Shown here piece after piece: positions 1-64,000 of a DNA stretch of 64,000 bases (positions are counted from its first letter, which is position 1; every line of letters starts with the position of its first letter). Both the position numbers and the translations under genes were made by a program. The notes beneath the pieces are model-generated. The model was not told where the DNA came from and made no database searches. It saw only the letters and a program-made list of their open reading frames with translations. The DNA is from Schmidtea polychroa. Taxonomy: Eukaryota. The stretch lies in contig CM097887.1 in assembly GCA_044892525.1 (NCBI GenBank), positions 80,764,397-80,828,396 on the forward strand. Reading direction: 5' to 3'.

Positions 1-1461
1 GTGGATTGTCAGGTGTTGGTGTGCGCAGGGAAGCAGTTAGAAAATAAAAGAAGATTGAATGATTATAGGATACAAGTAGGGTCGACACTTCATTTGTCAC
101 TCAGGCTGTGCGGGAGCAATGACGAAGAGATTTTAGAAGAAGGACTGTGGAAAAAGAGAATGAAAAAAGTAAAATTAACGAGATTAAGAAACAAGATTCT
201 CAATGATATAAATGGGAAGGATGTTAGCGAATGGTTGGCGGAATATGAAGATCAAAAGGAGAGTCTAGATGAAGAATTAGGGGATCTGAGAACAATCAGT
301 AAAAAATTGCAAAGATTGGACATCACTGCAATCTTAGATAAAGACCTGCAAGAGATCGAGGAAAAACATCAAATAATTGGGGCATTGATGGAAAGAAAAG
401 CAAATCAATCTTTTATGGAAGAGAAGGAAAATGTGAATGATGATCAAATCAAGAAGAATAATTCCGGGCATAAAAGAAAACTGGAAAGTCTACAGAAAAT
501 TACAATCCCTGTTTTTGAAGGCAAGATGAAAGAGTACGAACCATGGAAAGCAGCTTTTACTGCATGTGTTGACGAAGCGGAAGGTGATGAGGTTGAAAAG
601 ATGTTTCACCTGCACAAGTACCTTCACGGAGAGCCATTAAAGTTAATTGAAAATCTTGGATATTCGGCAGAGGCCTATCAAATGGCAAAAGAGAAGTTGG
701 ATAGGCGATATGGTGGGGATGAAAGGATATATTTATCAATGTTAGAGGAGATGGAACAGTTCAGGCCAATTCGAGAAGGAGATTTGAAGGATCTAGACTC
801 ATTTGTTGGATTATTAGAAACGGTCACCGTGCGATTTAAATCCACTGGGAAAGAATCCGAGTTAAAGACTGGCTATCTTTTTCAAAAGTGTTTGGGCAAG
901 TTAACGACGAATCTTGTGTATAAATGGAAAAAAGACAAAATAGAAAAGAAATTGCGGGAGACGATAGAGGATTTGAGAAGATGGATACAACAAGAAGCGG
1001 AGATCCTAAGGTCCACTAACGAGGTTGTGTATGGGACTAAACCAAGCACCAGGGCTTATGATGGGTCAATAGTAGAAGGGGTGTCTAGGGGAAGAGAAAG
1101 ATTCAATCCAGGAGGTCGGACGCATTTTACGGGGCAACCAGATGGCAGAGTTAAAAGTGGAACAGTTATACAGGTGAATAACTCTAACGGCTATAGATCA
1201 GAGTGTGTACACTGTGGTGGTCAACATTACCTAGACCAATGTGACAAGTTCAAGCAACTCACAATTCCTAAAAGGAAGAAAGTCATCGAAGAAAAGAAAC
1301 TGTGCAGGAATTGCTTCAAAAGAAATCACATGGCCAAGGAATGTCGTAAAGAATCTTTCTGCAAGGTTACCGGATGTAAGCAAAGGCACAACGAATTATT
1401 ACATGAAAGACAAATTAGTGAGGAGAGTGAAAAAGGTAACAACACGATGCTGACCCAGTAA
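1..1461 (+). CDS. gag: Bel/Pao Gag with N-terminal ubiquitin-like domain (5'-truncated by window edge)
   Basis: First 39 aa align to ubiquitin C-terminal half (AGKQLE, DY.IQ, STLHL.LRL.G); CVHCGGQHYLDQC, CRNCFKRNHMAKEC and CKVTGCKQRHNELLH knuckles. Confidence 0.9.
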   Translation: MDCQVLVCAGKQLENKRRLNDYRIQVGSTLHLSLRLCGSNDEEILEEGLWKKRMKKVKLTRLRNKILNDINGKDVSEWLAEYEDQKESLDEELGDLRTISKKLQRLDITAILDKDLQEIEEKHQIIGALMERKANQSFMEEKENVNDDQIKKNNSGHKRKLESLQKITIPVFEGKMKEYEPWKAAFTACVDEAEGDEVEKMFHLHKYLHGEPLKLIENLGYSAEAYQMAKEKLDRRYGGDERIYLSMLEEMEQFRPIREGDLKDLDSFVGLLETVTVRFKSTGKESELKTGYLFQKCLGKLTTNLVYKWKKDKIEKKLRETIEDLRRWIQQEAEILRSTNEVVYGTKPSTRAYDGSIVEGVSRGRERFNPGGRTHFTGQPDGRVKSGTVIQVNNSNGYRSECVHCGGQHYLDQCDKFKQLTIPKRKKVIEEKKLCRNCFKRNHMAKECRKESFCKVTGCKQRHNELLHERQISEESEKGNNTMLTQ

Positions 1462-1464
1462 GGG

Positions 1465-2091
1465 ATGAACGAGAAAAACCTAAGACCTTACCTTAGTTTA
1501 AGAACAATTCCAATCTACCTGGAAAATGGGAACAAGAAAATAAAAGTCAATGCACTGTTAGATGATGCAAGCTCAGTAAGCTACATCAATCTAAGAATTT
1601 TAAAGGAGCTTGGGTTAAAAGGGGTGGAAAAGAGGACACCGATAGGGGTTATCGGAGGTAATATCCAACAAATGATGGCTACTCCAGTGACCATGAAGTT
1701 AATTAGTAATGACGGCCGATTGACGAAAAACTTCAACGCACTGGCCGTAACAAATATCACGGGAGAAATGAAGGTAGTAAATTGGGCCAGAGAAAAACAT
1801 AAGTGGACTCACCTGGAGAGCATCCATTTTCCGATGCTAGACGAGAGACAGGCAGTTGAAGTGTTAATTGGCGCGGATTATTTAACGCTTCAACGAGCAC
1901 TCAAAGAAATCGATGGTAAGTTGGATGAACCGATTGCCTGTTTAACGCCACTTGGCTGGACATGTGTGGGAAGAACCTCGGTGGGAAGAACTTGGAACCA
2001 TCAAAGCAATTTCATACGAACGTCTTCGGTAATGTCGAGGATTTGCAACGACAGATGGAGCGATTTTGGGAAATTGATGATAGCGGCTTAA
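1465..2091 (+). CDS. Bel/Pao aspartic protease region, separated from gag by one in-frame TAA and from pol by a frameshift near 2020-2040
   Basis: ALLDDASSVSYI protease motif; VLIGADY and TPLGW Bel/Pao motifs; same frame as gag. Confidence 0.85.
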   Translation: MNEKNLRPYLSLRTIPIYLENGNKKIKVNALLDDASSVSYINLRILKELGLKGVEKRTPIGVIGGNIQQMMATPVTMKLISNDGRLTKNFNALAVTNITGEMKVVNWAREKHKWTHLESIHFPMLDERQAVEVLIGADYLTLQRALKEIDGKLDEPIACLTPLGWTCVGRTSVGRTWNHQSNFIRTSSVMSRICNDRWSDFGKLMIAA

Positions 2092-5000
2092 AGGAAAATA
2101 TATTTGCAGCGAAAGACCAAGCGATTTATGAGAAAACCAAATCTGAGATGAAGAAAGTAGACGGACATTTCGAGGTAAAAGTGCCATGGAAAGAGTCACC
2201 AACAGCTTTGCCCAATAGTGAAAAAATGGCAGAAAGTCGACTGCGAAGTTTGGACAAGAGGCTTGAAAAGGAAGACTTACGAACTGAGTATCAGGATATT
2301 TTGAATGGTTACCTGAAAAAAGATTATATAAGTATTGTAAAAGAGCAAATGATGCCTGGAGATTCGGAATGGATATTACCACACTTTCCCGTGGTTAGAA
2401 GAGATAAGGACACCACGAAAGTGCGTATTGTGTTTGATGCGGCAGCCAGGTGTAATGGGGTGGGACTTAATGATATGGTGGAAGTTGGCCCAAAATTACA
2501 AAATGAAGTTTTTGATATTTTAATTCGTTTTCGTCGATTTTCCGTAGCTGTTGTTTGTGATATAGCAGAAATGTATCTGCAAATAAGAATGGCTCTTGAA
2601 GACAGGAAATATCATCGGTTTTTATGGTCAACTGGGGGGAAAATTATTAAGTATGAGTTTAATCGGTTAGTGTTTGGTCTTAATGCATCTCCATTCCTTG
2701 CCCAGCTAGTCGCGCAAGAGAATGCAACGAAATTTGAAAAGGACTACCCAAAAGTGACAGAATCTATTTGCAAGTCTACGTATATGGACGACACCATGGA
2801 CTCTGTTGATTCTGAAGAAGAAGGAATGAGGCTGAAACAGGGGCTAGAAACAGTTTGGGGCAATGCCGGAATGCGGCCTAGAAAATGGCTGTCCAACTCG
2901 GAAAGAATTATGGAGGCAATCCCAATTGAAGAACGAGCTAAAACACTGAATATTGAAAAGGAAACGACTATGGCCGTCAAGACCCTAGGTTTGAAATGGT
3001 ACTCGGAAGACGATGAATTTAGTTTTCAAGTAGATCTGCCGAATGAGGAATGTTTATCGAAAAGAAAGGTATTGAACATAGTGGCAAGAATCTTTGATCC
3101 ATTGGGACTGTTAGGCCCATTCATAATCATAGGGAAAAAGATTATTCAGAAGTTGTGGTTGTCAGGGCTTGATTGGGACGAAAAGCTACCTCCAAAGTTG
3201 AATAAAGAAATACACAAGTGGGTAGAGGACACAAATAATCTCGGAGATCTGCGAATTGCGAGATGTTTAAGGACTCAAATGAAAAATGAATGGCAATTAC
3301 ATGTCTTCTCCGATGCGTCAAGCACCGCATATGGGTCAGCTATATATCTACGGGAAGAAACTATGGTGGGACCTAAAAGTGTGTTAATTGCGTCAAGGGC
3401 AAAGGTAGCTCCAGTGCAAATTATAAGTATACCAAGGTTGGAATTAATGGCCGCGTGTACTGGAGTTAAATTAGCAAGACGGGTTTCAGAAGTGCTCGGG
3501 AAACCGATGAGTGAGATATGGTTCTGGTCCGATAGTAAAGACGTAATACATTGGGTTCGAAATTATTCGAGACTATTCAAGCCATTCGTAGCTAATCGAA
3601 TTGGGTTCATTCAAGAAATGACCAAACCTGGGCAATGGCATTATGTTCCAACAAGTGAAAATCCATCGGATTTGATCACAAGAGGATTATCGGCAGCGGA
3701 TTTGATAAACAGCACCATGTGGTGGGAGGGACCGAAATTTCTACTAGAACCAATGGGAAATTGGCCAGCGACGGAGTTAAACCAATCCAGTGTAACAAAG
3801 GAGTTGCGAAAGGGAATAACAATGATGGCGTGTGTAGAGGGGCAAATACGAATAGGGAACACGGACTGTTTCAAAGTAGAAACCTTTTCCTCATGGCAGA
3901 GATTGATCAGGGTGCGGGCCTGGGTGGAGCGATTTATTTTGAACACGAGAACGACACAGTCTCAAAGAACCACAGGGCAACTGACAACTGAGGAGCTTAA
4001 AAGAATGGAACTCAATGTAATTAAAGGAGAGCAGGCGAAGTTTTTCTCTGAGGACCTGGCACGACTTATCAAGAATGAAAGGGTAGATATCAGAAGCCGT
4101 TTGTTAAAGTTGACACCAGTTTTAGATGAGATGACTGTGTTACGAAGTAATAGCCGCATAATTCATGCAAAGAATTTACCATGGGAGACAAAATATCCAA
4201 TAATTCTATCGGACAAGAGTTGGGTCACCAGACTAATCATCAAAGATTGCCATGAAAGTTTGAGCCATTATGCAGGAACTCAACATGTCTTAAGTGTGTT
4301 GAACGAAAAATATTGGATTTTGAAGGCCAAAGTAATGATCAAACAATGTGAGACAGATTGCGGAATGTGTAGAAAAAGAAAAGCTAAAGGAATGAGTCAA
4401 ATAATGGCACCGTTACCGGCGTTCAGGGTTTCAGAACCTTTTAGAACCTTTGTTCACTCGGCAGTAGATTTTGCAGGACCGTTTGAAACTAAAGTAGGCA
4501 GAGGAAAGGTGAGAAACAAAAGGTACATTTGCCTATTCGTATGTTTAAAGTCACGGGCGGTGCATATTGAAATGGCATATGGGTTGGACACAGACTCATT
4601 CATTCGAGCGTTTATGAGGTTTGCAGCGAGGCGGGGGATGCCAAAATTGATGATCTCAGACAATGGCACAAATTTCATAGGCGCCACTTCTACAGTAAAG
4701 AATTTTGTAATCGACAACTATAAAACTCAAAGAGAGTTGTCGAAGCATCAATGTAGTTGGATCTTCAATCCTCCATCAGCACCGCATTTTGGGGGAGTTT
4801 TTGAGTCCATGATCAAATCGGCAAAGCGAGCTATGAATGCCATACTGACAAGTGCAGATGTGACCGACGAAGAATTGGGAAATGTTTTGACAAGGGCTGA
4901 AATGTTGATAAATTCTCGGCCCTTAGTGGTTCAGGCAGTAGACAGTAAGGAAGACGCTGTGCTAACTCCAAATCATTTATTAATTGCCGGTTGGAAAGGA

Positions 5001-5396
5001 GAAGCTGTGGAAAATATAGAAGGGAAGAACATGTCATGTACGGTGTTTCGGTGGAGACGAATTCAGGAGTTAACCGAGCACTTCTGGCGGCGATGGATGA
5101 AAGAATTGGTCCCGTGCTGGCGGCAAAGGGCGAAATGGAATAAGATAGAAGATGATGTCAAGACAGGGTCAACAGTGTGGGTTTTAGACAAAAGGAATGA
5201 TTATGGGAAGTGGCCAATGGGGAGAGTAATCGAAGTGATACCGGGAGAAGACGGAAAGCTACGCGTGATGAGGATAAAATGTGAAGGAAAGGAGGTATTA
5301 AGATGCATATCTAAATTATGCTTGATCACAAAAGAAGGAGAAGTTAATGGGGATGTGAGATTGACACCAAAGTGTCAAGGGGGGGAGGATGTTTAA
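1962..5396 (+). CDS. pol: Bel/Pao Pol (RT-RNase H-integrase)
   Basis: KVRIVFDAAAR, DIAEMYLQI, FGLNASPFLA, YMDD, FSDASSTAYG, PRLELMAA, DFAGP, SDNGTNF, ends GGEDV at the PPT. Confidence 0.95.
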   Translation: MCGKNLGGKNLEPSKQFHTNVFGNVEDLQRQMERFWEIDDSGLKENIFAAKDQAIYEKTKSEMKKVDGHFEVKVPWKESPTALPNSEKMAESRLRSLDKRLEKEDLRTEYQDILNGYLKKDYISIVKEQMMPGDSEWILPHFPVVRRDKDTTKVRIVFDAAARCNGVGLNDMVEVGPKLQNEVFDILIRFRRFSVAVVCDIAEMYLQIRMALEDRKYHRFLWSTGGKIIKYEFNRLVFGLNASPFLAQLVAQENATKFEKDYPKVTESICKSTYMDDTMDSVDSEEEGMRLKQGLETVWGNAGMRPRKWLSNSERIMEAIPIEERAKTLNIEKETTMAVKTLGLKWYSEDDEFSFQVDLPNEECLSKRKVLNIVARIFDPLGLLGPFIIIGKKIIQKLWLSGLDWDEKLPPKLNKEIHKWVEDTNNLGDLRIARCLRTQMKNEWQLHVFSDASSTAYGSAIYLREETMVGPKSVLIASRAKVAPVQIISIPRLELMAACTGVKLARRVSEVLGKPMSEIWFWSDSKDVIHWVRNYSRLFKPFVANRIGFIQEMTKPGQWHYVPTSENPSDLITRGLSAADLINSTMWWEGPKFLLEPMGNWPATELNQSSVTKELRKGITMMACVEGQIRIGNTDCFKVETFSSWQRLIRVRAWVERFILNTRTTQSQRTTGQLTTEELKRMELNVIKGEQAKFFSEDLARLIKNERVDIRSRLLKLTPVLDEMTVLRSNSRIIHAKNLPWETKYPIILSDKSWVTRLIIKDCHESLSHYAGTQHVLSVLNEKYWILKAKVMIKQCETDCGMCRKRKAKGMSQIMAPLPAFRVSEPFRTFVHSAVDFAGPFETKVGRGKVRNKRYICLFVCLKSRAVHIEMAYGLDTDSFIRAFMRFAARRGMPKLMISDNGTNFIGATSTVKNFVIDNYKTQRELSKHQCSWIFNPPSAPHFGGVFESMIKSAKRAMNAILTSADVTDEELGNVLTRAEMLINSRPLVVQAVDSKEDAVLTPNHLLIAGWKGEAVENIEGKNMSCTVFRWRRIQELTEHFWRRWMKELVPCWRQRAKWNKIEDDVKTGSTVWVLDKRNDYGKWPMGRVIEVIPGEDGKLRVMRIKCEGKEVLRCISKLCLITKEGEVNGDVRLTPKCQGGEDV
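5377..5389 (+). promoter_or_regulatory. Polypurine tract of the Bel/Pao element
   Basis: aagggggggagga immediately before the TG start of the LTR. Confidence 0.85.
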
Positions 5397-5821
5397 TTCG
5401 AGGTTCGGGTCTGTGTGCGCCTTTTACTATCCTTGTGTTGTTGGCTGTGGGCGCACACAGACGCATATAGTTGTGGGTGTGGTTTGGCTTTTTTCTATCG
5501 CGTCTGTGTGCGCGGTCTGTTTAGACCGAATATTGTTGGAGTGCCCACACAGACGCGAGCAATGGATTGATTTTGTAATCGAAGTTTTTTTGGGTTTTTG
5601 TTTTATTGGGTTAAATATTGAATGGAATTAGAGAAAATTCTGGAATGTTAATGAAATAAGAGTTGTTTAGTTGGATAAAGTTTGAATTGTGAATTAAAGG
5701 GGTTTTAAATTGAAGTCTGGAAGACAAACTGTCGATATTTGGATATTGGATAGATTATCACTAATACAATTTAAATATTAAATTGATTTAATTCATTATG
5801 TCTGGACACCAACGAAATACA
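5390..5821 (+). repeat. Bel/Pao 3' LTR (right boundary approximate)
   Basis: Starts tgtttaattcg after the PPT, ends cgaaataca (TGT...ACA termini); contains aataa-type signals. Confidence 0.7.
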
Positions 5822-6332
5822 TGTGGAATTGATTTTCAAACATCTTCAAATGCTGATTCATCCAAGAGATCATATAATGCAAATCCTCCTCCTTCCTGTT
5901 TAATGACTGATTTTCAAACATCTTCAAATGCTGATTCATCCAAGAGATCATATAATGCAAATCCTCCTCCTTCCTGTTTAATGACTGATTTTCAAACATC
6001 TTCAAATGCTGATTCATCCAAGAGGTCATATAATGCAAATCCTCCTCCTCCTTGTTTAATGACTGATTGTCGAGCTCGAGTATGTCGTGCACGAATGGGA
6101 GCAGCTCGATTTGAATATAAAATTGGATATGAAATGCTTGGTGCTATAATATGTCGCTCTATTGCCGATATTGATCAACTCTATTCCCAATCGGCTGAGA
6201 GGCGACCATTAGGATGTTCAGTGATGGCATTATCTGATAATATGCAACTGGACAAAATGACATTATTAAAAATTGATGCAATGTCCTCTTTTGAGGAAAA
6301 TAAAAGCTTTATGCAGTCGTGTGGACTTAAAC

Positions 6333-6337
<5 letters not shown>
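5822..6337 (+). pseudogene. 3' part of an unknown ORF interrupted by the Bel/Pao insertion, possibly a Maverick gene
   Basis: Open frame from the LTR edge to a stop at the (AAT)n array; the track's ATG (5798) lies inside the LTR. Confidence 0.35.
5831..6068 (+). repeat. Three tandem 78-bp repeats (26-aa unit DFQTSSNADSSKRSYNANPPPSCLMT)
   Basis: Units start at 5831, 5909 and 5987, nearly identical, no spacers. Confidence 0.95.

Positions 6338-6420
<83 letters not shown>
6333..6420. repeat. (AAT)n microsatellite, about 29 units
   Basis: Direct reading. Confidence 0.98.
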
Positions 6421-6423
<3 letters not shown>

Positions 6424-6580
6424 CCTTTTAATAACTAAAAAATTCGCAACAATAAAAACTTTGACTATTTCACAATAAAATAGTCTAAAGAATACTTTAC
6501 AATAACAACGTAAAATAAATGATACAAATAAGAACTAAAACAATAATTATATTAAATAAAATTTTATTTCAATACAAAAT

Positions 6581-8845
6581 TTATTCAAGAACATATTGAT
6601 GTTCCCTTTCATATGGAAAGTGTGGGTGACCATAATCATCATTTGGGAAATATGGTTGAACGTATTGATCATTTTCTTCGTCCGGATCACTAACTTCAGC
6701 ATTGTTACTATGACCCATAACCGTGTTAACTATTTTATAATGACCATATGCTACACTTTCATTTTTATTTACCCAATGCCTCTTATCATCATTATTAGTT
6801 AGGGCTAATTTTATATTTTTTATTGTGAATAACTGATGATTTTTACTTACTATTCGAGATTGTGGTACTGAAATCATCGAATTATTATGATAACAATCAA
6901 GGTACGATTGATGTTTTAAGTCGGTACCCTTCAATGTTATTCCCTTAGCCTTGTTGCTCTCTTTATCACCCAAAAGGCTATAGCATTTAGGCCTTAAAAA
7001 CACCCATTCCTTATATCTACCCCCTTTATTTTCATCTTTGAATTTACCAATGACGGAATCAAGAGCTCTTGAATATAATTCATGAGATGAATCATAATTC
7101 GATGTATCCAGCATGTTATCTCTTACCATAGCTGGTAAAAGCACATCTAATTTGCATCCTTTAACATCTAAAAAGAAGGAATCAGTGTCACCTGCAATAA
7201 TATTGATTTCACAGCTAAAATCATCTCGATATTTTTGTAAATCAATATATTGCAACTGATACATACGTAATTTGGATAGATCCAGTACAGATTGACCAAT
7301 GTAACTAGGTCTATCCAAACACACTGAATCCTTATTTAATAGAACGGCTATTAAGTCATGATCTATTTTATAAGTCTTTTTAAATGTGGGTTTAGAGGAA
7401 TAAGTAATCAGTTTAGAAGCTGAGTTACACAATCTCAAGTTCAATCGTTTCTTCAAATTTTCGACTGTCTTTCCATATAAACTATTGTTAAGAAGCTTAA
7501 AATAGTTTTTATCAAGAGTATTTGTTGACACAGCTCGAAATTGGGTGTTTGTGTCAATGTAATTTTTGAATATAGTAGACTGATGAAATTTGATAGCCCT
7601 GTGAATTTGAGTAACTTTTACTCCAAGAGAAAGATAAAGTTGTAGAAGTTTCCAATGAAGAACATAGTTCTTCTTGGGTAAATGTGTAAGCATCAACTTC
7701 TCCACTTTAGATCCTGGAGCACACATTTTTTCAGCTGCAACCGGAAAATCATTAAGTTTATCGTGAATAGATGTTGGAATATCTAGATCCACTTCCATAG
7801 TATACCCATATGAAAGTGAATCTAGATCAATAGATTCACAGTCTTTTAATAAATTAATTAATTCAGGCTCATCCGTCACCCAAGAAAATTCACCCCTAGG
7901 TAGTTTTTGGCTAAGAGCCCAGCCGTACAAATTATTAATATCGATATATAGAAGTTCAGTATTTTCATTTGTATTAACATAATGTTTGTTTACAAATGTC
8001 AACCCCCCTCTTATACCACCCTCAAAGAAATTAAACATCTCCATGTCTTGAATCAACTCGATGGGTTCGTCTAAAGTCATCAGAGCTGAATTCCAAGACA
8101 TACCGGGAATGCCCAAGAAGTTTAAAGGTTCAAGACGATTATGAGCTAAAGATTTATTTCGAAACTGCTGGAAAAAGTCAGCTAAAAGAAAGACATCTAG
8201 TTTTAGATAGACCATCATATAATCACAAAGGTTATTACAGTTGGTTTCCCTCCATATAATTTCAGCCATAGAATATTCGTCTTCAGTAACACCATCCCAA
8301 ATTGGCGGTAATTGGGGAGTTGACTGAAGCACTTCAAGACTAGTGGCAAAATTATATGGGAAAATTCCTTTATTATTAACAATGGTTCCCCTAAATTCTG
8401 ATCGTGTTATCGGTAAATTAGTAAGAGTTTTAACAGCGTCATTTAACGAACTATTAATAAATTGGCAGGAATCGATAAATTTAATATTTAAACCACCTAT
8501 TCTCGCAGATAATGTTAAGAACTTTTCAGTTGTCGTTGGAATGCATGAAATATTCCAAGATTTAAAGCTACTCAATCCGTATTTGATGATATGATGAAGA
8601 TCATACCCTCGCAAGTTATGGAAAACAATTGGAAATTCATATCTTATTTGACGAGAATTATTACAAGTTGAACAAGCTGCTCCCAAATATTTACCAGTAA
8701 AGTGATTATGATCTTTAGTCGGGTTTACTAAAGTTTTCTTGCAAAGATAACACATAACTGCGGAAGAAAAAGAAATAAGGTCAGCATCTGTAAAAATAAT
8801 TTTCTTTTTCGAATTTTTATAAAAATAAGGTAAAACTGTTTTCAT
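6581..8845 (-). CDS. polB: Protein-primed DNA polymerase B, C-terminal part
   Basis: DHNHFTG..GAAC, FHNLRGYD, YIDINNLYG, KLLNNSLYGK, GDTDS, IGKFKDE, FLRPKCY, KAKGI. Confidence 0.95.
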   Translation of the reverse strand: MKTVLPYFYKNSKKKIIFTDADLISFSSAVMCYLCKKTLVNPTKDHNHFTGKYLGAACSTCNNSRQIRYEFPIVFHNLRGYDLHHIIKYGLSSFKSWNISCIPTTTEKFLTLSARIGGLNIKFIDSCQFINSSLNDAVKTLTNLPITRSEFRGTIVNNKGIFPYNFATSLEVLQSTPQLPPIWDGVTEDEYSMAEIIWRETNCNNLCDYMMVYLKLDVFLLADFFQQFRNKSLAHNRLEPLNFLGIPGMSWNSALMTLDEPIELIQDMEMFNFFEGGIRGGLTFVNKHYVNTNENTELLYIDINNLYGWALSQKLPRGEFSWVTDEPELINLLKDCESIDLDSLSYGYTMEVDLDIPTSIHDKLNDFPVAAEKMCAPGSKVEKLMLTHLPKKNYVLHWKLLQLYLSLGVKVTQIHRAIKFHQSTIFKNYIDTNTQFRAVSTNTLDKNYFKLLNNSLYGKTVENLKKRLNLRLCNSASKLITYSSKPTFKKTYKIDHDLIAVLLNKDSVCLDRPSYIGQSVLDLSKLRMYQLQYIDLQKYRDDFSCEINIIAGDTDSFFLDVKGCKLDVLLPAMVRDNMLDTSNYDSSHELYSRALDSVIGKFKDENKGGRYKEWVFLRPKCYSLLGDKESNKAKGITLKGTDLKHQSYLDCYHNNSMISVPQSRIVSKNHQLFTIKNIKLALTNNDDKRHWVNKNESVAYGHYKIVNTVMGHSNNAEVSDPDEENDQYVQPYFPNDDYGHPHFPYEREHQYVLE

Positions 8846-8892
8846 ACCAATTTTTTCAATCTCTTTAAGGAAACTAACAATACAATCTAACC

Positions 8893-9981
8893 CTAAAAAC
8901 TTTTATATAATTTAGTCCCTGTGAAATTATTTATTAGCAAAAGACCTGCAGAAATCGGCAAGTGCCTTTGAAAATATCTATTATCAGTAGGTAAGATAGC
9001 CTCAAAGTCAGCGTAAACCACAAAAGGGGGAGTAACTGTTTTAGACCAATCATTAAAATATAAATTCTTATTTAATGGTAAAGTATATAAAGTTGTTCCT
9101 AATTGATTTTTCTCACATAAACCTTTATGTTTATCTAAAGATTCAAGTGTACGGAAGCCATTTAAACAGCGATTACACCACAGACTTTGAATTCGAGTAC
9201 TAGTAACAGTAGAATTACGACAATTTAAAAGTCTATCAAGATTAGTGACTCCTATATAATGAAAAGAATCACTGCTTTCCAACAAAATTAAATTAATCGG
9301 TCTTCCGCCTACAACTTTCGATCTATGTATGATGTCAACATAAGGATGTTTTATTACTTCAGAATTATTTAAAATATCCACTAAAGCATCCTCATCGTAT
9401 GCAAGAACATTAATCGAAAGCCCTGGATTTTTATCTTCAAATTTAGGTATATTACAGAGACGCATCGGTAAGTCAGAAGGATCAAAGACTAGATCAGACA
9501 AATTATAATTACTAATTCGATTTCTATGATTGCCATCAACGTCATCGTATTTCAAAATAGCCAAAATGCTATAGATGAAACACAAATCATCCGTATTGTT
9601 AATATTTATTACGCAATGTTTATTTAATAATGATTTAGGAGTTGGTAGAGAACCCCTCCCACTCAATCTACTTATTTGAGAAAATTTTGTAATAACAAAA
9701 TGTATTTCTTTAATTTTATTAATAATCCAATTACTTCCCTTTTCATTAATTAAAGTAATTTTCTCATTGAGAATAGCAATACCTTCATTTAAAAAGGTAT
9801 CACTTATGGGTCTTGCAGAATTTGAAATGACGAAAGATTGAAATTCTCCATCTTTTTCAAATTCCACTTCTATACAAAATTGAATCTTTACAGAACCCAT
9901 TTCTCTGGTAACATTATTAAATTTATTAATTAAGGGCGTGGGTACGGTTAAAGAATTTAAATTTAAATTTTCAACCATCAT
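8893..9981 (-). CDS. polB: pPolB N-terminal part; joined to the C-terminal part by a 1-nt frameshift in a T5 run near 8895
   Basis: GSNW, CVININNTDDLCF, SINVLAY, HY, C..C..GF, VVYADFEA; restoring one T gives KLYKSFLGLDCIVSFL...IGMKTV. Confidence 0.9.
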   Translation of the reverse strand: MMVENLNLNSLTVPTPLINKFNNVTREMGSVKIQFCIEVEFEKDGEFQSFVISNSARPISDTFLNEGIAILNEKITLINEKGSNWIINKIKEIHFVITKFSQISRLSGRGSLPTPKSLLNKHCVININNTDDLCFIYSILAILKYDDVDGNHRNRISNYNLSDLVFDPSDLPMRLCNIPKFEDKNPGLSINVLAYDEDALVDILNNSEVIKHPYVDIIHRSKVVGGRPINLILLESSDSFHYIGVTNLDRLLNCRNSTVTSTRIQSLWCNRCLNGFRTLESLDKHKGLCEKNQLGTTLYTLPLNKNLYFNDWSKTVTPPFVVYADFEAILPTDNRYFQRHLPISAGLLLINNFTGTKLYKSF

Positions 9982-10469
9982 TTAACTATGGCATGTGATT
10001 TACGTAAATCATAATTTACAACCGGTTCTAATGATCCACCATATTGTATCGTACTATCATTAATTATTTCGGCATCAGAGTCAGAAAGAGTTATTATATC
10101 AACTCCATTTTGAGAGTCAGATAGAAAATCTATATCCACATCATTTTCAAAATCAGGAAGAGTTACCATATTATTTAAAACTACATCATCGTCTTCAGAA
10201 TCCGAGAGAATAATAATTTGATCATTATTATTTAAATTTTTAATTTTAGATGGACGAGGGTTACTTATAGGCAAATCAGATTTCCTTTTATTAATTGAGA
10301 AATTATTTGGTAATTTAAAAATTTGTTTTTTCTTCAAAAGATTAAATCGATTTAAATGATCTTTATGTTGATCATAAAAGTTAGAATAATTTAATTTTTC
10401 AGTGGAATTACAAATGGGGCAAACAAAATAAATAACACGGTTATGGGGTTGGCCATAGTATTTTTCCAT
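9978..10469 (-). CDS. Maverick accessory protein with C2H2-like motif and acidic SUMO-interacting-like motifs
   Basis: CPIC...HKDH; IIILSDSEDDD, VDIITLSDSD; stop overlaps the polB ATG (ATGA). Confidence 0.65.
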   Translation of the reverse strand: MEKYYGQPHNRVIYFVCPICNSTEKLNYSNFYDQHKDHLNRFNLLKKKQIFKLPNNFSINKRKSDLPISNPRPSKIKNLNNNDQIIILSDSEDDDVVLNNMVTLPDFENDVDIDFLSDSQNGVDIITLSDSDAEIINDSTIQYGGSLEPVVNYDLRKSHAIVK

Positions 10470-10851
10470 AGTTTTATGACAATCATTGTCATGAAAGGAA
10501 GAATTACAAAACTTTGGATATAAGATACCTAAGTTTCAAAAGAAATTATCAAAGGATTGCATTATAAATAAAAATGAATATATGAAAATGAATATATGAA
10601 CATCACAAATTGATTATTAGAAATAAATATTTAAAAAATCAAAAATACTATACACACACATAAAATCTTTCATCCAATAAAATTAAAATGATTTGTTAAA
10701 AAGAAACTAATTGGTCAACTCGATTTTTAAAATTAATATATATACTGAGTGCATGAAATTATTATATTTAATGATGCAACAATATAAAAGTAATTTTATT
10801 ATCATTATCTAGTATTGCTTAATCATTATTCTAGAAATTTCAGTGAAAAAG

Positions 10852-11330
10852 ATGGAGAAACAAGTAAATTCAGATATAATAAAGTTAATTCTACAGGAAA
10901 ATTCAACATCGGCAGTTAATCCTATTAGAAAATCTCCTGTTCAGCTCCTACAATATTCTATGGAATATTTAAAATACCCAATAACTTATTCATTTAAAGT
11001 AAATATATTTATATCATTTAATCAAATATTAATTAAATTTTTTATTAGGAACCTGTAACTTTGAAACAGAGTTTATATAATATACAAGTAGGTAAAATTG
11101 GAGATATCGATAGAAAAAATATTTTAGAATTATTGTTGGCTATCAATAAAAATATTCAATTCAATGAAAACTTTACATTTATGAATTGTGATAAAGATTA
11201 TGCTTTAGAAAATATTAAAAAAGAAAATGAAAATTCACATTTTATGATAAAAATTCAAATTCAGGGTTTTAAAGAAGGAAAAGAAACAATCAGCCCTATA
11301 TGGAAAATAATTGATACTAATATATTATAA
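10852..11330 (+). CDS. Unknown Maverick gene, spliced (exons 10852-10998 and 11049-11330, about 142 aa)
   Basis: 50-nt phase-0 GTAAAT...TTATTAG intron joins two track ORFs in frame (YSFK|EPVTLKQ). Confidence 0.65.
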
Positions 11331-11557
11331 GTCTTTATTTGTTTCTTATGTTATGGTATACATTATAATTTAATTAAAAATATTGCATTAAAAAAATTTT
11401 TTTTTTATTGATAAATTTAAATTGATTTAAAATAATTAAATTTAAATAAAATCATAAATTATTATTATCTAATAAATTCAAAATTGTTTTAATTTTTACT
11501 TTGAGTAAATTAATTTAAATTCAAATTTGTAAAATAAATTAAAATGAAATATAATAT

Positions 11558-11893
11558 TTAAATTAATATTAATTTAATTAAAATGAAAATATCTTTAAAT
11601 ACTGAAAAATATATATAATACTTACATTTTATCATGTTTGCATTAATTTTCTTGGAATTATTTCGAACCATTTTATCATTGTTGGTGTTTAAGTTTTTGT
11701 TGTTCATGTTATTTGAGTGGTTGCAAATCTTGCTATTGACGTTATTCATGTTATTTGAGTTGTTGTAATTGTTGTTGTTGTTGCAATTCATTACCTAGAA
11801 AACATTATAAGAGAATTATTAATTAATTAATTACATAAAACTTACAAAAGTTTGGGTATTGATAAAAGTGACTTTTAAATGAATTGTTTTCAT
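11558..11893 (-). CDS. Small Asn-rich Maverick protein, spliced (exons 11893-11846 and 11794-11558)
   Basis: 51-nt GTAAGT...TTTCTAG intron in phase 0; TATATAAA and ATTGG motifs just upstream. Confidence 0.45.
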
Positions 11894-12058
11894 TTATATA
11901 CTACATATTACACAACAATGATTCAATAAAATAGTAACCAATAAAATTCAAGAAACCAATCACATAATCACATACCATTAAATTATATTTACTAGTAGAA
12001 TGACATAAAAAATTACAAACTAACAAGATAATATTTATTTGATTAAATTTTCTTATAT

Positions 12059-12444
12059 TCAAAGATCTTTCATTGACTTCAACCACGCTAAACAATGTTG
12101 CCCACATGTTTTTGTCAATGGACTTTGATAGCGAATTTTATTATATTCAATTGGCATTAACAATGATTGAAGTTTTGATATTAATAGAGGAGGATAATAA
12201 AACCCCATGGGATCAAATGCATATATTTTTTCCGGTTTCACATAAACTGCGAGCCAATGCTCTCCCTTGAGATTACAAGATTGAGTATTTACAATTAAAG
12301 CCTTGTTTACATCAATATATGGTATTTTATCTAATGGAAAAACTCCAAGAAATTCAGCTCCGAACAATCTTCGACCTATGTATTCAATCTGAATAGAACT
12401 ATTATCAATAAATTAAAGTAATAAAAATGAAATTCTTACTTCAT
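12059..12444 (-). CDS. Adenain-like cysteine protease, spliced (exons 12444-12440 and 12398-12059, 114 aa)
   Basis: GVFPLD, GEHWLA, FDPMG, Q....TCGQHC catalytic motifs; a 41-nt GTAAG...ATAG intron supplies the start MNSIQIEYIG. Confidence 0.9.
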
Positions 12445-12506
12445 TTTTAATAATTATTGTTTCCTAATTTGGTTTATAGTTCAAGCCAATCATTTTCAAA
12501 CTTTAT

Positions 12507-13733
12507 TTACACTAGTACTGTACGATTGGATGTAATTTGAATCTCTTTTTCAAAGACGCCATAGACTATTACAGAAATTGATTCTGTTAGAGGTGTTCCA
12601 AATTTAATATCAAGTCTTAAATTTCCTTGCTGTGGCAATTGACTTTGATTAAGATCAAAGTCTGGAGCCAATACAAATGTAAAGAATGGATACTTTTCTT
12701 TAAAGTCAGACATACTAATTCCACAATTAATATTCTTATTAAGGTAACCCATGTTTCTAATTATTGACTGCATATAACTTGTACTATAATTATCATTTTC
12801 AAAATCTTGACTATATTTTTCACGATAGTCGCTTCCTTTCAATAAAGTTATTGATTTTACATTATTGTGGTCGTACATTGAATAAGAATGTGTTAGTGAT
12901 CCATTATTTCTTTTATTTCTTTGAAATGTTACAAGGATAAAATTTGGTAATCGCCGATCACCAAAGATTTGTTCTTTATAAAAAGAAGAAGATCCAGTAG
13001 GTAACGAAAATTCGACAACTTCCTTGCTTCTCAAAGGATAAATTGCATTTCTTGAAGCAAGTCCAATTTGATGACCAGCTAAAACGGATGGTTCAACTCG
13101 AACTCTTCTTACCATTAATTTTGCATCTAATAATTCAATTTTAGGTTCTACTTTTGTACATGTTAAACTATGTGATGGAATTGATCTCGTCAATTTAATT
13201 TGGACACTAACACCAGGTAATAAATATTTTGGTTGATCCATAAAATCAAATTGTATTGGTGAACATAATGAAAATGGTTTAGATTTTGCAATCCACGCTT
13301 TTCTTATATTATCATCTTCACTGTACCCCATACCTTCTAAAAATGTACGTTTTGTATCATGATTGTAATTTAATATTGTTTCGATTAATGCTTTATGAGC
13401 AAATGTATCATTTCCTCCTTCAACTTTAATAGAATTAAAAATTAATTCAGCTTCTTTAAAAAGAGTTTGGAAAAAGAAATTGTTTGCAGTTACAACAGAA
13501 TCATCAGAAATATTTTCACCTACATTATTTACAACTTTCAACTGAAGATAAAGTAAAGTATCATTCCAATCTAAATATTCGGTTTGAGATCCGTTAATGT
13601 AAAATTGAATTGAAGAGGTACCAGTATCCGTAATTGAATTCGTTGGATAAATATCTTCAAATAAACCATGTTCAATTATTGCTTGAGGTGATGGTCTATC
13701 AAAAATACATAATTCAGATTTTGCACTAATCAT
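12507..13733 (-). CDS. Maverick major capsid protein (double jelly-roll, PY/hexon-like)
   Basis: KSELCIF...PQ..IE.G, YLD..DT.LY, YLLPGVSV.IKL.R, FTFVLAPD, GNLRLDIKF, VYG.FE..IQI...RTV. Confidence 0.9.
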   Translation of the reverse strand: MISAKSELCIFDRPSPQAIIEHGLFEDIYPTNSITDTGTSSIQFYINGSQTEYLDWNDTLLYLQLKVVNNVGENISDDSVVTANNFFFQTLFKEAELIFNSIKVEGGNDTFAHKALIETILNYNHDTKRTFLEGMGYSEDDNIRKAWIAKSKPFSLCSPIQFDFMDQPKYLLPGVSVQIKLTRSIPSHSLTCTKVEPKIELLDAKLMVRRVRVEPSVLAGHQIGLASRNAIYPLRSKEVVEFSLPTGSSSFYKEQIFGDRRLPNFILVTFQRNKRNNGSLTHSYSMYDHNNVKSITLLKGSDYREKYSQDFENDNYSTSYMQSIIRNMGYLNKNINCGISMSDFKEKYPFFTFVLAPDFDLNQSQLPQQGNLRLDIKFGTPLTESISVIVYGVFEKEIQITSNRTVLV

Positions 13734-14131
13734 TTTTCGAATATAGTTCCAAAGCCTTTCATTCTTTTGTTTATATGCTTCTTTAATGTTTTTCTGCGTT
13801 TAATCATTCCACCTTTTTGTTCATTCTCTTGTTTATTAAAAACATCAGATACTTTATTAATTACAGTAGGCAAATGTTGAATTACATCAGGTAGTGAATG
13901 TTTAATTTCAGATAAAACATTTGATTTTAAAGCAGGTAGAATTTTTGAATTGTTATTTATTACATCATGTGCAGTTTTCATACCAAAATTACCTATGCGT
14001 CTAAGAATTGGTAAAGCAAATCGACCTATTGTTTTTAACCAACCTGTTCCATATTGTTTACCAACAAAATATGGTAAATCTCCACCAGATTGACTATTAC
14101 TATAAAAGTTTACAATATCAGGATTATTCAT
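13730..14131 (-). CDS. Small basic Maverick virion/core-like protein with QxGxG motifs
   Basis: FY..SQSGG.LPYFVGKQYGTGW..IGRFALPILR; basic C-terminus; overlaps the penton stop and the MCP start. Confidence 0.7.
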   Translation of the reverse strand: MNNPDIVNFYSNSQSGGDLPYFVGKQYGTGWLKTIGRFALPILRRIGNFGMKTAHDVINNNSKILPALKSNVLSEIKHSLPDVIQHLPTVINKVSDVFNKQENEQKGGMIKRRKTLKKHINKRMKGFGTIFEK

Positions 14132-15155
14132 TTATTTTACGAAAATGTAGTGTTAAATGTGTTTTGGTGTCTTTTGAAAATTTAACTAAATTTCCACTAT
14201 CGTTGCGAATATTAATTTCAATGTTGCTTATAGATGAAGATGAAATTGGAAGGTACATTGGGTTCTTTATTTCTAACTGTACAACCTCTCCCTGTTCATA
14301 TCTTTTAATCCATATCGATTTTAATAGAGAAACTCTTACATCACCAACATTTATTGGTTCAATGATATTAGAATAAATAAACATTTGTTGATGAATTTTA
14401 AATATTTTTGGAATTTTCACACCAACAAAGTCTTTTTCATTATAAGTTTGATTCTTTAATCCTAAAGCTTTTGTTAATTTTTGATCAAAGGTAATATTTG
14501 AAATATCATCTACAAGTGTTATTTTTACCAATTCTTGATTTTGAAGATGTATTTCTTTAAATGGAGATGGATTAATTGTCATTAAATACCCTCGCAACTC
14601 TGATAAAGTAGTTAAGAATAATTCATCTTCAAAATAATGTTCGAATTTTGTCTTGATATCATAATTTATAGTTATCCCAATTTGTTCAATGATATTATTT
14701 TCAGTAAATTTAGGTAGTTTAATTCGACAATGGTCAGTTTTGCTAATGATTGATATGGTTTTTAATTCAAACTTAGATGCATGTTTGGTGTCAAGAAATG
14801 ATATTTTAAATGGAACATGTGGACAAACTATCACTAAGTTTTCATATCTTTCCAAGAACACATCAACATCTGGATTATATGTAGAATTTAAAATTTTTAA
14901 GATTTTGTTTTGATTATCAATTTTCAAGTATTTAGTTTCTTCGCATGATTTTTTAAATTCGTATTGTACCCATGAATTACTGTAATACGGAAAATGATTA
15001 TACACAAATGTAAAATCAATCAAAGCTACTTCCCACTTCCCATTCAAATAAATTGGGTTTTGAAATTCAACTTTAAAATTACTAGCATTATTATCAGGAT
15101 AAATAAGAGGACAACTATTACTAGATAAAATCATATAAAACTGGTTTTCCTTCAT
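14124..15155 (-). CDS. Maverick minor capsid (penton/PX-like) protein
   Basis: FYMILSSNS...YPDN.ASNF, LNGKWEVAL, MFIYSNIIEP..VGD, YLPI....ISNIEINIR, LHFR. Confidence 0.88.
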   Translation of the reverse strand: MKENQFYMILSSNSCPLIYPDNNASNFKVEFQNPIYLNGKWEVALIDFTFVYNHFPYYSNSWVQYEFKKSCEETKYLKIDNQNKILKILNSTYNPDVDVFLERYENLVIVCPHVPFKISFLDTKHASKFELKTISIISKTDHCRIKLPKFTENNIIEQIGITINYDIKTKFEHYFEDELFLTTLSELRGYLMTINPSPFKEIHLQNQELVKITLVDDISNITFDQKLTKALGLKNQTYNEKDFVGVKIPKIFKIHQQMFIYSNIIEPINVGDVRVSLLKSIWIKRYEQGEVVQLEIKNPMYLPISSSSISNIEINIRNDSGNLVKFSKDTKTHLTLHFRKINE

Positions 15156-15160
15156 AATAT

Positions 15161-15902
15161 TTATTTAATCAATTGGTTTTCAGATATCCAGCTAGGATGT
15201 TTATAACCATGCCATTTCACATAGTATTGTTTATATTTCCCGTCTGATTTAGTTTTTAAAATCTCTTGAATTCTGAAGATTGTGGGTGATGGAATGACTT
15301 GTAGTTCTGGTTCGTAGAATTTGCCACTGACTTGATCGTTTTCATTATCTGTAATAAAGTACATGACCGGATTTTGATTAGTATCTATTTTCGATATTTT
15401 AAAAACTTCATCACTCCAATTGTTATCAAAATTCTTGATGAATGGAGAAGCACTGATTTTACTTATTCTAACATGGTCTCCTACTTTATATTTCGGCTTT
15501 TTTGTTTTTGATTTATCTTGTTGTGATATCCAAGTATCAATATTATTTGTTGAATAAATATCGATTGGTCTCATTCCATTTATTCCTCTATGAGGTGAAA
15601 AATTGTAACTATAAATTATTTTCGACAATACATTTATCCACGTTTTATTGCCTTGATATACAAAATATTTTTTCAAACGATCTCTTAAAGTACGATTGAA
15701 TCTTTCCACGTGCGCTGCTTTATATTGTGAAAATACTGAGTAATGATTTATTCCTTTGATAATTTCTTTAACTTTGCTATTATAAAATTCTTTACCTAAA
15801 TTTAAAATTAATTAAAATTATTTAATTTATAATTTTACCCAAATCTGTTTGTAAATTACGAGGCTGTCCGTCAGCAAATAATGTTTTTAATGCATCAGCC
15901 AT
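15161..15902 (-). CDS. int: Maverick retroviral-type integrase with C-terminal chromodomain, spliced (exons 15902-15839 and 15795-15161); N-terminal catalytic Asp region missing
   Basis: P..LQTDLG|KEFYN restored across a 43-nt intron; VERFNRTL; KYKVGDHVRISK; NWSDEVF; FYEPELQ; YYVKWHGY. Confidence 0.9.
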
Positions 15903-15918
15903 TTAGTAGTTAGAAAAA

Positions 15919-16305
15919 ATGTCAAAAGGTAAAGAATATATTTTTATTTATAATTAATAATCTTTATATCTAGTTTACTTATTTGAAGTAATTTTAAAGA
16001 AGTTTCAAGAATTATACCCAGGAATAAGAAATACCATAGATTATTGTGCACCAGAGTTACTTATAAATAAAATATTTCGTTTAACAGGTATTAATATAGA
16101 ACAACTTTTAGAGTTGCACTACGATATGGTTCTAAGGTCTGACACTAGATGCATTGAAAATTGCATTGTTTGCAAAGATTCTATGAGATTGTCATGCCCC
16201 AATGGGTGTCCATGCTGTCACGACTTTAAAAGGGATCAATCAGTCCATATCTTATTAGCTGAAATGCGTAAAGCATACCACACAGATGTATTTAACTTGA
16301 AATAA
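15919..16305 (+). CDS. Cys-rich small Maverick protein, spliced (exons 15919-15928 and 15974-16305, 113 aa)
   Basis: 45-nt GTAAAG...TCTAG intron containing in-frame stops; C..C..C....C...C.CCH cluster. Confidence 0.65.
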
Positions 16306-16414
16306 AATGTTTTATATAATTTTTAAAATTTTTATCAATATCATTTGCCTTTTACATTGTTATTGTGAAATAGTCAAAGTTTTTATTGTTGTGAACAATT
16401 TAGTTATTAAAAGG

Positions 16415-16417
<3 letters not shown>

Positions 16418-16507
<90 letters not shown>
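16418..16507. repeat. (TAT)n microsatellite, about 30 units
   Basis: Direct reading; flanked by sequence inversely similar to 6421-6570. Confidence 0.98.
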
Positions 16508-16645
16508 CTGTGTGTGAATTATAACCGAGTGTTTATCACATTCATTGTCATCATTATAGTACTCGGGTTCAAAAATGTATGTATGACTTTTTCTTATATA
16601 TGTTTATAATTCAATAAATATATATCTATAATAAAATTATACAGA

Positions 16646-17075
16646 ATTATGTAACACCATACCACCACCCCCTAGGGTACCCATACAAATATTACGTAAT
16701 ACTGTATATTTGGCTTGGTTTATACTCCTCACTTCTCACTACTCTATCAAAATGTATTGAATTTTTTCCAGGGATATTTGGCTTGGTTTATACTCCTCAC
16801 TACTCTAATGAAGTATAATTATTACATAAGAGGTCAAAGGTCAATTTTTATGTAAGGGTCAAAGGTTAAATATGATGTAAGAGGTCAAAGGTCAATTATT
16901 GCATAAGGGGGGTCAATTATGACGTAAATTAAAAAACCAATTATTACGTAATCATAAATATAATTACGTCATTTTTCAAAATTATGTAACACCCTACCAC
17001 CCCCTAGGGTACCCATACAAATATTACGTAATACTGTATATTTGGCTTGGTTTATACTCCTCACTTCTCACTACT
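16646..17075. repeat. Maverick terminal region with reiterated end sequence
   Basis: About 95-bp direct repeat at 16646-16743 and 16980-17075; ttggcttggtttatactcctcac...tact ends at 16743, 16804 and 17075. Confidence 0.85.
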
Positions 17076-18010
17076 GATAATCTTCATGAAAGAGAAAAAT
17101 GAATCACAAACATACGAACTTCCAAACATTGCTATCATCCTTGTTGCAGCAAAGAGTAACATGAGAAATCTTTCTTTTGAAACAAACTGATAAAATTCTG
17201 AATTCTTTTGTTTTAGCATGGAATCACACTGAAGATCTGGCAATTTCATCTACATTTCCTCGGCTACATTGTCAATATCAACAGTAAACGGTGTGGGAAA
17301 AAGCTGAAAATGTAGTTCAAGTGCCTTAAAATCGTTAAAACGCAACACAAACTTTTGAAGTAAATCTGAAATTGTATATGTATATTCTTTTAAAGATTGC
17401 TTTTCGACTTCTTCCAATTATTTCAAAGTTGAGAAATGGGCTAAATCGCCACGATTAAGCTGTTTTTGAAATAATACCAGTTTTACTTTGAATGATTTAA
17501 CACTATCATACATCTGTGTTTAAAGTTTAATGTATTTAAATGTCCAGTTAAATCAGTCAAAAAAACAAAATCACAGATAAATGTGGCATCAGTGAGCTGT
17601 TTGACTTCATTCTTTTTCATTTTCATGAAAGAATCAGTCTCTTCTCTAAGTCCAAAAAAACAATTCTGTACATTTTCACGACTCAGCCATCTAACTTCGG
17701 TGTGATACAGAATTTCTCGCTATTTGCTTTCTATACTTACTAGGGAAGAAGTGATTTGTCTGTGATTTAAGCCTAAAGTATAAAATAGACTGTTTTCGCA
17801 ACCACTTCCATGACACCAGTTATTTTAAAACCTTCACTACACAGAGCTTCTTGGTGCCCAATGCAATGTATGCTGCTGAAATTATTCAGGTTTTGTAGTC
17901 CAACGACATCAAATTTTTGTGAACACAGCTGGCGCACCATCCATGGCTATTGATGCAAGTTTGCTCCATGGCAATTGGTTATTAGTTGGTCGTCGACTCA
18001 GTCTTCAAAT
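17076..18010 (-). pseudogene. Buster/SPIN-type hAT transposase, C-terminal part, cut by the Maverick end
   Basis: LPWSKLASIAMDGAPA, HCIGHQEALC, YHTEVRWLSR, MFGSSYVCDSFFSFMK; stops and frameshifts. Confidence 0.85.
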
Positions 18011-19522
18011 GCTCATGATTTATCGCGATCTCGATCAGTATGCTCATGACAACTGCCACGTTGGTACTGCCCACTGTCGATAGAAAAATAGAGGGCAAGT
18101 GAGCTACTATCTTATAACTACTTCACTTTACATTTCTAACGGGTTCCTGACTACCGTTAGAAAGTCTTACGTCGGTGGATTATGTGTTTTTCACGGTGAC
18201 GATACTCAACCCATGGATTTCAACTTTATCAACAACATGGATTACTTTGCCCTCCCTTCTTAGAATCTTTATCACAGTAGAACAAAACACAAAACACAGC
18301 AAAATAAATTCATTATTGATTAACTATAAAGAAAGTTAATACAAGAAACAAATTTAAATATGCTACATGATTGCTATAGAACATTGTCGTTAATGAGTCA
18401 GGCTTCACCAGCCGTTACACTCGATGTTTGCCAAGAGAGCGTCTAGCTCAAATTCATTTTCACCTACCTCCAACCCATAAGATCAGAAGCCTGGTCTTTG
18501 GCTGAATGGGAGATCCACTCCAACCTAACTATTATTCAAAACATACAATTAAAATAAAAAACAAAAGGTAAAAAATAACAATAAAAAAAATATAATTAAA
18601 ACTAAATTGAATATAAAGATTTATTAATTTAGAACATTACATAGAAACTACACATTACAAAAATTAACAAATCCACTTCAATCTTACCACAATGGTATAA
18701 ACCGAAAACTGAGAACAGGTAAAAATGACATGGAAAAATTGTGTCTAAAATTTTATCAAAGTTCACAATGTGATGATTGATTTTCAACTGAATTTGCAAT
18801 CAGTATTTATACTGATTTTGATTGCATTCTCTGTCACTAGATCCAATCAGAATGCAGTAAAGTTGAATTTTGTTGCACATACATATATTTAATTTTAATT
18901 TAATTTAATTGATTTAATTAATCAATTTATTTATTTTTATTAATTTTGACGATTTAAATTTATAAATTTTATAGTTTAAATAATTTTTAATTAATTTTAT
19001 TTTAAATCTTATTATTTTATCCATGCTGGTAGAAATTTTAGTTTCAATTTTTAAATTTATTTATTTCTTTATTTTATTTTATTTAATTTTTTAAATAAAT
19101 TTTTCCTCTTCCTTTTCTTAAAGTATTCACTCATTGCCATAGCTCCTTCGTATGTAAATACGAGCCATAACATCCCTAATTAATTTGATTAAGGTTCTTC
19201 ATCCAATAATCATTCTTAAAATTTCTTTTCATATTATTAATTAATTTATTATCAATTATTATTTTATTTAATATTCTTTTATTTTTCTTGTGGACAGATT
19301 TTCAGAATGCGTTATTTTTCTCTTAACTGTGTTGGTGATTGCAATTTCTTGCGTTCCTTTATTTTATTATATGCGTTTTATTTATCCTCAATGTGTTGTG
19401 TACTTTATTTTATATTATTTGGTGTATGATCATAGATTTTAATTCAACTTGGTGCGGTTCTTATGTTATGTATTTTCGATCCATTAAAACAAACTCTCAA
19501 TTTTCGGTTCTAGCCCAACAAA

Positions 19523-20515
19523 TGTAACACTTAAATGAGAAAGAACGAATAGATTTTTTGGATTAAAATTTTTAATTATATTAACAAATATACATTACTT
19601 ATGCCATATCAATCATATAAAACAATAAAATTACCGATTTGAAATAAACTGCTGCTAAATATCGAGACAAGATTACTTCGTTTACAATAATACGGTTCCA
19701 TTAAAATATAATAATCCGTAAGAAGTCCTAACAATCAAATAGTACGAATAGTAATTCAGTGAGAAAATTTGTAGCGAGTAATTCCAATGAATTTTGAAAA
19801 AGTAGTGGATAATAGTTGGAATAAAAATTGGTTTTGAAGTTGTAAATAGTGTGGTTTCAAGAACTTGTAAGTAATTAACCAAAGTAGTAGATGAATAATG
19901 GCTTGTAAAACGGTTTTCCAAACTAGAATTCTCTAAAGTTTTCTTTTTAAACAAAAGTAGTTAAGATGACAAAAAGTGATCTCCAAATCAATTTTTAGCA
20001 ATGAAAAAAAGCGCAAAAGTGGCTACTGACATTGCACTTTATATAACATGCCTTCGACCAATCAGGATCGAGCGTGTGTGTTTCAGATCATATTTCATCT
20101 CTGTTTTTTATTTGAAATTCCAATCGTTTCGATTGGTCTATTTCTTTATTTTGTTTAAAATCGTTGTTTTTATTTTAATTCATTTCTTTCTTTTTTCCGT
20201 GATTAATCGAAGGATGGCCTTTACATACTGCTCTTGCTCTTTCAATAAACTAGTATTTTTTGTTATTTTATGAGTCTTTTTGGTGATTTTTGTTATTTTT
20301 ATGCTTTTAAGATGTTTTGTGTGCAACTGCTTGGGGTTCGTAATTTTATTATTTTTGTTTTACTTGAAGTTTTTTCGAATTAGTTTCAGTATTTTTAGTG
20401 AATTTTGCTTGCTATGTGAGTCATCTCAGTCACCTCATTATCTGGCATATTAAAACAAGAGAAGATTAAAGAAAGGGAAAGCAGAAATTTATTTCTAGCT
20501 AATTTTTGTCCAACA
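19523..20515 (-). repeat. Putative solo LTR, reverse orientation (left boundary uncertain)
   Basis: Reads TGTTGG... on the minus strand; ATTGG and TATATAAA motifs; clearly homologous to 44150-44675. Confidence 0.5.
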
Positions 20516-20519
20516 AAGC

Positions 20520-20900
20520 TTTTTAAAACCCTTCTAATTCTTGAAATATATCACTTCTCATTGTGGTACCTTTCAATGGTATCAAGGTTAGAAATTCTTC
20601 ATTTACATTAAGTTTACTATCAACCCCTCTAATGAAAACTGCACAGTGTGAGGTATCTACCCATCAATACTCTCATCAAGAGCGATTGAATATGCTTTAA
20701 AATCTTTAGACTTTTCAAGCAATTGTTTTTTCACATTATCTGCTAAATCTGCTACCCTTTTAGCAATTGTATTGGCAGATAAACTTATACCTTCGAAAAG
20801 TTTCTTTTTATCAAGAATTAAAATTTCGCTGACAATCAAAAGACATTCTTTTATGAATGGATCTTCTGTGAAAGTTCGCGATAGTGATTTCAATACAGGA
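20520..20900 (-). pseudogene. Buster/SPIN-type hAT transposase, N-terminal catalytic part
   Basis: FIKECL, ISLSANT.AKR..DLA, YSIALDES, FIRGVD, EEFL.LIPLKGTT; contiguous in protein order with the 17076-18010 fragment. Confidence 0.85.
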
Positions 20901-21838
20901 CCAAAATTTCTTTACCGGTATTACGGTATTGTTGGGTTTTTAATTGAGTCAGCTATCTCTTTGACTCCTCGTGTTCTTATTCAGCCAAATAACTCAAACC
21001 CAACACAGAATACTTTTTATTAAATCTTAATCACAATTACAATTTGTCACTATTTGCACCTTTCTCTCTCTGATAAATTCCACTCGATAAGGTAGAAAAA
21101 CCCAAGGGGTGAGCACTTATTCTGGTTCGAGTCTTACTATATTTCTCCTTCAAATTAATGATCGCCGGATTGTGCTTCTTTGTTTTCTTTTTTCTATCTT
21201 CGACCAATCTTCACTTCTAAACATACTTTTCATAAGAGGCCAATTATCTCGAAAAGTGCGCTAGATTATCCTAAATCAATATTTTTGGGTTTCTAATTTG
21301 TTTACCTTTGATTAGGGCTCAAAATATTTCTATTTCTATCTCACTTTTTGGGTCTCACTGCGAATTGGGTTTCCTATGGCACTCGGGTTTTCCATTACCG
21401 ATTAATTAATTTTAATTAATTTGTTTTTTCGTATTAACTTTGTCTATGAACACCTTATTAAATTTTTATTATAATATCTGAATTCGTCTACCAATTTGGC
21501 GTTCAACCATACCCGATGACCCCGTTTAATATTGATTTTTGATTTTTAGTAAATTTTAATTAATTTTCCACTTTTATTGCTTTTACCCGTTTTTTTTATG
21601 TTTTCGTTTTATATATGAATTTTTGGTTTTTGCGCTAACCGCAACAGTATTGAAAAATACACTACCGGGATCCCGGTATTTATACCTGTATTGGATGTTC
21701 ATAGTAAAAATGTATAAAAAGATAGATTGCTGAATTATAAATCATTTTTTATTCTTTTTTTAATAATGTTACACTATAAAGTATGGATATCATTAAAACT
21801 AATTTTAAAAAATTATTAGGAAATTATGGGAAATTTTT

Positions 21839-22654
21839 TTATTTTTGAGTGTTGAGAAAATATGCTTTTAAGAAGCATAAATGATCCAACAAGTCATTAT
21901 TCTGACGGTTACGCAGCTTATTATAGAAATTTGCTGTTGAAGAGAATGCTCTTTCTGATTCAAAGCTTGTTGGTCTTATTGTCAACAAATGTTCATAAAC
22001 AAGAGTTAACAAAGAACCTCGGTAACCGGTATCAATAAACATTGTAAGTTCTCTTTTTAATGATTTCATTCTATTTAAATCATGAATATGCATGCCTAAT
22101 TTTTCCTTAGTTAGATGCTGTGTAATATTCTGGTGCAAATTTTCCGAATCAGAATCATTTTCGGATAATTCATGTTCATCATCAAGAGATTGATTTGACA
22201 AACGTTCCAAGAGACGATATTTAATATCGTTTGTTGAGAAGCTTTAGGAAAAATAGCATTGTTTGAGATTTTCCTTCCAAAATGTAAATAATCCAAGACA
22301 TTAGATAAAACTGCTCAACGTTCCGAAAAATGACGTGTGAGACTTTCTTTTAGAGCCATGAATAACACATTATCATTATGCAAGTTATTGATAGTAAATG
22401 ACAATGTTGCATCTGCAGTTAAAAGATTTGCTTCACTTTTGCATAAAGCATTCATTGCGGAATTAACGGGTGATAGAGCTGTTATTGCAGTTGATATTAT
22501 TTCTATATATAATTCACTTAACTCTATGTCGCTATGAAGGTCAGTCAACAATTTCTTAATGTAATTTTTTAGCAAATAAAATCGTTCAAGCATTAAAATA
22601 ATCAAGTTTCAGCGAGTCTTAAAATCCAGAAGAAGCTGCAACTCTTTACCATGT
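21839..22654 (-). pseudogene. hobo-like hAT transposase fragment, split by the Gypsy insertion (continues at about 35585-35680)
   Basis: PTSFESERAFS...DHLCFLKAYF dimerisation domain; LDFKTR*N; removing the element and one ATGT restores ...CVKKHGKELQLLLDFKTR. Confidence 0.8.
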
Positions 22655-23384
22655 TGTTGGATGACAGAGGAAGAAGAATTGAAGAGTTTGAACTAACACA
22701 CTACTATAGAACGGGCAGCAACAAGTTCAGAGTCAATATCTATGTGGAACCCAGGCAACCAAAGCCGGACAATTCAAAATATTGACGATTATGTGTTTAC
22801 TTTATTCATGCTGTGTCATTTGGACTATCCTTTATTTTACTTATTTTATTTCTTTATGATATTATTGGTGTATATATTAATTCTATAGAAGTTTGTACAT
22901 ATTTTTGAGTAGCTGTTAATTTTTATTTAATATATCTTTCCGTATACATTTAATATTTTTATAAAAGGGTAAATTAAATCATTAATAATTAGTTTTATAA
23001 GTAGAGATAAATAATATAATGAAATAATAATAATACTATAAAATAATTAGAAATCTAAATTTTGTTAAAATAATGCACGCAAGTTGTAAGGAAAAATAAT
23101 TGTAATTATTAAATAATAGAGTAAGAAAAACATCTGGTTAAATAATATCTGTTAGAGTATTAAGGAAAAACAGAACAAACACATAACATTCACACAGTAC
23201 ATACAAGCATATTCGGTTGGATATTTAAAGGATTTTTTTGGATTTTTGTAATCTAGCAAACAAATTCATATTTGGTAAATTTTTCATTATAATAAAAGTT
23301 ATATAAATTACTTCGTCTTTTGATATAATTGTACGTATATAAGAACCAGTAAGTTGAGTGTTCCCGAATATCGAGACCTCAACA
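22655..23384 (+). repeat. Gypsy 5' LTR (730 bp; lacks about 233 bp present in the 3' LTR)
   Basis: Near-identical to 34618-35580 apart from the internal deletion and a few substitutions. Confidence 0.95.
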
Positions 23385-23386
23385 TT

Positions 23387-23404
23387 TGGTGCCGCGAACC
23401 GGGA
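23387..23404 (+). promoter_or_regulatory. Primer-binding site (tRNA-Phe- or tRNA-His-like)
   Basis: tggtgccgcgaaccggga 2 nt after the LTR; TGG start complementary to tRNA CCA. Confidence 0.85.
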
Positions 23405-23625
23405 CTTTAAAATCAATTATTGTTATTCACAATTTGGGGGATAGGAATTGAGATCAGAGGGTATAGTATTTTATATTGGGAAAATATATTTATAAAAAAA
23501 CAATATCATTGACCAATTTTTAAATAAATAAATTCAGTTTTGAAAATTATTAAATAATTCAAAAAGATAAAATAGATAATCAACCAGAAATAGTTTATAA
23601 TCTCAGAAATAGAATAGTCTATAGG

Positions 23626-25272
23626 ATGAATAATAATAATAATAATTACATAAAAATTTTACCAGTAGAACCATATAGAGGAGAGCCTGAAAAGTTCGAC
23701 GATTTTTTCACTGAGATCGCTCAGTATGCAGAAGCTTGTGGTTGGACACCTGATGAATTAAAAATGAGAATCCCATTATACTTAAAAGGCTATGCGTTAC
23801 AGGCATACAATAACTTAGAATGTAAAGGGAATAATTTTGATCAACTCGTAAGATATCTGAGAGCAGAAATAGTAATCGATAGCGATTTACAAAAGATAAA
23901 TGTTCAAAAATTTAGAAACAGATATCAAGGTACTAGAGAATCAGTTGGTGAATATGTATATACGATTACGGAGTTAGCGAAAAAGGCATTTGGTGCGGGC
24001 GAGCACACAGCAAAGTTAATTGAGGATCAGTTTTGGAATGGTATACAAAAATATTTATATAAAGCATTAATTATGGTAGAATATGGTAATTTAAATGAAT
24101 TAGTTCATAAAGCTAAACGTATAGAAGCAATACAACGAGATAGATTTAGCTCACATGTAGATGCAATGGAAATTCAAAAACCCATCGAGGTAAAATCTGA
24201 GTTGGGTAAGTCAGATGACAACATTCCCTGGGAGGAGATGAAGCAACTATATTTAAACTTTGTAAAAAATAGACGAAGGGTAAGCCCGAGTCCGGATAGA
24301 AGTCAATCGCCTGAAAACAGGAGGAGGTTTGATAATGTGAGAAACAGAAACTTTGAGAATAGAAACAATAGAAACACTTTTGATAGAGATAATCGATATG
24401 AATACAATAGAACTAATTATACGAGAGATAATCGAGTCGATTTTAGTAGAAATAATTTGAGAAATAATAAATATGATAGAAGTAATAGATATGATAATAG
24501 AGATAATACAAATGATTTGAGACGTAGACAGACAAGTCCATATAGACAGAATTCATATAGAGAAAGGCGAGCAAGCCCTTATAATAATGATGGTAGAGAT
24601 AAAGTAAATTTTAATGGACAGATCAAATGTTATAATTGCCAAAAATATGGTCACTTAGCTAAAGTATGTAACAATGCGCGAAGCGAATCGCCTAATAGAG
24701 TGAGATTTAAAAATGAGCCTGAGATAAAACAAATTAATAGTGCTGAGTTGATATCAGCTAATGAGGAAATAAACAGTTTGAGAGAGGAATTAAAAGAATT
24801 TAAAACTCAATATGGGAGACTTATTGAGAGAAAGTTAGAAATGTCATTAAATGAGTTTCAGTGTTTTACTAATGATGTAGATATAGATAATGATGAGTTT
24901 CGCGAAGCAAGAGAAGCGGATGAGAAATTTCTTGCAGAAGCAAATAGATGTAAAGAATTAAAAGAGGAATTGAAAGAGACATTAGAGAAATGGCCTTATG
25001 ATGACAATGAGACATTGCGTATAATAAATAGAGTTCAAGTCGAAGGAATTGACTTAGAATATTTGAGAAATTTGATACCACTAATGGTAAAGAGGCAAAA
25101 TATGACAAGAGTATTTGAACTAGAAATAGAATTGAAAGAAATGATAAAGTGTTATGGTGAATTTGTGAGAAAAATTCAGAAATTACATGAGTCATTGAAT
25201 ATAACTATTGAGGCAAAGGACCTTTCGAGAATACTTATGGTAGTACAGGGGTACATGTTTGCACAAAAGTGA
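23626..25272 (+). CDS. gag: Gypsy Gag with RS/RD-rich region, zinc knuckle and coiled-coil C-terminal extension
   Basis: EPYRGEPEKFDDF...ACGW, Q..RESVGEY, CYNCQKYGHLAKVC. Confidence 0.92.
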   Translation: MNNNNNNYIKILPVEPYRGEPEKFDDFFTEIAQYAEACGWTPDELKMRIPLYLKGYALQAYNNLECKGNNFDQLVRYLRAEIVIDSDLQKINVQKFRNRYQGTRESVGEYVYTITELAKKAFGAGEHTAKLIEDQFWNGIQKYLYKALIMVEYGNLNELVHKAKRIEAIQRDRFSSHVDAMEIQKPIEVKSELGKSDDNIPWEEMKQLYLNFVKNRRRVSPSPDRSQSPENRRRFDNVRNRNFENRNNRNTFDRDNRYEYNRTNYTRDNRVDFSRNNLRNNKYDRSNRYDNRDNTNDLRRRQTSPYRQNSYRERRASPYNNDGRDKVNFNGQIKCYNCQKYGHLAKVCNNARSESPNRVRFKNEPEIKQINSAELISANEEINSLREELKEFKTQYGRLIERKLEMSLNEFQCFTNDVDIDNDEFREAREADEKFLAEANRCKELKEELKETLEKWPYDDNETLRIINRVQVEGIDLEYLRNLIPLMVKRQNMTRVFELEIELKEMIKCYGEFVRKIQKLHESLNITIEAKDLSRILMVVQGYMFAQK

Positions 25273-28200
25273 ATAAAGTGAAACAGATGGCCAGAGCAAA
25301 TTGGCCCGAGAAATTGGGAGATAATGATAAAGTGAAACTGTATTTTAACGGCGTAGAAATGATGAATAATGAATATATAATTGACTATGGAGTAAACGTC
25401 ATTGATAACAATATTATTTCTGCAGTAATAGAAAGGCAAGAAAGTAAAGAAATTGATACACCAACTCCATCAGTAGAATTGAGTATAAATGACGAAAATG
25501 ACTATGATAAATTATTTAGATTGTGGGATGCTTCTTCAGGAGGAGCAATGAGGTCACCAACAGTTAGCGATGAAATCTTTAAACCTATTGATACTAAATA
25601 TGATAATTTACATGAGACAATAGAAAAAATTGCGAAACAAGCAAATATGCAGGACGCAGAGACGATGAGACGAGGTAGAGGAAGGCCTCGAAAATCTGAA
25701 ATAGCCGAAAAGTCAGATGACAGAAAGGCAGCAGAGCGTTTAAGAGATATTGCAAATAATATGAGACAGGAAGTCCCAAAAAATCAGGATAATGACAAAG
25801 ATATAAAGATGATAACTGAGTTAGTTAAAGCAATGAATATGAGACGATTTCCGGAAGCAAAACCATCAGCGTTAATAGAAAATATAGTTAAAAAGATTAA
25901 ATTAATGGAAAAAGAGATTAGAGAATTGAGTGCAGAGGAAGCAAATGAAGAGACAGTGTTAAAGATATTATTTACAACAGGAGTTAATCGAGATAAAGTG
26001 ATTACGGCAATGGCATATTTAATAGCAAGATACAAGAAACTTTTGCGATTGAATCCAAAGAATCAAATAGAAAATATCGCTAAAATGATATATAATAAAT
26101 TAAAGATAGATGCTATGCCATGGATAAAATTAAAGGGAGGATGGAAAATACTGTATGATGAGAGTCTAATCGAAAGTGCTCAGGAAAGCGTAGAAGATAA
26201 TATTAATGTAGAAATAGATGATACGGAGGAAACAGTAAAAAATCTAGTAAATAAAACAACTATGAAACCAAGTCAAAAAGAAAGAAAGTCGACAATGTCA
26301 ATAGTAATTATAGTAATAACATTGTTATTAGATCTGATAAAAGGGAATAATGCGATCATAGCGTATGACTGTCAGAATCCCAAGTGGGGACAAAAATATT
26401 CATTGCTGGATGTAGAAAATTGCCCAGAGGCTAATCCAACAAAATTAATTGTAGCAGACCCCAAGATTTTCCATATATATCAGGAATCTGATTTCATTCA
26501 CACTGAGGCAGGAGAATGTATCGTTAAATATTCAGAGGAAAGTTTTGTATGTAATAAAATAGCGAGAACAATATTAACTCCAACATGGGCACCAGAAGCA
26601 ATAATAATAACGCCAGTTGAATGCGAAAATGCATTTAAAACAAAAAAGATAAAAACGCCGGATGGATTTGAGTTAGATGCTCAGGTAGGAGCACGAGTTA
26701 GACAATTAGTAAATGTCGTGGGATGGTCATCAACAGGAGGATATTGTGAAGGAGGAAGGTATAAAATATGGGGGCATGTGGCAGACAATATTGTAGTGAG
26801 ACGGCAGTATTATATTGAATTAAGGAAATTCAAAGCGTCATTTGATAGTTCATCAAAGAAAATGATGACACATAAGTTCTGCACATTAGAGGAGACAAGC
26901 TGTGATACAGGCGAGTCAATGATCATATACAGAGTGAATAAATACGAATGCCATCTAACTAAATTAAAGACACTGAAATTCAGAACGATACGAGGTAAAC
27001 AGTTTACGGATGTAGAATCCAAGAGCATCAAAGACCAAAAACGACGAGCAACGATAATTCAAGAGAGAGATACCCCAACAATATACATATCAGATTCTGA
27101 AACAGAGGCGATGAGATTTGTAGGAAAAGGTGAAAGCATAAAATGTGGCAAGGCAGTCGTACAAACAAATTATTATATCAGCGGAAGTGAAATTAAAGAG
27201 GCAAAATCGAGAATAGATAAATTCGACGTCAAGCTAGCATCATATTTTAATAATAAAATTGACTATTTCTATCATCATCAGTTAGTACAATTGGACAAGG
27301 TGTACCAAGCAACTATCGCAAACGATTGTAAACTTAATAGAGAAATATTAAGGACAAAGATGGCGGTTGCAGTCACAAACCCAGATTTAATGGCACCAAT
27401 TTTATTTGCAGAAAAAGGGACATTTGCAAGAGTTGTCGGTGAAGTGATACAAACATTTCAGTGTAAACCGGTTAGCGTATCGTTAGCAACGAATAATAAG
27501 TGCACAAACGAATTGCCAGTAGTGTATAAAGGAGAAACTGTATACCTCCAACCAATAACAAGGATATTAACAGATAAAGACTATGTTCCGAGAAAAATTG
27601 ATAAATGTACTAATCTATTAGATCCATTATACAAAATAAATGATGATATGTGGATTACAATGTCAGATAGAAAAGAAGCGACTAAACCACAAAAACTAGA
27701 ACTAACTGAACTTGAGAAAAAGTTAGAATTTCAGGAAGTCAACGAAATGGATAACAATGGGATGTATACGAGAGAGGCGATAGAGAGCGCCAGAAAACAT
27801 ATGTTATTTCCTCATGAAAAAGAAAAAGTTCTTTCTATCATGGTAAACAAAATCATCGAAAATGGTTATGGAGGAAATTACAACTTTGATGTATTATTAT
27901 CAAAAGAGCACTTCGAGAAAGTTGTGTATAGAGTATTATACAGCATATGGGGATATTTTGCGATTCTCGGAAATACGTTTTCCACTATATTGGGTATATA
28001 TTATACAGTAGCACTATTGAAAATGATTTGCTCATCATTAGTTTCGTTAAGACAACTGAGACAAGTTTTTGGTAATTCATATAAAATGATAGCATGTTTA
28101 TGTCCATTCATAGCCAAATATTTGATCACTGCGAGGTACGATAAGGAAATCAAACGGATGAAAAGTCGAAGGGAAGAGGGTGAAATAATGATCACCAATG

Positions 28201-30008
28201 AGAAAGAGGACGATACAAACAGATCAGAAAATATTGAGCAACCACATATTGGGTTATATGATAATCAAAGAGAACAATTGACAGAATTGAGAAATAATAT
28301 TGAAATTAGAATCCCAGGTGAAAATGGTAATTGTCATTGTGTTCCAAGGAAAACTTATGGATGTTACGGGTTAGAACTTGACGATATATTAGAAGGGTTA
28401 AATGAAGCAAGGCCTAAATTACAAATAGTGATAAATGATACGATAATAAAGACATTATGTGACACAGGAGCAGCAGCTTCTATGATTCGTGAAGATCAGT
28501 TAACCAGAAACCAAAAGAAAAATATCGTGAGCACACGAGATAGATTAATTTCATTATCATCACATTACATACCATTAAAAGGCGATATCGAATTAACAGT
28601 CCACTTTTCAGATCAAGTGGTAGAACATGTCTTCAAGGTAGTAGCAGAGTGTAAATGCGTATGTGTCCTTGGGATGGATATACTCAAAAAGTTAAAAAAC
28701 TGTGTAATCGATTTAACGGATAGCACAGTCAAACGCAAGGCAATATATCAAGACGCAAGATTTACTGAAGTAATTGCATTAGAGACATTTGAACTAGAGT
28801 ATCAAAGTGATCATATAATTCCAGTAAAAGTTAATGTTAAAAGTGAGGACACTTTCATTTTCGAGCCTGAAACGGCAATATCACGAAATCATAACGTAAT
28901 GTTAACAGACGAGTGTGTAATTCCAAATAATGGGATAATTCCAATAAGAATCGCGAATTACGAAAGAAATAAAGTAAAAATTCATAAAGGTACAAAATTG
29001 GGAAAGTTGTTCAAAGGTGAATTAGAGCAAACATTTGAAGTATGTGAGATGTCGATGACGAAGGATGTCAGTGAAAGAATGGTCGAACAGAGTAGAGCGA
29101 ATAATATCAAATTTTATGATAAAATTAAAATAAATAATAATTATCTAAATGAAACACAACAACTACAACTACAAATATTACTTGACGAATACAGTGATGT
29201 TTTTGCAAAACACGAATTTGATTTAGGAGATACTGACATTATCAAACATGTAATCGATACAGGGAATGCTAGACCAATAAAACAGAGACCCTATAGTGTA
29301 CCATATAAACTGAGGGAGGAAATAAAACGACAAATTAAAGAATTAAAAGAGGCAGGCGTAATAAAACAAAGTTTTTCACAATGGGCATCACCTATCGTAC
29401 CAGTTAGAAAGAAAGACGGGGAAATTCGAATGTGCATTGATTATCGTAAATTAAATGATGTAACAGTAAAAGACTCATACCCATTCCCAAAAGCACAAGA
29501 ACAATATGATAAACTTAGAGATACTAAATATTTCACAGTAATAGATGCAAATAAAGGCTACATGCAAATTCAAATGGAAGAGGGGGATGCGGAAAAGACA
29601 GCTTTTGTGATAGAAGATGGTTTATATGAATATACAAGATTACCTTTTGGGTTAACTAATGCGCCAGCAACATTTCAACGTTTAATGAATACAGTATTAG
29701 TAGACGTACAACATTGCGCAGTATATATGGATGATATATTAATTTCATCAAAAACATTTGAGGAACATCTAAAAGATATAGCTAACGTACTAGAAAGATT
29801 AAAAAAAGCAAAAATCAAAATAAAACCCACTAAGTGTAAATGGGCAGAACCTTCAGCATTATTCTTAGGACATATAGTTACAGTAGATGGTATAATACCT
29901 AATCCCGATAAAATTGAAGTAGTTAAAAAATTCCCAGTTCCAAAAACATTACAACAAGTACAGGGATTTTTAGGTCTCACAGGATATTATCGCAAATTCA
30001 TACAATAA
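25269..30008 (+). CDS. env-pol: Polyprotein part 1: AT-hook region, signal-like segment, chuvirus-like class III glycoprotein, TM, protease, RT
   Basis: RRGRGRPRK; MSIVIIVITLLL...AYDC...YSLLDVENC; GEV..FQCKPV.V, LPV, GMYT...MLFP; CDTGAAAS; YMDD. Confidence 0.88.
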   Translation: MNKVKQMARANWPEKLGDNDKVKLYFNGVEMMNNEYIIDYGVNVIDNNIISAVIERQESKEIDTPTPSVELSINDENDYDKLFRLWDASSGGAMRSPTVSDEIFKPIDTKYDNLHETIEKIAKQANMQDAETMRRGRGRPRKSEIAEKSDDRKAAERLRDIANNMRQEVPKNQDNDKDIKMITELVKAMNMRRFPEAKPSALIENIVKKIKLMEKEIRELSAEEANEETVLKILFTTGVNRDKVITAMAYLIARYKKLLRLNPKNQIENIAKMIYNKLKIDAMPWIKLKGGWKILYDESLIESAQESVEDNINVEIDDTEETVKNLVNKTTMKPSQKERKSTMSIVIIVITLLLDLIKGNNAIIAYDCQNPKWGQKYSLLDVENCPEANPTKLIVADPKIFHIYQESDFIHTEAGECIVKYSEESFVCNKIARTILTPTWAPEAIIITPVECENAFKTKKIKTPDGFELDAQVGARVRQLVNVVGWSSTGGYCEGGRYKIWGHVADNIVVRRQYYIELRKFKASFDSSSKKMMTHKFCTLEETSCDTGESMIIYRVNKYECHLTKLKTLKFRTIRGKQFTDVESKSIKDQKRRATIIQERDTPTIYISDSETEAMRFVGKGESIKCGKAVVQTNYYISGSEIKEAKSRIDKFDVKLASYFNNKIDYFYHHQLVQLDKVYQATIANDCKLNREILRTKMAVAVTNPDLMAPILFAEKGTFARVVGEVIQTFQCKPVSVSLATNNKCTNELPVVYKGETVYLQPITRILTDKDYVPRKIDKCTNLLDPLYKINDDMWITMSDRKEATKPQKLELTELEKKLEFQEVNEMDNNGMYTREAIESARKHMLFPHEKEKVLSIMVNKIIENGYGGNYNFDVLLSKEHFEKVVYRVLYSIWGYFAILGNTFSTILGIYYTVALLKMICSSLVSLRQLRQVFGNSYKMIACLCPFIAKYLITARYDKEIKRMKSRREEGEIMITNEKEDDTNRSENIEQPHIGLYDNQREQLTELRNNIEIRIPGENGNCHCVPRKTYGCYGLELDDILEGLNEARPKLQIVINDTIIKTLCDTGAAASMIREDQLTRNQKKNIVSTRDRLISLSSHYIPLKGDIELTVHFSDQVVEHVFKVVAECKCVCVLGMDILKKLKNCVIDLTDSTVKRKAIYQDARFTEVIALETFELEYQSDHIIPVKVNVKSEDTFIFEPETAISRNHNVMLTDECVIPNNGIIPIRIANYERNKVKIHKGTKLGKLFKGELEQTFEVCEMSMTKDVSERMVEQSRANNIKFYDKIKINNNYLNETQQLQLQILLDEYSDVFAKHEFDLGDTDIIKHVIDTGNARPIKQRPYSVPYKLREEIKRQIKELKEAGVIKQSFSQWASPIVPVRKKDGEIRMCIDYRKLNDVTVKDSYPFPKAQEQYDKLRDTKYFTVIDANKGYMQIQMEEGDAEKTAFVIEDGLYEYTRLPFGLTNAPATFQRLMNTVLVDVQHCAVYMDDILISSKTFEEHLKDIANVLERLKKAKIKIKPTKCKWAEPSALFLGHIVTVDGIIPNPDKIEVVKKFPVPKTLQQVQGFLGLTGYYRKFIQ

Positions 30009-32696
30009 AATTCAAAAATAGCAGCACCACTAATTGAGTTAACAAAAGCAGTCAAAACAAAGGGAGAGAGTAAAGGAGTGTTAATAGTACAAGAGATTAA
30101 CGATAAAATTAACAAGCCACAAAAGAAATGGAAAGATGAACACCAAAAAGCTTTTGATCAACTAAAAGAAAAATTAATAACAGCACCGATACTAAGATAC
30201 CCAGACTTTAAAAAACAGTTCATTGTCATGACAGACGCCAGCGGGAAGGCCGTAGGGGCAGTCTTAGGACAAGAAGAGGAAAAGGGTAAAGATTATGTAA
30301 TAGCTTATGCAAGCAAAACATTAAAAGGAGCACAGATTAGGTACTCAACAATTGAAAAAGAATGTTATGCTATAGTTTTTGCATTAAAACAATTTAAACC
30401 ATACATATATGGAACTGAAGTAGTAATTAGAACAGACCATAAGCCATTAGAAGGGTTATGGAAACATAAAGATACATCCAGTAGACTGTTAAAATGGGCA
30501 ATGAAAATACAAGACATGCACATAAAGATTGCATACAAACCAGGTAGAATAAACAGGAATGCAGATGCATTATCACGAATTCCAGAGTTAGGAGCACTAG
30601 AAGTTTTTGCATTAGTAACTGAAAAACCAATAGAAATATATGAGGAACAAATGAAAGATCCAGAACTCTTCAAGATAAGAGAAGAAATAAAAAAGGGAAC
30701 TAACCAAAAGTATAAAATCTGTAAGAAGTTAATTGTTATTGAGGATTTTAGTGGTAAACAATTAATAGTAGTACCACAAAGATTAAGACAAATTCTTCTG
30801 TTACAATATCACGATGGTGCTCTAGGAGGTCATTTATCAAGTAGGAAAACAGCAAGCAGATTGATGCAAAAATATTATTGGGACGATTTGAAAAAGGATG
30901 TCAAGAGATGGTGTAATGCATGCACAATATGCGCAACTAGAAAAAACACAAAAACAAAAACTAAAGCACCTTTACATCCAATCCCAGCTACAACATCACC
31001 AATGGAACTGTGCGCAATGGATTTTTTGTGTAAACTACCCACAACAATTAATGGGAATAAACACATATTAGTTTTTAGCGATTATTTTACAAAATGGGCA
31101 GAGGCATTTCCTACAAAAGATGAAACAGCAGAAACAGTAGCTAAATTACTTGTGGAAAAAATAATCTTTAAAATCGGTACACCGAGAAAATTATTAACAG
31201 ATAAAGGGAAAAATTTCATGAGTGAAACTATAAAAAGAGTAGCTAACATATTTAACATGCATAAAATCAACACAACAGCATACCACCCTCAGACCGATGG
31301 TTTAGTAGAGAGATTCAATGGGACATTGCTAAGTAGATTAGCTGTGTTTGTGGGAAAAAACCAAAATGATTGGGATGAATACGTTAATCAATGCACATAC
31401 ATCCATAATATCACACCAAATGAGACAACGGGATATTCACCATATTTTCTAATGTTCTTAAGAGAGCCTGCGACACCGATTGATACAATTTTTGAGCCTC
31501 GAGTATCACAATATTTAGATGCGCCAGATTATGTAACATTAATGCAAGAGAGATTACAAGAGGTATATAAGGTTGCAAATTTAAAAGTTAAATTCAGACA
31601 AGAACAATATAAAGCAGATTACGATAAAAATAGCAAACCTCATAATTTTAAAGTGGGAGATAAGGTTAGACTTATGTCTCCACAAGTAGGAAAAGGCAAA
31701 ACAACTAAATTAGCAAGACCATTTAAAGGACCATATGAAGTAGTAAAAGTAGTACATGAAAACCTGCATTTACAAAAACATAAAAATGAGGATCCGATAA
31801 TAGTACATGTTAATAGATGCAAACTAGCAGAAACAGAGTTAATAGAAAAACCACCTCACAAATATGGATTACGATCACAAAAAGCACTGATGATGGCAAT
31901 GATCTTTTTAACAATTATAGGGCTATGTAAATCAACTGAAGTAGAAAATGAGAGCATACACTCAGTAAAATACATGGAGGAAGATATTTTAATCAACATT
32001 TCACCGTATAAAATTAAAGTATATAACTTGAATAAATCACCCATAAGAGACTTATATCTAGAAACTGGGGACGATATACCCAAGCTTATGAAAAAAATTG
32101 AGAATAGATCAACTAATGAATTTGAAAGAGGAGATCTACAGCCTAACACAAATTACACACTTTGTGCACAATGGAATACCTTAGTTGACACATCACAAGT
32201 AAGGTGCAAAAGAATAAGAACCACTATCACAAACATATATAAGCCCATAGATAATAGCATGCCAACAACCACCATAACAATAACTACCACAAATTCGGCA
32301 TCCACCCAACAGTCATCACAAATGATAACAAACACAGACAGAGAAACGACATTTAAAGTAACTAGACAAGTATATAAAAAATTAATAATAAAAAATCTAA
32401 GACAGTTCGATAGGAAACTGATAAAATTACCTACGGGAAAACCCATAATCATAAATAACTGGGATGAACTAAGAGCATTTCAAGTAAAACCTGCTAAACC
32501 ACGATGGCCTTTCTATGTAATCTCATCAAGCATTTTAGCATTGAGTATTTTAGCTATTATCACCAGTGTTCAAGTGTATAAAAAATACAAATGGAAAAGG
32601 CAGCGGTATCGGCACCGACTGGTCAAAAATGTACCAGGGCATTTTCATTTGGATAAGTATAGGCCAGGACAATACACAATGTCCTCATTGGTTTAA
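30009..32696 (+). CDS. pol: Polyprotein part 2 (same frame, after a single TAA): RNase H, integrase, then signal-like segment, FN3-like domain, Thr-rich stalk, TM, basic tail
   Basis: MTDASG, YASKTL, TDHKPL, ADALSR; HDG...GH..C..C; MDF, TDKGKNF, DGLVER; GPYEV; LQPNTNYTLCAQW; FYVISSSILALSILAII. Confidence 0.9.
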   Translation, partial: NSKIAAPLIELTKAVKTKGESKGVLIVQEINDKINKPQKKWKDEHQKAFDQLKEKLITAPILRYPDFKKQFIVMTDASGKAVGAVLGQEEEKGKDYVIAYASKTLKGAQIRYSTIEKECYAIVFALKQFKPYIYGTEVVIRTDHKPLEGLWKHKDTSSRLLKWAMKIQDMHIKIAYKPGRINRNADALSRIPELGALEVFALVTEKPIEIYEEQMKDPELFKIREEIKKGTNQKYKICKKLIVIEDFSGKQLIVVPQRLRQILLLQYHDGALGGHLSSRKTASRLMQKYYWDDLKKDVKRWCNACTICATRKNTKTKTKAPLHPIPATTSPMELCAMDFLCKLPTTINGNKHILVFSDYFTKWAEAFPTKDETAETVAKLLVEKIIFKIGTPRKLLTDKGKNFMSETIKRVANIFNMHKINTTAYHPQTDGLVERFNGTLLSRLAVFVGKNQNDWDEYVNQCTYIHNITPNETTGYSPYFLMFLREPATPIDTIFEPRVSQYLDAPDYVTLMQERLQEVYKVANLKVKFRQEQYKADYDKNSKPHNFKVGDKVRLMSPQVGKGKTTKLARPFKGPYEVVKVVHENLHLQKHKNEDPIIVHVNRCKLAETELIEKPPHKYGLRSQKALMMAMIFLTIIGLCKSTEVENESIHSVKYMEEDILINISPYKIKVYNLNKSPIRDLYLETGDDIPKLMKKIENRSTNEFERGDLQPNTNYTLCAQWNTLVDTSQVRCKRIRTTITNIYKPIDNSMPTTTITITTTNSASTQQSSQMITNTDRETTFKVTRQVYKKLIIKNLRQFDRKLIKLPTGKPIIINNWDELRAFQVKPAKPRWPFYVISSSILALSILAIITSVQVYKKYKWKRQRYRHRLVKNVPGHFHLDKYRPGQYTMSSLV

Positions 32697-32841
32697 AAAT
32701 AATATAGATAATTTCAATTCCTATTGGTCAATGATAATATTTAAACTCACATATATTTATATTTTTATTTATATTGAAGCGTATAAGGTAAAGCCTCAAA
32801 TGCGCTGTAAATATGTATGTTTATATTGTTTTTTTAGAAAA

Positions 32842-34404
32842 ATGCAATCCAACAATACCAGAGTCAATCCCAAACCATTCAATCCCATACAACGTCCAGT
32901 CCAACAATACAGCTGCTCCATTCAAAAACTATACCACAGTTTCTACAAAAATTTGCAAAATAAAATCACCTCAGACGGCTCACCAATCACCATCAGAAGT
33001 TTCCCTAACCAGGTCTGCATACCCAATGAAATGAAGTGCGAAATCGAAGAAAGAGAAATGCACTTAGTTAAATTTAATGAAGACCGAAGGATAAAGCTGA
33101 GAGATATAATAGGCACCTATGATATGTTCGAAAATGCAGATATCGCAGCAAATGAAGGAAGAAAAGTCCCACATAGAATACTATTCCATATGACCAGAAC
33201 GGAGGTCTCAATTTGCCAACAACGAATCCCAATTATAACAACAAGCAACTGCACGGTGGTGATCAAAACGATGAAGACAAATCGAAGCGTGCCAAACGAT
33301 TTCAACAATTTGGTCATCCAAATGAACAATTTACCCTGTGTGATGGCTATCGAAATTCTATATGTCCCAACCATACCCAATCCTTTCAGAGAATTAGAGA
33401 TGATACAGTCGGAAATCGTGATACATCAGGATTTCATCTCGAAACGGATGTCATTCACACATCAACAGTTGTCAATCCCCGAACGACAAAGGGCAATTAT
33501 GTTCGTCGATGTCAAAGAAGTATGCGACATCAATAACAATCTCAGACCAGTAGAGATATGCATCAGAAATTTTAGAGGAGAAATCGTATACAATAAAAAG
33601 GTGACTCCACGCACCAAAATCCAACATTATTACCCGGAAAAGACAAGAGCAGACAGGGATTCAATAAGAGAAAATGAAGACGAATACCAAGCGCTGATCG
33701 ACATACAGAAGCTGCTACTCGGAAAAATCATTGTGGGATACGAAATAATAAAGAAACTCAAGACGCTGACATTAGATCTGTACAATGTCATGGGAGTCAG
33801 AGAGTTAGCTGAAGATGTGTTCATGTGTTCATTCGTCAAAAATGTAGCACCACACAGAATCAAACTATCGAATCTCGCATACAAGGTAATCGCAACACAC
33901 CCAAAATGGAAGAAAGACAAAGCAATCAACAACATCCTCAGAAAACCCGAACCGTTCTCAGCAGAAGATACAACACTAATCGCAAAAGTCATTTACCTCT
34001 TGGTCGAAAAGCAATGGGAAGAAGTCATAAGGTGGGATATGACAGCATTCCAAAAGGAAAATAATGGCCATCAACTCAGTCCAATAGAAGAAAACAGCGA
34101 TGAGCCAGAAGAATTTGAGGGAGATATATATATCGAACCCTCACAAAGAGAATTGAAATTCAATAAAGATGGGAGCAGACGTACCTTTGAAGATGAACTA
34201 ATAGACAGCGATGATGACATCATATTCGTCAAAGAGGACAAAAAACCACAAGCAATCACAATAAAGGAAGAACCTCAGACATCAAGTAGTTACAACTATG
34301 CTGACCCACAATGTGATTTAGACTCGGATGAAGAATATTTCTCACCGAGCGAAGCAATGCAGATAGATGACGAACTAGGACCAGAGCCAAATGTCGAGTT
34401 GTAG
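32842..34404 (+). CDS. Gypsy accessory ORF3 (520 aa) with degenerate DEDDh (REX4/ISG20-like) exonuclease domain and acidic tail
   Basis: MFVDVKE...VEICIRNFRGEIVYNKKV.P...LLLGKIIVGYEI...LTLDL; long intact ORF inside the LTRs. Confidence 0.65.
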   Translation: MQSNNTRVNPKPFNPIQRPVQQYSCSIQKLYHSFYKNLQNKITSDGSPITIRSFPNQVCIPNEMKCEIEEREMHLVKFNEDRRIKLRDIIGTYDMFENADIAANEGRKVPHRILFHMTRTEVSICQQRIPIITTSNCTVVIKTMKTNRSVPNDFNNLVIQMNNLPCVMAIEILYVPTIPNPFRELEMIQSEIVIHQDFISKRMSFTHQQLSIPERQRAIMFVDVKEVCDINNNLRPVEICIRNFRGEIVYNKKVTPRTKIQHYYPEKTRADRDSIRENEDEYQALIDIQKLLLGKIIVGYEIIKKLKTLTLDLYNVMGVRELAEDVFMCSFVKNVAPHRIKLSNLAYKVIATHPKWKKDKAINNILRKPEPFSAEDTTLIAKVIYLLVEKQWEEVIRWDMTAFQKENNGHQLSPIEENSDEPEEFEGDIYIEPSQRELKFNKDGSRRTFEDELIDSDDDIIFVKEDKKPQAITIKEEPQTSSSYNYADPQCDLDSDEEYFSPSEAMQIDDELGPEPNVEL

Positions 34405-34410
34405 GAGCCA

Positions 34411-34545
34411 ATGTTCATCATCAAAGAGGGAAGATCCACTATCTCGGAAAAAGAAATACATCAACACTTCGGTAGACGAATTATTGATGGTGATGTGTTA
34501 AAATTGGCATTGAAGAAAGATTCCAAAGAGCAACAATGTATATAA
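34411..34545 (+). CDS. Small ORF (44 aa) between ORF3 and the PPT
   Basis: ATG 7 nt after the ORF3 stop; overlaps the next ATG. Confidence 0.3.
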   Translation: MFIIKEGRSTISEKEIHQHFGRRIIDGDVLKLALKKDSKEQQCI

Positions 34546-34748
34546 ACGGTTGCGAAATCGAATTGGTCCTTAGCGATAAAGGTAATGAGGACATTACTTT
34601 ATCGGCCCTAGGAGGAGTGTTGGATGACAGAGGAAGAAGAATTGAAGAGTTTGAACTAACACACTACTATAGAACGGGCAGCAACAAGTTCAGAGTCAAT
34701 ATCTATGTGGAACCCAGACAACCAAAGCCGGACAATTCAAAATATTGA
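34536..34748 (+). CDS. Small ORF (70 aa) spanning the PPT and running into the 3' LTR
   Basis: Open frame with GC-richer, coding-like composition extending about 130 bp into U3. Confidence 0.4.
   Translation: MYINGCEIELVLSDKGNEDITLSALGGVLDDRGRRIEEFELTHYYRTGSNKFRVNIYVEPRQPKPDNSKY
34610..34617 (+). promoter_or_regulatory. Gypsy polypurine tract
   Basis: aggaggag directly before TGTTGG. Confidence 0.7.
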
Positions 34749-35580
34749 CGATTATGTGTTTACTTTATTCATGCTGTGTCATTTGGACTATCCTTTATTT
34801 TACTTATTTTATTTCTTTATGATATTATTGGTGTATATATTAATTCTATAGAAGTTTGTACATATTTTTGAGTAGCTGTTAATTTTTATTTAATATATCT
34901 TTCCGTATACATTTAATATTTTTATAAAAGGGTAAATTAAATCATTAATAATTAGTTTTATAAGTAGAGATAAATAATATAATGAAATAATAATAATACT
35001 ATAAAATAATTAGAAATCTAAATTTTGTTAAAATAATGCACGCAAGTTGTAAGGAAAAATAATTGTAATTATTAAATAATAGAGTAAGAAAAACATCTGG
35101 TTAAATAATATCTGTTAGAGTATTAAGGAAAAACATCTGCTAAAATATATTAAATTCATTTTTTAAGCATACTTAAGAATACTTAAAATATATTAATTAA
35201 ATTCTTAATCATTTTCTCTTAAAAGAAAAAGTATAAATAGCGAGTCAAAATTCATTTTTTTCGCCCCAAAATTTTAACCGCGTTAACATACTAAAAAGGT
35301 TAATCCTTATTAGTGCTAAAACTCGAACAGACAAACAGAAACGTTCAAAAGCCTACACGCAACACAGCAAGAGAACACATAACATTCACACAGTACATAC
35401 AAGCATATTCGGTTGGATATTTAAAGGATTTTTTTGGATTTTTGTAATCTAGCAAACAAATTCATATTTGGTAAATTTTTCATTATAATAAAAGTTTTAT
35501 AAATTACTTCGTCTTTTGATATAATTGTACGTATATAAGAACCAGTAAGTTGAGTGTTCCCGAATATCGAGACCTCAACA
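34618..35580 (+). repeat. Gypsy 3' LTR (963 bp)
   Basis: TGTTG...CAACA followed by TSD ATGT. Confidence 0.95.
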
Positions 35581-36234
35581 ATGTTTTTTGACGCAAAGTT
35601 CGATAAAGTTCCGGACAAATTTATAAAAAAATGAATCATGATAAAGTTTCGAACACATAGTTATTTACACAAAGATAAGAATATTGATCAAAGTTGTTTT
35701 TCAATCATTAGCTCTTGTTTGGGGAATTGGATTGTTGAGTTGTCGATCCGGATTGCAGAGATGGAGGTCTACGAGAAGATTTTATTTATTGACGTTCTTC
35801 GGCGTACACGTTAACTCTGTACTTGTCTGGCCCTCCTCTATAATATTTGTCTAAAGTGAATGCAGTGATGGGTCTACCCTCATCATCTAACACTGGCATG
35901 TTATCAATTAATTTTTAAAAATTACTAAATGATCTCAAATATTTTGCATCATCGAAATTTTGCCCAGTTTCATAATTTTATAACATCACTGATTTCCTGT
36001 TCGACACTTTAATTTTTAACTATTTGCTTAAAATTAAAATTAAAAATTTTTACAATAAAATTATTTTGTGTCAAATTAAGTAAATTGTTTAAATTTCCCA
36101 AAATGTAAAATTTCATTTTAAAATTTATGATTTAATCTCTCATCTTTACAAATATTATGTTGGTGCCAGAATGAAATTTGTGGATTGATAATTGTTTGGT
36201 AAGGCAAATTTTTCTGGTAACATTTCCTTTAAAG

Positions 36235-39200
36235 ATGTGTTGTAATTGCTGTTCAAAACTGTCGAAATGTATTTTATTGTTACTAAATTTAACTTTTACA
36301 GTACGATTTTTCATTCGGTTTACGTTTGAATGAGAATTAGTTATCAGGATTTGTCTTGATTATTTTGTCGTCTATTTACATGGCCAACGGTCAGATGGAG
36401 TATGGAATTGACCTAGTTGACGGTTTCAGCAATAAGGCCACTCTGATTACGGTTTTTGTATTTGGAATCATAATTTCCTCCATATCAATTCTTGGATATT
36501 ATGGTACTGTGAAAAATAGCAGATATTGGTTACGAATTGTAAGATTAATTGACTTGGCATAAGAATATAATTTGTCTATTCAAATTAAGTATCTTTTGCT
36601 TATTTTATTCATGATGTTCATCGAACTCGGAGGAACTATATTTATTGTCACTAATCGAAAGTCGGTGAGTTGATTTTTTGATGAAAACTGATATTTATAC
36701 TTGTTGGGTTAAGAATGAGAGATGTTTAATGAGAAAATAAGGCAAACAAGTTGACTGGAAATGACGTACACAATTTTATACGTTTCATTTCACTCATTAA
36801 AAAATCACAAACTTTATGTTATAGCAAACACAGACTTTATTTTAATTCACTAAGATTTTTATTATTTGGCAGAAAATATATGAAACTTCATGATTACAGT
36901 GCATAGTTAGTTTCCTAATGAAAAGCGGATCAGGGTAGGTAACAAGAGTGAAGTGTAGGTGTCCATTCAGCGTCTATTGATCCAATGTCATTAAAAATTC
37001 AACATTTAAAATTATCTAATTCATGCCACAACAATGAGACTGCTTTCTAAATGATTTTTGGTAAGTTAATTTTAATTTTTAATAAATCAAATTCAACTAA
37101 AAAAACTTTATTTTTAAACACATCAAATCATCACATTGAAAGCGCACAAAACTAAACCACACAATCAAAATCCAATTACACCTATTTCCAATGAATAAAA
37201 GTTTATCAACTAATTCCATAATATTGAAGTTTCTATAATTTAACGAAAAATCGATTAACTTTAGAATAGGAACACACAAACTTACCCGTCTCATTTACAT
37301 TGACAATTTTGGTTTCAATACATGGTCCACTCAAACCTTCGTAAGAAAAAAAGAAATTACATTCCGCAGTAATATAAAGTAACTGAAGACAAAACATGTC
37401 TTTTATATTAGAGATTAGCCACAAATTAATTGTAGGATCCTACAAAATGAATACATAAGAGTTTTATTAATGAATTTACTACAAAATTGAATGGGCCGGG
37501 ATACCATGTCATTCAAGACAATGTTTCATAACTCCAAATAATTACATTGAAGACCTGACACTGTATTGCTCATTCCTCAATCCAATAGAAAGTGTATTCA
37601 GCAAAATCAGGCAGCATCAATAAAGCAATATCTAGAGCAAATGGATTCAGTTCCATGTTCTTTTCAATCAGATTCGACATTATCAAAGAGGCTATAGAAA
37701 ATGAGCTCGATATAATAGATAATAATAAAATCACACTATCAATATGGTGAGAACTTCAGAGATCCTAATAAGATAAACCTAAGTACACAATCGGAAAGCT
37801 TTAAGAACCTTTTAAAATGTCCGAGACATAACTACTCTAATAACATCATTTTGATTATCCTAAGTATTATTAGAACCCTCGAAAGTTTTAAAGTATCATT
37901 ATCCGTACTATGATTAAGATGATTATTGTTGTTATTTTCATTTCTATCACAAATATGATTATTACTTCATATTGTTATTATTAACATTAATATTATTATT
38001 AAGGAAATTCTTGTTATTATTACCTTCATTCTAATGACCATTAGTGTTACCGTTATTATGAGCATTTGTATCATACGATACATATGGTTAGTATGATTAC
38101 CCTAAATTTTGCGACTATTATAATTTTTTATCTAAGAATCACCATCACTTTGAACACAACCATGTCATGTCAACCTTATATAAGACAATAGTTCGATTTA
38201 CTTCCTATTAGTGGGTGGGAAGCCCTAAATAATCGATACAATAAATCAGCAGAGAATCTTTGGTCATCATACTATTCGCATCTAGCGACCCATCAGAAAT
38301 GCGCAGTGGATGTTCGATCAGCCATAATCATGCCTTTAAGTTTTGTTTGACTTTTCTATCGTTCACACCGTTACTAGTTTTATAATTATCATTATTGTTA
38401 ATAACGCTATTCTCGACCTCATGATTATTATTAATTACTAATAATCTCATTAGTAATATAACTATACTTATCATTAATACTAGTACTAACATTAGTGTTA
38501 GAATATTTTTTCTCTATGGGTGGTGTAACTAAGGGATAATTTCGATTATAATATGGTTCATCGTCTGGGAAATTAATAAATGAAAGCATATTCTGGTTTA
38601 GTTTAAGCCTCAGTAACAGTTTAATAAACGTCGTAGTTGATTGTCTATTTCCCTCGCAGCTCCTCTTACTTACTTATTAGAACTCGGGTTCATCATCCTT
38701 TAGAATTGGCAAGTCTGAGTAAGAAATTTCTTACGCCAAATTCAATAATAGCTATCATTACAATCATTGTTACTGCTAGTATTAGGTGACCAGACGTCTC
38801 GCTTTTGGCAGGACAGTCCCGATTTTTCACGATTTATCCCGCGTCCCGAACGTTTTTCAAAAGTCCCGACTTTTAGAATTAAGTTAAATTTTATATTTAT
38901 GAAAATCATTGTTTTTCATTCTAAGAATCCTATAGACCAGTGCTTCTCAAACTTTCTGATGTGGCGTACCGGCAGATGTTTTTGGGAATGTGACTGTTTC
39001 ACTTCTTGCTGATGACTTACATTCCATGTTACATCTTGCTGCTCCACACGTGTGGATCAGGTTGTCAGATGTGTGACATAGAGTAAAATATCAGTCAAAT
39101 CTTTTAATAAAGTGCATACAATAACTGTTTCCAATTAAATTACTACCATGCTGTATTCTTATTAGATAAATAAACAAAAAATATCAGTCACATGACCCAC

Positions 39201-42200
39201 CTGTTTCTCATGGCATGTAATTTTACATTTGTTTATTTTCCTTTGAAAATCTCTTCGCGTACCGGCAGACTATTGCTTGCGTACCGGTGCCGGTACGCGT
39301 ACCACACTTTGAGTAGCACTGCTATAGACTACTAAGACTTACATATTGCTTTTCTTACCCAGTTACATTGTATTTGTTTCTCAGATCATACACTTCGTGT
39401 TCGTACTGCGTGCTAGGAAGATAATTAAGCAAATAAATATTACAAATCTGCTACTTACCATAGAAAATTAAGGTAAGTAATTTATTTATATATTTCATAA
39501 ATACATAAATTTTCTTAAACTTAGCTTAAAATACTCGTACTCTTCAATTTTATATTGATAACAAAAAGTATATCACTGACCCTAATCTTAAAAGAAATTT
39601 TAGAAAGAAATATAAAAATAAAATTTTGCAAATATTTTAAGTTATAGTAACTGCAAAGATTATTTGGAAGAGTGGGCGGTACAATATAACGATATTGATC
39701 ATTTTCGTTGGGTTACATTAAAACCAGAACTTAATTGGAACGATGTGCAAAAATCATTTGATTATATTTCTTAAAATTTCCCAAATAGTAATATTTCCGA
39801 AAATGATCTTTTTAATGAAGTGTCTTTAGTAAAAAATATATTGATAAGGAAAAGCTTAAATATTGGGCATCAGAAAAAATCACAGTAGAAAACAAATGGT
39901 TAGAAATATTTCATCATTTGGTAGCAAAATATGTTCCATACAATAATGTATTGAAAATTGTGGAATATGCACTCTTTACCTGGAACTAACGCTGCGACTG
40001 AACGCGCTTTCTCTACAGTAAATCAAGCGTGGACATCAGAAAAATCAAAATTAAGTGTTGAAACTTTGAAAGCCATTTTAAGTGTCAAATATAATTTGAC
40101 AAATTCTTGTGAAGATTTTTACAATATTTTGAAAAATGACAACAATCTATTGAAACAAATTCACTCAAATAAAAAATATGTCAAGGAATAAAATATTTTA
40201 CAATTTTTTATATTTATAAATTGTACTTATGTTAAAAATCAAAAAAATATTACCATATTATTTTTATTCTATATGAAAATTTTTCAAAGTTGTCCCGCTT
40301 TGCCCATCTAAAAATCTGGTCACCTTATACTTGTAGCATGATTGGTATTATTAGCTAATGTCGTTACCCACAATTTCATTTAGGTTCGATTCTATAAGCA
40401 GGTTATTATTATTATCGTTATAATTAGGTCATTATTGATTCTTGGTCATCATCAGTGAACCCGGATAATCCCTCCCGTAAGATGTTGACTTAGATATCTC
40501 TGTAGACTAAGTAATTTGCTATGGAACCTTTTTTTCTTCATCGAATCTAATCATGTTATTTTAATTCCATTCTTCTTTATTTGTAGAAATAATGAACAGT
40601 AAAGCCAATGCTCTAAAACAATGCTTTTCTTTTGCCGATAAGAATGCACAGAACGCTTTACTGCAAAAGTAAATCCGGTTTTTGAAAATAAACATTGATC
40701 GTCTGGAGAGAACTTGGTTCACTCCCCTCCAGATGAAAGGGAGCCATCAAAAAATACGGATCTGGTATTTTCCCCCTATTGCAAAAACGGTATAATTCTT
40801 CCCCTATTTTTTAAAAAAATAATTAAAAATTTGAAAATAAATAAAAAAAATAGTATTAAAATAAAGAATACCTAAATAAACATTATCGAATTAAATTATT
40901 AAAGTCTCTGTTTCCAAGATTATCCTTCCATGTGCAATTATTTAAATACTGTTCCAGTGAATGCATGCTAAAACCCATCATTCTTCGTATTCTTCGTTTC
41001 AAGTTTATTCCACAATGAGTATTAAGTCCGTTAACAGGGTTTACAAATTTTATGCTGTGGTTTACTGTTTGATGTCCATATCCTTAGTTCGATAATTGAT
41101 TTTGAGCCCGCCATTTATCACTCCAAATCATAGAAACAGAATGACAAAGACTTCTTATAATAGGACGCAATACACTTGAAGATTTGTTATCCACCAAACA
41201 TACGTAATATTTTGCAGGTGTGGAAGATGTATCGGCTACACCAAACACCCATTGCCGCTAAGTCTTATTGGATTCCCTGTAAAATATATGTGTATCTGCC
41301 AAATCAGTATGCACTTTTAAGATAGTGGTTTTTGAGACGTTGTAATCTCTTTCAGTAGGGAAAAGTGGTGTTTCGAATAACTATTTATAGCATACTATAA
41401 GCATTACTGCCAGGTCTGATTTACATAATTTTCAAAAAACGATCCTTTTCTTATGGACACATACTTGTTCTTATTATTACAACAAGATTTATAACACCTA
41501 AAAACTGTTCCATCCCGATGCCTTTTGTACTTCACGCTTTTTAGAATAGTCATACATTTTTCACAGAGTACGATTCTTCTTAAGATTCCTTTAAACGTGC
41601 AGTATTCAACTGCTGCTGGTGTGTCATTCAATAGAGATAAAAGTTCATTAGAAAAATCGATCGGCATTTTTTGAAATTTATATTTAATTTAAAATTAAAT
41701 AAATATGTTTAATGAGTAGTATTTTCCCCCTACTACTCCAGATCTAAAAATACATCGCCTGGAGCACTATTGTGATAGTTTAATCACGGAAAACAGAGCC
41801 CAGCAAGCTCTGTATCAGGCCTATACCGCCCGCGAGCTCGAGACTCGTTGGTGACTTCTGTCCAAACCCAAGTCAAGCTCAACATGCCTCTCGTGAGGGT
41901 ACAATTAATAGGATTGAGTGTGCCTACCCTAGTGCTGGCAGTTCACAAACCTAAGAGGCGAAATTTGTCCAAAGCAGAAAGAAACGCCCAAAAAGGGCCC
42001 CTGCTCTGCAACACTATCGATTCTTCAGATCTTACAGTAGAGCTGCCGGACGATGTCTATTTACTGCCATTAGGAGAAAATGTGTTTGAATTAGATACCC
42101 TACAGGCAGATAATGAACAGAATGGCTGGTAGAGTCTCTTCAATTTTAATCTCAACGCGATTTTTGATTATATTTGTAGTTCGAAATTTAATGTAGATGC

Positions 42201-43167
42201 TGTAATATAATAAAATTTTCGTTGTTATTGTTATTCATCTTGACAATTTCCTTTTACTGCTGGAGAAAGTTAAATGAGTTGGAGCGGCTGGAGTGATTAA
42301 TAGTACTTTGAACTTCAGGTTGAAATTTTCTACCTTAAAGGAAAAGTAAATATTCAGGCGTAAGACCTTCTAACGGCAGTTTATTTACAGAGCCAATGAC
42401 CCGCCTGTCGGTCTTCTTTTTTCCGTAACCTAAACGCCAATAAGATAGAAGACTACAATTAAAATCTCATAAAGTTTCATTTACAGGAACATTGGTTCCA
42501 TAACTAAATTATGTCTCCCGCGTAATTAGGCAAATAAAATTGATTTATATTTATTTCCTAATCGCACTTATTTGTCAAAATAAAAATTTAAAATGTCTAT
42601 TTTTACTGTGATTTATTTAATATAATTATGTTGTGACTGTCACATTAGGTAAAATACTTCGCCAACAAAGAATTTAGAAACCTTTTCATGATTTATTACG
42701 GAAACAGAACGATAATTACCACCGAAGTCGACCACTTTCAACAAGTAATATTACAGTAAATTTTCACAACTGGGCCATGATTTTGTGTCTAGTTATTCCG
42801 TTGCTGTGGGTTAGATGGTAAAGATGACTGGAAAGTCTCGAATTGGTATAAGACATCGAATGATACGAATGCGACTGTGCCGCACTCATGCTGTGATCCT
42901 TTGTGGAGTTCCTGCTGGCTACCAAATAACGGAGAGCTGTTCTCCATTGGGTGCATTAGTGCTATACTAAGTTGGCTCAATAAACATTTCTATATAATAA
43001 TTGGAATTGCTTCGGGAGTTATTGGATTGCAAGTAAATGTCTACAATAGAATTCCTAACCAATTACTTACATAGATTATTGTAATTATTTGCATCTCCTG
43101 CGTCTATTACCGCAAGACAAAGATGAAACAGCGAGATGAAGCATACTTTGAAATTATAGCTCAATAA
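36235..43167 (+). CDS. Tetraspanin, 255 aa; exons 36235-36300, 36341-36538, 36590-36664, 42649-42744, 42793-43032, 43075-43167
   Basis: Four TM segments; D.FQQ|LFRCCG, PHSCC and GC in the large loop; all GT-AG phase-0 introns (40, 51, 5984, 48, 42 nt). Confidence 0.9.
37500..37700 (+). pseudogene. IS630/Tc1-like transposase remnant
   Basis: IQDNV and YCSFLNPIESVFSKI motifs. Confidence 0.45.
38782..40327 (+). mobile_element. Blackjack/Tip100-like hAT element, internally deleted
   Basis: TIRs ttaggtgaccag / ctggtcacctta; degenerate 8-bp TSD (tgctagta/tacttgta); LPGTNAATERAFS...WTSEKSKL remnant. Confidence 0.85.
38938..39321. mobile_element. Charlie/Buster-type hAT MITE nested in the Blackjack-like element
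   Basis: TIRs cagtgcttctcaaa / tttgagtagcactg; perfect 8-bp TSD CTATAGAC. Confidence 0.92.
40758..41745 (-). mobile_element. Merlin (IS1595/ISXO2-like) DNA transposon, decayed
   Basis: Termini ggatctgg / ccagatct; 8-bp TSD AAAAATAC; C..C..DG.VFRC..C..SIRKGSFF, QWVFG, IWSDKW, TVNHS..FVNP. Confidence 0.88.
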
Positions 43168-43227
43168 TAAAATTTTATTTTCTCTTTGTTTATTGTTTGG
43201 CTTTTCATTAACTATTATTATTTATTA

Positions 43228-43270
<43 letters not shown>

Positions 43271-43557
43271 CATCATCATTTTTATTTTTAAAAACAATTA
43301 AATGTTATTTTTTGTTGCTAATAATATATTTAATACAAATGAAAAATTTCTACAATTTCATGGAGTTTAGCTACTTCTATTTTCTAAAATGCTCTTTGAT
43401 CTTCCCTTTTATTTCCTTTTTCTTACTTCTCATTGGTCAAAAATAATAATAAACTTTCTCTGCTATTTCCATTTACACAAGGTAATTTTATAAAATGAGA
43501 ATACACTGGTGACCGCGACTAGATCCCAATGAAGAGCCCTCGTCGAAATCATCCTAC

Positions 43558-44675
43558 TGTTAATGAGCATGTCTCGTGAATTGGCCTTCGAGTGTACCTT
43601 TTCCGCCATTTCACGATACCTACTCCACTAATTATTTGTATTAATAAATATAAAAATTTTGAACCTCCGATAAAAATTAAAAAGGTATTTATAAATCATA
43701 TCTAATTATACTAAATACTATGAGCAAGAACAAATTGTTATTAGTAGAATGTTTAATTTTTAATACATGTGTGCAATAAATATACATAAAATAACATATT
43801 ATCGTATAACAATCGACTCAATTACCTAATAGAATTTTCCGATTTACATGTCTGAAGTCTTGACAATTAAACAAATTCCAAGCAAATAATATAACTTTTC
43901 GAAAGATTAGGCAAATACCAAACGATTTTCCAAAGGTAAAAATGTGGTTCGGAAATTATAAGACTGGTTTCGACATTTTTTAAAGTAATTAATGTCCAAA
44001 ACTGATTTCCAAGTTGTTTAGGTGATTAAAATTTATAAAAGTAATTGAGAGTTGAAAGATTGGTTTACGAAAACAAAGATTATTTGAATACCTAAACAAA
44101 GAGTAGTTTATGGTTGATAAAACAGTGATTCATTAAGAAAACGTTGGTAGAAAAAGTGGTAAAGTGTCCACTGAGACGGCCCTTTATATAGTTTCTCCTT
44201 GCATGCATTCGACCAATCAGGATCGATCATGTGTGTTTTAGACCGTGATTTATTTTTATTTTTTGATCTTAAATGCAATCATTTTGATTATATTGTTTTA
44301 ATTTGCTATTTTTATATTAATTGCTTTCTTTATTCCTGATTGATCGAATGATCGCCTTTACATACCATTCTTATCTTATGGATAAGGTAGTATTTTCTAC
44401 TGTTGTGTCTTTTTTTGCTATTTATTCTTTGTTTTAATGCTTTGTATGATGTGTTTCATGTGCAAACTTCTTGCTTTTTCTTATTTTCTTATCGTTGTTT
44501 TACTTATTTTTACTTTTGTTGTTTTTTTATTTTTGTTTTATTCGGTGTTTCATAATAATTTTAATTATTCTTCGTGTGTTTTACGTGTTATGTGGGTCGT
44601 CTCAATTGACCATTTACTTAATTAATTAAAACAAACAAAGAGAATTAGAAAGAAGATTTGATTCTTAGCCCAACA
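43558..44675 (-). repeat. Putative solo LTR, reverse orientation
   Basis: Minus strand TGTTGGG...TAACA; near-match TSD ctac/gtac; ATTGG and TATATAAA motifs; homologous to 19990-20515. Confidence 0.55.
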
Positions 44676-44976
44676 GTACGATGGAATACACCAATACCTC
44701 GCTTTACGTCGTTTCGTTTTGCGTTTTTTCGAAGTTGCGTTGTTTTGAGTTTGAGTCTTTAATTTTTTTTCGAAATTTTTTGAAATTTTCTTTTTTTTCT
44801 TAAAGATGGCACGACTTTTGTGCTAATTGCGCCATGCCATCAAAACTCGGGATTCCCTTTCTAACTGAAAATCAACGCAATTTTAATACACTTTTATTTT
44901 CACTTTGTTTTGCTAATTTTAGAGTTCAGTGTCAATTATATATGCATACATAATCTATTTGTTCCCAAGAGTCAGC

Positions 44977-47364
44977 GCAAGCAAAACATTAAAAGGAGCA
45001 CAGATTAGGTACTCAACAATTGAAAAAGAATGTTATGCTATAGTTTTTGCATTAAAACAATTTAAACCATACATATATGGAACTGAAGTAGTAATTAGAA
45101 CAGACCATAAGCCATTAGAAGGGTTATGGAAACATAAAGATACATCCAGTAGACTGTTAAAATGGGCAATGAAAATACAAGACATGCACATAAAGATTGC
45201 ATACAAACCAGGTAGAATAAACAGGAATGCAGATGCATTATCACGAATTCCAGAGTTAGGAGCACTAGAAGTTTTTGCATTAGTAACTGAAAAACCAATA
45301 GAAATATATGAGGAACAAATGAAAGATCCAGAACTCTTCAAGATAAGAGAAGAAATAAAAAAGGGAACTAACCAAAAGTATAAAATCTGTAAGAAGTTAA
45401 TTGTTATTGAGGATTTTAGTGGTAAACAATTAATAGTAGTACCACAAAGATTAAGACAAATTCTTCTGTTACAATATCACGATGGTGCTCTAGGAGGTCA
45501 TTTATCAAGTAGGAAAACAGCAAGCAGATTGATGCAAAAATATTATTGGGACGATTTGAAAAAGGATGTCAAGAGATGGTGTAATGCATGCACAATATGC
45601 GCAACTAGAAAAAACACAAAAACAAAAACTAAAGCACCTTTACATCCAATCCCAGCTACAACATCACCAATGGAACTGTGCGCAATGGATTTTTTGTGTA
45701 AACTACCCACAACAATTAATGGGAATAAACACATATTAGTTTTTAGCGATTATTTTACAAAATGGGCAGAGGCATTTCCTACAAAAGATGAAACAGCAGA
45801 AACAGTAGCTAAATTACTTGTGGAAAAAATAATCTTTAAAATCGGTACACCGAGAAAATTATTAACAGATAAAGGGAAAAATTTCATGAGTGAAACTATA
45901 AAAAGAGTAGCTAACATATTTAACATGCATAAAATCAACACAACAGCATACCACCCTCAGACCGATGGTTTAGTAGAGAGATTCAATGGGACATTGCTAA
46001 GTAGATTAGCTGTGTTTGTGGGAAAAAACCAAAATGATTGGGATGAATACGTTAATCAATGCACATACATCCATAATATCACACCAAATGAGACAACGGG
46101 ATATTCACCATATTTTCTAATGTTCTTAAGAGAGCCTGCGACACCGATTGATACAATTTTTGAGCCTCGAGTATCACAATATTTAGATGCGCCAGATTAT
46201 GTAACATTAATGCAAGAGAGATTACAAGAGGTATATAAGGTTGCAAATTTAAAAGTTAAATTCAGACAAGAACAATATAAAGCAGATTACGATAAAAATA
46301 GCAAACCTCATAATTTTAAAGTGGGAGATAAGGTTAGACTTATGTCTCCACAAGTAGGAAAAGGCAAAACAACTAAATTAGCAAGACCATTTAAAGGACC
46401 ATATGAAGTAGTAAAAGTAGTACATGAAAACCTGCATTTACAAAAACATAAAAATGAGGATCCGATAATAGTACATGTTAATAGATGCAAACTAGCAGAA
46501 ACAGAGTTAATAGAAAAACCACCTCACAAATATGGATTACGATCACAAAAAGCACTGATGATGGCAATGATCTTTTTAACAATTATAGGGCTATGTAAAT
46601 CAACTGAAGTAGAAAATGAGAGCATACACTCAGTAAAATACATGGAGGAAGATATTTTAATCAACATTTCACCGTATAAAATTAAAGTATATAACTTGAA
46701 TAAATCACCCATAAGAGACTTATATCTAGAAACTGGGGACGATATACCCAAGCTTATGAAAAAAATTGAGAATAGATCAACTAATGAATTTGAAAGAGGA
46801 GATCTACAGCCTAACACAAATTACACACTTTGTGCACAATGGAATACCTTAGTTGACACATCACAAGTAAGGTGCAAAAGAATAAGAACCACTATCACAA
46901 ACATATATAAGCCCATAGATAATAGCATGCCAACAACCACCATAACAATAACTACCACAAATTCGGCATCCACCCAACAGTCATCACAAATGATAACAAA
47001 CACAGACAGAGAAACGACATTTAAAGTAACTAGACAAGTATATAAAAAATTAATAATAAAAAATCTAAGACAGTTCGATAGGAAACTGATAAAATTACCT
47101 ACGGGAAAACCCATAATCATAAATAACTGGGATGAACTAAGAGCATTTCAAGTAAAACCTGCTAAACCACGATGGCCTTTCTATGTAATCTCATCAAGCA
47201 TTTTAGCATTGAGTATTTTAGCTATTATCACCAGTGTTCAAGTGTATAAAAAATACAAATGGAAAAGGCAGCGGTATCGGCACCGACTGGTCAAAAATGT
47301 ACCAGGGCATTTTCATTTGGATAAGTATAGGCCAGGACAATACACAATGTCCTCATTGGTTTAA
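44977..47364 (+). pseudogene. pol: Truncated duplicate of RNase H-integrase-FN3-TM coding region
   Basis: Begins inside RNase H at ASKTL; the N-terminal residues of the track ORF come from the junction. Confidence 0.9.
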
Positions 47365-47509
47365 AAATAATATAGATAATTTCAATTCCTATTGGTCAAT
47401 GATAATATTTAAACTCACATATATTTATATTTTTATTTATATTGAAGCGTATAAGGTAAAGCCTCAAATGCGCTGTAAATATGTATGTTTATATTGTTTT
47501 TTTAGAAAA

Positions 47510-49072
47510 ATGCAATCCAACAATACCAGAGTCAATCCCAAACCATTCAATCCCATACAACGTCCAGTCCAACAATACAGCTGCTCCATTCAAAAACTAT
47601 ACCACAGTTTCTACAAAAATTTGCAAAATAAAATCACCTCAGACGGCTCACCAATCACCATCAGAAGTTTCCCTAACCAGGTCTGCATACCCAATGAAAT
47701 GAAGTGCGAAATCGAAGAAAGAGAAATGCACTTAGTTAAATTTAATGAAGACCGAAGGATAAAGCTGAGAGATATAATAGGCACCTATGATATGTTCGAA
47801 AATGCAGATATCGCAGCAAATGAAGGAAGAAAAGTCCCACATAGAATACTATTCCATATGACCAGAACGGAGGTCTCAATTTGCCAACAACGAATCCCAA
47901 TTATAACAACAAGCAACTGCACGGTGGTGATCAAAACGATGAAGACAAATCGAAGCGTGCCAAACGATTTCAACAATTTGGTCATCCAAATGAACAATTT
48001 ACCCTGTGTGATGGCTATCGAAATTCTATATGTCCCAACCATACCCAATCCTTTCAGAGAATTAGAGATGATACAGTCGGAAATCGTGATACATCAGGAT
48101 TTCATCTCGAAACGGATGTCATTCACACATCAACAGTTGTCAATCCCCGAACGACAAAGGGCAATTATGTTCGTCGATGTCAAAGAAGTATGCGACATCA
48201 ATAACAATCTCAGACCAGTAGAGATATGCATCAGAAATTTTAGAGGAGAAATCGTATACAATAAAAAGGTGACTCCACGCACCAAAATCCAACATTATTA
48301 CCCGGAAAAGACAAGAGCAGACAGGGATTCAATAAGAGAAAATGAAGACGAATACCAAGCGCTGATCGACATACAGAAGCTGCTACTCGGAAAAATCATT
48401 GTGGGATACGAAATAATAAAGAAACTCAAGACGCTGACATTAGATCTGTACAATGTCATGGGAGTCAGAGAGTTAGCTGAAGATGTGTTCATGTGTTCAT
48501 TCGTCAAAAATGTAGCACCACACAGAATCAAACTATCGAATCTCGCATACAAGGTAATCGCAACACACCCAAAATGGAAGAAAGACAAAGCAATCAACAA
48601 CATCCTCAGAAAACCCGAACCGTTCTCAGCAGAAGATACAACACTAATCGCAAAAGTCATTTACCTCTTGGTCGAAAAGCAATGGGAAGAAGTCATAAGG
48701 TGGGATATGACAGCATTCCAAAAGGAAAATAATGGCCATCAACTCAGTCCAATAGAAGAAAACAGCGATGAGCCAGAAGAATTTGAGGGAGATATATATA
48801 TCGAACCCTCACAAAGAGAATTGAAATTCAATAAAGATGGGAGCAGACGTACCTTTGAAGATGAACTAATAGACAGCGATGATGACATCATATTCGTCAA
48901 AGAGGACAAAAAACCACAAGCAATCACAATAAAGGAAGAACCTCAGACATCAAGTAGTTACAACTATGCTGACCCACAATGTGATTTAGACTCGGATGAA
49001 GAATATTTCTCACCGAGCGAAGCAATGCAGATAGATGACGAACTAGGACCAGAGCCAAATGTCGAGTTGTAG
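47510..49072 (+). CDS. Duplicate of ORF3 (DEDDh-like)
   Basis: Identical translation to 32842-34404. Confidence 0.65.
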   Translation: MQSNNTRVNPKPFNPIQRPVQQYSCSIQKLYHSFYKNLQNKITSDGSPITIRSFPNQVCIPNEMKCEIEEREMHLVKFNEDRRIKLRDIIGTYDMFENADIAANEGRKVPHRILFHMTRTEVSICQQRIPIITTSNCTVVIKTMKTNRSVPNDFNNLVIQMNNLPCVMAIEILYVPTIPNPFRELEMIQSEIVIHQDFISKRMSFTHQQLSIPERQRAIMFVDVKEVCDINNNLRPVEICIRNFRGEIVYNKKVTPRTKIQHYYPEKTRADRDSIRENEDEYQALIDIQKLLLGKIIVGYEIIKKLKTLTLDLYNVMGVRELAEDVFMCSFVKNVAPHRIKLSNLAYKVIATHPKWKKDKAINNILRKPEPFSAEDTTLIAKVIYLLVEKQWEEVIRWDMTAFQKENNGHQLSPIEENSDEPEEFEGDIYIEPSQRELKFNKDGSRRTFEDELIDSDDDIIFVKEDKKPQAITIKEEPQTSSSYNYADPQCDLDSDEEYFSPSEAMQIDDELGPEPNVEL

Positions 49073-50902
49073 GAGCCAATGTTCATCATCAAAGAGGGAA
49101 GATCCACTATCTCGGAAAAAGAAATACATCAACACTTCGGTAGACGAATTATTGATGGTGATGTGTTAAAATTGGCATTGAAGAAAGATTCCAAAGAGCA
49201 ACAATGTATATAAACGGTTGCGAAATCGAATTGGTCCTTAGCGATAAAGGTAATGAGGACATTACTTTATCGGCCCTAGGAGGAGTGTTGGATGACAGAG
49301 GAAGAAGAATTGAAGAGTTTGAACTAACACACTACTATAGAACGGGCAGCAACAAGTTCAGAGTCAATATCTATGTGGAACCCAGACAACCAAAGCCGGA
49401 CAATTCAAAATATTGACGATTATGTGTTTACTTTATTCATGCTGTGTCATTTGGACTATCCTTTATTTTACTTATTTTATTTCTTTATGATATTATTGGT
49501 GTATATATTAATTCTATAGAAGTTTGTACATATTTTTGAGTAGCTGTTAATTTTTATTTAATATATCTTTCCGTATACATTTAATATTTTTATAAAAGGG
49601 TAAATTAAATCATTAATAATTAGTTTTATAAGTAGAGATAAATAATATAATGAAATAATAATAATACTATAAAATAATTAGAAATCTAAATTTTGTTAAA
49701 ATAATGCACGCAAGTTGTAAGGAAAAATAATTGTAATTATTAAATAATAGAGTAAGAAAAACATCTGGTTAAATAATATCTGTTAGAGTATTAAGGAAAA
49801 ACATCTGCTAAAATATATTAAATTCATTTTTTAAGCATACTTAAGAATACTTAAAATATATTAATTAAATTCTTAATCATTTTCTCTTAAAAGAAAAAGT
49901 ATAAATAGCGAGTCAAAATTCATTTTTTTCGCCCCAAAATTTTAACCGCGTTAACATACTAAAAAGGTTAATCCTTATTAGTGCTAAAACTCGAACAGAC
50001 AAACAGAAACGTTCAAAAGCCTACACGCAACACAGCAAGAGAACACATAACATTCACACAGTACATACAAGCATATTCGGTTGGATATTTAAAGGATTTT
50101 TTTGGATTTTTGTAATCTAGCAAACAAATTCATATTTGGTAAATTTTTCATTATAATAAAAGTTTTATAAATTACTTCGTCTTTTGATATAATTGTACGT
50201 ATATAAGAACCAGTAAGTTGAGTGTTCCCGAATATCGAGACCTCAACAATGTTTTTTGACGCAAAGTTCGATAAAGTTCCGGACAAATTTATAAAAAAAT
50301 GAATCATGATAAAGTTTCGAACACATAGTTATTTACACAAAGATAAGAATATTGATCAAAGTTGTTTTTCAATCATTAGCTCTTGTTTGGGGAATTGGAT
50401 TGTTGAGTTGTCGATCCGGATTGCAGAGATGGAGGTCTACGAGAAGATTTTATTTATTGACGTTCTTCGGCGTACACGTTAACTCTGTACTTGTCTGGCC
50501 CTCCTCTATAATATTTGTCTAAAGTGAATGCAGTGATGGGTCTACCCTCATCATCTAACACTGGCATGTTATCAATTAATTTTTAAAAATTACTAAATGA
50601 TCTCAAATATTTTGCATCATCGAAATTTTGCCCAGTTTCATAATTTTATAACATCACTGATTTCCTGTTCGACACTTTAATTTTTAACTATTTGCTTAAA
50701 ATTAAAATTAAAAATTTTTACAATAAAATTATTTTGTGTCAAATTAAGTAAATTGTTTAAATTTCCCAAAATGTAAAATTTCATTTTAAAATTTATGATT
50801 TAATCTCTCATCTTTACAAATATTATGTTGGTGCCAGAATGAAATTTGTGGATTGATAATTGTTTGGTAAGGCAAATTTTTCTGGTAACATTTCCTTTAA
50901 AG

Positions 50903-53900
50903 ATGTGTTGTAATTGCTGTTCAAAACTGTCGAAATGTATTTTATTGTTACTAAATTTAACTTTTACAGTACGATTTTTCATTCGGTTTACGTTTGAATG
51001 AGAATTAGTTATCAGGATTTGTCTTGATTATTTTGTCGTCTATTTACATGGCCAACGGTCAGATGGAGTATGGAATTGACCTAGTTGACGGTTTCAGCAA
51101 TAAGGCCACTCTGATTACGGTTTTTGTATTTGGAATCATAATTTCCTCCATATCAATTCTTGGATATTATGGTACTGTGAAAAATAGCAGATATTGGTTA
51201 CGAATTGTAAGATTAATTGACTTGGCATAAGAATATAATTTGTCTATTCAAATTAAGTATCTTTTGCTTATTTTATTCATGATGTTCATCGAACTCGGAG
51301 GAACTATATTTATTGTCACTAATCGAAAGTCGGTGAGTTGATTTTTTGATGAAAACTGATATTTATACTTGTTGGGTTAAGAATGAGAGATGTTTAATGA
51401 GAAAATAAGGCAAACAAGTTGACTGGAAATGACGTACACAATTTTATACGTTTCATTTCACTCATTAAAAAATCACAAACTTTATGTTATAGCAAACACA
51501 GACTTTATTTTAATTCACTAAGATTTTTATTATTTGGCAGAAAATATATGAAACTTCATGATTACAGTGCATAGTTAGTTTCCTAATGAAAAGCGGATCA
51601 GGGTAGGTAACAAGAGTGAAGTGTAGGTGTCCATTCAGCGTCTATTGATCCAATGTCATTAAAAATTCAACATTTAAAATTATCTAATTCATGCCACAAC
51701 AATGAGACTGCTTTCTAAATGATTTTTGGTAAGTTAATTTTAATTTTTAATAAATCAAATTCAACTAAAAAAACTTTATTTTTAAACACATCAAATCATC
51801 ACATTGAAAGCGCACAAAACTAAACCACACAATCAAAATCCAATTACACCTATTTCCAATGAATAAAAGTTTATCAACTAATTCCATAATATTGAAGTTT
51901 CTATAATTTAACGAAAAATCGATTAACTTTAGAATAGGAACACACAAACTTACCCGTCTCATTTACATTGACAATTTTGGTTTCAATACATGGTCCACTC
52001 AAACCTTCGTAAGAAAAAAAGAAATTACATTCCGCAGTAATATAAAGTAACTGAAGACAAAACATGTCTTTTATATTAGAGATTAGCCACAAATTAATTG
52101 TAGGATCCTACAAAATGAATACATAAGAGTTTTATTAATGAATTTACTACAAAATTGAATGGGCCGGGATACCATGTCATTCAAGACAATGTTTCATAAC
52201 TCCAAATAATTACATTGAAGACCTGACACTGTATTGCTCATTCCTCAATCCAATAGAAAGTGTATTCAGCAAAATCAGGCAGCATCAATAAAGCAATATC
52301 TAGAGCAAATGGATTCAGTTCCATGTTCTTTTCAATCAGATTCGACATTATCAAAGAGGCTATAGAAAATGAGCTCGATATAATAGATAATAATAAAATC
52401 ACACTATCAATATGGTGAGAACTTCAGAGATCCTAATAAGATAAACCTAAGTACACAATCGGAAAGCTTTAAGAACCTTTTAAAATGTCCGAGACATAAC
52501 TACTCTAATAACATCATTTTGATTATCCTAAGTATTATTAGAACCCTCGAAAGTTTTAAAGTATCATTATCCGTACTATGATTAAGATGATTATTGTTGT
52601 TATTTTCATTTCTATCACAAATATGATTATTACTTCATATTGTTATTATTAACATTAATATTATTATTAAGGAAATTCTTGTTATTATTACCTTCATTCT
52701 AATGACCATTAGTGTTACCGTTATTATGAGCATTTGTATCATACGATACATATGGTTAGTATGATTACCCTAAATTTTGCGACTATTATAATTTTTTATC
52801 TAAGAATCACCATCACTTTGAACACAACCATGTCATGTCAACCTTATATAAGACAATAGTTCGATTTACTTCCTATTAGTGGGTGGGAAGCCCTAAATAA
52901 TCGATACAATAAATCAGCAGAGAATCTTTGGTCATCATACTATTCGCATCTAGCGACCCATCAGAAATGCGCAGTGGATGTTCGATCAGCCATAATCATG
53001 CCTTTAAGTTTTGTTTGACTTTTCTATCGTTCACACCGTTACTAGTTTTATAATTATCATTATTGTTAATAACGCTATTCTCGACCTCATGATTATTATT
53101 AATTACTAATAATCTCATTAGTAATATAACTATACTTATCATTAATACTAGTACTAACATTAGTGTTAGAATATTTTTTCTCTATGGGTGGTGTAACTAA
53201 GGGATAATTTCGATTATAATATGGTTCATCGTCTGGGAAATTAATAAATGAAAGCATATTCTGGTTTAGTTTAAGCCTCAGTAACAGTTTAATAAACGTC
53301 GTAGTTGATTGTCTATTTCCCTCGCAGCTCCTCTTACTTACTTATTAGAACTCGGGTTCATCATCCTTTAGAATTGGCAAGTCTGAGTAAGAAATTTCTT
53401 ACGCCAAATTCAATAATAGCTATCATTACAATCATTGTTACTGCTAGTATTAGGTGACCAGACGTCTCGCTTTTGGCAGGACAGTCCCGATTTTTCACGA
53501 TTTATCCCGCGTCCCGAACGTTTTTCAAAAGTCCCGACTTTTAGAATTAAGTTAAATTTTATATTTATGAAAATCATTGTTTTTCATTCTAAGAATCCTA
53601 TAGACCAGTGCTTCTCAAACTTTCTGATGTGGCGTACCGGCAGATGTTTTTGGGAATGTGACTGTTTCACTTCTTGCTGATGACTTACATTCCATGTTAC
53701 ATCTTGCTGCTCCACACGTGTGGATCAGGTTGTCAGATGTGTGACATAGAGTAAAATATCAGTCAAATCTTTTAATAAAGTGCATACAATAACTGTTTCC
53801 AATTAAATTACTACCATGCTGTATTCTTATTAGATAAATAAACAAAAAATATCAGTCACATGACCCACCTGTTTCTCATGGCATGTAATTTTACATTTGT

Positions 53901-56900
53901 TTATTTTCCTTTGAAAATCTCTTCGCGTACCGGCAGACTATTGCTTGCGTACCGGTGCCGGTACGCGTACCACACTTTGAGTAGCACTGCTATAGACTAC
54001 TAAGACTTACATATTGCTTTTCTTACCCAGTTACATTGTATTTGTTTCTCAGATCATACACTTCGTGTTCGTACTGCGTGCTAGGAAGATAATTAAGCAA
54101 ATAAATATTACAAATCTGCTACTTACCATAGAAAATTAAGGTAAGTAATTTATTTATATATTTCATAAATACATAAATTTTCTTAAACTTAGCTTAAAAT
54201 ACTCGTACTCTTCAATTTTATATTGATAACAAAAAGTATATCACTGACCCTAATCTTAAAAGAAATTTTAGAAAGAAATATAAAAATAAAATTTTGCAAA
54301 TATTTTAAGTTATAGTAACTGCAAAGATTATTTGGAAGAGTGGGCGGTACAATATAACGATATTGATCATTTTCGTTGGGTTACATTAAAACCAGAACTT
54401 AATTGGAACGATGTGCAAAAATCATTTGATTATATTTCTTAAAATTTCCCAAATAGTAATATTTCCGAAAATGATCTTTTTAATGAAGTGTCTTTAGTAA
54501 AAAATATATTGATAAGGAAAAGCTTAAATATTGGGCATCAGAAAAAATCACAGTAGAAAACAAATGGTTAGAAATATTTCATCATTTGGTAGCAAAATAT
54601 GTTCCATACAATAATGTATTGAAAATTGTGGAATATGCACTCTTTACCTGGAACTAACGCTGCGACTGAACGCGCTTTCTCTACAGTAAATCAAGCGTGG
54701 ACATCAGAAAAATCAAAATTAAGTGTTGAAACTTTGAAAGCCATTTTAAGTGTCAAATATAATTTGACAAATTCTTGTGAAGATTTTTACAATATTTTGA
54801 AAAATGACAACAATCTATTGAAACAAATTCACTCAAATAAAAAATATGTCAAGGAATAAAATATTTTACAATTTTTTATATTTATAAATTGTACTTATGT
54901 TAAAAATCAAAAAAATATTACCATATTATTTTTATTCTATATGAAAATTTTTCAAAGTTGTCCCGCTTTGCCCATCTAAAAATCTGGTCACCTTATACTT
55001 GTAGCATGATTGGTATTATTAGCTAATGTCGTTACCCACAATTTCATTTAGGTTCGATTCTATAAGCAGGTTATTATTATTATCGTTATAATTAGGTCAT
55101 TATTGATTCTTGGTCATCATCAGTGAACCCGGATAATCCCTCCCGTAAGATGTTGACTTAGATATCTCTGTAGACTAAGTAATTTGCTATGGAACCTTTT
55201 TTTCTTCATCGAATCTAATCATGTTATTTTAATTCCATTCTTCTTTATTTGTAGAAATAATGAACAGTAAAGCCAATGCTCTAAAACAATGCTTTTCTTT
55301 TGCCGATAAGAATGCACAGAACGCTTTACTGCAAAAGTAAATCCGGTTTTTGAAAATAAACATTGATCGTCTGGAGAGAACTTGGTTCACTCCCCTCCAG
55401 ATGAAAGGGAGCCATCAAAAAATACGGATCTGGTATTTTCCCCCTATTGCAAAAACGGTATAATTCTTCCCCTATTTTTTAAAAAAATAATTAAAAATTT
55501 GAAAATAAATAAAAAAAATAGTATTAAAATAAAGAATACCTAAATAAACATTATCGAATTAAATTATTAAAGTCTCTGTTTCCAAGATTATCCTTCCATG
55601 TGCAATTATTTAAATACTGTTCCAGTGAATGCATGCTAAAACCCATCATTCTTCGTATTCTTCGTTTCAAGTTTATTCCACAATGAGTATTAAGTCCGTT
55701 AACAGGGTTTACAAATTTTATGCTGTGGTTTACTGTTTGATGTCCATATCCTTAGTTCGATAATTGATTTTGAGCCCGCCATTTATCACTCCAAATCATA
55801 GAAACAGAATGACAAAGACTTCTTATAATAGGACGCAATACACTTGAAGATTTGTTATCCACCAAACATACGTAATATTTTGCAGGTGTGGAAGATGTAT
55901 CGGCTACACCAAACACCCATTGCCGCTAAGTCTTATTGGATTCCCTGTAAAATATATGTGTATCTGCCAAATCAGTATGCACTTTTAAGATAGTGGTTTT
56001 TGAGACGTTGTAATCTCTTTCAGTAGGGAAAAGTGGTGTTTCGAATAACTATTTATAGCATACTATAAGCATTACTGCCAGGTCTGATTTACATAATTTT
56101 CAAAAAACGATCCTTTTCTTATGGACACATACTTGTTCTTATTATTACAACAAGATTTATAACACCTAAAAACTGTTCCATCCCGATGCCTTTTGTACTT
56201 CACGCTTTTTAGAATAGTCATACATTTTTCACAGAGTACGATTCTTCTTAAGATTCCTTTAAACGTGCAGTATTCAACTGCTGCTGGTGTGTCATTCAAT
56301 AGAGATAAAAGTTCATTAGAAAAATCGATCGGCATTTTTTGAAATTTATATTTAATTTAAAATTAAATAAATATGTTTAATGAGTAGTATTTTCCCCCTA
56401 CTACTCCAGATCTAAAAATACATCGCCTGGAGCACTATTGTGATAGTTTAATCACGGAAAACAGAGCCCAGCAAGCTCTGTATCAGGCCTATACCGCCCG
56501 CGAGCTCGAGACTCGTTGGTGACTTCTGTCCAAACCCAAGTCAAGCTCAACATGCCTCTCGTGAGGGTACAATTAATAGGATTGAGTGTGCCTACCCTAG
56601 TGCTGGCAGTTCACAAACCTAAGAGGCGAAATTTGTCCAAAGCAGAAAGAAACGCCCAAAAAGGGCCCCTGCTCTGCAACACTATCGATTCTTCAGATCT
56701 TACAGTAGAGCTGCCGGACGATGTCTATTTACTGCCATTAGGAGAAAATGTGTTTGAATTAGATACCCTACAGGCAGATAATGAACAGAATGGCTGGTAG
56801 AGTCTCTTCAATTTTAATCTCAACGCGATTTTTGATTATATTTGTAGTTCGAAATTTAATGTAGATGCTGTAATATAATAAAATTTTCGTTGTTATTGTT

Positions 56901-57835
56901 ATTCATCTTGACAATTTCCTTTTACTGCTGGAGAAAGTTAAATGAGTTGGAGCGGCTGGAGTGATTAATAGTACTTTGAACTTCAGGTTGAAATTTTCTA
57001 CCTTAAAGGAAAAGTAAATATTCAGGCGTAAGACCTTCTAACGGCAGTTTATTTACAGAGCCAATGACCCGCCTGTCGGTCTTCTTTTTTCCGTAACCTA
57101 AACGCCAATAAGATAGAAGACTACAATTAAAATCTCATAAAGTTTCATTTACAGGAACATTGGTTCCATAACTAAATTATGTCTCCCGCGTAATTAGGCA
57201 AATAAAATTGATTTATATTTATTTCCTAATCGCACTTATTTGTCAAAATAAAAATTTAAAATGTCTATTTTTACTGTGATTTATTTAATATAATTATGTT
57301 GTGACTGTCACATTAGGTAAAATACTTCGCCAACAAAGAATTTAGAAACCTTTTCATGATTTATTACGGAAACAGAACGATAATTACCACCGAAGTCGAC
57401 CACTTTCAACAAGTAATATTACAGTAAATTTTCACAACTGGGCCATGATTTTGTGTCTAGTTATTCCGTTGCTGTGGGTTAGATGGTAAAGATGACTGGA
57501 AAGTCTCGAATTGGTATAAGACATCGAATGATACGAATGCGACTGTGCCGCACTCATGCTGTGATCCTTTGTGGAGTTCCTGCTGGCTACCAAATAACGG
57601 AGAGCTGTTCTCCATTGGGTGCATTAGTGCTATACTAAGTTGGCTCAATAAACATTTCTATATAATAATTGGAATTGCTTCGGGAGTTATTGGATTGCAA
57701 GTAAATGTCTACAATAGAATTCCTAACCAATTACTTACATAGATTATTGTAATTATTTGCATCTCCTGCGTCTATTACCGCAAGACAAAGATGAAACAGC
57801 GAGATGAAGCATACTTTGAAATTATAGCTCAATAA
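50903..57835 (+). CDS. Duplicate tetraspanin gene; exons 50903-50968, 51009-51206, 51258-51332, 57317-57412, 57461-57700, 57743-57835
   Basis: Copy of 36235-43167. Confidence 0.88.
53450..54995 (+). mobile_element. Duplicate Blackjack-like hAT with nested MITE (53606-53989)
   Basis: Copy of 38782-40327. Confidence 0.85.
55426..56413 (-). mobile_element. Duplicate Merlin element
   Basis: Copy of 40758-41745. Confidence 0.87.
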
Positions 57836-57895
57836 TAAAATTTTATTTTCTCTTTGTTTATTGTTTGGCTTTTCATTAACTATTATTATTTATTA

Positions 57896-57938
<43 letters not shown>

Positions 57939-59949
57939 CATCATCATTTTTATTTTTAAAAACAATTAAATGTTATTTTTTGTTGCTAATAATATATTTA
58001 ATACAAATGAAAAATTTCTACAATTTCATGGAGTTTAGCTACTTCTATTTTCTAAAATGCTCTTTGATCTTCCCTTTTATTTCCTTTTTCTTACTTCTCA
58101 TTGGTCAAAAATAATAATAAACTTTCTCTGCTATTTCCATTTACACAAGGTAATTTTATAAAATGAGAATACACTGGTGACCGCGACTAGATCCCAATGA
58201 AGAGCCCTCGTCGAAATCATCCTACTGTTAATGAGCATGTCTCGTGAATTGGCCTTCGAGTGTACCTTTTCCGCCATTTCACGATACCTACTCCACTAAT
58301 TATTTGTATTAATAAATATAAAAATTTTGAACCTCCGATAAAAATTAAAAAGGTATTTATAAATCATATCTAATTATACTAAATACTATGAGCAAGAACA
58401 AATTGTTATTAGTAGAATGTTTAATTTTTAATACATGTGTGCAATAAATATACATAAAATAACATATTATCGTATAACAATCGACTCAATTACCTAATAG
58501 AATTTTCCGATTTACATGTCTGAAGTCTTGACAATTAAACAAATTCCAAGCAAATAATATAACTTTTCGAAAGATTAGGCAAATACCAAACGATTTTCCA
58601 AAGGTAAAAATGTGGTTCGGAAATTATAAGACTGGTTTCGACATTTTTTAAAGTAATTAATGTCCAAAACTGATTTCCAAGTTGTTTAGGTGATTAAAAT
58701 TTATAAAAGTAATTGAGAGTTGAAAGATTGGTTTACGAAAACAAAGATTATTTGAATACCTAAACAAAGAGTAGTTTATGGTTGATAAAACAGTGATTCA
58801 TTAAGAAAACGTTGGTAGAAAAAGTGGTAAAGTGTCCACTGAGACGGCCCTTTATATAGTTTCTCCTTGCATGCATTCGACCAATCAGGATCGATCATGT
58901 GTGTTTTAGACCGTGATTTATTTTTATTTTTTGATCTTAAATGCAATCATTTTGATTATATTGTTTTAATTTGCTATTTTTATATTAATTGCTTTCTTTA
59001 TTCCTGATTGATCGAATGATCGCCTTTACATACCATTCTTATCTTATGGATAAGGTAGTATTTTCTACTGTTGTGTCTTTTTTTGCTATTTATTCTTTGT
59101 TTTAATGCTTTGTATGATGTGTTTCATGTGCAAACTTCTTGCTTTTTCTTATTTTCTTATCGTTGTTTTACTTATTTTTACTTTTGTTGTTTTTTTATTT
59201 TTGTTTTATTCGGTGTTTCATAATAATTTTAATTATTCTTCGTGTGTTTTACGTGTTATGTGGGTCGTCTCAATTGACCATTTACTTAATTAATTAAAAC
59301 AAACAAAGAGAATTAGAAAGAAGATTTGATTCTTAGCCCAACAGTACGATGGAATACACCAATACCTCGCTTTACGTCGTTTCGTTTTGCGTTTTTTCGA
59401 AGTTGCGTTGTTTTGAGTTTGAGTCTTTAATTTTTTTTCGAAATTTTTTGAAATTTTCTTTTTTTTCTTAAAGATGGCACGACTTTTGTGCTAATTGCGC
59501 CATGCCATCAAAACTCGGGATTCCCTTTCTAACTGAAAATCAACGCAATTTTAATACACTTTTATTTTCACTTTGTTTTGCTAATTTTAGAGTTCAGTGT
59601 CAATTATATATGCATACATAATCTATTTGTTCCCAAGAGTCAGCGCAAGTATACAGAGGTCATCGCGTGACAATCACGTGCTCTTAAAAGTATGCTTTTG
59701 TGATTGGTTAAATTTATTTTAAAAAAATCGTTTGTTGATCTGATTCAGCCTATCTTTGATCTTTACATGGTTTGCTATAGAAAATCATAATTCAATTTGC
59801 GTCGTGTTTTTTTAGAATGTAACCACAACGCAAATTGAGGTATTGGTGTACTTATGAAACATGAAAAACTGATTTGATAAAACACAAAATGGTTACAAGT
59901 GGACAACTTACTGTTATAATCCGAGATGACAATCGATGCATTTATTGAA

Positions 59950-60480
59950 ACAAATCGAAGAGAATATTAGAGAAATAGAGAAAATGGCATCTTTAGTTTG
60001 CGTTATAAAGAATGATAAAGAAAAAAAATACAATTTTGCTTAGATTCTAGGACATGAAACAATGTAACATAAAGTCCAATATTTCGAATCCCCAGTACAA
60101 ATGAAATGATTAATATTCTTAATGGCTCAAAGTATTTTAATACTCTTGACTTAGGCAAAGCATGCTATCAAGTCGAATTGGAAGACAAATCGAAGAAAAA
60201 ACAAAAAAATAATTAGTTTTAATAGAATTCCATAGCTCCTGTTACTTTTCAGAAATTAATGAATAGAGTTTTATAGCCTTTGAATGGAACGGAAGCAGTC
60301 GCGTACTAAGATAATATCTTTACACCAAAAGATCATTTAAAAAGACTGAAAAATGTTTGAGAAAAGTTACAAGGATCTGTTTTAAAATTAAGTCCAAAAA
60401 ATGTTATTTTATGAAAAAAGAAATAAAATTTTAGGCCATATTATTAATGCAGATGGTATTAGAACTAATGATAGTAGTTT
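59950..60480 (+). pseudogene. Heavily decayed Gypsy reverse transcriptase fragment
   Basis: KYFNTLDL..ACYQV, APVTFQKLMNRVL, AY*DN, HLKRL, LKLSPK, LGHII..DGI; many stops and frameshifts. Confidence 0.8.
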
Positions 60481-60985
60481 AGATATGAAATTAGAATGTA
60501 GTAAAGGGGAGATGAATAATAACACAGACGCACAATTCTTGATGAACCAAAAAGGGAAAACTTAAAACCAAAATCTTGTCGTTGATGCTAGCGACAAGCC
60601 ATGAAAATTGTGATGAAAACCAAGATACTAACACTAAAATAAAATATCAAAAAAAGGCAAATTTTGTTGAAGCTAAGGAAAGCATCGTAAAAATAAAATA
60701 TTCAATGTGAATTCTAAGTAATAAAACAATTTATTTTATAGAATACACACGTATAATATTATATCTAGAAATTTTGATATTTATAATAAAATACAAATAA
60801 TTCGAGAACTAGTACAAAGTTATGAACTGTATCAAAAACGAAACCCATGACAATAAAAACTAAAGAGACTATTAAAAGTTTATATTTACTTGCATTGTTC
60901 TAAACCAAATTTGACGACTTCTGGTGGCAATAAAGATTATTATACATCAGAAACGGTTCATAATGGCAATTATGGATCAATTTAT

Positions 60986-61247
60986 NNNNNNNNNNNNNNN
61001 NNNNNNNNNNNNNNNNNNNNNNNNNNNNNNNNNNNNNNNNNNNNNNNNNNNNNNNNNNNNNNNNNNNNNNNNNNNNNNNNNNNNNNNNNNNNNNNNNNNN
61101 NNNNNNNNNNNNNNNNNNNNNNNNNNNNNNNNNNNNNNNNNNNNNNNNNNNNNNNNNNNNNNNNNNNNNNNNNNNNNNNNNNNNNNNNNNNNNNNNNNNN
61201 NNNNNNNNNNNNNNNNNNNNNNNNNNNNNNNNNNNNNNNNNNNNNNN
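60986..61247. other. Assembly gap (262 N)
   Basis: Direct reading. Confidence 1.
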
Positions 61248-61348
61248 TCAAAACAAGGATTGAAATTTATAAACAAAAATACGAAAATTTTCTAATTTGT
61301 GATTTGAAATAAATTATAGTATTGGCAATAATTTGAAACCTGATCAAA

Positions 61349-63040
61349 ATGGGAATCGACTGCGGCTCGTCTTTAGCAAAAATCTTTCTTTTTATATTCA
61401 ATGTTGTATTTTGGGTAAGCAATGGAATTTATGATTTAATTAATCACGACTGGTCTAATTGAATCAAGTTTTCAGGTCTGATCCTGATTACGATGTCGTC
61501 GTATCTTTTGCGGCAGAACTCGATGACATCTTTCGACCAAAATACTATCAACAAATACATTTTAATATTCATCCTTGTGCTAGGAATCATCATTTTTCTG
61601 ATTGCCTTTTGTGGATGTTGTGGCGCAGTGAAAGAAAGCCGGTTCCTTCTGAGAATCGTAAGGTAATACTTGCTAATGAGCATGGGTAATCACGAATACT
61701 TTCTAGTACGTCGTATCGTTGGTCATCATCATCCTTTCTGAATTAGCCATTGGAACGTTTCTCTTTATCAAATTGAATCCGGTAAGTTCAATTAAAAATG
61801 AAAACTTTTAGTTTTTAAGAAAGAATTCAAAAAAAATTATTTTTAGAGTATTTTCACATGTAACTTTCTTTCTCTTGTCCATGACAGAATAGATAAACGT
61901 TGTAGGCGCAAAGGTAAAAAATACAAAACCAAAATTTTTGTGCAAAATATAACTAACATTTAAATAATCTACAAATCAATATTTTCAGGAGGGAAAAGGT
62001 ATGGAAATAAATAGTTACAAACTAATTAATTAAATAAAGGGTTGTTGACAACATTGATCATTTCTTTTAGAAAGCAAAATCACCGAGTTTGACAGTTGCA
62101 GTTAGAGTTGCCACACCTCCTACAATTTGGATATTTGTCCTACGTACTACTGTAGTAGGTTATTGATTTGTCCTACTTTGAGCCTCTCAACATGTGGCAA
62201 CCCTAGTTGCAGTAGCCGTTTGTCATGTCACGACAGTAGAATATGAAAGTTAGTATATTTGTTCAGAGATTTGAGAAATTTTGCTCATTGAACTATAGTA
62301 ATTCATGTGAGACCCACACATAAAAGAAAATAAATTAGTAAAGAGCTTTAGTTATGGTAACCAACAGAAGGGGGCTTCATTGAATAAATAGATTTTGAAT
62401 TTTGAATAATGTTTGAGCATCATTCTTTACCCTTGGTGAACTTAGGTAACATTTTATCGATTGAAATTATATTATTAATATTTTCAGAATTTTTGTATTT
62501 GTTGTAGAAACATAAAATTTGTTATTAATTTGATTATCTTATTGAATAAGAACATTTATTTCAATGCGATTGCATCGGAAAAGGTTTCATAGATTAAATC
62601 CAAAAGAGGAAGAGATAGATGTGTTATGTTTTTTCAACATTTCGTTAGCTCCCTATGTAACATAATAAAAATGACGTCCTGAGAATTTGTGTCACATAGA
62701 GAAAGTATTTGTTTTAAAATCGATATGAAAATAAATAAAAATTTTTACTATTTTAATTAATTAATTAGGATATTTGTCACTCACTTACTTTGTCAGTGCC
62801 ACTTGTTTCCATCTTTTACAAAATGTAAAGTTATTTCGACTTTTTTTGGAAAACAAATTCTAAAGTAATTTTGTTTAAAATTTGATTCCAATCTAACTTT
62901 TAAATAACATGAAAAATAAGTTTTTTTGTTTTATTTTATGCTAGACTGCGAAGGCTTTAAAAGAAGAATTCAAAAAAATGGTGATGGCGGATTACGGAGT
63001 GAGCCCGGAGAAAACCGAAGTTGTCGACACAATTCAACAG
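61349..63040 (+). CDS. Second tetraspanin paralogue, partial; exons 61349-61414, 61469-61657, 61707-61781, 62945-63040 (rest not found in window)
   Basis: KIFLFIFNVVFW, FCGCCGAVKESRFLL, E..IG, VDTIQQ; same exon sizes and phases as the first gene. Confidence 0.88.
62103..62205. mobile_element. 103-bp hAT MITE in tetraspanin intron
   Basis: TIRs tagagttgccaca / tgtggcaacccta; perfect 8-bp TSD GTTGCAGT. Confidence 0.9.
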
Positions 63041-64000
63041 GTAAATTATTGGTTAAGTCGTTGTTATGGTTAAGTCGTGTCCTTTCTAAACTTTTGAGAT
63101 CAAGGCCTCTTTGATAAGAAGATTTTAATAAATTTCAATATTATATAAAATACAAGTTTTAGACTTTTAGACCCGCATTTCTCAATTAGTTTTCGAAATT
63201 AGATTCTTGATTTTTTGTGGCTCAATAATTAAATAGGTTTTCACTGAAATTTTAAGAAAAACTTTGTAGCATTAAGCCTACACTAATTTTAAGTGGGTAA
63301 ACATAATGTTTCTTATTTCCCTATAAATCATATTAAATTAATCAAATTCGCCAGATCTCACTGTCACATACTTACAACTGATCTACGTTTTAGTGTTCAC
63401 GTTTGGTTCTAACTCGGACTTTCTTCTTTTTTTCATCTTTTTAAATTAACTTTTTTCAACTTTTAACATGGTATTCGTTACCGAATCGCTACTGACCAAC
63501 TTTCTAAATTTCGTGACATCATTTATTTTATTTTTTATATTTTTTTTATTAATTCTAATTATTTTTTTTTAATTAAATATTTTAAATAAATTTATAATAA
63601 CTTAAACGCTAAAGGTGATTGTTTGCGCGAAAACAGTTTTTGTGTTTGGACTTTTCAGTCCGCAAAGGTGAATATCATTTTTCATACGCCATGTTTGGAA
63701 GTTTACAGATTTTCTGTGACCAAGCTTAAAAAGCAAGAGGCGTGATATTCAGTGATATTCAGTGTACCAGGAAAAGTATGAAAATTGAATCCGAATACTT
63801 ACCTGGAGCAAAAATAAATCTTCGTGTCTCCTACATAGTATTTATGAGAGTCAAAAGCTCGAAACTAGTCTACTATTGGGACTTGCACTGGGTATCACAA
63901 AGTTACGTTATAAACATTTTTGTAAGTCATCCGACAAAAATTTTTTATATACTAGTTTTATAAAATTATTATAAAATTATTATTTGATGTCATGATTAAT

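Follow-up and report, generated by a model that had tools for sequence, protein, structure and literature searches.

Likely spliceosomal introns at inherited positions in core genes of a Maverick/Polinton lineage of Schmidtea polychroa

Can a DNA element with its own polymerase, integrase and capsid genes nevertheless need the spliceosome of its host to read them? In the available text of PMC8097293 the core genes of vertebrate Mavericks/Polintons are described as intronless, and intact intronless ORFs serve as the working test of a ‘potentially active’ Maverick; in that of a study of nematode Mavericks (bioRxiv 10.1101/2022.07.12.499685), introns occur in cargo genes only. The window considered here (the whole stretch of DNA that was analysed, 64,000 nucleotides from Schmidtea polychroa) holds a copy in which AT-rich GT-AG segments, very likely spliceosomal introns, interrupt three core genes (protease, integrase and polymerase) at inherited positions, so that the host spliceosome would be needed to make their products. 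No report of spliceosomal introns in Maverick core genes was found in the literature searched (Repbase and subscription journals lay outside its scope), and the available parts of PMC10748475, PMC8502044, PMC12220804, PMC11296320 and PMC11161782 make no mention of them.

By its ends and gene content, the window stretch is a defective Maverick/Polinton copy from a young, multi-copy family that numbers thousands of copies in the genome (F1 below; F2 and F4 are related families, and F3 is a distant Maverick family of the same genome). The original identification as a Maverick holds on the TIRs, 6-bp target duplications, rve integrase, adenain protease and A32-type ATPase, all of which, with a pPolB and capsid proteins, are common to animal Mavericks/Polintons as the available texts describe them; what sets the present element apart is the interruption of its protease and integrase, and likely of its polymerase. 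Long TIRs with ends of the AGTAGT/ACTACT type are a mark of the Maverick/Polinton family. Target duplications of 6 bp were present in 6/6 copies with both ends found (10 were fetched) and flank intron-bearing copies, and the full left TIR is present in other copies, unlike the window copy. The label ‘endogenous virus’ would follow from gene content alone, and IMG/VR scans found no relative of the element. The window copy has a 2.2-kb internal deletion, a broken polymerase frame and a truncated left end, and therefore cannot be a functional unit; what it has lost is the integrase N-terminus, a pX-like ORF, the packaging ATPase (recognised in another copy as Pox_A32 at 29.2 bits) and a TBP-like gene. 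In F3 the core ORFs are long and uninterrupted (one copy listed in full), and the introns are therefore lineage-specific.

All five GT..AG segments of the original prediction (i1 to i5, Table 1) were recovered where it had placed them, on the strands of their genes. Their G+C is 5-16% against 25-29% in neighbouring 1-kb bins, with the exception of bin 11001-12000 at 18%. A chance scan for GTA[AT]..[CT]AG at 38-56 nt and <=17% G+C, criteria chosen after the segments had been seen, gave one match in 9,001 sense bases of the element's uninterrupted ORFs; when both strands of 6481-16330 were scanned, 7 distinct donors came out, of which five were those already predicted. Of the host tetraspanin introns with which a size match was claimed, two measure 54 and 49 nt, but their G+C is 30% and 37%; the 40-nt one was not located. 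All five segments were present in every related copy examined, and are therefore not copy-specific insertions. The extended donor (GTAAG/GTAAA) and the AG are retained across families while intron bodies diverge, and removal of the segments restores colinearity with uninterrupted homologues in the integrase, the protease and g1 (with X at the junction). These features argue that the segments are very likely inherited U2-type spliceosomal introns in core genes, which would be transcribed by host RNA polymerase II and then spliced.

Table 1. Positions in the window of the genes, introns and structural marks of the Maverick copy
Feature	Position	Strand	Remarks
Left TIR remnant	6333-6478	none	97% complementary to 16360-16505; outer part gone in window copy
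Polymerase gene, main part	6581-10528	-	three ORFs in window copy
Sixth intron (candidate)	10529-11625	-	1,097 nt, phase 1, polymerase gene; opposite-strand small gene inside
g1, two-exon small gene	10852-11330	+	exons 10852-10998, 11049-11330
Intron i1 (likely), in g1	10999-11048	+	50 nt, phase 0; in 8/8 other copies
Asn-rich leader exon of polymerase gene	11626-11794	-	T^GTAAGT donor (caret, junction) common to F1, F2, F4
Intron i2 (likely)	11795-11845	-	51 nt; in 8/8 other copies
Adenain-type maturation protease	12059-12444	-	exon 1 12440-12444 (5 coding bases); exon 2 12059-12398
Intron i3 (likely)	12399-12439	-	41 nt, phase 2, inside codon 2; in 8/8 other copies
Major capsid protein	12507-13733	-	uninterrupted
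Two uninterrupted conserved ORFs	13730-15164	-	133 and ~340 aa; in all families and outside relatives
Retroviral-type integrase, chromo-like tail	15161-15904	-	exon 2 15161-15795; exon 1 remnant 15839-15904
Intron i4 (likely)	15796-15838	-	43 nt, phase 1, one residue past second catalytic Asp
Deletion junction of window copy	15902-15904		short microhomology; ~2.17 kb missing relative to other copies
g5, small Cys-rich two-exon gene	15919-16305	+	homologues in F2, F4
Intron i5 (likely), in g5	15929-15973	+	45 nt, phase 1; in 10/10 other copies covering site
Right TIR	16360-17075	none	terminates in ACTACT

In the integrase, i4 breaks the motif LQTDLG^KEFYN and brings an in-frame stop when unspliced, as predicted. 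The protein is 66-71% identical to uninterrupted integrases (PF00665), and its exons joined through X align to one of these, P0001 (Pfam rve), with zero gap at the junction. Alignments run across i4 in 39/39 other scored copies, all 19 inspected carry it, and purifying selection still acts on both integrase exons (F1-F4 dN/dS 0.094/1.13 and 0.127/1.14). The site is occupied in F4 by 42 nt and in F2 by GT(ATT)nTTAG of 81-150 nt, whose body is unrelated to those of F1 and F4; a merged tblastn match that made the F4 integrase appear uninterrupted was rejected, since the DNA has the intron. Found in these three families, the intron is missing from sister families, while outside relatives covering the site are uninterrupted in 27/27 cases and the genome holds 110 uninterrupted integrase motifs. 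Among the 120 database protein matches listed there is no full-length, near-identical spliced integrase of F1, F2 or F4.

Such a distribution requires two changes of intron state on the tree, for which parallel gain at one site is the likely account, or else gain and several losses. Gain of the intron would be a late event, probably one that happened twice, in which an (A/G)G^GT site already present was duplicated with AT-rich filler; the intron would then have been fixed because splicing leaves it nearly neutral. A single ancestral gain, precisely lost (or moved by local recombination) in several families and overrun by a microsatellite in F2, is a credible though somewhat improbable alternative: the site and phase, identical in F1, F4 and F2, speak for it, as does a genome rich in reverse transcriptases, and change counts on the tree do not separate gain from loss. 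On the tree, however, it costs one gain plus about four precise losses, where the favoured account has two gains, and it must accommodate the unrelated F2 body; intron-bearing rows fall together in 0% of 200 bootstrap trees, and the AU test gives p = 0.015 under a simpler model that is able to reject true clades.

The protease intron has a different history, and is old, being common to outside relatives at ~50% protein identity. Here ATG-AA lies on one side of i3 and T-TCT-ATT-CAG on the other; no ATG stands near the start of the ORF downstream, in agreement with the prediction that the intron supplies the start of the protein. The product scores 25 bits with Pfam Peptidase_C5 (cut-off 21.3), retains the catalytic H, D, Q and C and, read as M-X-exon 2, aligns gap-free to the database protease P0122. 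The pattern ATG-RA^GTAAG..AG^TTC recurs in F1, F2, F4 and three further families at 37-46 nt, with bodies unrelated in sequence across at least five families of the genome and a length that differs by a single T among F2 copies. Searched for in the genome, the interrupted pattern matches 2,388 times (0 in the control) and the uninterrupted one once, at a place that is no protease; outside this genome, i3 is present in 5/5 metagenome loci that reach the protease gene (3 distinct elements). Intron-blind gene calling does truncate or mis-extend the protein, as had been foreseen, in P0121, P0123 and other database proteases; the MISS.. starts of P0124 and P0125 were considered as intronless starts and rejected, having more probably been called inside the acceptor. 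In one degenerate copy (L096) the protease donor is present and the acceptor region missing. The original idea of a lineage that has gained introns survives in that uninterrupted integrases exist in relatives, but not as one event, the protease intron being old and clade-wide and the integrase intron patchy.

Might i3 be kept as a switch, its slow or regulated splicing restraining the maturation protease, or might the introns aid escape from host silencing? We regard this as rather unlikely. Although i3 has been conserved far longer than the other introns and every form of it, left unspliced, gives Met-Lys/Glu-stop (Met-Lys-stop in the window copy), an immediate stop that leaves only a dipeptide, an intron adjoining a start codon is hard to lose by reverse-transcript recombination, and many relatives begin with a canonical start (77/121 database proteases). 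On the side of silencing, Polintons are targets of piRNAs in planarians according to the available text of PMC8532177.

The polymerase gene would be spliced as well. Its identity comes from PolB-type motifs read by eye and from family context, the large ORF being conserved across families; Pfam calls an endonuclease VII-like stretch only and leaves the polymerase domain uncalled. An N-terminal Cys/His ORF is continuous with the polymerase in 6/8 other copies, and the frame break near 8900 was rejected as an intron or programmed frameshift, with no GT-AG fit and absence from 9/9 other copies. The sixth intron, which the original prediction did not list, would be spliced between a donor and an acceptor that are present in the window and in 7/8 other copies; its phase-1 junction makes a Cys codon in three families. 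Codons upstream of the first in-exon Met show conservation; this Met is conserved too, so that a start there is possible. Intron i2 likely belongs to the 5' leader of the transcript for the polymerase, and not to a separate small gene; a TATA-like box (11893-11900) adjoins the ATG upstream of it. A similar intron occupies this place in F4, its upstream exon being without an open frame.

Four sequencing runs, not on record as RNA, were compared with 12200-16150, which covers i3 and i4, and contained no exact splice joint. Contigs of run X1, only guessed to be RNA, cross i3 and i4 gap-free; one contig of X3, likewise only guessed to be RNA, contains i4 with 20 letters on the far side; and a joint near i4 in X2, from another organism, has a 23-letter side at 90% likeness, differs from the exact splice and might stem from an uninterrupted relative. 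That the segments are inactivating insertions, never spliced, in non-autonomous families copied in trans by intact relatives is highly improbable in a genome without any uninterrupted protease of the clade to supply the function, where the exons flanking i4 have kept a dN/dS of ~0.1 since the F1-F4 split and splice dinucleotides have outlasted the replacement of intron bodies, even though uninterrupted-integrase families are present, the window copy and other examined F1 copies are damaged, and the runs (not on record as RNA) gave no spliced contig. An unbroken polymerase frame was found in 0/8 other F1 copies examined, so part of the mobility of F1 could come in trans from families whose integrase is uninterrupted.

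In the available text of PMC11957031, dinoflagellate Maverick-Polinton-like proviruses likewise contain intron-type inserts, which are introners, repeated intron-generating transposons that mostly arrived after integration; the six flatworm introns, unlike these, are mutually unrelated in sequence, each bound to one site and inherited there by whole families, and within the element they do not resemble introners, whose near-identical copies occupy numerous unrelated sites. Ginger1 DNA transposons (PMC2836005, available text) have Gypsy-like integrase genes likewise interrupted, by 1-4 GT-AG introns, but are simple cut-and-paste elements without a polymerase or capsid module. Tiny first coding exons are also predicted in a related virus group: for adenovirus HAdV-37 the available text of PMC2397415 gives 9 nt for pTP, set off by a 3-kb intron, and 13 nt for IVa2. 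Adenoviruses differ in being exogenous and without an integrase, and convergence would be likelier than homology of intron positions. New introns of Daphnia pulex (PMC4202315, available text) are AT-rich with short direct repeats and show parallel gain at one site in 43/90 cases; those lie in host genes, the present ones in a mobile element. A bolder picture, which we offer tentatively, is a clade-wide dependence on the spliceosome in which the ancient codon-2 intron gates the protease, a spliced leader supplies the N-terminus of the polymerase in the manner of adenovirus pTP, and the integrase active site acquired its intron in two parallel gains, one of them consisting purely of an ATT microsatellite.

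If core genes are spliced, active Mavericks would be taken for fossils and their proteins called wrongly, as has happened with the database proteases, and catalogues built with intron-blind callers would mis-annotate a whole Maverick clade. Dependence on the spliceosome would also tie the elements to host nuclear transcription, not to a cytoplasmic helper virus. The same intron, present or absent among close, young, high-copy families, would make a compact system for the study of intron gain, a natural experiment in thousands of copies, and in an animal for which suitable RNA data are probably public.

The remaining genes are smaller or uninterrupted. The major capsid protein is 40-54% identical to outside relatives with equal gene order; its Pfam DJR-like match (PF21738, E 0.0036) is below the cut-off, and a PDB sequence search gave no match. 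The ~340-aa ORF is likely the minor capsid protein, a name taken from position alone. Gene g1, possibly a single-strand DNA-binding protein, resembles small proteins of giant viruses in the Atlas, one of them carrying DUF2738 in 10% of its members (a weak lead); read as exon 1-X-exon 2 it is colinear with an uninterrupted F2 homologue (score 121 against a shuffle maximum of 54), and at the i1 site F4 has an intron of different sequence (41-43 nt) and F2 none. For i5 no counterpart was seen in F4; in F2 an intron of 51-52 nt, unrelated in sequence, occupies the same position in the same phase.

On comparative grounds, the five short segments that interrupt genes of the Maverick element are very probably real introns. 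They lie where the original prediction had placed them, with GT..AG ends, lengths of 41-51 nt and 5-16% G+C. As it had claimed, the integrase segment (i4) splits the LQTDLG|KEFYN motif and contains a stop; the protease segment (i3) has a 5-base first exon on one side and the remainder of the gene on the other. A scan for intron-like sequences, with criteria set after the segments were known, recovered all five and gave one match in the uninterrupted reading frames of the element, which total 9,001 sense bases. The proposed likeness to host tetraspanin introns held for size (54 and 49 nt in the two measured), but their G+C of 30-37% lies above that of the segments. Four runs of assembled contigs, none recorded as RNA, were mapped to 12200-16150: X1 and X4, the latter likely DNA, cover all 30 bins, X1 runs gapless through i3 and i4, X3 has one contig with i4 inside, and X2, from another organism, skips near the splice but inexactly, with a 23-letter side.

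Coordinates of introns, exons and neighbouring features, in the window unless a locus (L) is named
Feature	Position	Strand	Remark
i1	10999-11048	+	small gene g1
i2	11795-11845	-	
i3	12399-12439	-	protease
i4	15796-15838	-	integrase
i5	15929-15973	+	small Cys-rich gene g5
Long polymerase intron	10529-11625	-	acceptor at 10529
Exon before long intron	11626-11794		
Polymerase N-terminal ORF	9978-10535		
Polymerase N-terminal region	9978-10528	-	Cys/His cluster, acidic hydrophobic motifs
F2 polymerase leader	L041:5560-7900	-	apparently about five short GT-AG introns, duplicated acidic exons
TBP-like gene	L036:2417-2884	+	147 aa; Pfam TBP E 1.4e-14
Intron-like GT-AG segments	L104:830, 1303	+	outside relative
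Intron-like GT-AG segment	near L104 left end	-	outside relative
Intron-like GT-AG segment	L112:873	+	outside relative
Proteasome-subunit gene fragment	5792-6337	+	78-bp tandem repeat; adjoins truncated left end
ATT/AAT microsatellites	6330-6420, 16408-16507		within both terminal repeats
Giant Gypsy-type element	23554-34404		Bcl-2-like and viral fusion glycoprotein domains before protease and RT
Near-exact direct duplication	~30000-44500, 44900-59200		spacing 14,668 bp

The window copy is itself defective. In 39 of 39 other scored copies the match ends at 15904, because some 2.17 kb is missing from the window copy, a loss that removes the N-terminal part of the integrase, including its first catalytic Asp; there are breaks near 8900 and 9980 in the polymerase frame, and the left terminal repeat is truncated. 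Pfam and homologues identified adenain protease and rve integrase in the element and, in other copies, genes for an A32 ATPase and a TBP-like protein; the Pfam double jelly-roll match is weak. The TBP-like gene, absent from the window copy through the deletion, lies head to head with the ATPase and also occurs in families F2 and F4 and at two outside loci. Different Maverick families often adjoin or nest in one another (loci L030, L033, L035, L036, L049, L057). Other copies of the window's family, F1, are ~99% identical, with 6-bp target duplications in all six of the ten fetched for which both ends were found. Copy-specific insertion, part of the outcome named as refuting the prediction, is contradicted by these copies: i1, i2 and i3 are each present in 8/8 covering them, i4 in 19/19 and i5 in 10/10, with a splice dinucleotide mutated in two. 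Because F1 is so young, such presence shows inheritance, not selection, and other families are the real test.

The phase-2 intron inside codon 2 of the protease occupies the same site in F2 (protein 66% identical), F4 and three further families, with bodies of 37-46 nt that are unrelated among families and, within F2, differ from copy to copy by single bases. Unspliced, every form reads Met-Lys/Glu-stop. Across the genome, which totals 781 Mb and includes four chromosome-size contigs, the interrupted pattern occurs at 2,388 places (control 0) and the uninterrupted at one (control 2), which is not a protease. Outside this genome, 5 of 31 metagenome loci extend into the protease, and all five, representing three elements at 48-56% identity to F1, carry the intron. 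Several of the closest database proteases have mis-called N-termini with the same intron footprint, bearing out the expectation that intronless gene finding mis-handles these genes; a canonical start is found in 77 of 121, these being intronless or spliced. Six database proteins (P0135, P0142, P0143, P0145, P0148, P0153; 49-58% identity) start with a YEV- or WS-type stretch and a hydrophobic run, as would be expected from read-through of the same intron in another frame.

At the identical integrase site the intron is 42 nt long in F4 and takes the form GT(ATT)nTTAG, of 81-150 nt, in F2, where translation without splicing would insert 27-50 residues, mostly Ile, next to the catalytic Asp. In sister families, which lack the intron, 110 uninterrupted motifs were counted, and all 27 outside loci covering the site are uninterrupted. 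A tree of 37 C-terminal integrase pieces needs two changes, with F1 and F4 adjoining one uninterrupted family and F2 another, and an AU test on the 17 rows that remained once long branches, near-duplicate sequences and distant ones were excluded rejected a single intron-bearing clade (p = 0.015). One gain followed by several losses may be the alternative to this two-change history. In each family with the intron, the sequence closing the exon is similar to that closing the intron, and the first bases of the intron are similar to those of the exon that follows; a duplicated AG|GT site would leave such a pattern. In Daphnia, AT-rich introns with short repeats have been described as gained in parallel (PMC4202315). 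Between F1 and F4, the two integrase exons give dN/dS of ~0.08 and ~0.11, purifying selection on both that fits a working spliced integrase after intron gain. An ATT/AAT microsatellite forms the whole body of the F2 intron (loci L042-L056) and also lies inside the window terminal repeats.

The long polymerase intron would be a sixth. Its acceptor and the preceding exon, which closes on a GTAAGT donor 1,097 bases off, occur in the window and 7/8 copies, and the ORF beyond is the polymerase N-terminus in 6/8 other copies. The phase-1 junction yields Cys in F1, F2 and F4 alike, followed by conserved residues before the first in-exon Met, which makes it likely that i2 belongs to the polymerase transcript's leader. 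That leader is probably untranslated, since a TATA-like box adjoins the upstream ATG and the F4 first exon has no open frame. The acidic hydrophobic motifs of the N-terminal region presumably resemble SUMO-interacting motifs. Gene g1 lies antisense inside the long intron; its i1 is common to F1 and F4 and absent in F2, where both F1 exons align in colinear order with an uninterrupted homologue. The i5 intron has the same position and phase in F2 and was not seen in F4. Core ORFs are uninterrupted in F3, a distant Maverick family (integrase 36% identical). Accessory regions of outside relatives contain more intron-like segments, from a loose scan with many chance matches.

A similar layout, with a tiny first exon and then a long intron, is found in pTP of adenovirus (PMC2397415). 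Maverick core genes of vertebrates and nematodes are described as free of introns, which are reported solely from cargo genes of the nematode elements (PMC8097293, bioRxiv 2022.07.12.499685), and dinoflagellate elements carry introners (PMC11957031), PLVs group I introns (PMC12220804) and Ginger transposases introns (PMC2836005), all of which differ from the introns here. Within the open-access literature searched, no paper was found that describes spliceosomal introns inherited in the core genes of Mavericks. Added by this analysis are the clade-wide protease intron, which extends to relatives outside this genome, and the history of two changes for the integrase intron.

Elsewhere in the window, the Gypsy-type element resembles the Burro elements of planarians (PMC6431247); Burro-like retroelements in this genome make a planarian host likely. 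The direct duplication may be a true tandem duplication or an assembly artefact.

Follow-up and report, generated by a model that had tools for sequence, protein, structure and literature searches.

Giant gypsy-like LTR retrotransposons known as Burro, or GYPSM1, have been described in Schmidtea mediterranea (Arkhipova and Yushenova 2019, PMC6431247, section 7, citing Grohme 2018 and Jurka 2007). The Burro polyprotein runs from an N-terminal Gag through SUMO-like and BCL2-like domains and an in-frame env with matches to mononegavirus glycoproteins to protease, reverse transcriptase, RNase H, and integrase (PR-RT-RH-IN) (PMC6431247), and Burro expression is under PIWI control, being de-repressed by RNAi of smedwi-2 (PMC8532177). 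Errantiviruses of GAG-ENV-POL order with an envelope of the herpesvirus gB type have been reported from Platyhelminthes, Nematoda, and Bryozoa, six of them from S. mediterranea (Chary and Hayashi, eLife 2026, PMC13524379). Section 11 of that paper names as open how gB-type errantiviruses enter cells without the herpes proteins gD, gH, and gL.

Here, we analyzed 64,000 nucleotides of Schmidtea polychroa DNA (the window), in which an earlier note had recognized a chuvirus-like fusion glycoprotein embedded in a Gypsy element. We conclude that the segment probably encodes an envelope, class III by predicted fold, that belongs to a GAG-ENV-POL Gypsy errantivirus resembling Burro. The envelope is part of a polyprotein about 3,050 residues long, which is likely cleaved at the endoplasmic reticulum (ER) membrane. 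By the note's own criterion, its reading would fail if this architecture were already catalogued. The arrangement is in fact not new: an in-frame env between gag and pol is published for Burro (PMC6431247), and gB-type elements of gag-env-pol order are catalogued, Smed_errantivirus_3 among them (PMC13524379).

The element and its surroundings

The envelope is surrounded by a 12.9-kb Gypsy LTR element, all features of which are given on the forward strand. It is bounded by a 4-bp target site duplication (TSD), ATGT (left copy at 22651-22654, right copy at 35581-35584). Comparison of the LTRs delimits a 5′ LTR of 730 bp with TG...CA ends (22655-23384) and a 3′ LTR of 963 bp (34618-35580); the 5′ LTR is internally deleted and lacks about 230 bp of the 3′ LTR. 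Two mismatches among the 730 bases that align between them mark the insertion as young. The primer-binding site (23387-23404) pairs with the 3′ end of the host tRNA-Phe(GAA) over 15 nucleotides plus CCA, and a polypurine tract (34610-34617) adjoins the 3′ LTR. The Pol domains follow the order PR-RT-RH-IN (Pfam RVP, RVT_1, RT_RNaseH, Integrase_H2C2, and rve); the profiles of RNase H and integrase are of the gypsy type, and Pfam found no Pao peptidase in the envelope-bearing element. The assignment to Ty3/Gypsy (Metaviridae) follows from these structural features (TG...CA LTRs, short TSD, tRNA primer site, and polypurine tract) together with domain order and profiles, the RT tree having held only nine relatives.

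Genes for tRNA-Phe(GAA) occur in genome G000 as a tandem array with a period of 255 bp (G000:C1:34234126-34257090, locus L051), and the 3′ end of the array tRNA matches the element's primer site. The 15-nucleotide primer-site word itself occurs 2,078 times in G000.

Further repeats share the window with the element. Positions 30309-44981 and 44977-59649 form a tandem duplication of 14,673 bp with 100% identity, which takes in the element's 3′ half, its 3′ LTR, and 9.4 kb of host flank; it is either an assembly artifact or the product of a segmental duplication in the very recent past. We rejected 44977-50248 as a second insertion, as this stretch belongs to the identical duplication together with host flank. 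A Bel/Pao retroelement lies at 1462-5396 (Pfam peptidase A17, RT, and DUF5641; open frame of 1,155 amino acids [aa]). Positions 6327-16507 hold an element of 10 kb whose ends are repetitive and inverted and whose open reading frames (ORFs) lie on the minus strand. It is possibly a Polinton-like DNA element, with weak matches to a double-jelly-roll capsid (12510-13799), an integrase plus chromodomain (15164-15811), and an endonuclease VII (6584-8902).

The envelope and its predicted fold

An open frame at 25212-30008 holds the envelope and then protease and reverse transcriptase. All motifs that had been quoted for the envelope are found in this frame, namely, the hydrophobic segment at Met 26295, AYDC at 26361, GEV..FQCKPV, and GMYT...MLFP. 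The envelope is preceded by an internal signal sequence (26277-26354) with a basic n-region and a hydrophobic core from Met 26295; such a pattern precedes AYDC in all 17 listed homologues, and a signal-peptidase site is predicted just before the IxAYDC start. The ectodomain (26355-27950) is of the chuvirus G/herpes gB type by Pfam, predicted fold, and homologues, and its 532 aa and 14 cysteines agree with the Cys-rich ectodomain of about 530 aa proposed earlier. Pfam family PF24664 (Monjiviricetes_fusion) matches it at E = 3e-86 (290 bits; cut-off, 27), and a weak Borna G match falls on the same ectodomain. None of 14 control genomes had a PF24664 match.

Behind the ectodomain come a membrane-proximal region, a transmembrane (TM) helix, and a short hydrophobic Cys-Pro segment (27951-28136), the last of which would lie on the cytosolic face. 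The topology of both signal and anchor was read from hydropathy and from patterns in the homologues. The anchor, where hydrophobic TM segments had been suggested, is only moderately hydrophobic, with a single 19-residue window above 1.6 (1.79 at 27987). We did not find a canonical furin site in the window envelope. The ectodomain has no N-glycosylation sequon at 17 of the 18 loci examined, including that of the window (0 observed versus 3.1 expected). A non-luminal topology, considered as a cause of this depletion, was set aside: fused envelopes average 2.1 sequons versus 3.0 expected (n = 19) and stand-alone envelopes 3.1 versus 3.6 (n = 75), with the cysteines kept.

AlphaFold2 modeled the envelope as a monomer with a mean pLDDT of 89.8 and a pTM of 0.72 from a 114-sequence alignment. 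The model has long beta hairpins and a long central helix of 48 residues. A Foldseek search against viral models placed chu-like virus glycoproteins on top (E = 3e-37; TM score up to 0.75; 17 to 20% identity); lower ranks went to rhabdo-like G proteins and herpes gB. Against the PDB, all matches shown were herpes gB, the best being a postfusion structure (E = 1e-13; TM score of ∼0.45). A PDB profile search with the envelope likewise returned gB in 33 of 33 matches, all of them weak (E of 0.013 or higher), and a single-sequence PDB search gave one chance match. The elongated fold, long central helix, signal sequence, Cys-rich ectodomain, and C-terminal membrane anchor are those of a class III fusogen. 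The class III fold, which the earlier note had asked structure prediction to confirm, is secure at the level of prediction.

One frame from Gag to the membrane protein behind integrase

In the window copy, Gag (23626-25272) comprises a capsid-like region, an R/N/D-rich region, a CCHC knuckle (24622-24669), and the start of a linker, and it stops at 25272 solely through a frame change near 25240. Two domains in positions reported for Burro precede the envelope: a weak SUMO/ubiquitin-like match (25317-25427; PF11976; E = 0.098, below the cut-off) and, adjoining the envelope, a Bcl-2-like domain (25881-26144; PF00452; E = 5e-6, with 27.5 bits below the cut-off of 31.4). The envelope is followed by an aspartic protease with LCDTGA (28404-28697), a reverse transcriptase with YMDD (29241-30005), and RNase H (30129-30515), all three by Pfam, and by an integrase with an HHCC zinc finger, a core, and a GPY-type C-terminal part (30771-31830). 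A stop at 30006-30008 divides Pol directly behind the reverse transcriptase. The claim that the envelope shares its frame with PR, RT, RNase H, and IN therefore holds for the frame, which is the same through IN, and for PR and RT within the ORF, but not for an ORF open to the end; the window copy cannot produce the whole polyprotein.

Sister copies were sought by an envelope DNA search (281 candidates, 40 scored) and by a protein search with the C-terminal module (145 genomic places listed). All 40 scored DNA matches are 95 to 100% identical to the window envelope, and in 38 the match spans nearly the full query. The family has many young copies and has multiplied recently. Frames of at least 3,050 aa are present at 11 of the 145 listed places. 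We retrieved eight of these 11 copies, which were picked for their long frame, and in all eight Gag, envelope, Pol, and the C-terminal module form one ORF of 3,051 to 3,090 aa, and the envelope's frame also takes in the CCHC knuckle ahead of the envelope and the protease behind it. The intact order is Gag, Bcl-2-like domain, signal, envelope, anchor, PR, RT, RH, IN, second signal, FN3-like domain, and TM helix. These copies bear out both the gag-env-pol order and the in-frame fusion to Pol. The placement of the envelope between gag and protease had been recognized correctly, but the earlier note had missed that the polyprotein also includes Gag and that integrase is followed by a second membrane protein. 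Among the 10 copies nearest the window envelope, none is fully open; the Gag knuckle and the envelope start share an uninterrupted ORF in three, and in two more they share a frame interrupted by a stop. Most sister copies have an envelope three codons longer than the window's.

Because the sister copies have one open frame, we regard the frame change near 25240 and the stop at 30006 as damage and not recoding. A programmed frameshift between gag and env-pol was ruled out, as Gag and envelope share one frame in the sister copies, and so was readthrough of the 30006 stop, as the sister copies have one frame and other copies have their stops elsewhere.

The envelope is under purifying selection. 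Compared with 10 copies, the ectodomain has a dN/dS of 0.05 to 0.08 in eight close copies and 0.03 in one distant copy, and the tenth is saturated. Synonymous distances between the window and sister copies (23662-34401) form a mosaic, with 0.16 to 0.26 in the envelope and 0.01 to 0.05 in RT, and in one subfamily whose RT is near-identical, the second membrane protein is ∼77% and the 3′ ORF ∼65% identical. Together, the mosaic divergence and this subfamily point to module exchange by recombination. Another envelope-bearing family, with open frames of up to ∼3,334 to 3,361 aa, is present at many places in G000, where a first look for PF24664 gave 2,580 candidates, 68 of which were scored.

Could the envelope be translated from a message that is spliced or initiated internally, or act in cell-to-cell or intracellular membrane fusion and not in free infectious particles, the single frame being a trace of gene history more than of one translation product? 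Met 26295 opens the hydrophobic segment and could serve as an ordinary N-terminal signal, and making Gag and Pol in equimolar amounts would be wasteful. The entry mechanism of gB-type errantiviruses is, moreover, given as unknown in section 11 of PMC13524379. Against a separate message, the frame is open across both envelope junctions in all eight long-frame copies and in distant relatives, and the linkers flanking the envelope have a dN/dS of 0.07 to 0.47 where computable, well under 1. Moreover, most listed homologues lack a Met immediately ahead of the hydrophobic core. We consider a separate message, or a role in cell-to-cell or intracellular fusion instead of free particles, unlikely and retain the single polyprotein as the preferred reading. 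Contigs from four public sequencing runs, which may stem from RNA or DNA, cover either two of 30 bins of the element or all 30, and no splice joint appeared in the three runs guessed to be RNA.

The descent of the envelope was examined through its relatives. A full library scan gave 976 relatives, 150 of which were listed. All 10 long homologues have both PF24664 and an aspartic protease, and five of these have detectable Gag similarity upstream. Full-length fused envelopes keep the 14 cysteines, and signal pattern and cysteines are kept at 27 to 40% identity. In three relatives (P0001, P0004, and P0007), three aspartic-protease-like stretches each were observed, with C2H2 zinc fingers near them in P0001 and P0007. 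We built a midpoint-rooted FastTree tree of 58 ectodomains, consisting of 18 polyprotein-embedded envelopes (the window's included) and 40 of 65 others. All 18 embedded envelopes fall, together with one fragment, into a single clade (support of 0.997), apart from 39 of the 40 other proteins. The window envelope thus groups with other polyprotein-embedded envelopes and not with stand-alone viral G proteins. The set was chosen by similarity to the window, so the tree shows shared descent with those elements and names no donor.

This result bears on the proposal, made in the earlier note, that a chuvirus glycoprotein was captured independently, in an event not known before, and gave rise to a new Gypsy lineage. 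Chu-like glycoproteins do have the nearest viral folds, and GAG-ENV-POL elements are not monophyletic by Pol (PMC13524379), so that animals may have acquired this order repeatedly. However, the embedded envelopes form the single clade described above, the best chu-like virus matches are just 17 to 20% identical, and the order of SUMO-like domain, Bcl-2-like domain, env, and PR is the same as in Burro. Furthermore, the published 246-aa envelope segment of Smed_errantivirus_3 (PMC13524379) is ∼83% identical to window positions 26445-27190 (201 of 243 positions, counted by eye). An independent capture is thus highly improbable and is abandoned here in favor of shared descent.

A further alternative is that the envelope entered an ordinary gag-pol element by secondary insertion or was joined to it in the assembly, a local assembly error being possible given the perfect 14,673-bp duplication. 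The sister copies refute this. Further points against it are the continuous frame at both junctions, the purifying selection on the domain, the start of the duplication at 30309, downstream of the envelope, and public-run contigs that span all 30 element bins in two of four runs.

Proposed processing and comparison with known systems

We suggest a mechanism by analogy to the polyproteins of flaviviruses and alphaviruses, which are processed by host signal peptidase. Gag would be synthesized in the cytosol, and the internal signal would then thread the envelope into the ER lumen. Signal peptidase would release the envelope N terminus, the Gag precursor would stay attached to the membrane, and the anchor would act as a stop-transfer sequence, such that PR-RT-RH-IN reach the cytosol as the tail of the envelope. 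The element's protease would release Gag and Pol, and the second signal would direct the FN3-like protein into the lumen. Budding particles would carry the fusogen and could enter neighboring cells or stem or germ cells.

Two difficulties accompany this scheme. Transposition of the family calls for Pol in the cytosol, and hence for a chain that crosses the membrane just once behind the envelope; for this reason, we place the Cys-Pro segment that follows the anchor at the membrane surface, since Pol would be luminal if the segment crossed the membrane. In addition, a single polyprotein would yield Gag, Env, and Pol at 1:1:1, unlike in retroviruses, so a further control step would be needed, and none was found. 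The single-polyprotein design predicts signal-peptidase cuts and an unusual tethering of Gag and Pol to the budding membrane.

The second membrane protein (31887-32696), which is likely exposed at the surface, follows integrase in frame. It has a signal-like segment (31887-31943), an FN3-like beta-sandwich of ∼95 aa with five sequons (about 31938-32222), an S/T-rich stalk, a TM helix (32505-32579), and a basic cytosolic tail. Compared with sister copies, dN/dS is 0.00 to 0.17 in the beta domain and 0.28 to 0.58 in the stalk. A model of the ectodomain, made from one sister-copy sequence without an alignment, is a seven-strand sandwich with a pLDDT of 63. A fold search of the PDB placed FN3 domains on top (best E = 0.032, none at or below 0.001), the Atlas lists FN3 proteins at 0.84 to 0.89, and Pfam fn3 matched one sister-copy piece (E = 0.048) and none of six long homologues. 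The evidence for FN3 is weak but consistent, making this assignment likely, not proven. No sequence homologue of the protein was found outside this genome among 1,069 candidates, and further searches gave nothing significant. A later pair of signal-like and TM segments occurs after integrase in five of the six relatives that reach that far (it is absent in P0007), and these modules do not align with the window's.

A separate 3′ ORF (32554-34404; 616 aa from stop to stop) contains a predicted exonuclease-like domain (∼33481-34059) that may resemble the DEDDh-type exonucleases ISG20/RNase T. The evidence for this is weak: the best match is ISG20L2 (E = 0.058), there is one unannotated homologue, and Pfam gave no match on the ORF. 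The domain has a dN/dS of 0.05 to 0.08 among close copies and is under purifying selection.

In herpesviruses, gD and gH-gL are the partners of gB, and the FN3-stalk-TM protein may play a comparable role. We tentatively raise the possibility, which we judge doubtful at present, that these elements are two-glycoprotein retroviruses made from one polyprotein. Pol would then lie between a gB-type fusogen and a fast-evolving FN3-stalk-TM attachment or trigger partner, host signal peptidase would be the main processor, and the 3′ module (second protein and exonuclease-like ORF) would be swapped among subfamilies of near-identical RT as a host-facing specificity cassette. The post-integrase protein is a concrete candidate for the missing gD/gH/gL-like partner, and the family, at ∼13 kb and with dozens of young copies, offers a compact example in which to address gB-type retroelement entry.

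The second membrane protein is the sole part that we did not find in the literature searched: it appears neither in the main text of PMC13524379, from which the word "fibronectin" is absent, nor in section 7 of PMC6431247. Figures, Repbase, the eLife supplements, or other papers may describe it.

Among described systems, Anakin of mosquitoes likewise joins a chuvirus-like glycoprotein to an LTR retroelement (Dezordi et al. 2020, PMC7642597). Anakin has a Bel/Pao backbone and an insect host, whereas the window element is Gypsy, without a Pao-type RT or peptidase A17. The noncanonical nematode endogenous retroviruses (Sacco et al. 2022, PMID 35550022, as cited in PMC13524379) are metaviruses with env before pol in another host phylum. 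Burro and the window element share a single polyprotein with Gag, SUMO-like domain, BCL2-like domain, in-frame env, and Pol, although our SUMO-like and Bcl-2-like matches are below Pfam cut-offs. Burro exceeds 30 kb and encodes 4,873 aa (PMC6431247), compared with 12.9 kb and ∼3,050 aa in the window family, and in the window element, one CCHC knuckle was found and Pfam gave no MATH, BIR, or ankyrin match, unlike the Burro cargo. With this size and without these domains, the element is Burro-like and not Burro proper. Section 7 of PMC6431247 does not term the Burro env class III and mentions no membrane protein after integrase.

With its Gypsy Pol, gB-type env between gag and pol, multiple copies, and flanking LTRs, the element belongs with the GAG-ENV-POL errantiviruses of the HSV/gB type. 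A close described relative is Platyhelminthes_Rhabditophora_Smed_errantivirus_3, which shares the gag-env-pol order, Ty3/gypsy Pol, and gB-type class III envelope (PMC13524379) and for which the supplement of that paper lists an AlphaFold structure. The main text of that paper does not use the words "fused" or "in-frame." Smed_errantivirus_3 is listed there with no primer tRNA and three copies; the window family has a tRNA-Phe primer site and no fewer than 40 copies that are 95% or more identical. At ∼17% divergence, the window family is a sister family of Smed_errantivirus_3 or the same family in another host.

Follow-up and report, generated by a model that had tools for sequence, protein, structure and literature searches.

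An accessory ORF was analysed in a 64,000-nucleotide stretch of Schmidtea polychroa DNA, which as a whole is called the window here. It was found that the ORF is the last gene of a Ty3/gypsy LTR element of 12.9 kb (22655-35580) with the order gag-env-pol, as the first-pass annotation, made from the sequence alone, had supposed in calling it a retroelement accessory ORF. The features of the element and its duplicated part are as follows.

22651-22654: 4-bp target duplication before the 5′ LTR; the same 4 bases stand at 35581-35584
22655..23384, plus strand: 5′ LTR with TG...CA ends
23387..23404, plus strand: primer-binding-site-like stretch, beginning with TGG (from sequence)
23554..25272, plus strand: gag with a CCHC knuckle, its frame broken near 25.2 kb in the window copy
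25212..30008, plus strand: Bcl-2-like module, Monjiviricetes-type fusion glycoprotein (env), protease and reverse transcriptase (RT) (from Pfam)
30009..32696, plus strand: RNase H and integrase, then a C-terminal tail that contains a hydrophobic, membrane-like stretch (from Pfam and sequence)
32842..34404, plus strand: accessory ORF (ORF3), 520 codons, ATG at 32842, stop codon at 34402-34404
34610..34617, plus strand: short polypurine tract (from sequence)
34618..35580, plus strand: 3′ LTR, 233 bases longer than the 5′ LTR
47510..49072, plus strand: second, identical accessory ORF, inside a 14,673-bp exact tandem duplication

The LTRs, the target duplication and the order of the Ty3/gypsy pol domains are all those of a GAG-ENV-POL errantivirus. 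The env is of the HSV/gB type (Monjiviricetes-like) and is encoded between gag and pol, upstream of the protease and RT. When 25212..30008 was searched against Pfam, PF24664 was found at E 3.5e-86 and RVT_1 at E 1e-35, and the Bcl-2 match (E 4.9e-5) was under the cut-off. Since the two LTRs differ at only 6 of 730 aligned bases, the insertion is young. The break in the gag frame falls within a ubiquitin-like module, which sister copies have uninterrupted, and the frame of 25212..30008 closes with an in-frame stop codon (30006-30008) in the window copy. The tandem duplication is exact (30309-44981 is repeated as 44977-59649) and starts within RNase H; it is either a recent duplication or an assembly artefact.

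Gene order and env type agree with those of Smed_errantivirus_3 and the other flatworm errantiviruses of the GAG-ENV-POL HSV/gB type, and the env segment listed for Smed_errantivirus_3 looks, by eye, close to the window env (PMC13524379, available part). The word "exonuclease" has 0 occurrences in the main text and seven supplements of that paper, and the extra ORF is undescribed there. The planarian gypsy element Burro/GYPSM1 likewise carries accessory ORFs and has its env placed in frame between gag and pol, together with ubiquitin-like and Bcl-2-like modules, but it exceeds 30 kb, compared with about 13 kb here; the accessible text of that paper mentions an exonuclease for the rotifer Terminons only (PMC6431247).

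The following features lie in and around the accessory ORF.

32778..32806, plus strand: conserved 29-nt hairpin upstream of the ORF, predicted at about -5 to -10.5 kcal/mol in most variants
32830..32837, plus strand: splice-acceptor-like site (pyrimidine run and AG), 4 bases before the ATG
32899..33375, plus strand: double-stranded beta-helix domain (2OG-Fe(II) oxygenase/cupin fold), residues 20-178
33493..34026, plus strand: ISG20/REX4-type DEDDh fold, residues 218-395, with D223, K225, K305, F372 and T377
34054..34401, plus strand: acidic, predicted disordered tail (pLDDT below 50 for residues 411-521)
34210-34230 and 34261-34272, plus strand: SIM-like motif and psi-K-x-E site in the acidic tail
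34405..34722, plus strand: relic of a small beta-rich C-terminal domain, unread in the window copy and encoded by sister copies

The extent of the ORF had been read correctly, but the first-pass annotation missed that an early stop codon truncates the window copy. This stop codon (34402-34404) is present only in the two tandem copies of the window; the other 27 of the 29 family-A loci scored (out of 30, one being without an anchor) continue for 88-115 codons. The window therefore holds a truncated accessory ORF inside an element with broken gag-env-pol frames. In sister copies, the sequence for the C-terminal beta-rich domain extends across the purine tract and into the first part of the LTR; a protein atlas search with this domain of L008 gave no usable match.

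Upstream of the ORF, the closing pair of the hairpin shows a compensatory change, being A-U in subfamily A and U-A in subfamilies B and C. The same 29 nt also contain TATA-like and donor-like sequences, and inverted repeats rich in GC occupy a comparable position in lineage III. The acceptor-like site was found in 42 of 45 motif matches; of the three misses, two are unrelated matches. A single contig of run X1 has foreign sequence joined at the acceptor AG, and both genomic occurrences of that sequence are followed by a GT donor. The join in this one contig, whose donor is not the element's own leader, is a spliced junction and suggests that the acceptor is used. A search of the assembly over the 60 kb that follow the foreign donor site found no copy of the element, which leaves a single contig as the basis of the splice junction. 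No run among those whose contigs were used (X1, X2, X3, X5, X6, X7 and X8) is recorded as RNA, and the expression level is not readable from them. The non-element donor site (L124:1480-1560, G000:C1:157.69 Mb) may mark a chimeric host-element transcript. In-frame fusions of the ORF with pol (L031, L032, L039, L043 and L048) were set aside as copy-level damage, since the deletions and frame changes differ per copy. Three of these (L031, L032 and L043) are internally deleted, the gag-side Ubl/Bcl-2 region being joined in frame to the pol tail and the ORF; they are without env and RT and may form a non-autonomous subfamily.

What does the accessory ORF encode? The motifs from which a REX4/ISG20-type exonuclease had been proposed are all in the translation: FVDVKE (its D is codon 223, 33508-33510), VEICIRNFRGEIVYNKKVTP, LLLGKIIVGYEIIKK, and, in the tail, DDDIIFVKED (residues 457-466). 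The window protein alone gave no match in Pfam and only E 0.66 against ISG20L2. A profile of 12 copies from its own genome matched ISG20L2 (E 5e-5) and ISG20 (E 1.4e-3) in the PDB. Matches to phycobilisome linkers (E 0.008-0.12) were rejected as chance, the value being E 0.41 with the profile. An AlphaFold2 model was built on a natural full-length sister that is 98% identical, using a 60-row alignment. Its mean pLDDT is 76, with most residues of both domains above 90 and the exonuclease domain at 84-98. In this model, ISG20 is the top structural match of the domain (Foldseek E 8e-8; VIA-align Z 17.8, rmsd 2.5, 159 of 168 residues). Both structure searches and the profile matches thus point to an ISG20/REX4-type fold; a failure to predict any DEDD fold, which the first-pass annotation had named as the result that would speak against it, did not occur. 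Arenavirus NP carries a DEDDh nuclease that destroys dsRNA.

By fold, sequence and structure the domain is closest to human ISG20 (1wlj), ISG20L2 (7yw5) and the REX4 group. It differs from them in that four of the five catalytic residues are replaced, a 13-residue basic insertion precedes ExoIII, and the protein also carries a beta-helix barrel and an acidic tail, both fused to the domain. By the alignment, the first Asp (D223) alone is kept, and the other four sites are K, K, F and T. The changes in ExoI and ExoII had been noticed before; the loss of ExoIII (His to F372, Asp to T377) had not. The "ED" at 375-376 lies one place before the catalytic Asp position and differs among the subfamilies; position 376, D in the window, is Q, H or Y in 10 of 50 loci. 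The full set of four acidic ligands and ExoIII His of an ISG20/REX4 enzyme therefore appears not to be preserved in the window protein. Among the first 50 lineage I loci fetched, 48 have D and 2 have E at position 223, position 225 is K in 47 and R in 3, position 305 is K in all 50, and F372 and T377 are each found in 48. In addition, the segment that holds ISG20's ribose contact (around Arg53; role taken from the available part of PMC9157404) is replaced by an invariant YYPEKT. The domain has 35 K+R and 27 D+E, which makes it only slightly more basic than its intact sisters.

It is very improbable that the protein cuts nucleic acids in a non-canonical way with D223 and the lysines. In favour of such an activity, all 50 loci have an acidic residue at position 223, and K305 is invariant. 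However, ISG20 needs Asp11, Glu13, Asp94, Asp154 and His149 according to the same source (PMC9157404), the equivalents of four of these are gone, and the remaining one is E in 2 loci.

It was revealed that the N-terminal third, which the first-pass annotation had passed over when it described the nuclease domain, is a second folded domain. In the model of the full-length sister, residues 20-178 match 2OG-Fe(II) oxygenases. The barrel was predicted with a pLDDT of 88.8 when the window sequence was folded alone. Its structural matches are the prolyl hydroxylase-type P4H 2jij (Z 10.4, rmsd 3.7, 151 aligned), Ofd2 (Z 9.7), ALKBH6 (Z 9.1) and a cupin (Z 8.9); P4H, Ofd2, ALKBH and cupins thus lie within 1-2 Z units of each other, and identity with the solved structures is 3-12%. 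A protein atlas search with residues 15-200 gave no usable match. In a sequence-pattern test, the HxD/E...H iron triad was absent from the window protein and present in 4 of 56 aligned rows. Y35, I-P-N at 60-62, H116 and E171 are kept family-wide in intact and dead members.

The function may accordingly be sought in the barrel, as a pocket for a ligand or modified base or as a divergent site at H116 and E171, with the dead exonuclease as its structural partner. I consider this unlikely. Irrespective of whether the relatives are intact or dead, 51 of 56 aligned ones have H116 and 50 of 59 have E171, and the lowest pN (nonsynonymous proportion) falls in the barrel domain. An extra ORF with a 2OG-oxygenase fold is also known from orchid Ty3/gypsy elements, where an AlkB-type m6A demethylase is encoded (PMC9289625, available part); the orchid protein is catalytically active and close to plant demethylases, whereas the window barrel has no metal triad and is fused to an exonuclease. 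The absence of the triad, the about equal conservation of the exonuclease domain, and Z values of 9-10 that single out no AlkB all speak against this reading.

Is the dead exonuclease the only form of this gene? A genome scan with PF00929 gave 39 matches, and 19 of the 20 fetched were relatives of the accessory ORF, not a host ERI1-like gene, with phmmer E values against the ORF down to 3e-20 (in a small local set). These intact sister ORFs, which the first-pass annotation had missed, sit at the equivalent position of gag-env-pol elements, and the RT of those elements shares 52-55% identity with that of the window. D-E-E-H-D occupies the five catalytic positions in 6 of 7 lineage II and 13 of 13 lineage III ORFs, and lineage III is abundant (111 of 150 rows scored). 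The intact sisters pass the Pfam cut-off for RNase_T (PF00929), and one matches ISG20L2 at E 2e-7. Intact relatives have an ExoIII of the form H-x4-D and DEDDh enzymes as best matches; the DEDDy (RNase D) signature appears to be absent from the accessory-ORF family. In a profile-profile comparison, the dead clade matched 32 intact relatives with a probability of 99.9 over 336 columns, covering both domains.

The rotifer LTR retrotransposons Juno and Vesta and the Terminons also have an extra ORF3 with a 3′-5′ exonuclease fold, and its DEED variant is shared with the intact sisters found here (PMC5408684, available part). The rotifer ORF3, however, is of the DEDDy/RNase D type and reported as intact, whereas the type here is DEDDh/ISG20; an oxygenase-like domain or a dead lineage, both present here, is not described for it in the accessible text (PMC5408684). 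A role in silencing has already been raised for the rotifer ORF3, as a prediction (PMC5408684; the ORF3s are cited in PMC6338049, as far as available).

A library search gave 1180 matches at E ≤0.001, of which the best 150 were read. A retroelement-like group has 56 fully covered library members, 36 intact and 20 changed. Quick trees, made first from 123 of 162 rows (39 partial rows dropped) and then from 39 chosen rows, set this group apart from host-like REX4/ISG20 enzymes with SH-aLRT of 99-100; support was 62, with long branches, on a single versus several origins of the dead forms. One member, L111, is a Burro-like metagenome element with RT, RNase H, integrase and ankyrin repeats, in which a changed copy and then an intact copy stand in tandem (6861-8246 and 8592-9920). 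The other library members are probably retroelement-borne, given the shared architecture, L111 being the one informative contig retrieved. The pol of L111 runs on into a second protease, ankyrin repeats, and Fn3-like and membrane-like segments. Searches for relatives in viral contigs with P0030 or A6 confirmed none, and a metagenome scan with P0016 found none. A separate dead form with D-T-K and without the His or last Asp was found in the same genome as the window (L119, 799-2571, and L120). It is an open 591-codon frame in two identical copies within an older gag-env element that is otherwise decayed, and host domestication is possible. The genome also has a host REX4-like gene with introns (L133 and L134, G000:C2:180.79 Mb), 48-55% identical to a host-like library protein.

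Since L111 retains changed and intact copies side by side, the dead form may have a distinct role. One such role would be that of a partner or dominant inhibitor of an active paralogue, either the exonuclease of a sister element or the host REX4. The tandem in L111 fits this, both kinds are abundant in a single genome, and the trees are compatible with a single old group of dead paralogues. On the other hand, the lineage I elements examined carry the dead copy only, yet they are young and numerous, so that the partner would have to act in trans. I regard this explanation as somewhat less likely still than a function seated in the barrel.

The dead state is not decay. Of 1095 candidate relatives in the genome, 150 were scored, 40 of them at 94% identity or higher; a word-indexed homologue search with the ORF scored 0 of 4703 candidates. 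Lineage I consists of five subfamilies with 55-78% identity over the domain. The check proposed earlier, conservation across copies, gave a clear answer, as the dead state is found in nearly all 50 loci and in five subfamilies. In both folded domains, pS is 0.75-0.95 and pN is 0.09-0.29 for all 10 subfamily pairs; these are raw proportions, corrected dS is saturated for most pairs, and values above 0.75 are an effect of the counting method. In the exonuclease domain, 70 of 186 residues are invariant, and dN/dS is 0.03 within subfamily C. Since synonymous divergence is saturated and amino acid divergence is low across the subfamilies, the dead state has been selected. The dead form is thus of long standing, and purifying selection maintains it.

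From gag to integrase, three sister elements share 90-100% identity with the window copy (92-100% when given for the backbones), but in the ORF or 3′ cassette the identity is 68-72%. In lineage II, RT is 98% and env 99% identical, compared with 74% for the exonuclease and 58% for the barrel. Near-identical backbones with divergent ORFs indicate that old versions of the 3′ cassette have been shuffled onto young backbones.

In contrast with the folded domains, the tail is variable, with 13 of 116 sites invariant. The SIM-like motif that had been noticed in it holds up well, its core being kept in 5 of 5 subfamilies, while the rest of the tail varies. A hydrophobic core, acidic flanks and conservation are all present, making it a good candidate SIM. 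When a complex of the ubiquitin-like module with the SIM-like peptide was predicted, the score was 0.00 against a mark of 0.34, which weighs neither way. The protein could therefore be a protein-binding adaptor, in which dead folds offer surfaces to host factors and the SIM-like tail either acts on SUMO-dependent chromatin silencing, by recruiting or blocking it, or activates the LTR, perhaps in the manner of the 3′-end accessory genes of complex retroviruses. This is a serious candidate, though on balance rather doubtful. Besides the SIM-like core, the psi-K-x-E site is kept in 4 of 5 subfamilies in a tail that is otherwise so variable, a regular expression finds no SIM-like motif in lineage II, YYPEKT is a new invariant surface motif, and the intron-containing host REX4-like gene could be mimicked. 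Against this, short acidic-hydrophobic motifs are common, a Polinton-like ORF in the window having them too, and any partner of such an adaptor is putative.

The reading that I prefer, tentatively and with nearly as much confidence as doubt, is that the accessory protein binds RNA or RNP without cutting it and shields the element transcript from host RNA surveillance. Judged from its sequence and those of its relatives, it is a selected, two-domain protein that is non-catalytic by loss of residues and able to coexist with an active paralogue. Two enzyme folds that both lack metal-binding residues likely bind RNA or RNP rather than cut it. Binding is also favoured because both folds come from families that include RNA-acting enzymes, because two metal ligands have turned into lysine, and because the cassette varies like a conflict gene. 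Moreover, dead DEDD folds bind RNA elsewhere, as in Maelstrom and EXD1 (PMC5408684, available part) and in Exuperantia and PML PXL (PMC13659232, available part). Like the window protein, the latter two have a DEDD fold without the catalytic residues, and PXL too retains one Asp; they are, however, host proteins of separate origin with RNA binding shown, whereas binding by the window protein is predicted (PMC13659232). The precedent is weakened in that their RNA preference is partly credited to a SAM-like subdomain (PMC13659232), and none was seen in the window protein.

Under RNA or RNP binding, the accessory gene would descend from a captured REX4/ISG20-type gene and would be expressed via a spliced subgenomic RNA, for which one contig supports use of the acceptor. 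The lysines at two metal-ligand sites might replace the ions and hold phosphate, the acidic SIM-like tail might steer the protein to SUMO-rich nuclear complexes, and the bound protein would protect the element RNA from host surveillance. Several points temper this. A simple 3′-end form of the RNA-binding decoy that the first-pass annotation had suggested is weakened, since the ribose-contact segment is rebuilt as YYPEKT, so that the classic 3′-end pocket may be gone, and since the charge of the domain is near that of the intact sisters. The lysine argument is weakened because Glu to Lys is a single transition and the Glu site is K or R in just 9 of the 20 changed library relatives. The conflict argument is weakened because the cassette mosaic could arise if templates are switched close to the 3′ LTR and selection acts on the LTR, not on the ORF.

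More broadly, it may be, though I think it rather improbable, that an undescribed accessory family combining an oxygenase-type barrel with an ISG20-type exonuclease, in enveloped gypsy elements of flatworms and other hosts, has diverged into two forms, an active trimmer and a double pseudo-enzyme, both serving counter-defence against piRNA or RNA-modification-based surveillance and carried as old interchangeable cassettes. Few element-encoded counter-measures to piRNA or RNA surveillance are known, and how animal retroelements survive such surveillance is largely open. If the reading is true, the accessory gene would be a suppressor of RNA silencing encoded by an animal retroelement. The candidate is defined, present in high copy and predicted to be well folded, and it comes with natural controls in one genome, where the gene exists both intact and dead and where divergent cassettes sit on backbones that are nearly identical. 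The planarian host makes the ORF open to probing by RNAi, and the intact/dead pair offers a clear example of how a pseudo-enzyme evolves within a mobile element. A review of host-transposon relations names no element-encoded suppressor under the terms searched in its available text (PMC13269885). A fused ISG20-type gene or its dead form was not described in the openly accessible literature searched.

Two further mobile elements were observed in the window. A BEL/Pao pol (1462-5396) has Peptidase_A17, DUF5641 and RT, with a frame change after the protease, and three 78-bp tandem repeats (5830-6071) lie just past its ORF. A Polinton/adintovirus-like element on the minus strand (6581-15811) has polymerase-like ORFs, an integrase with a chromodomain and a double-jelly-roll capsid-like ORF (PF21738, E 0.004). 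It is flanked by long inverted (AAT)n tracts (6330-6478 and 16360-16505), and its ORF at 9978-10535 bears SIM-like acidic motifs.
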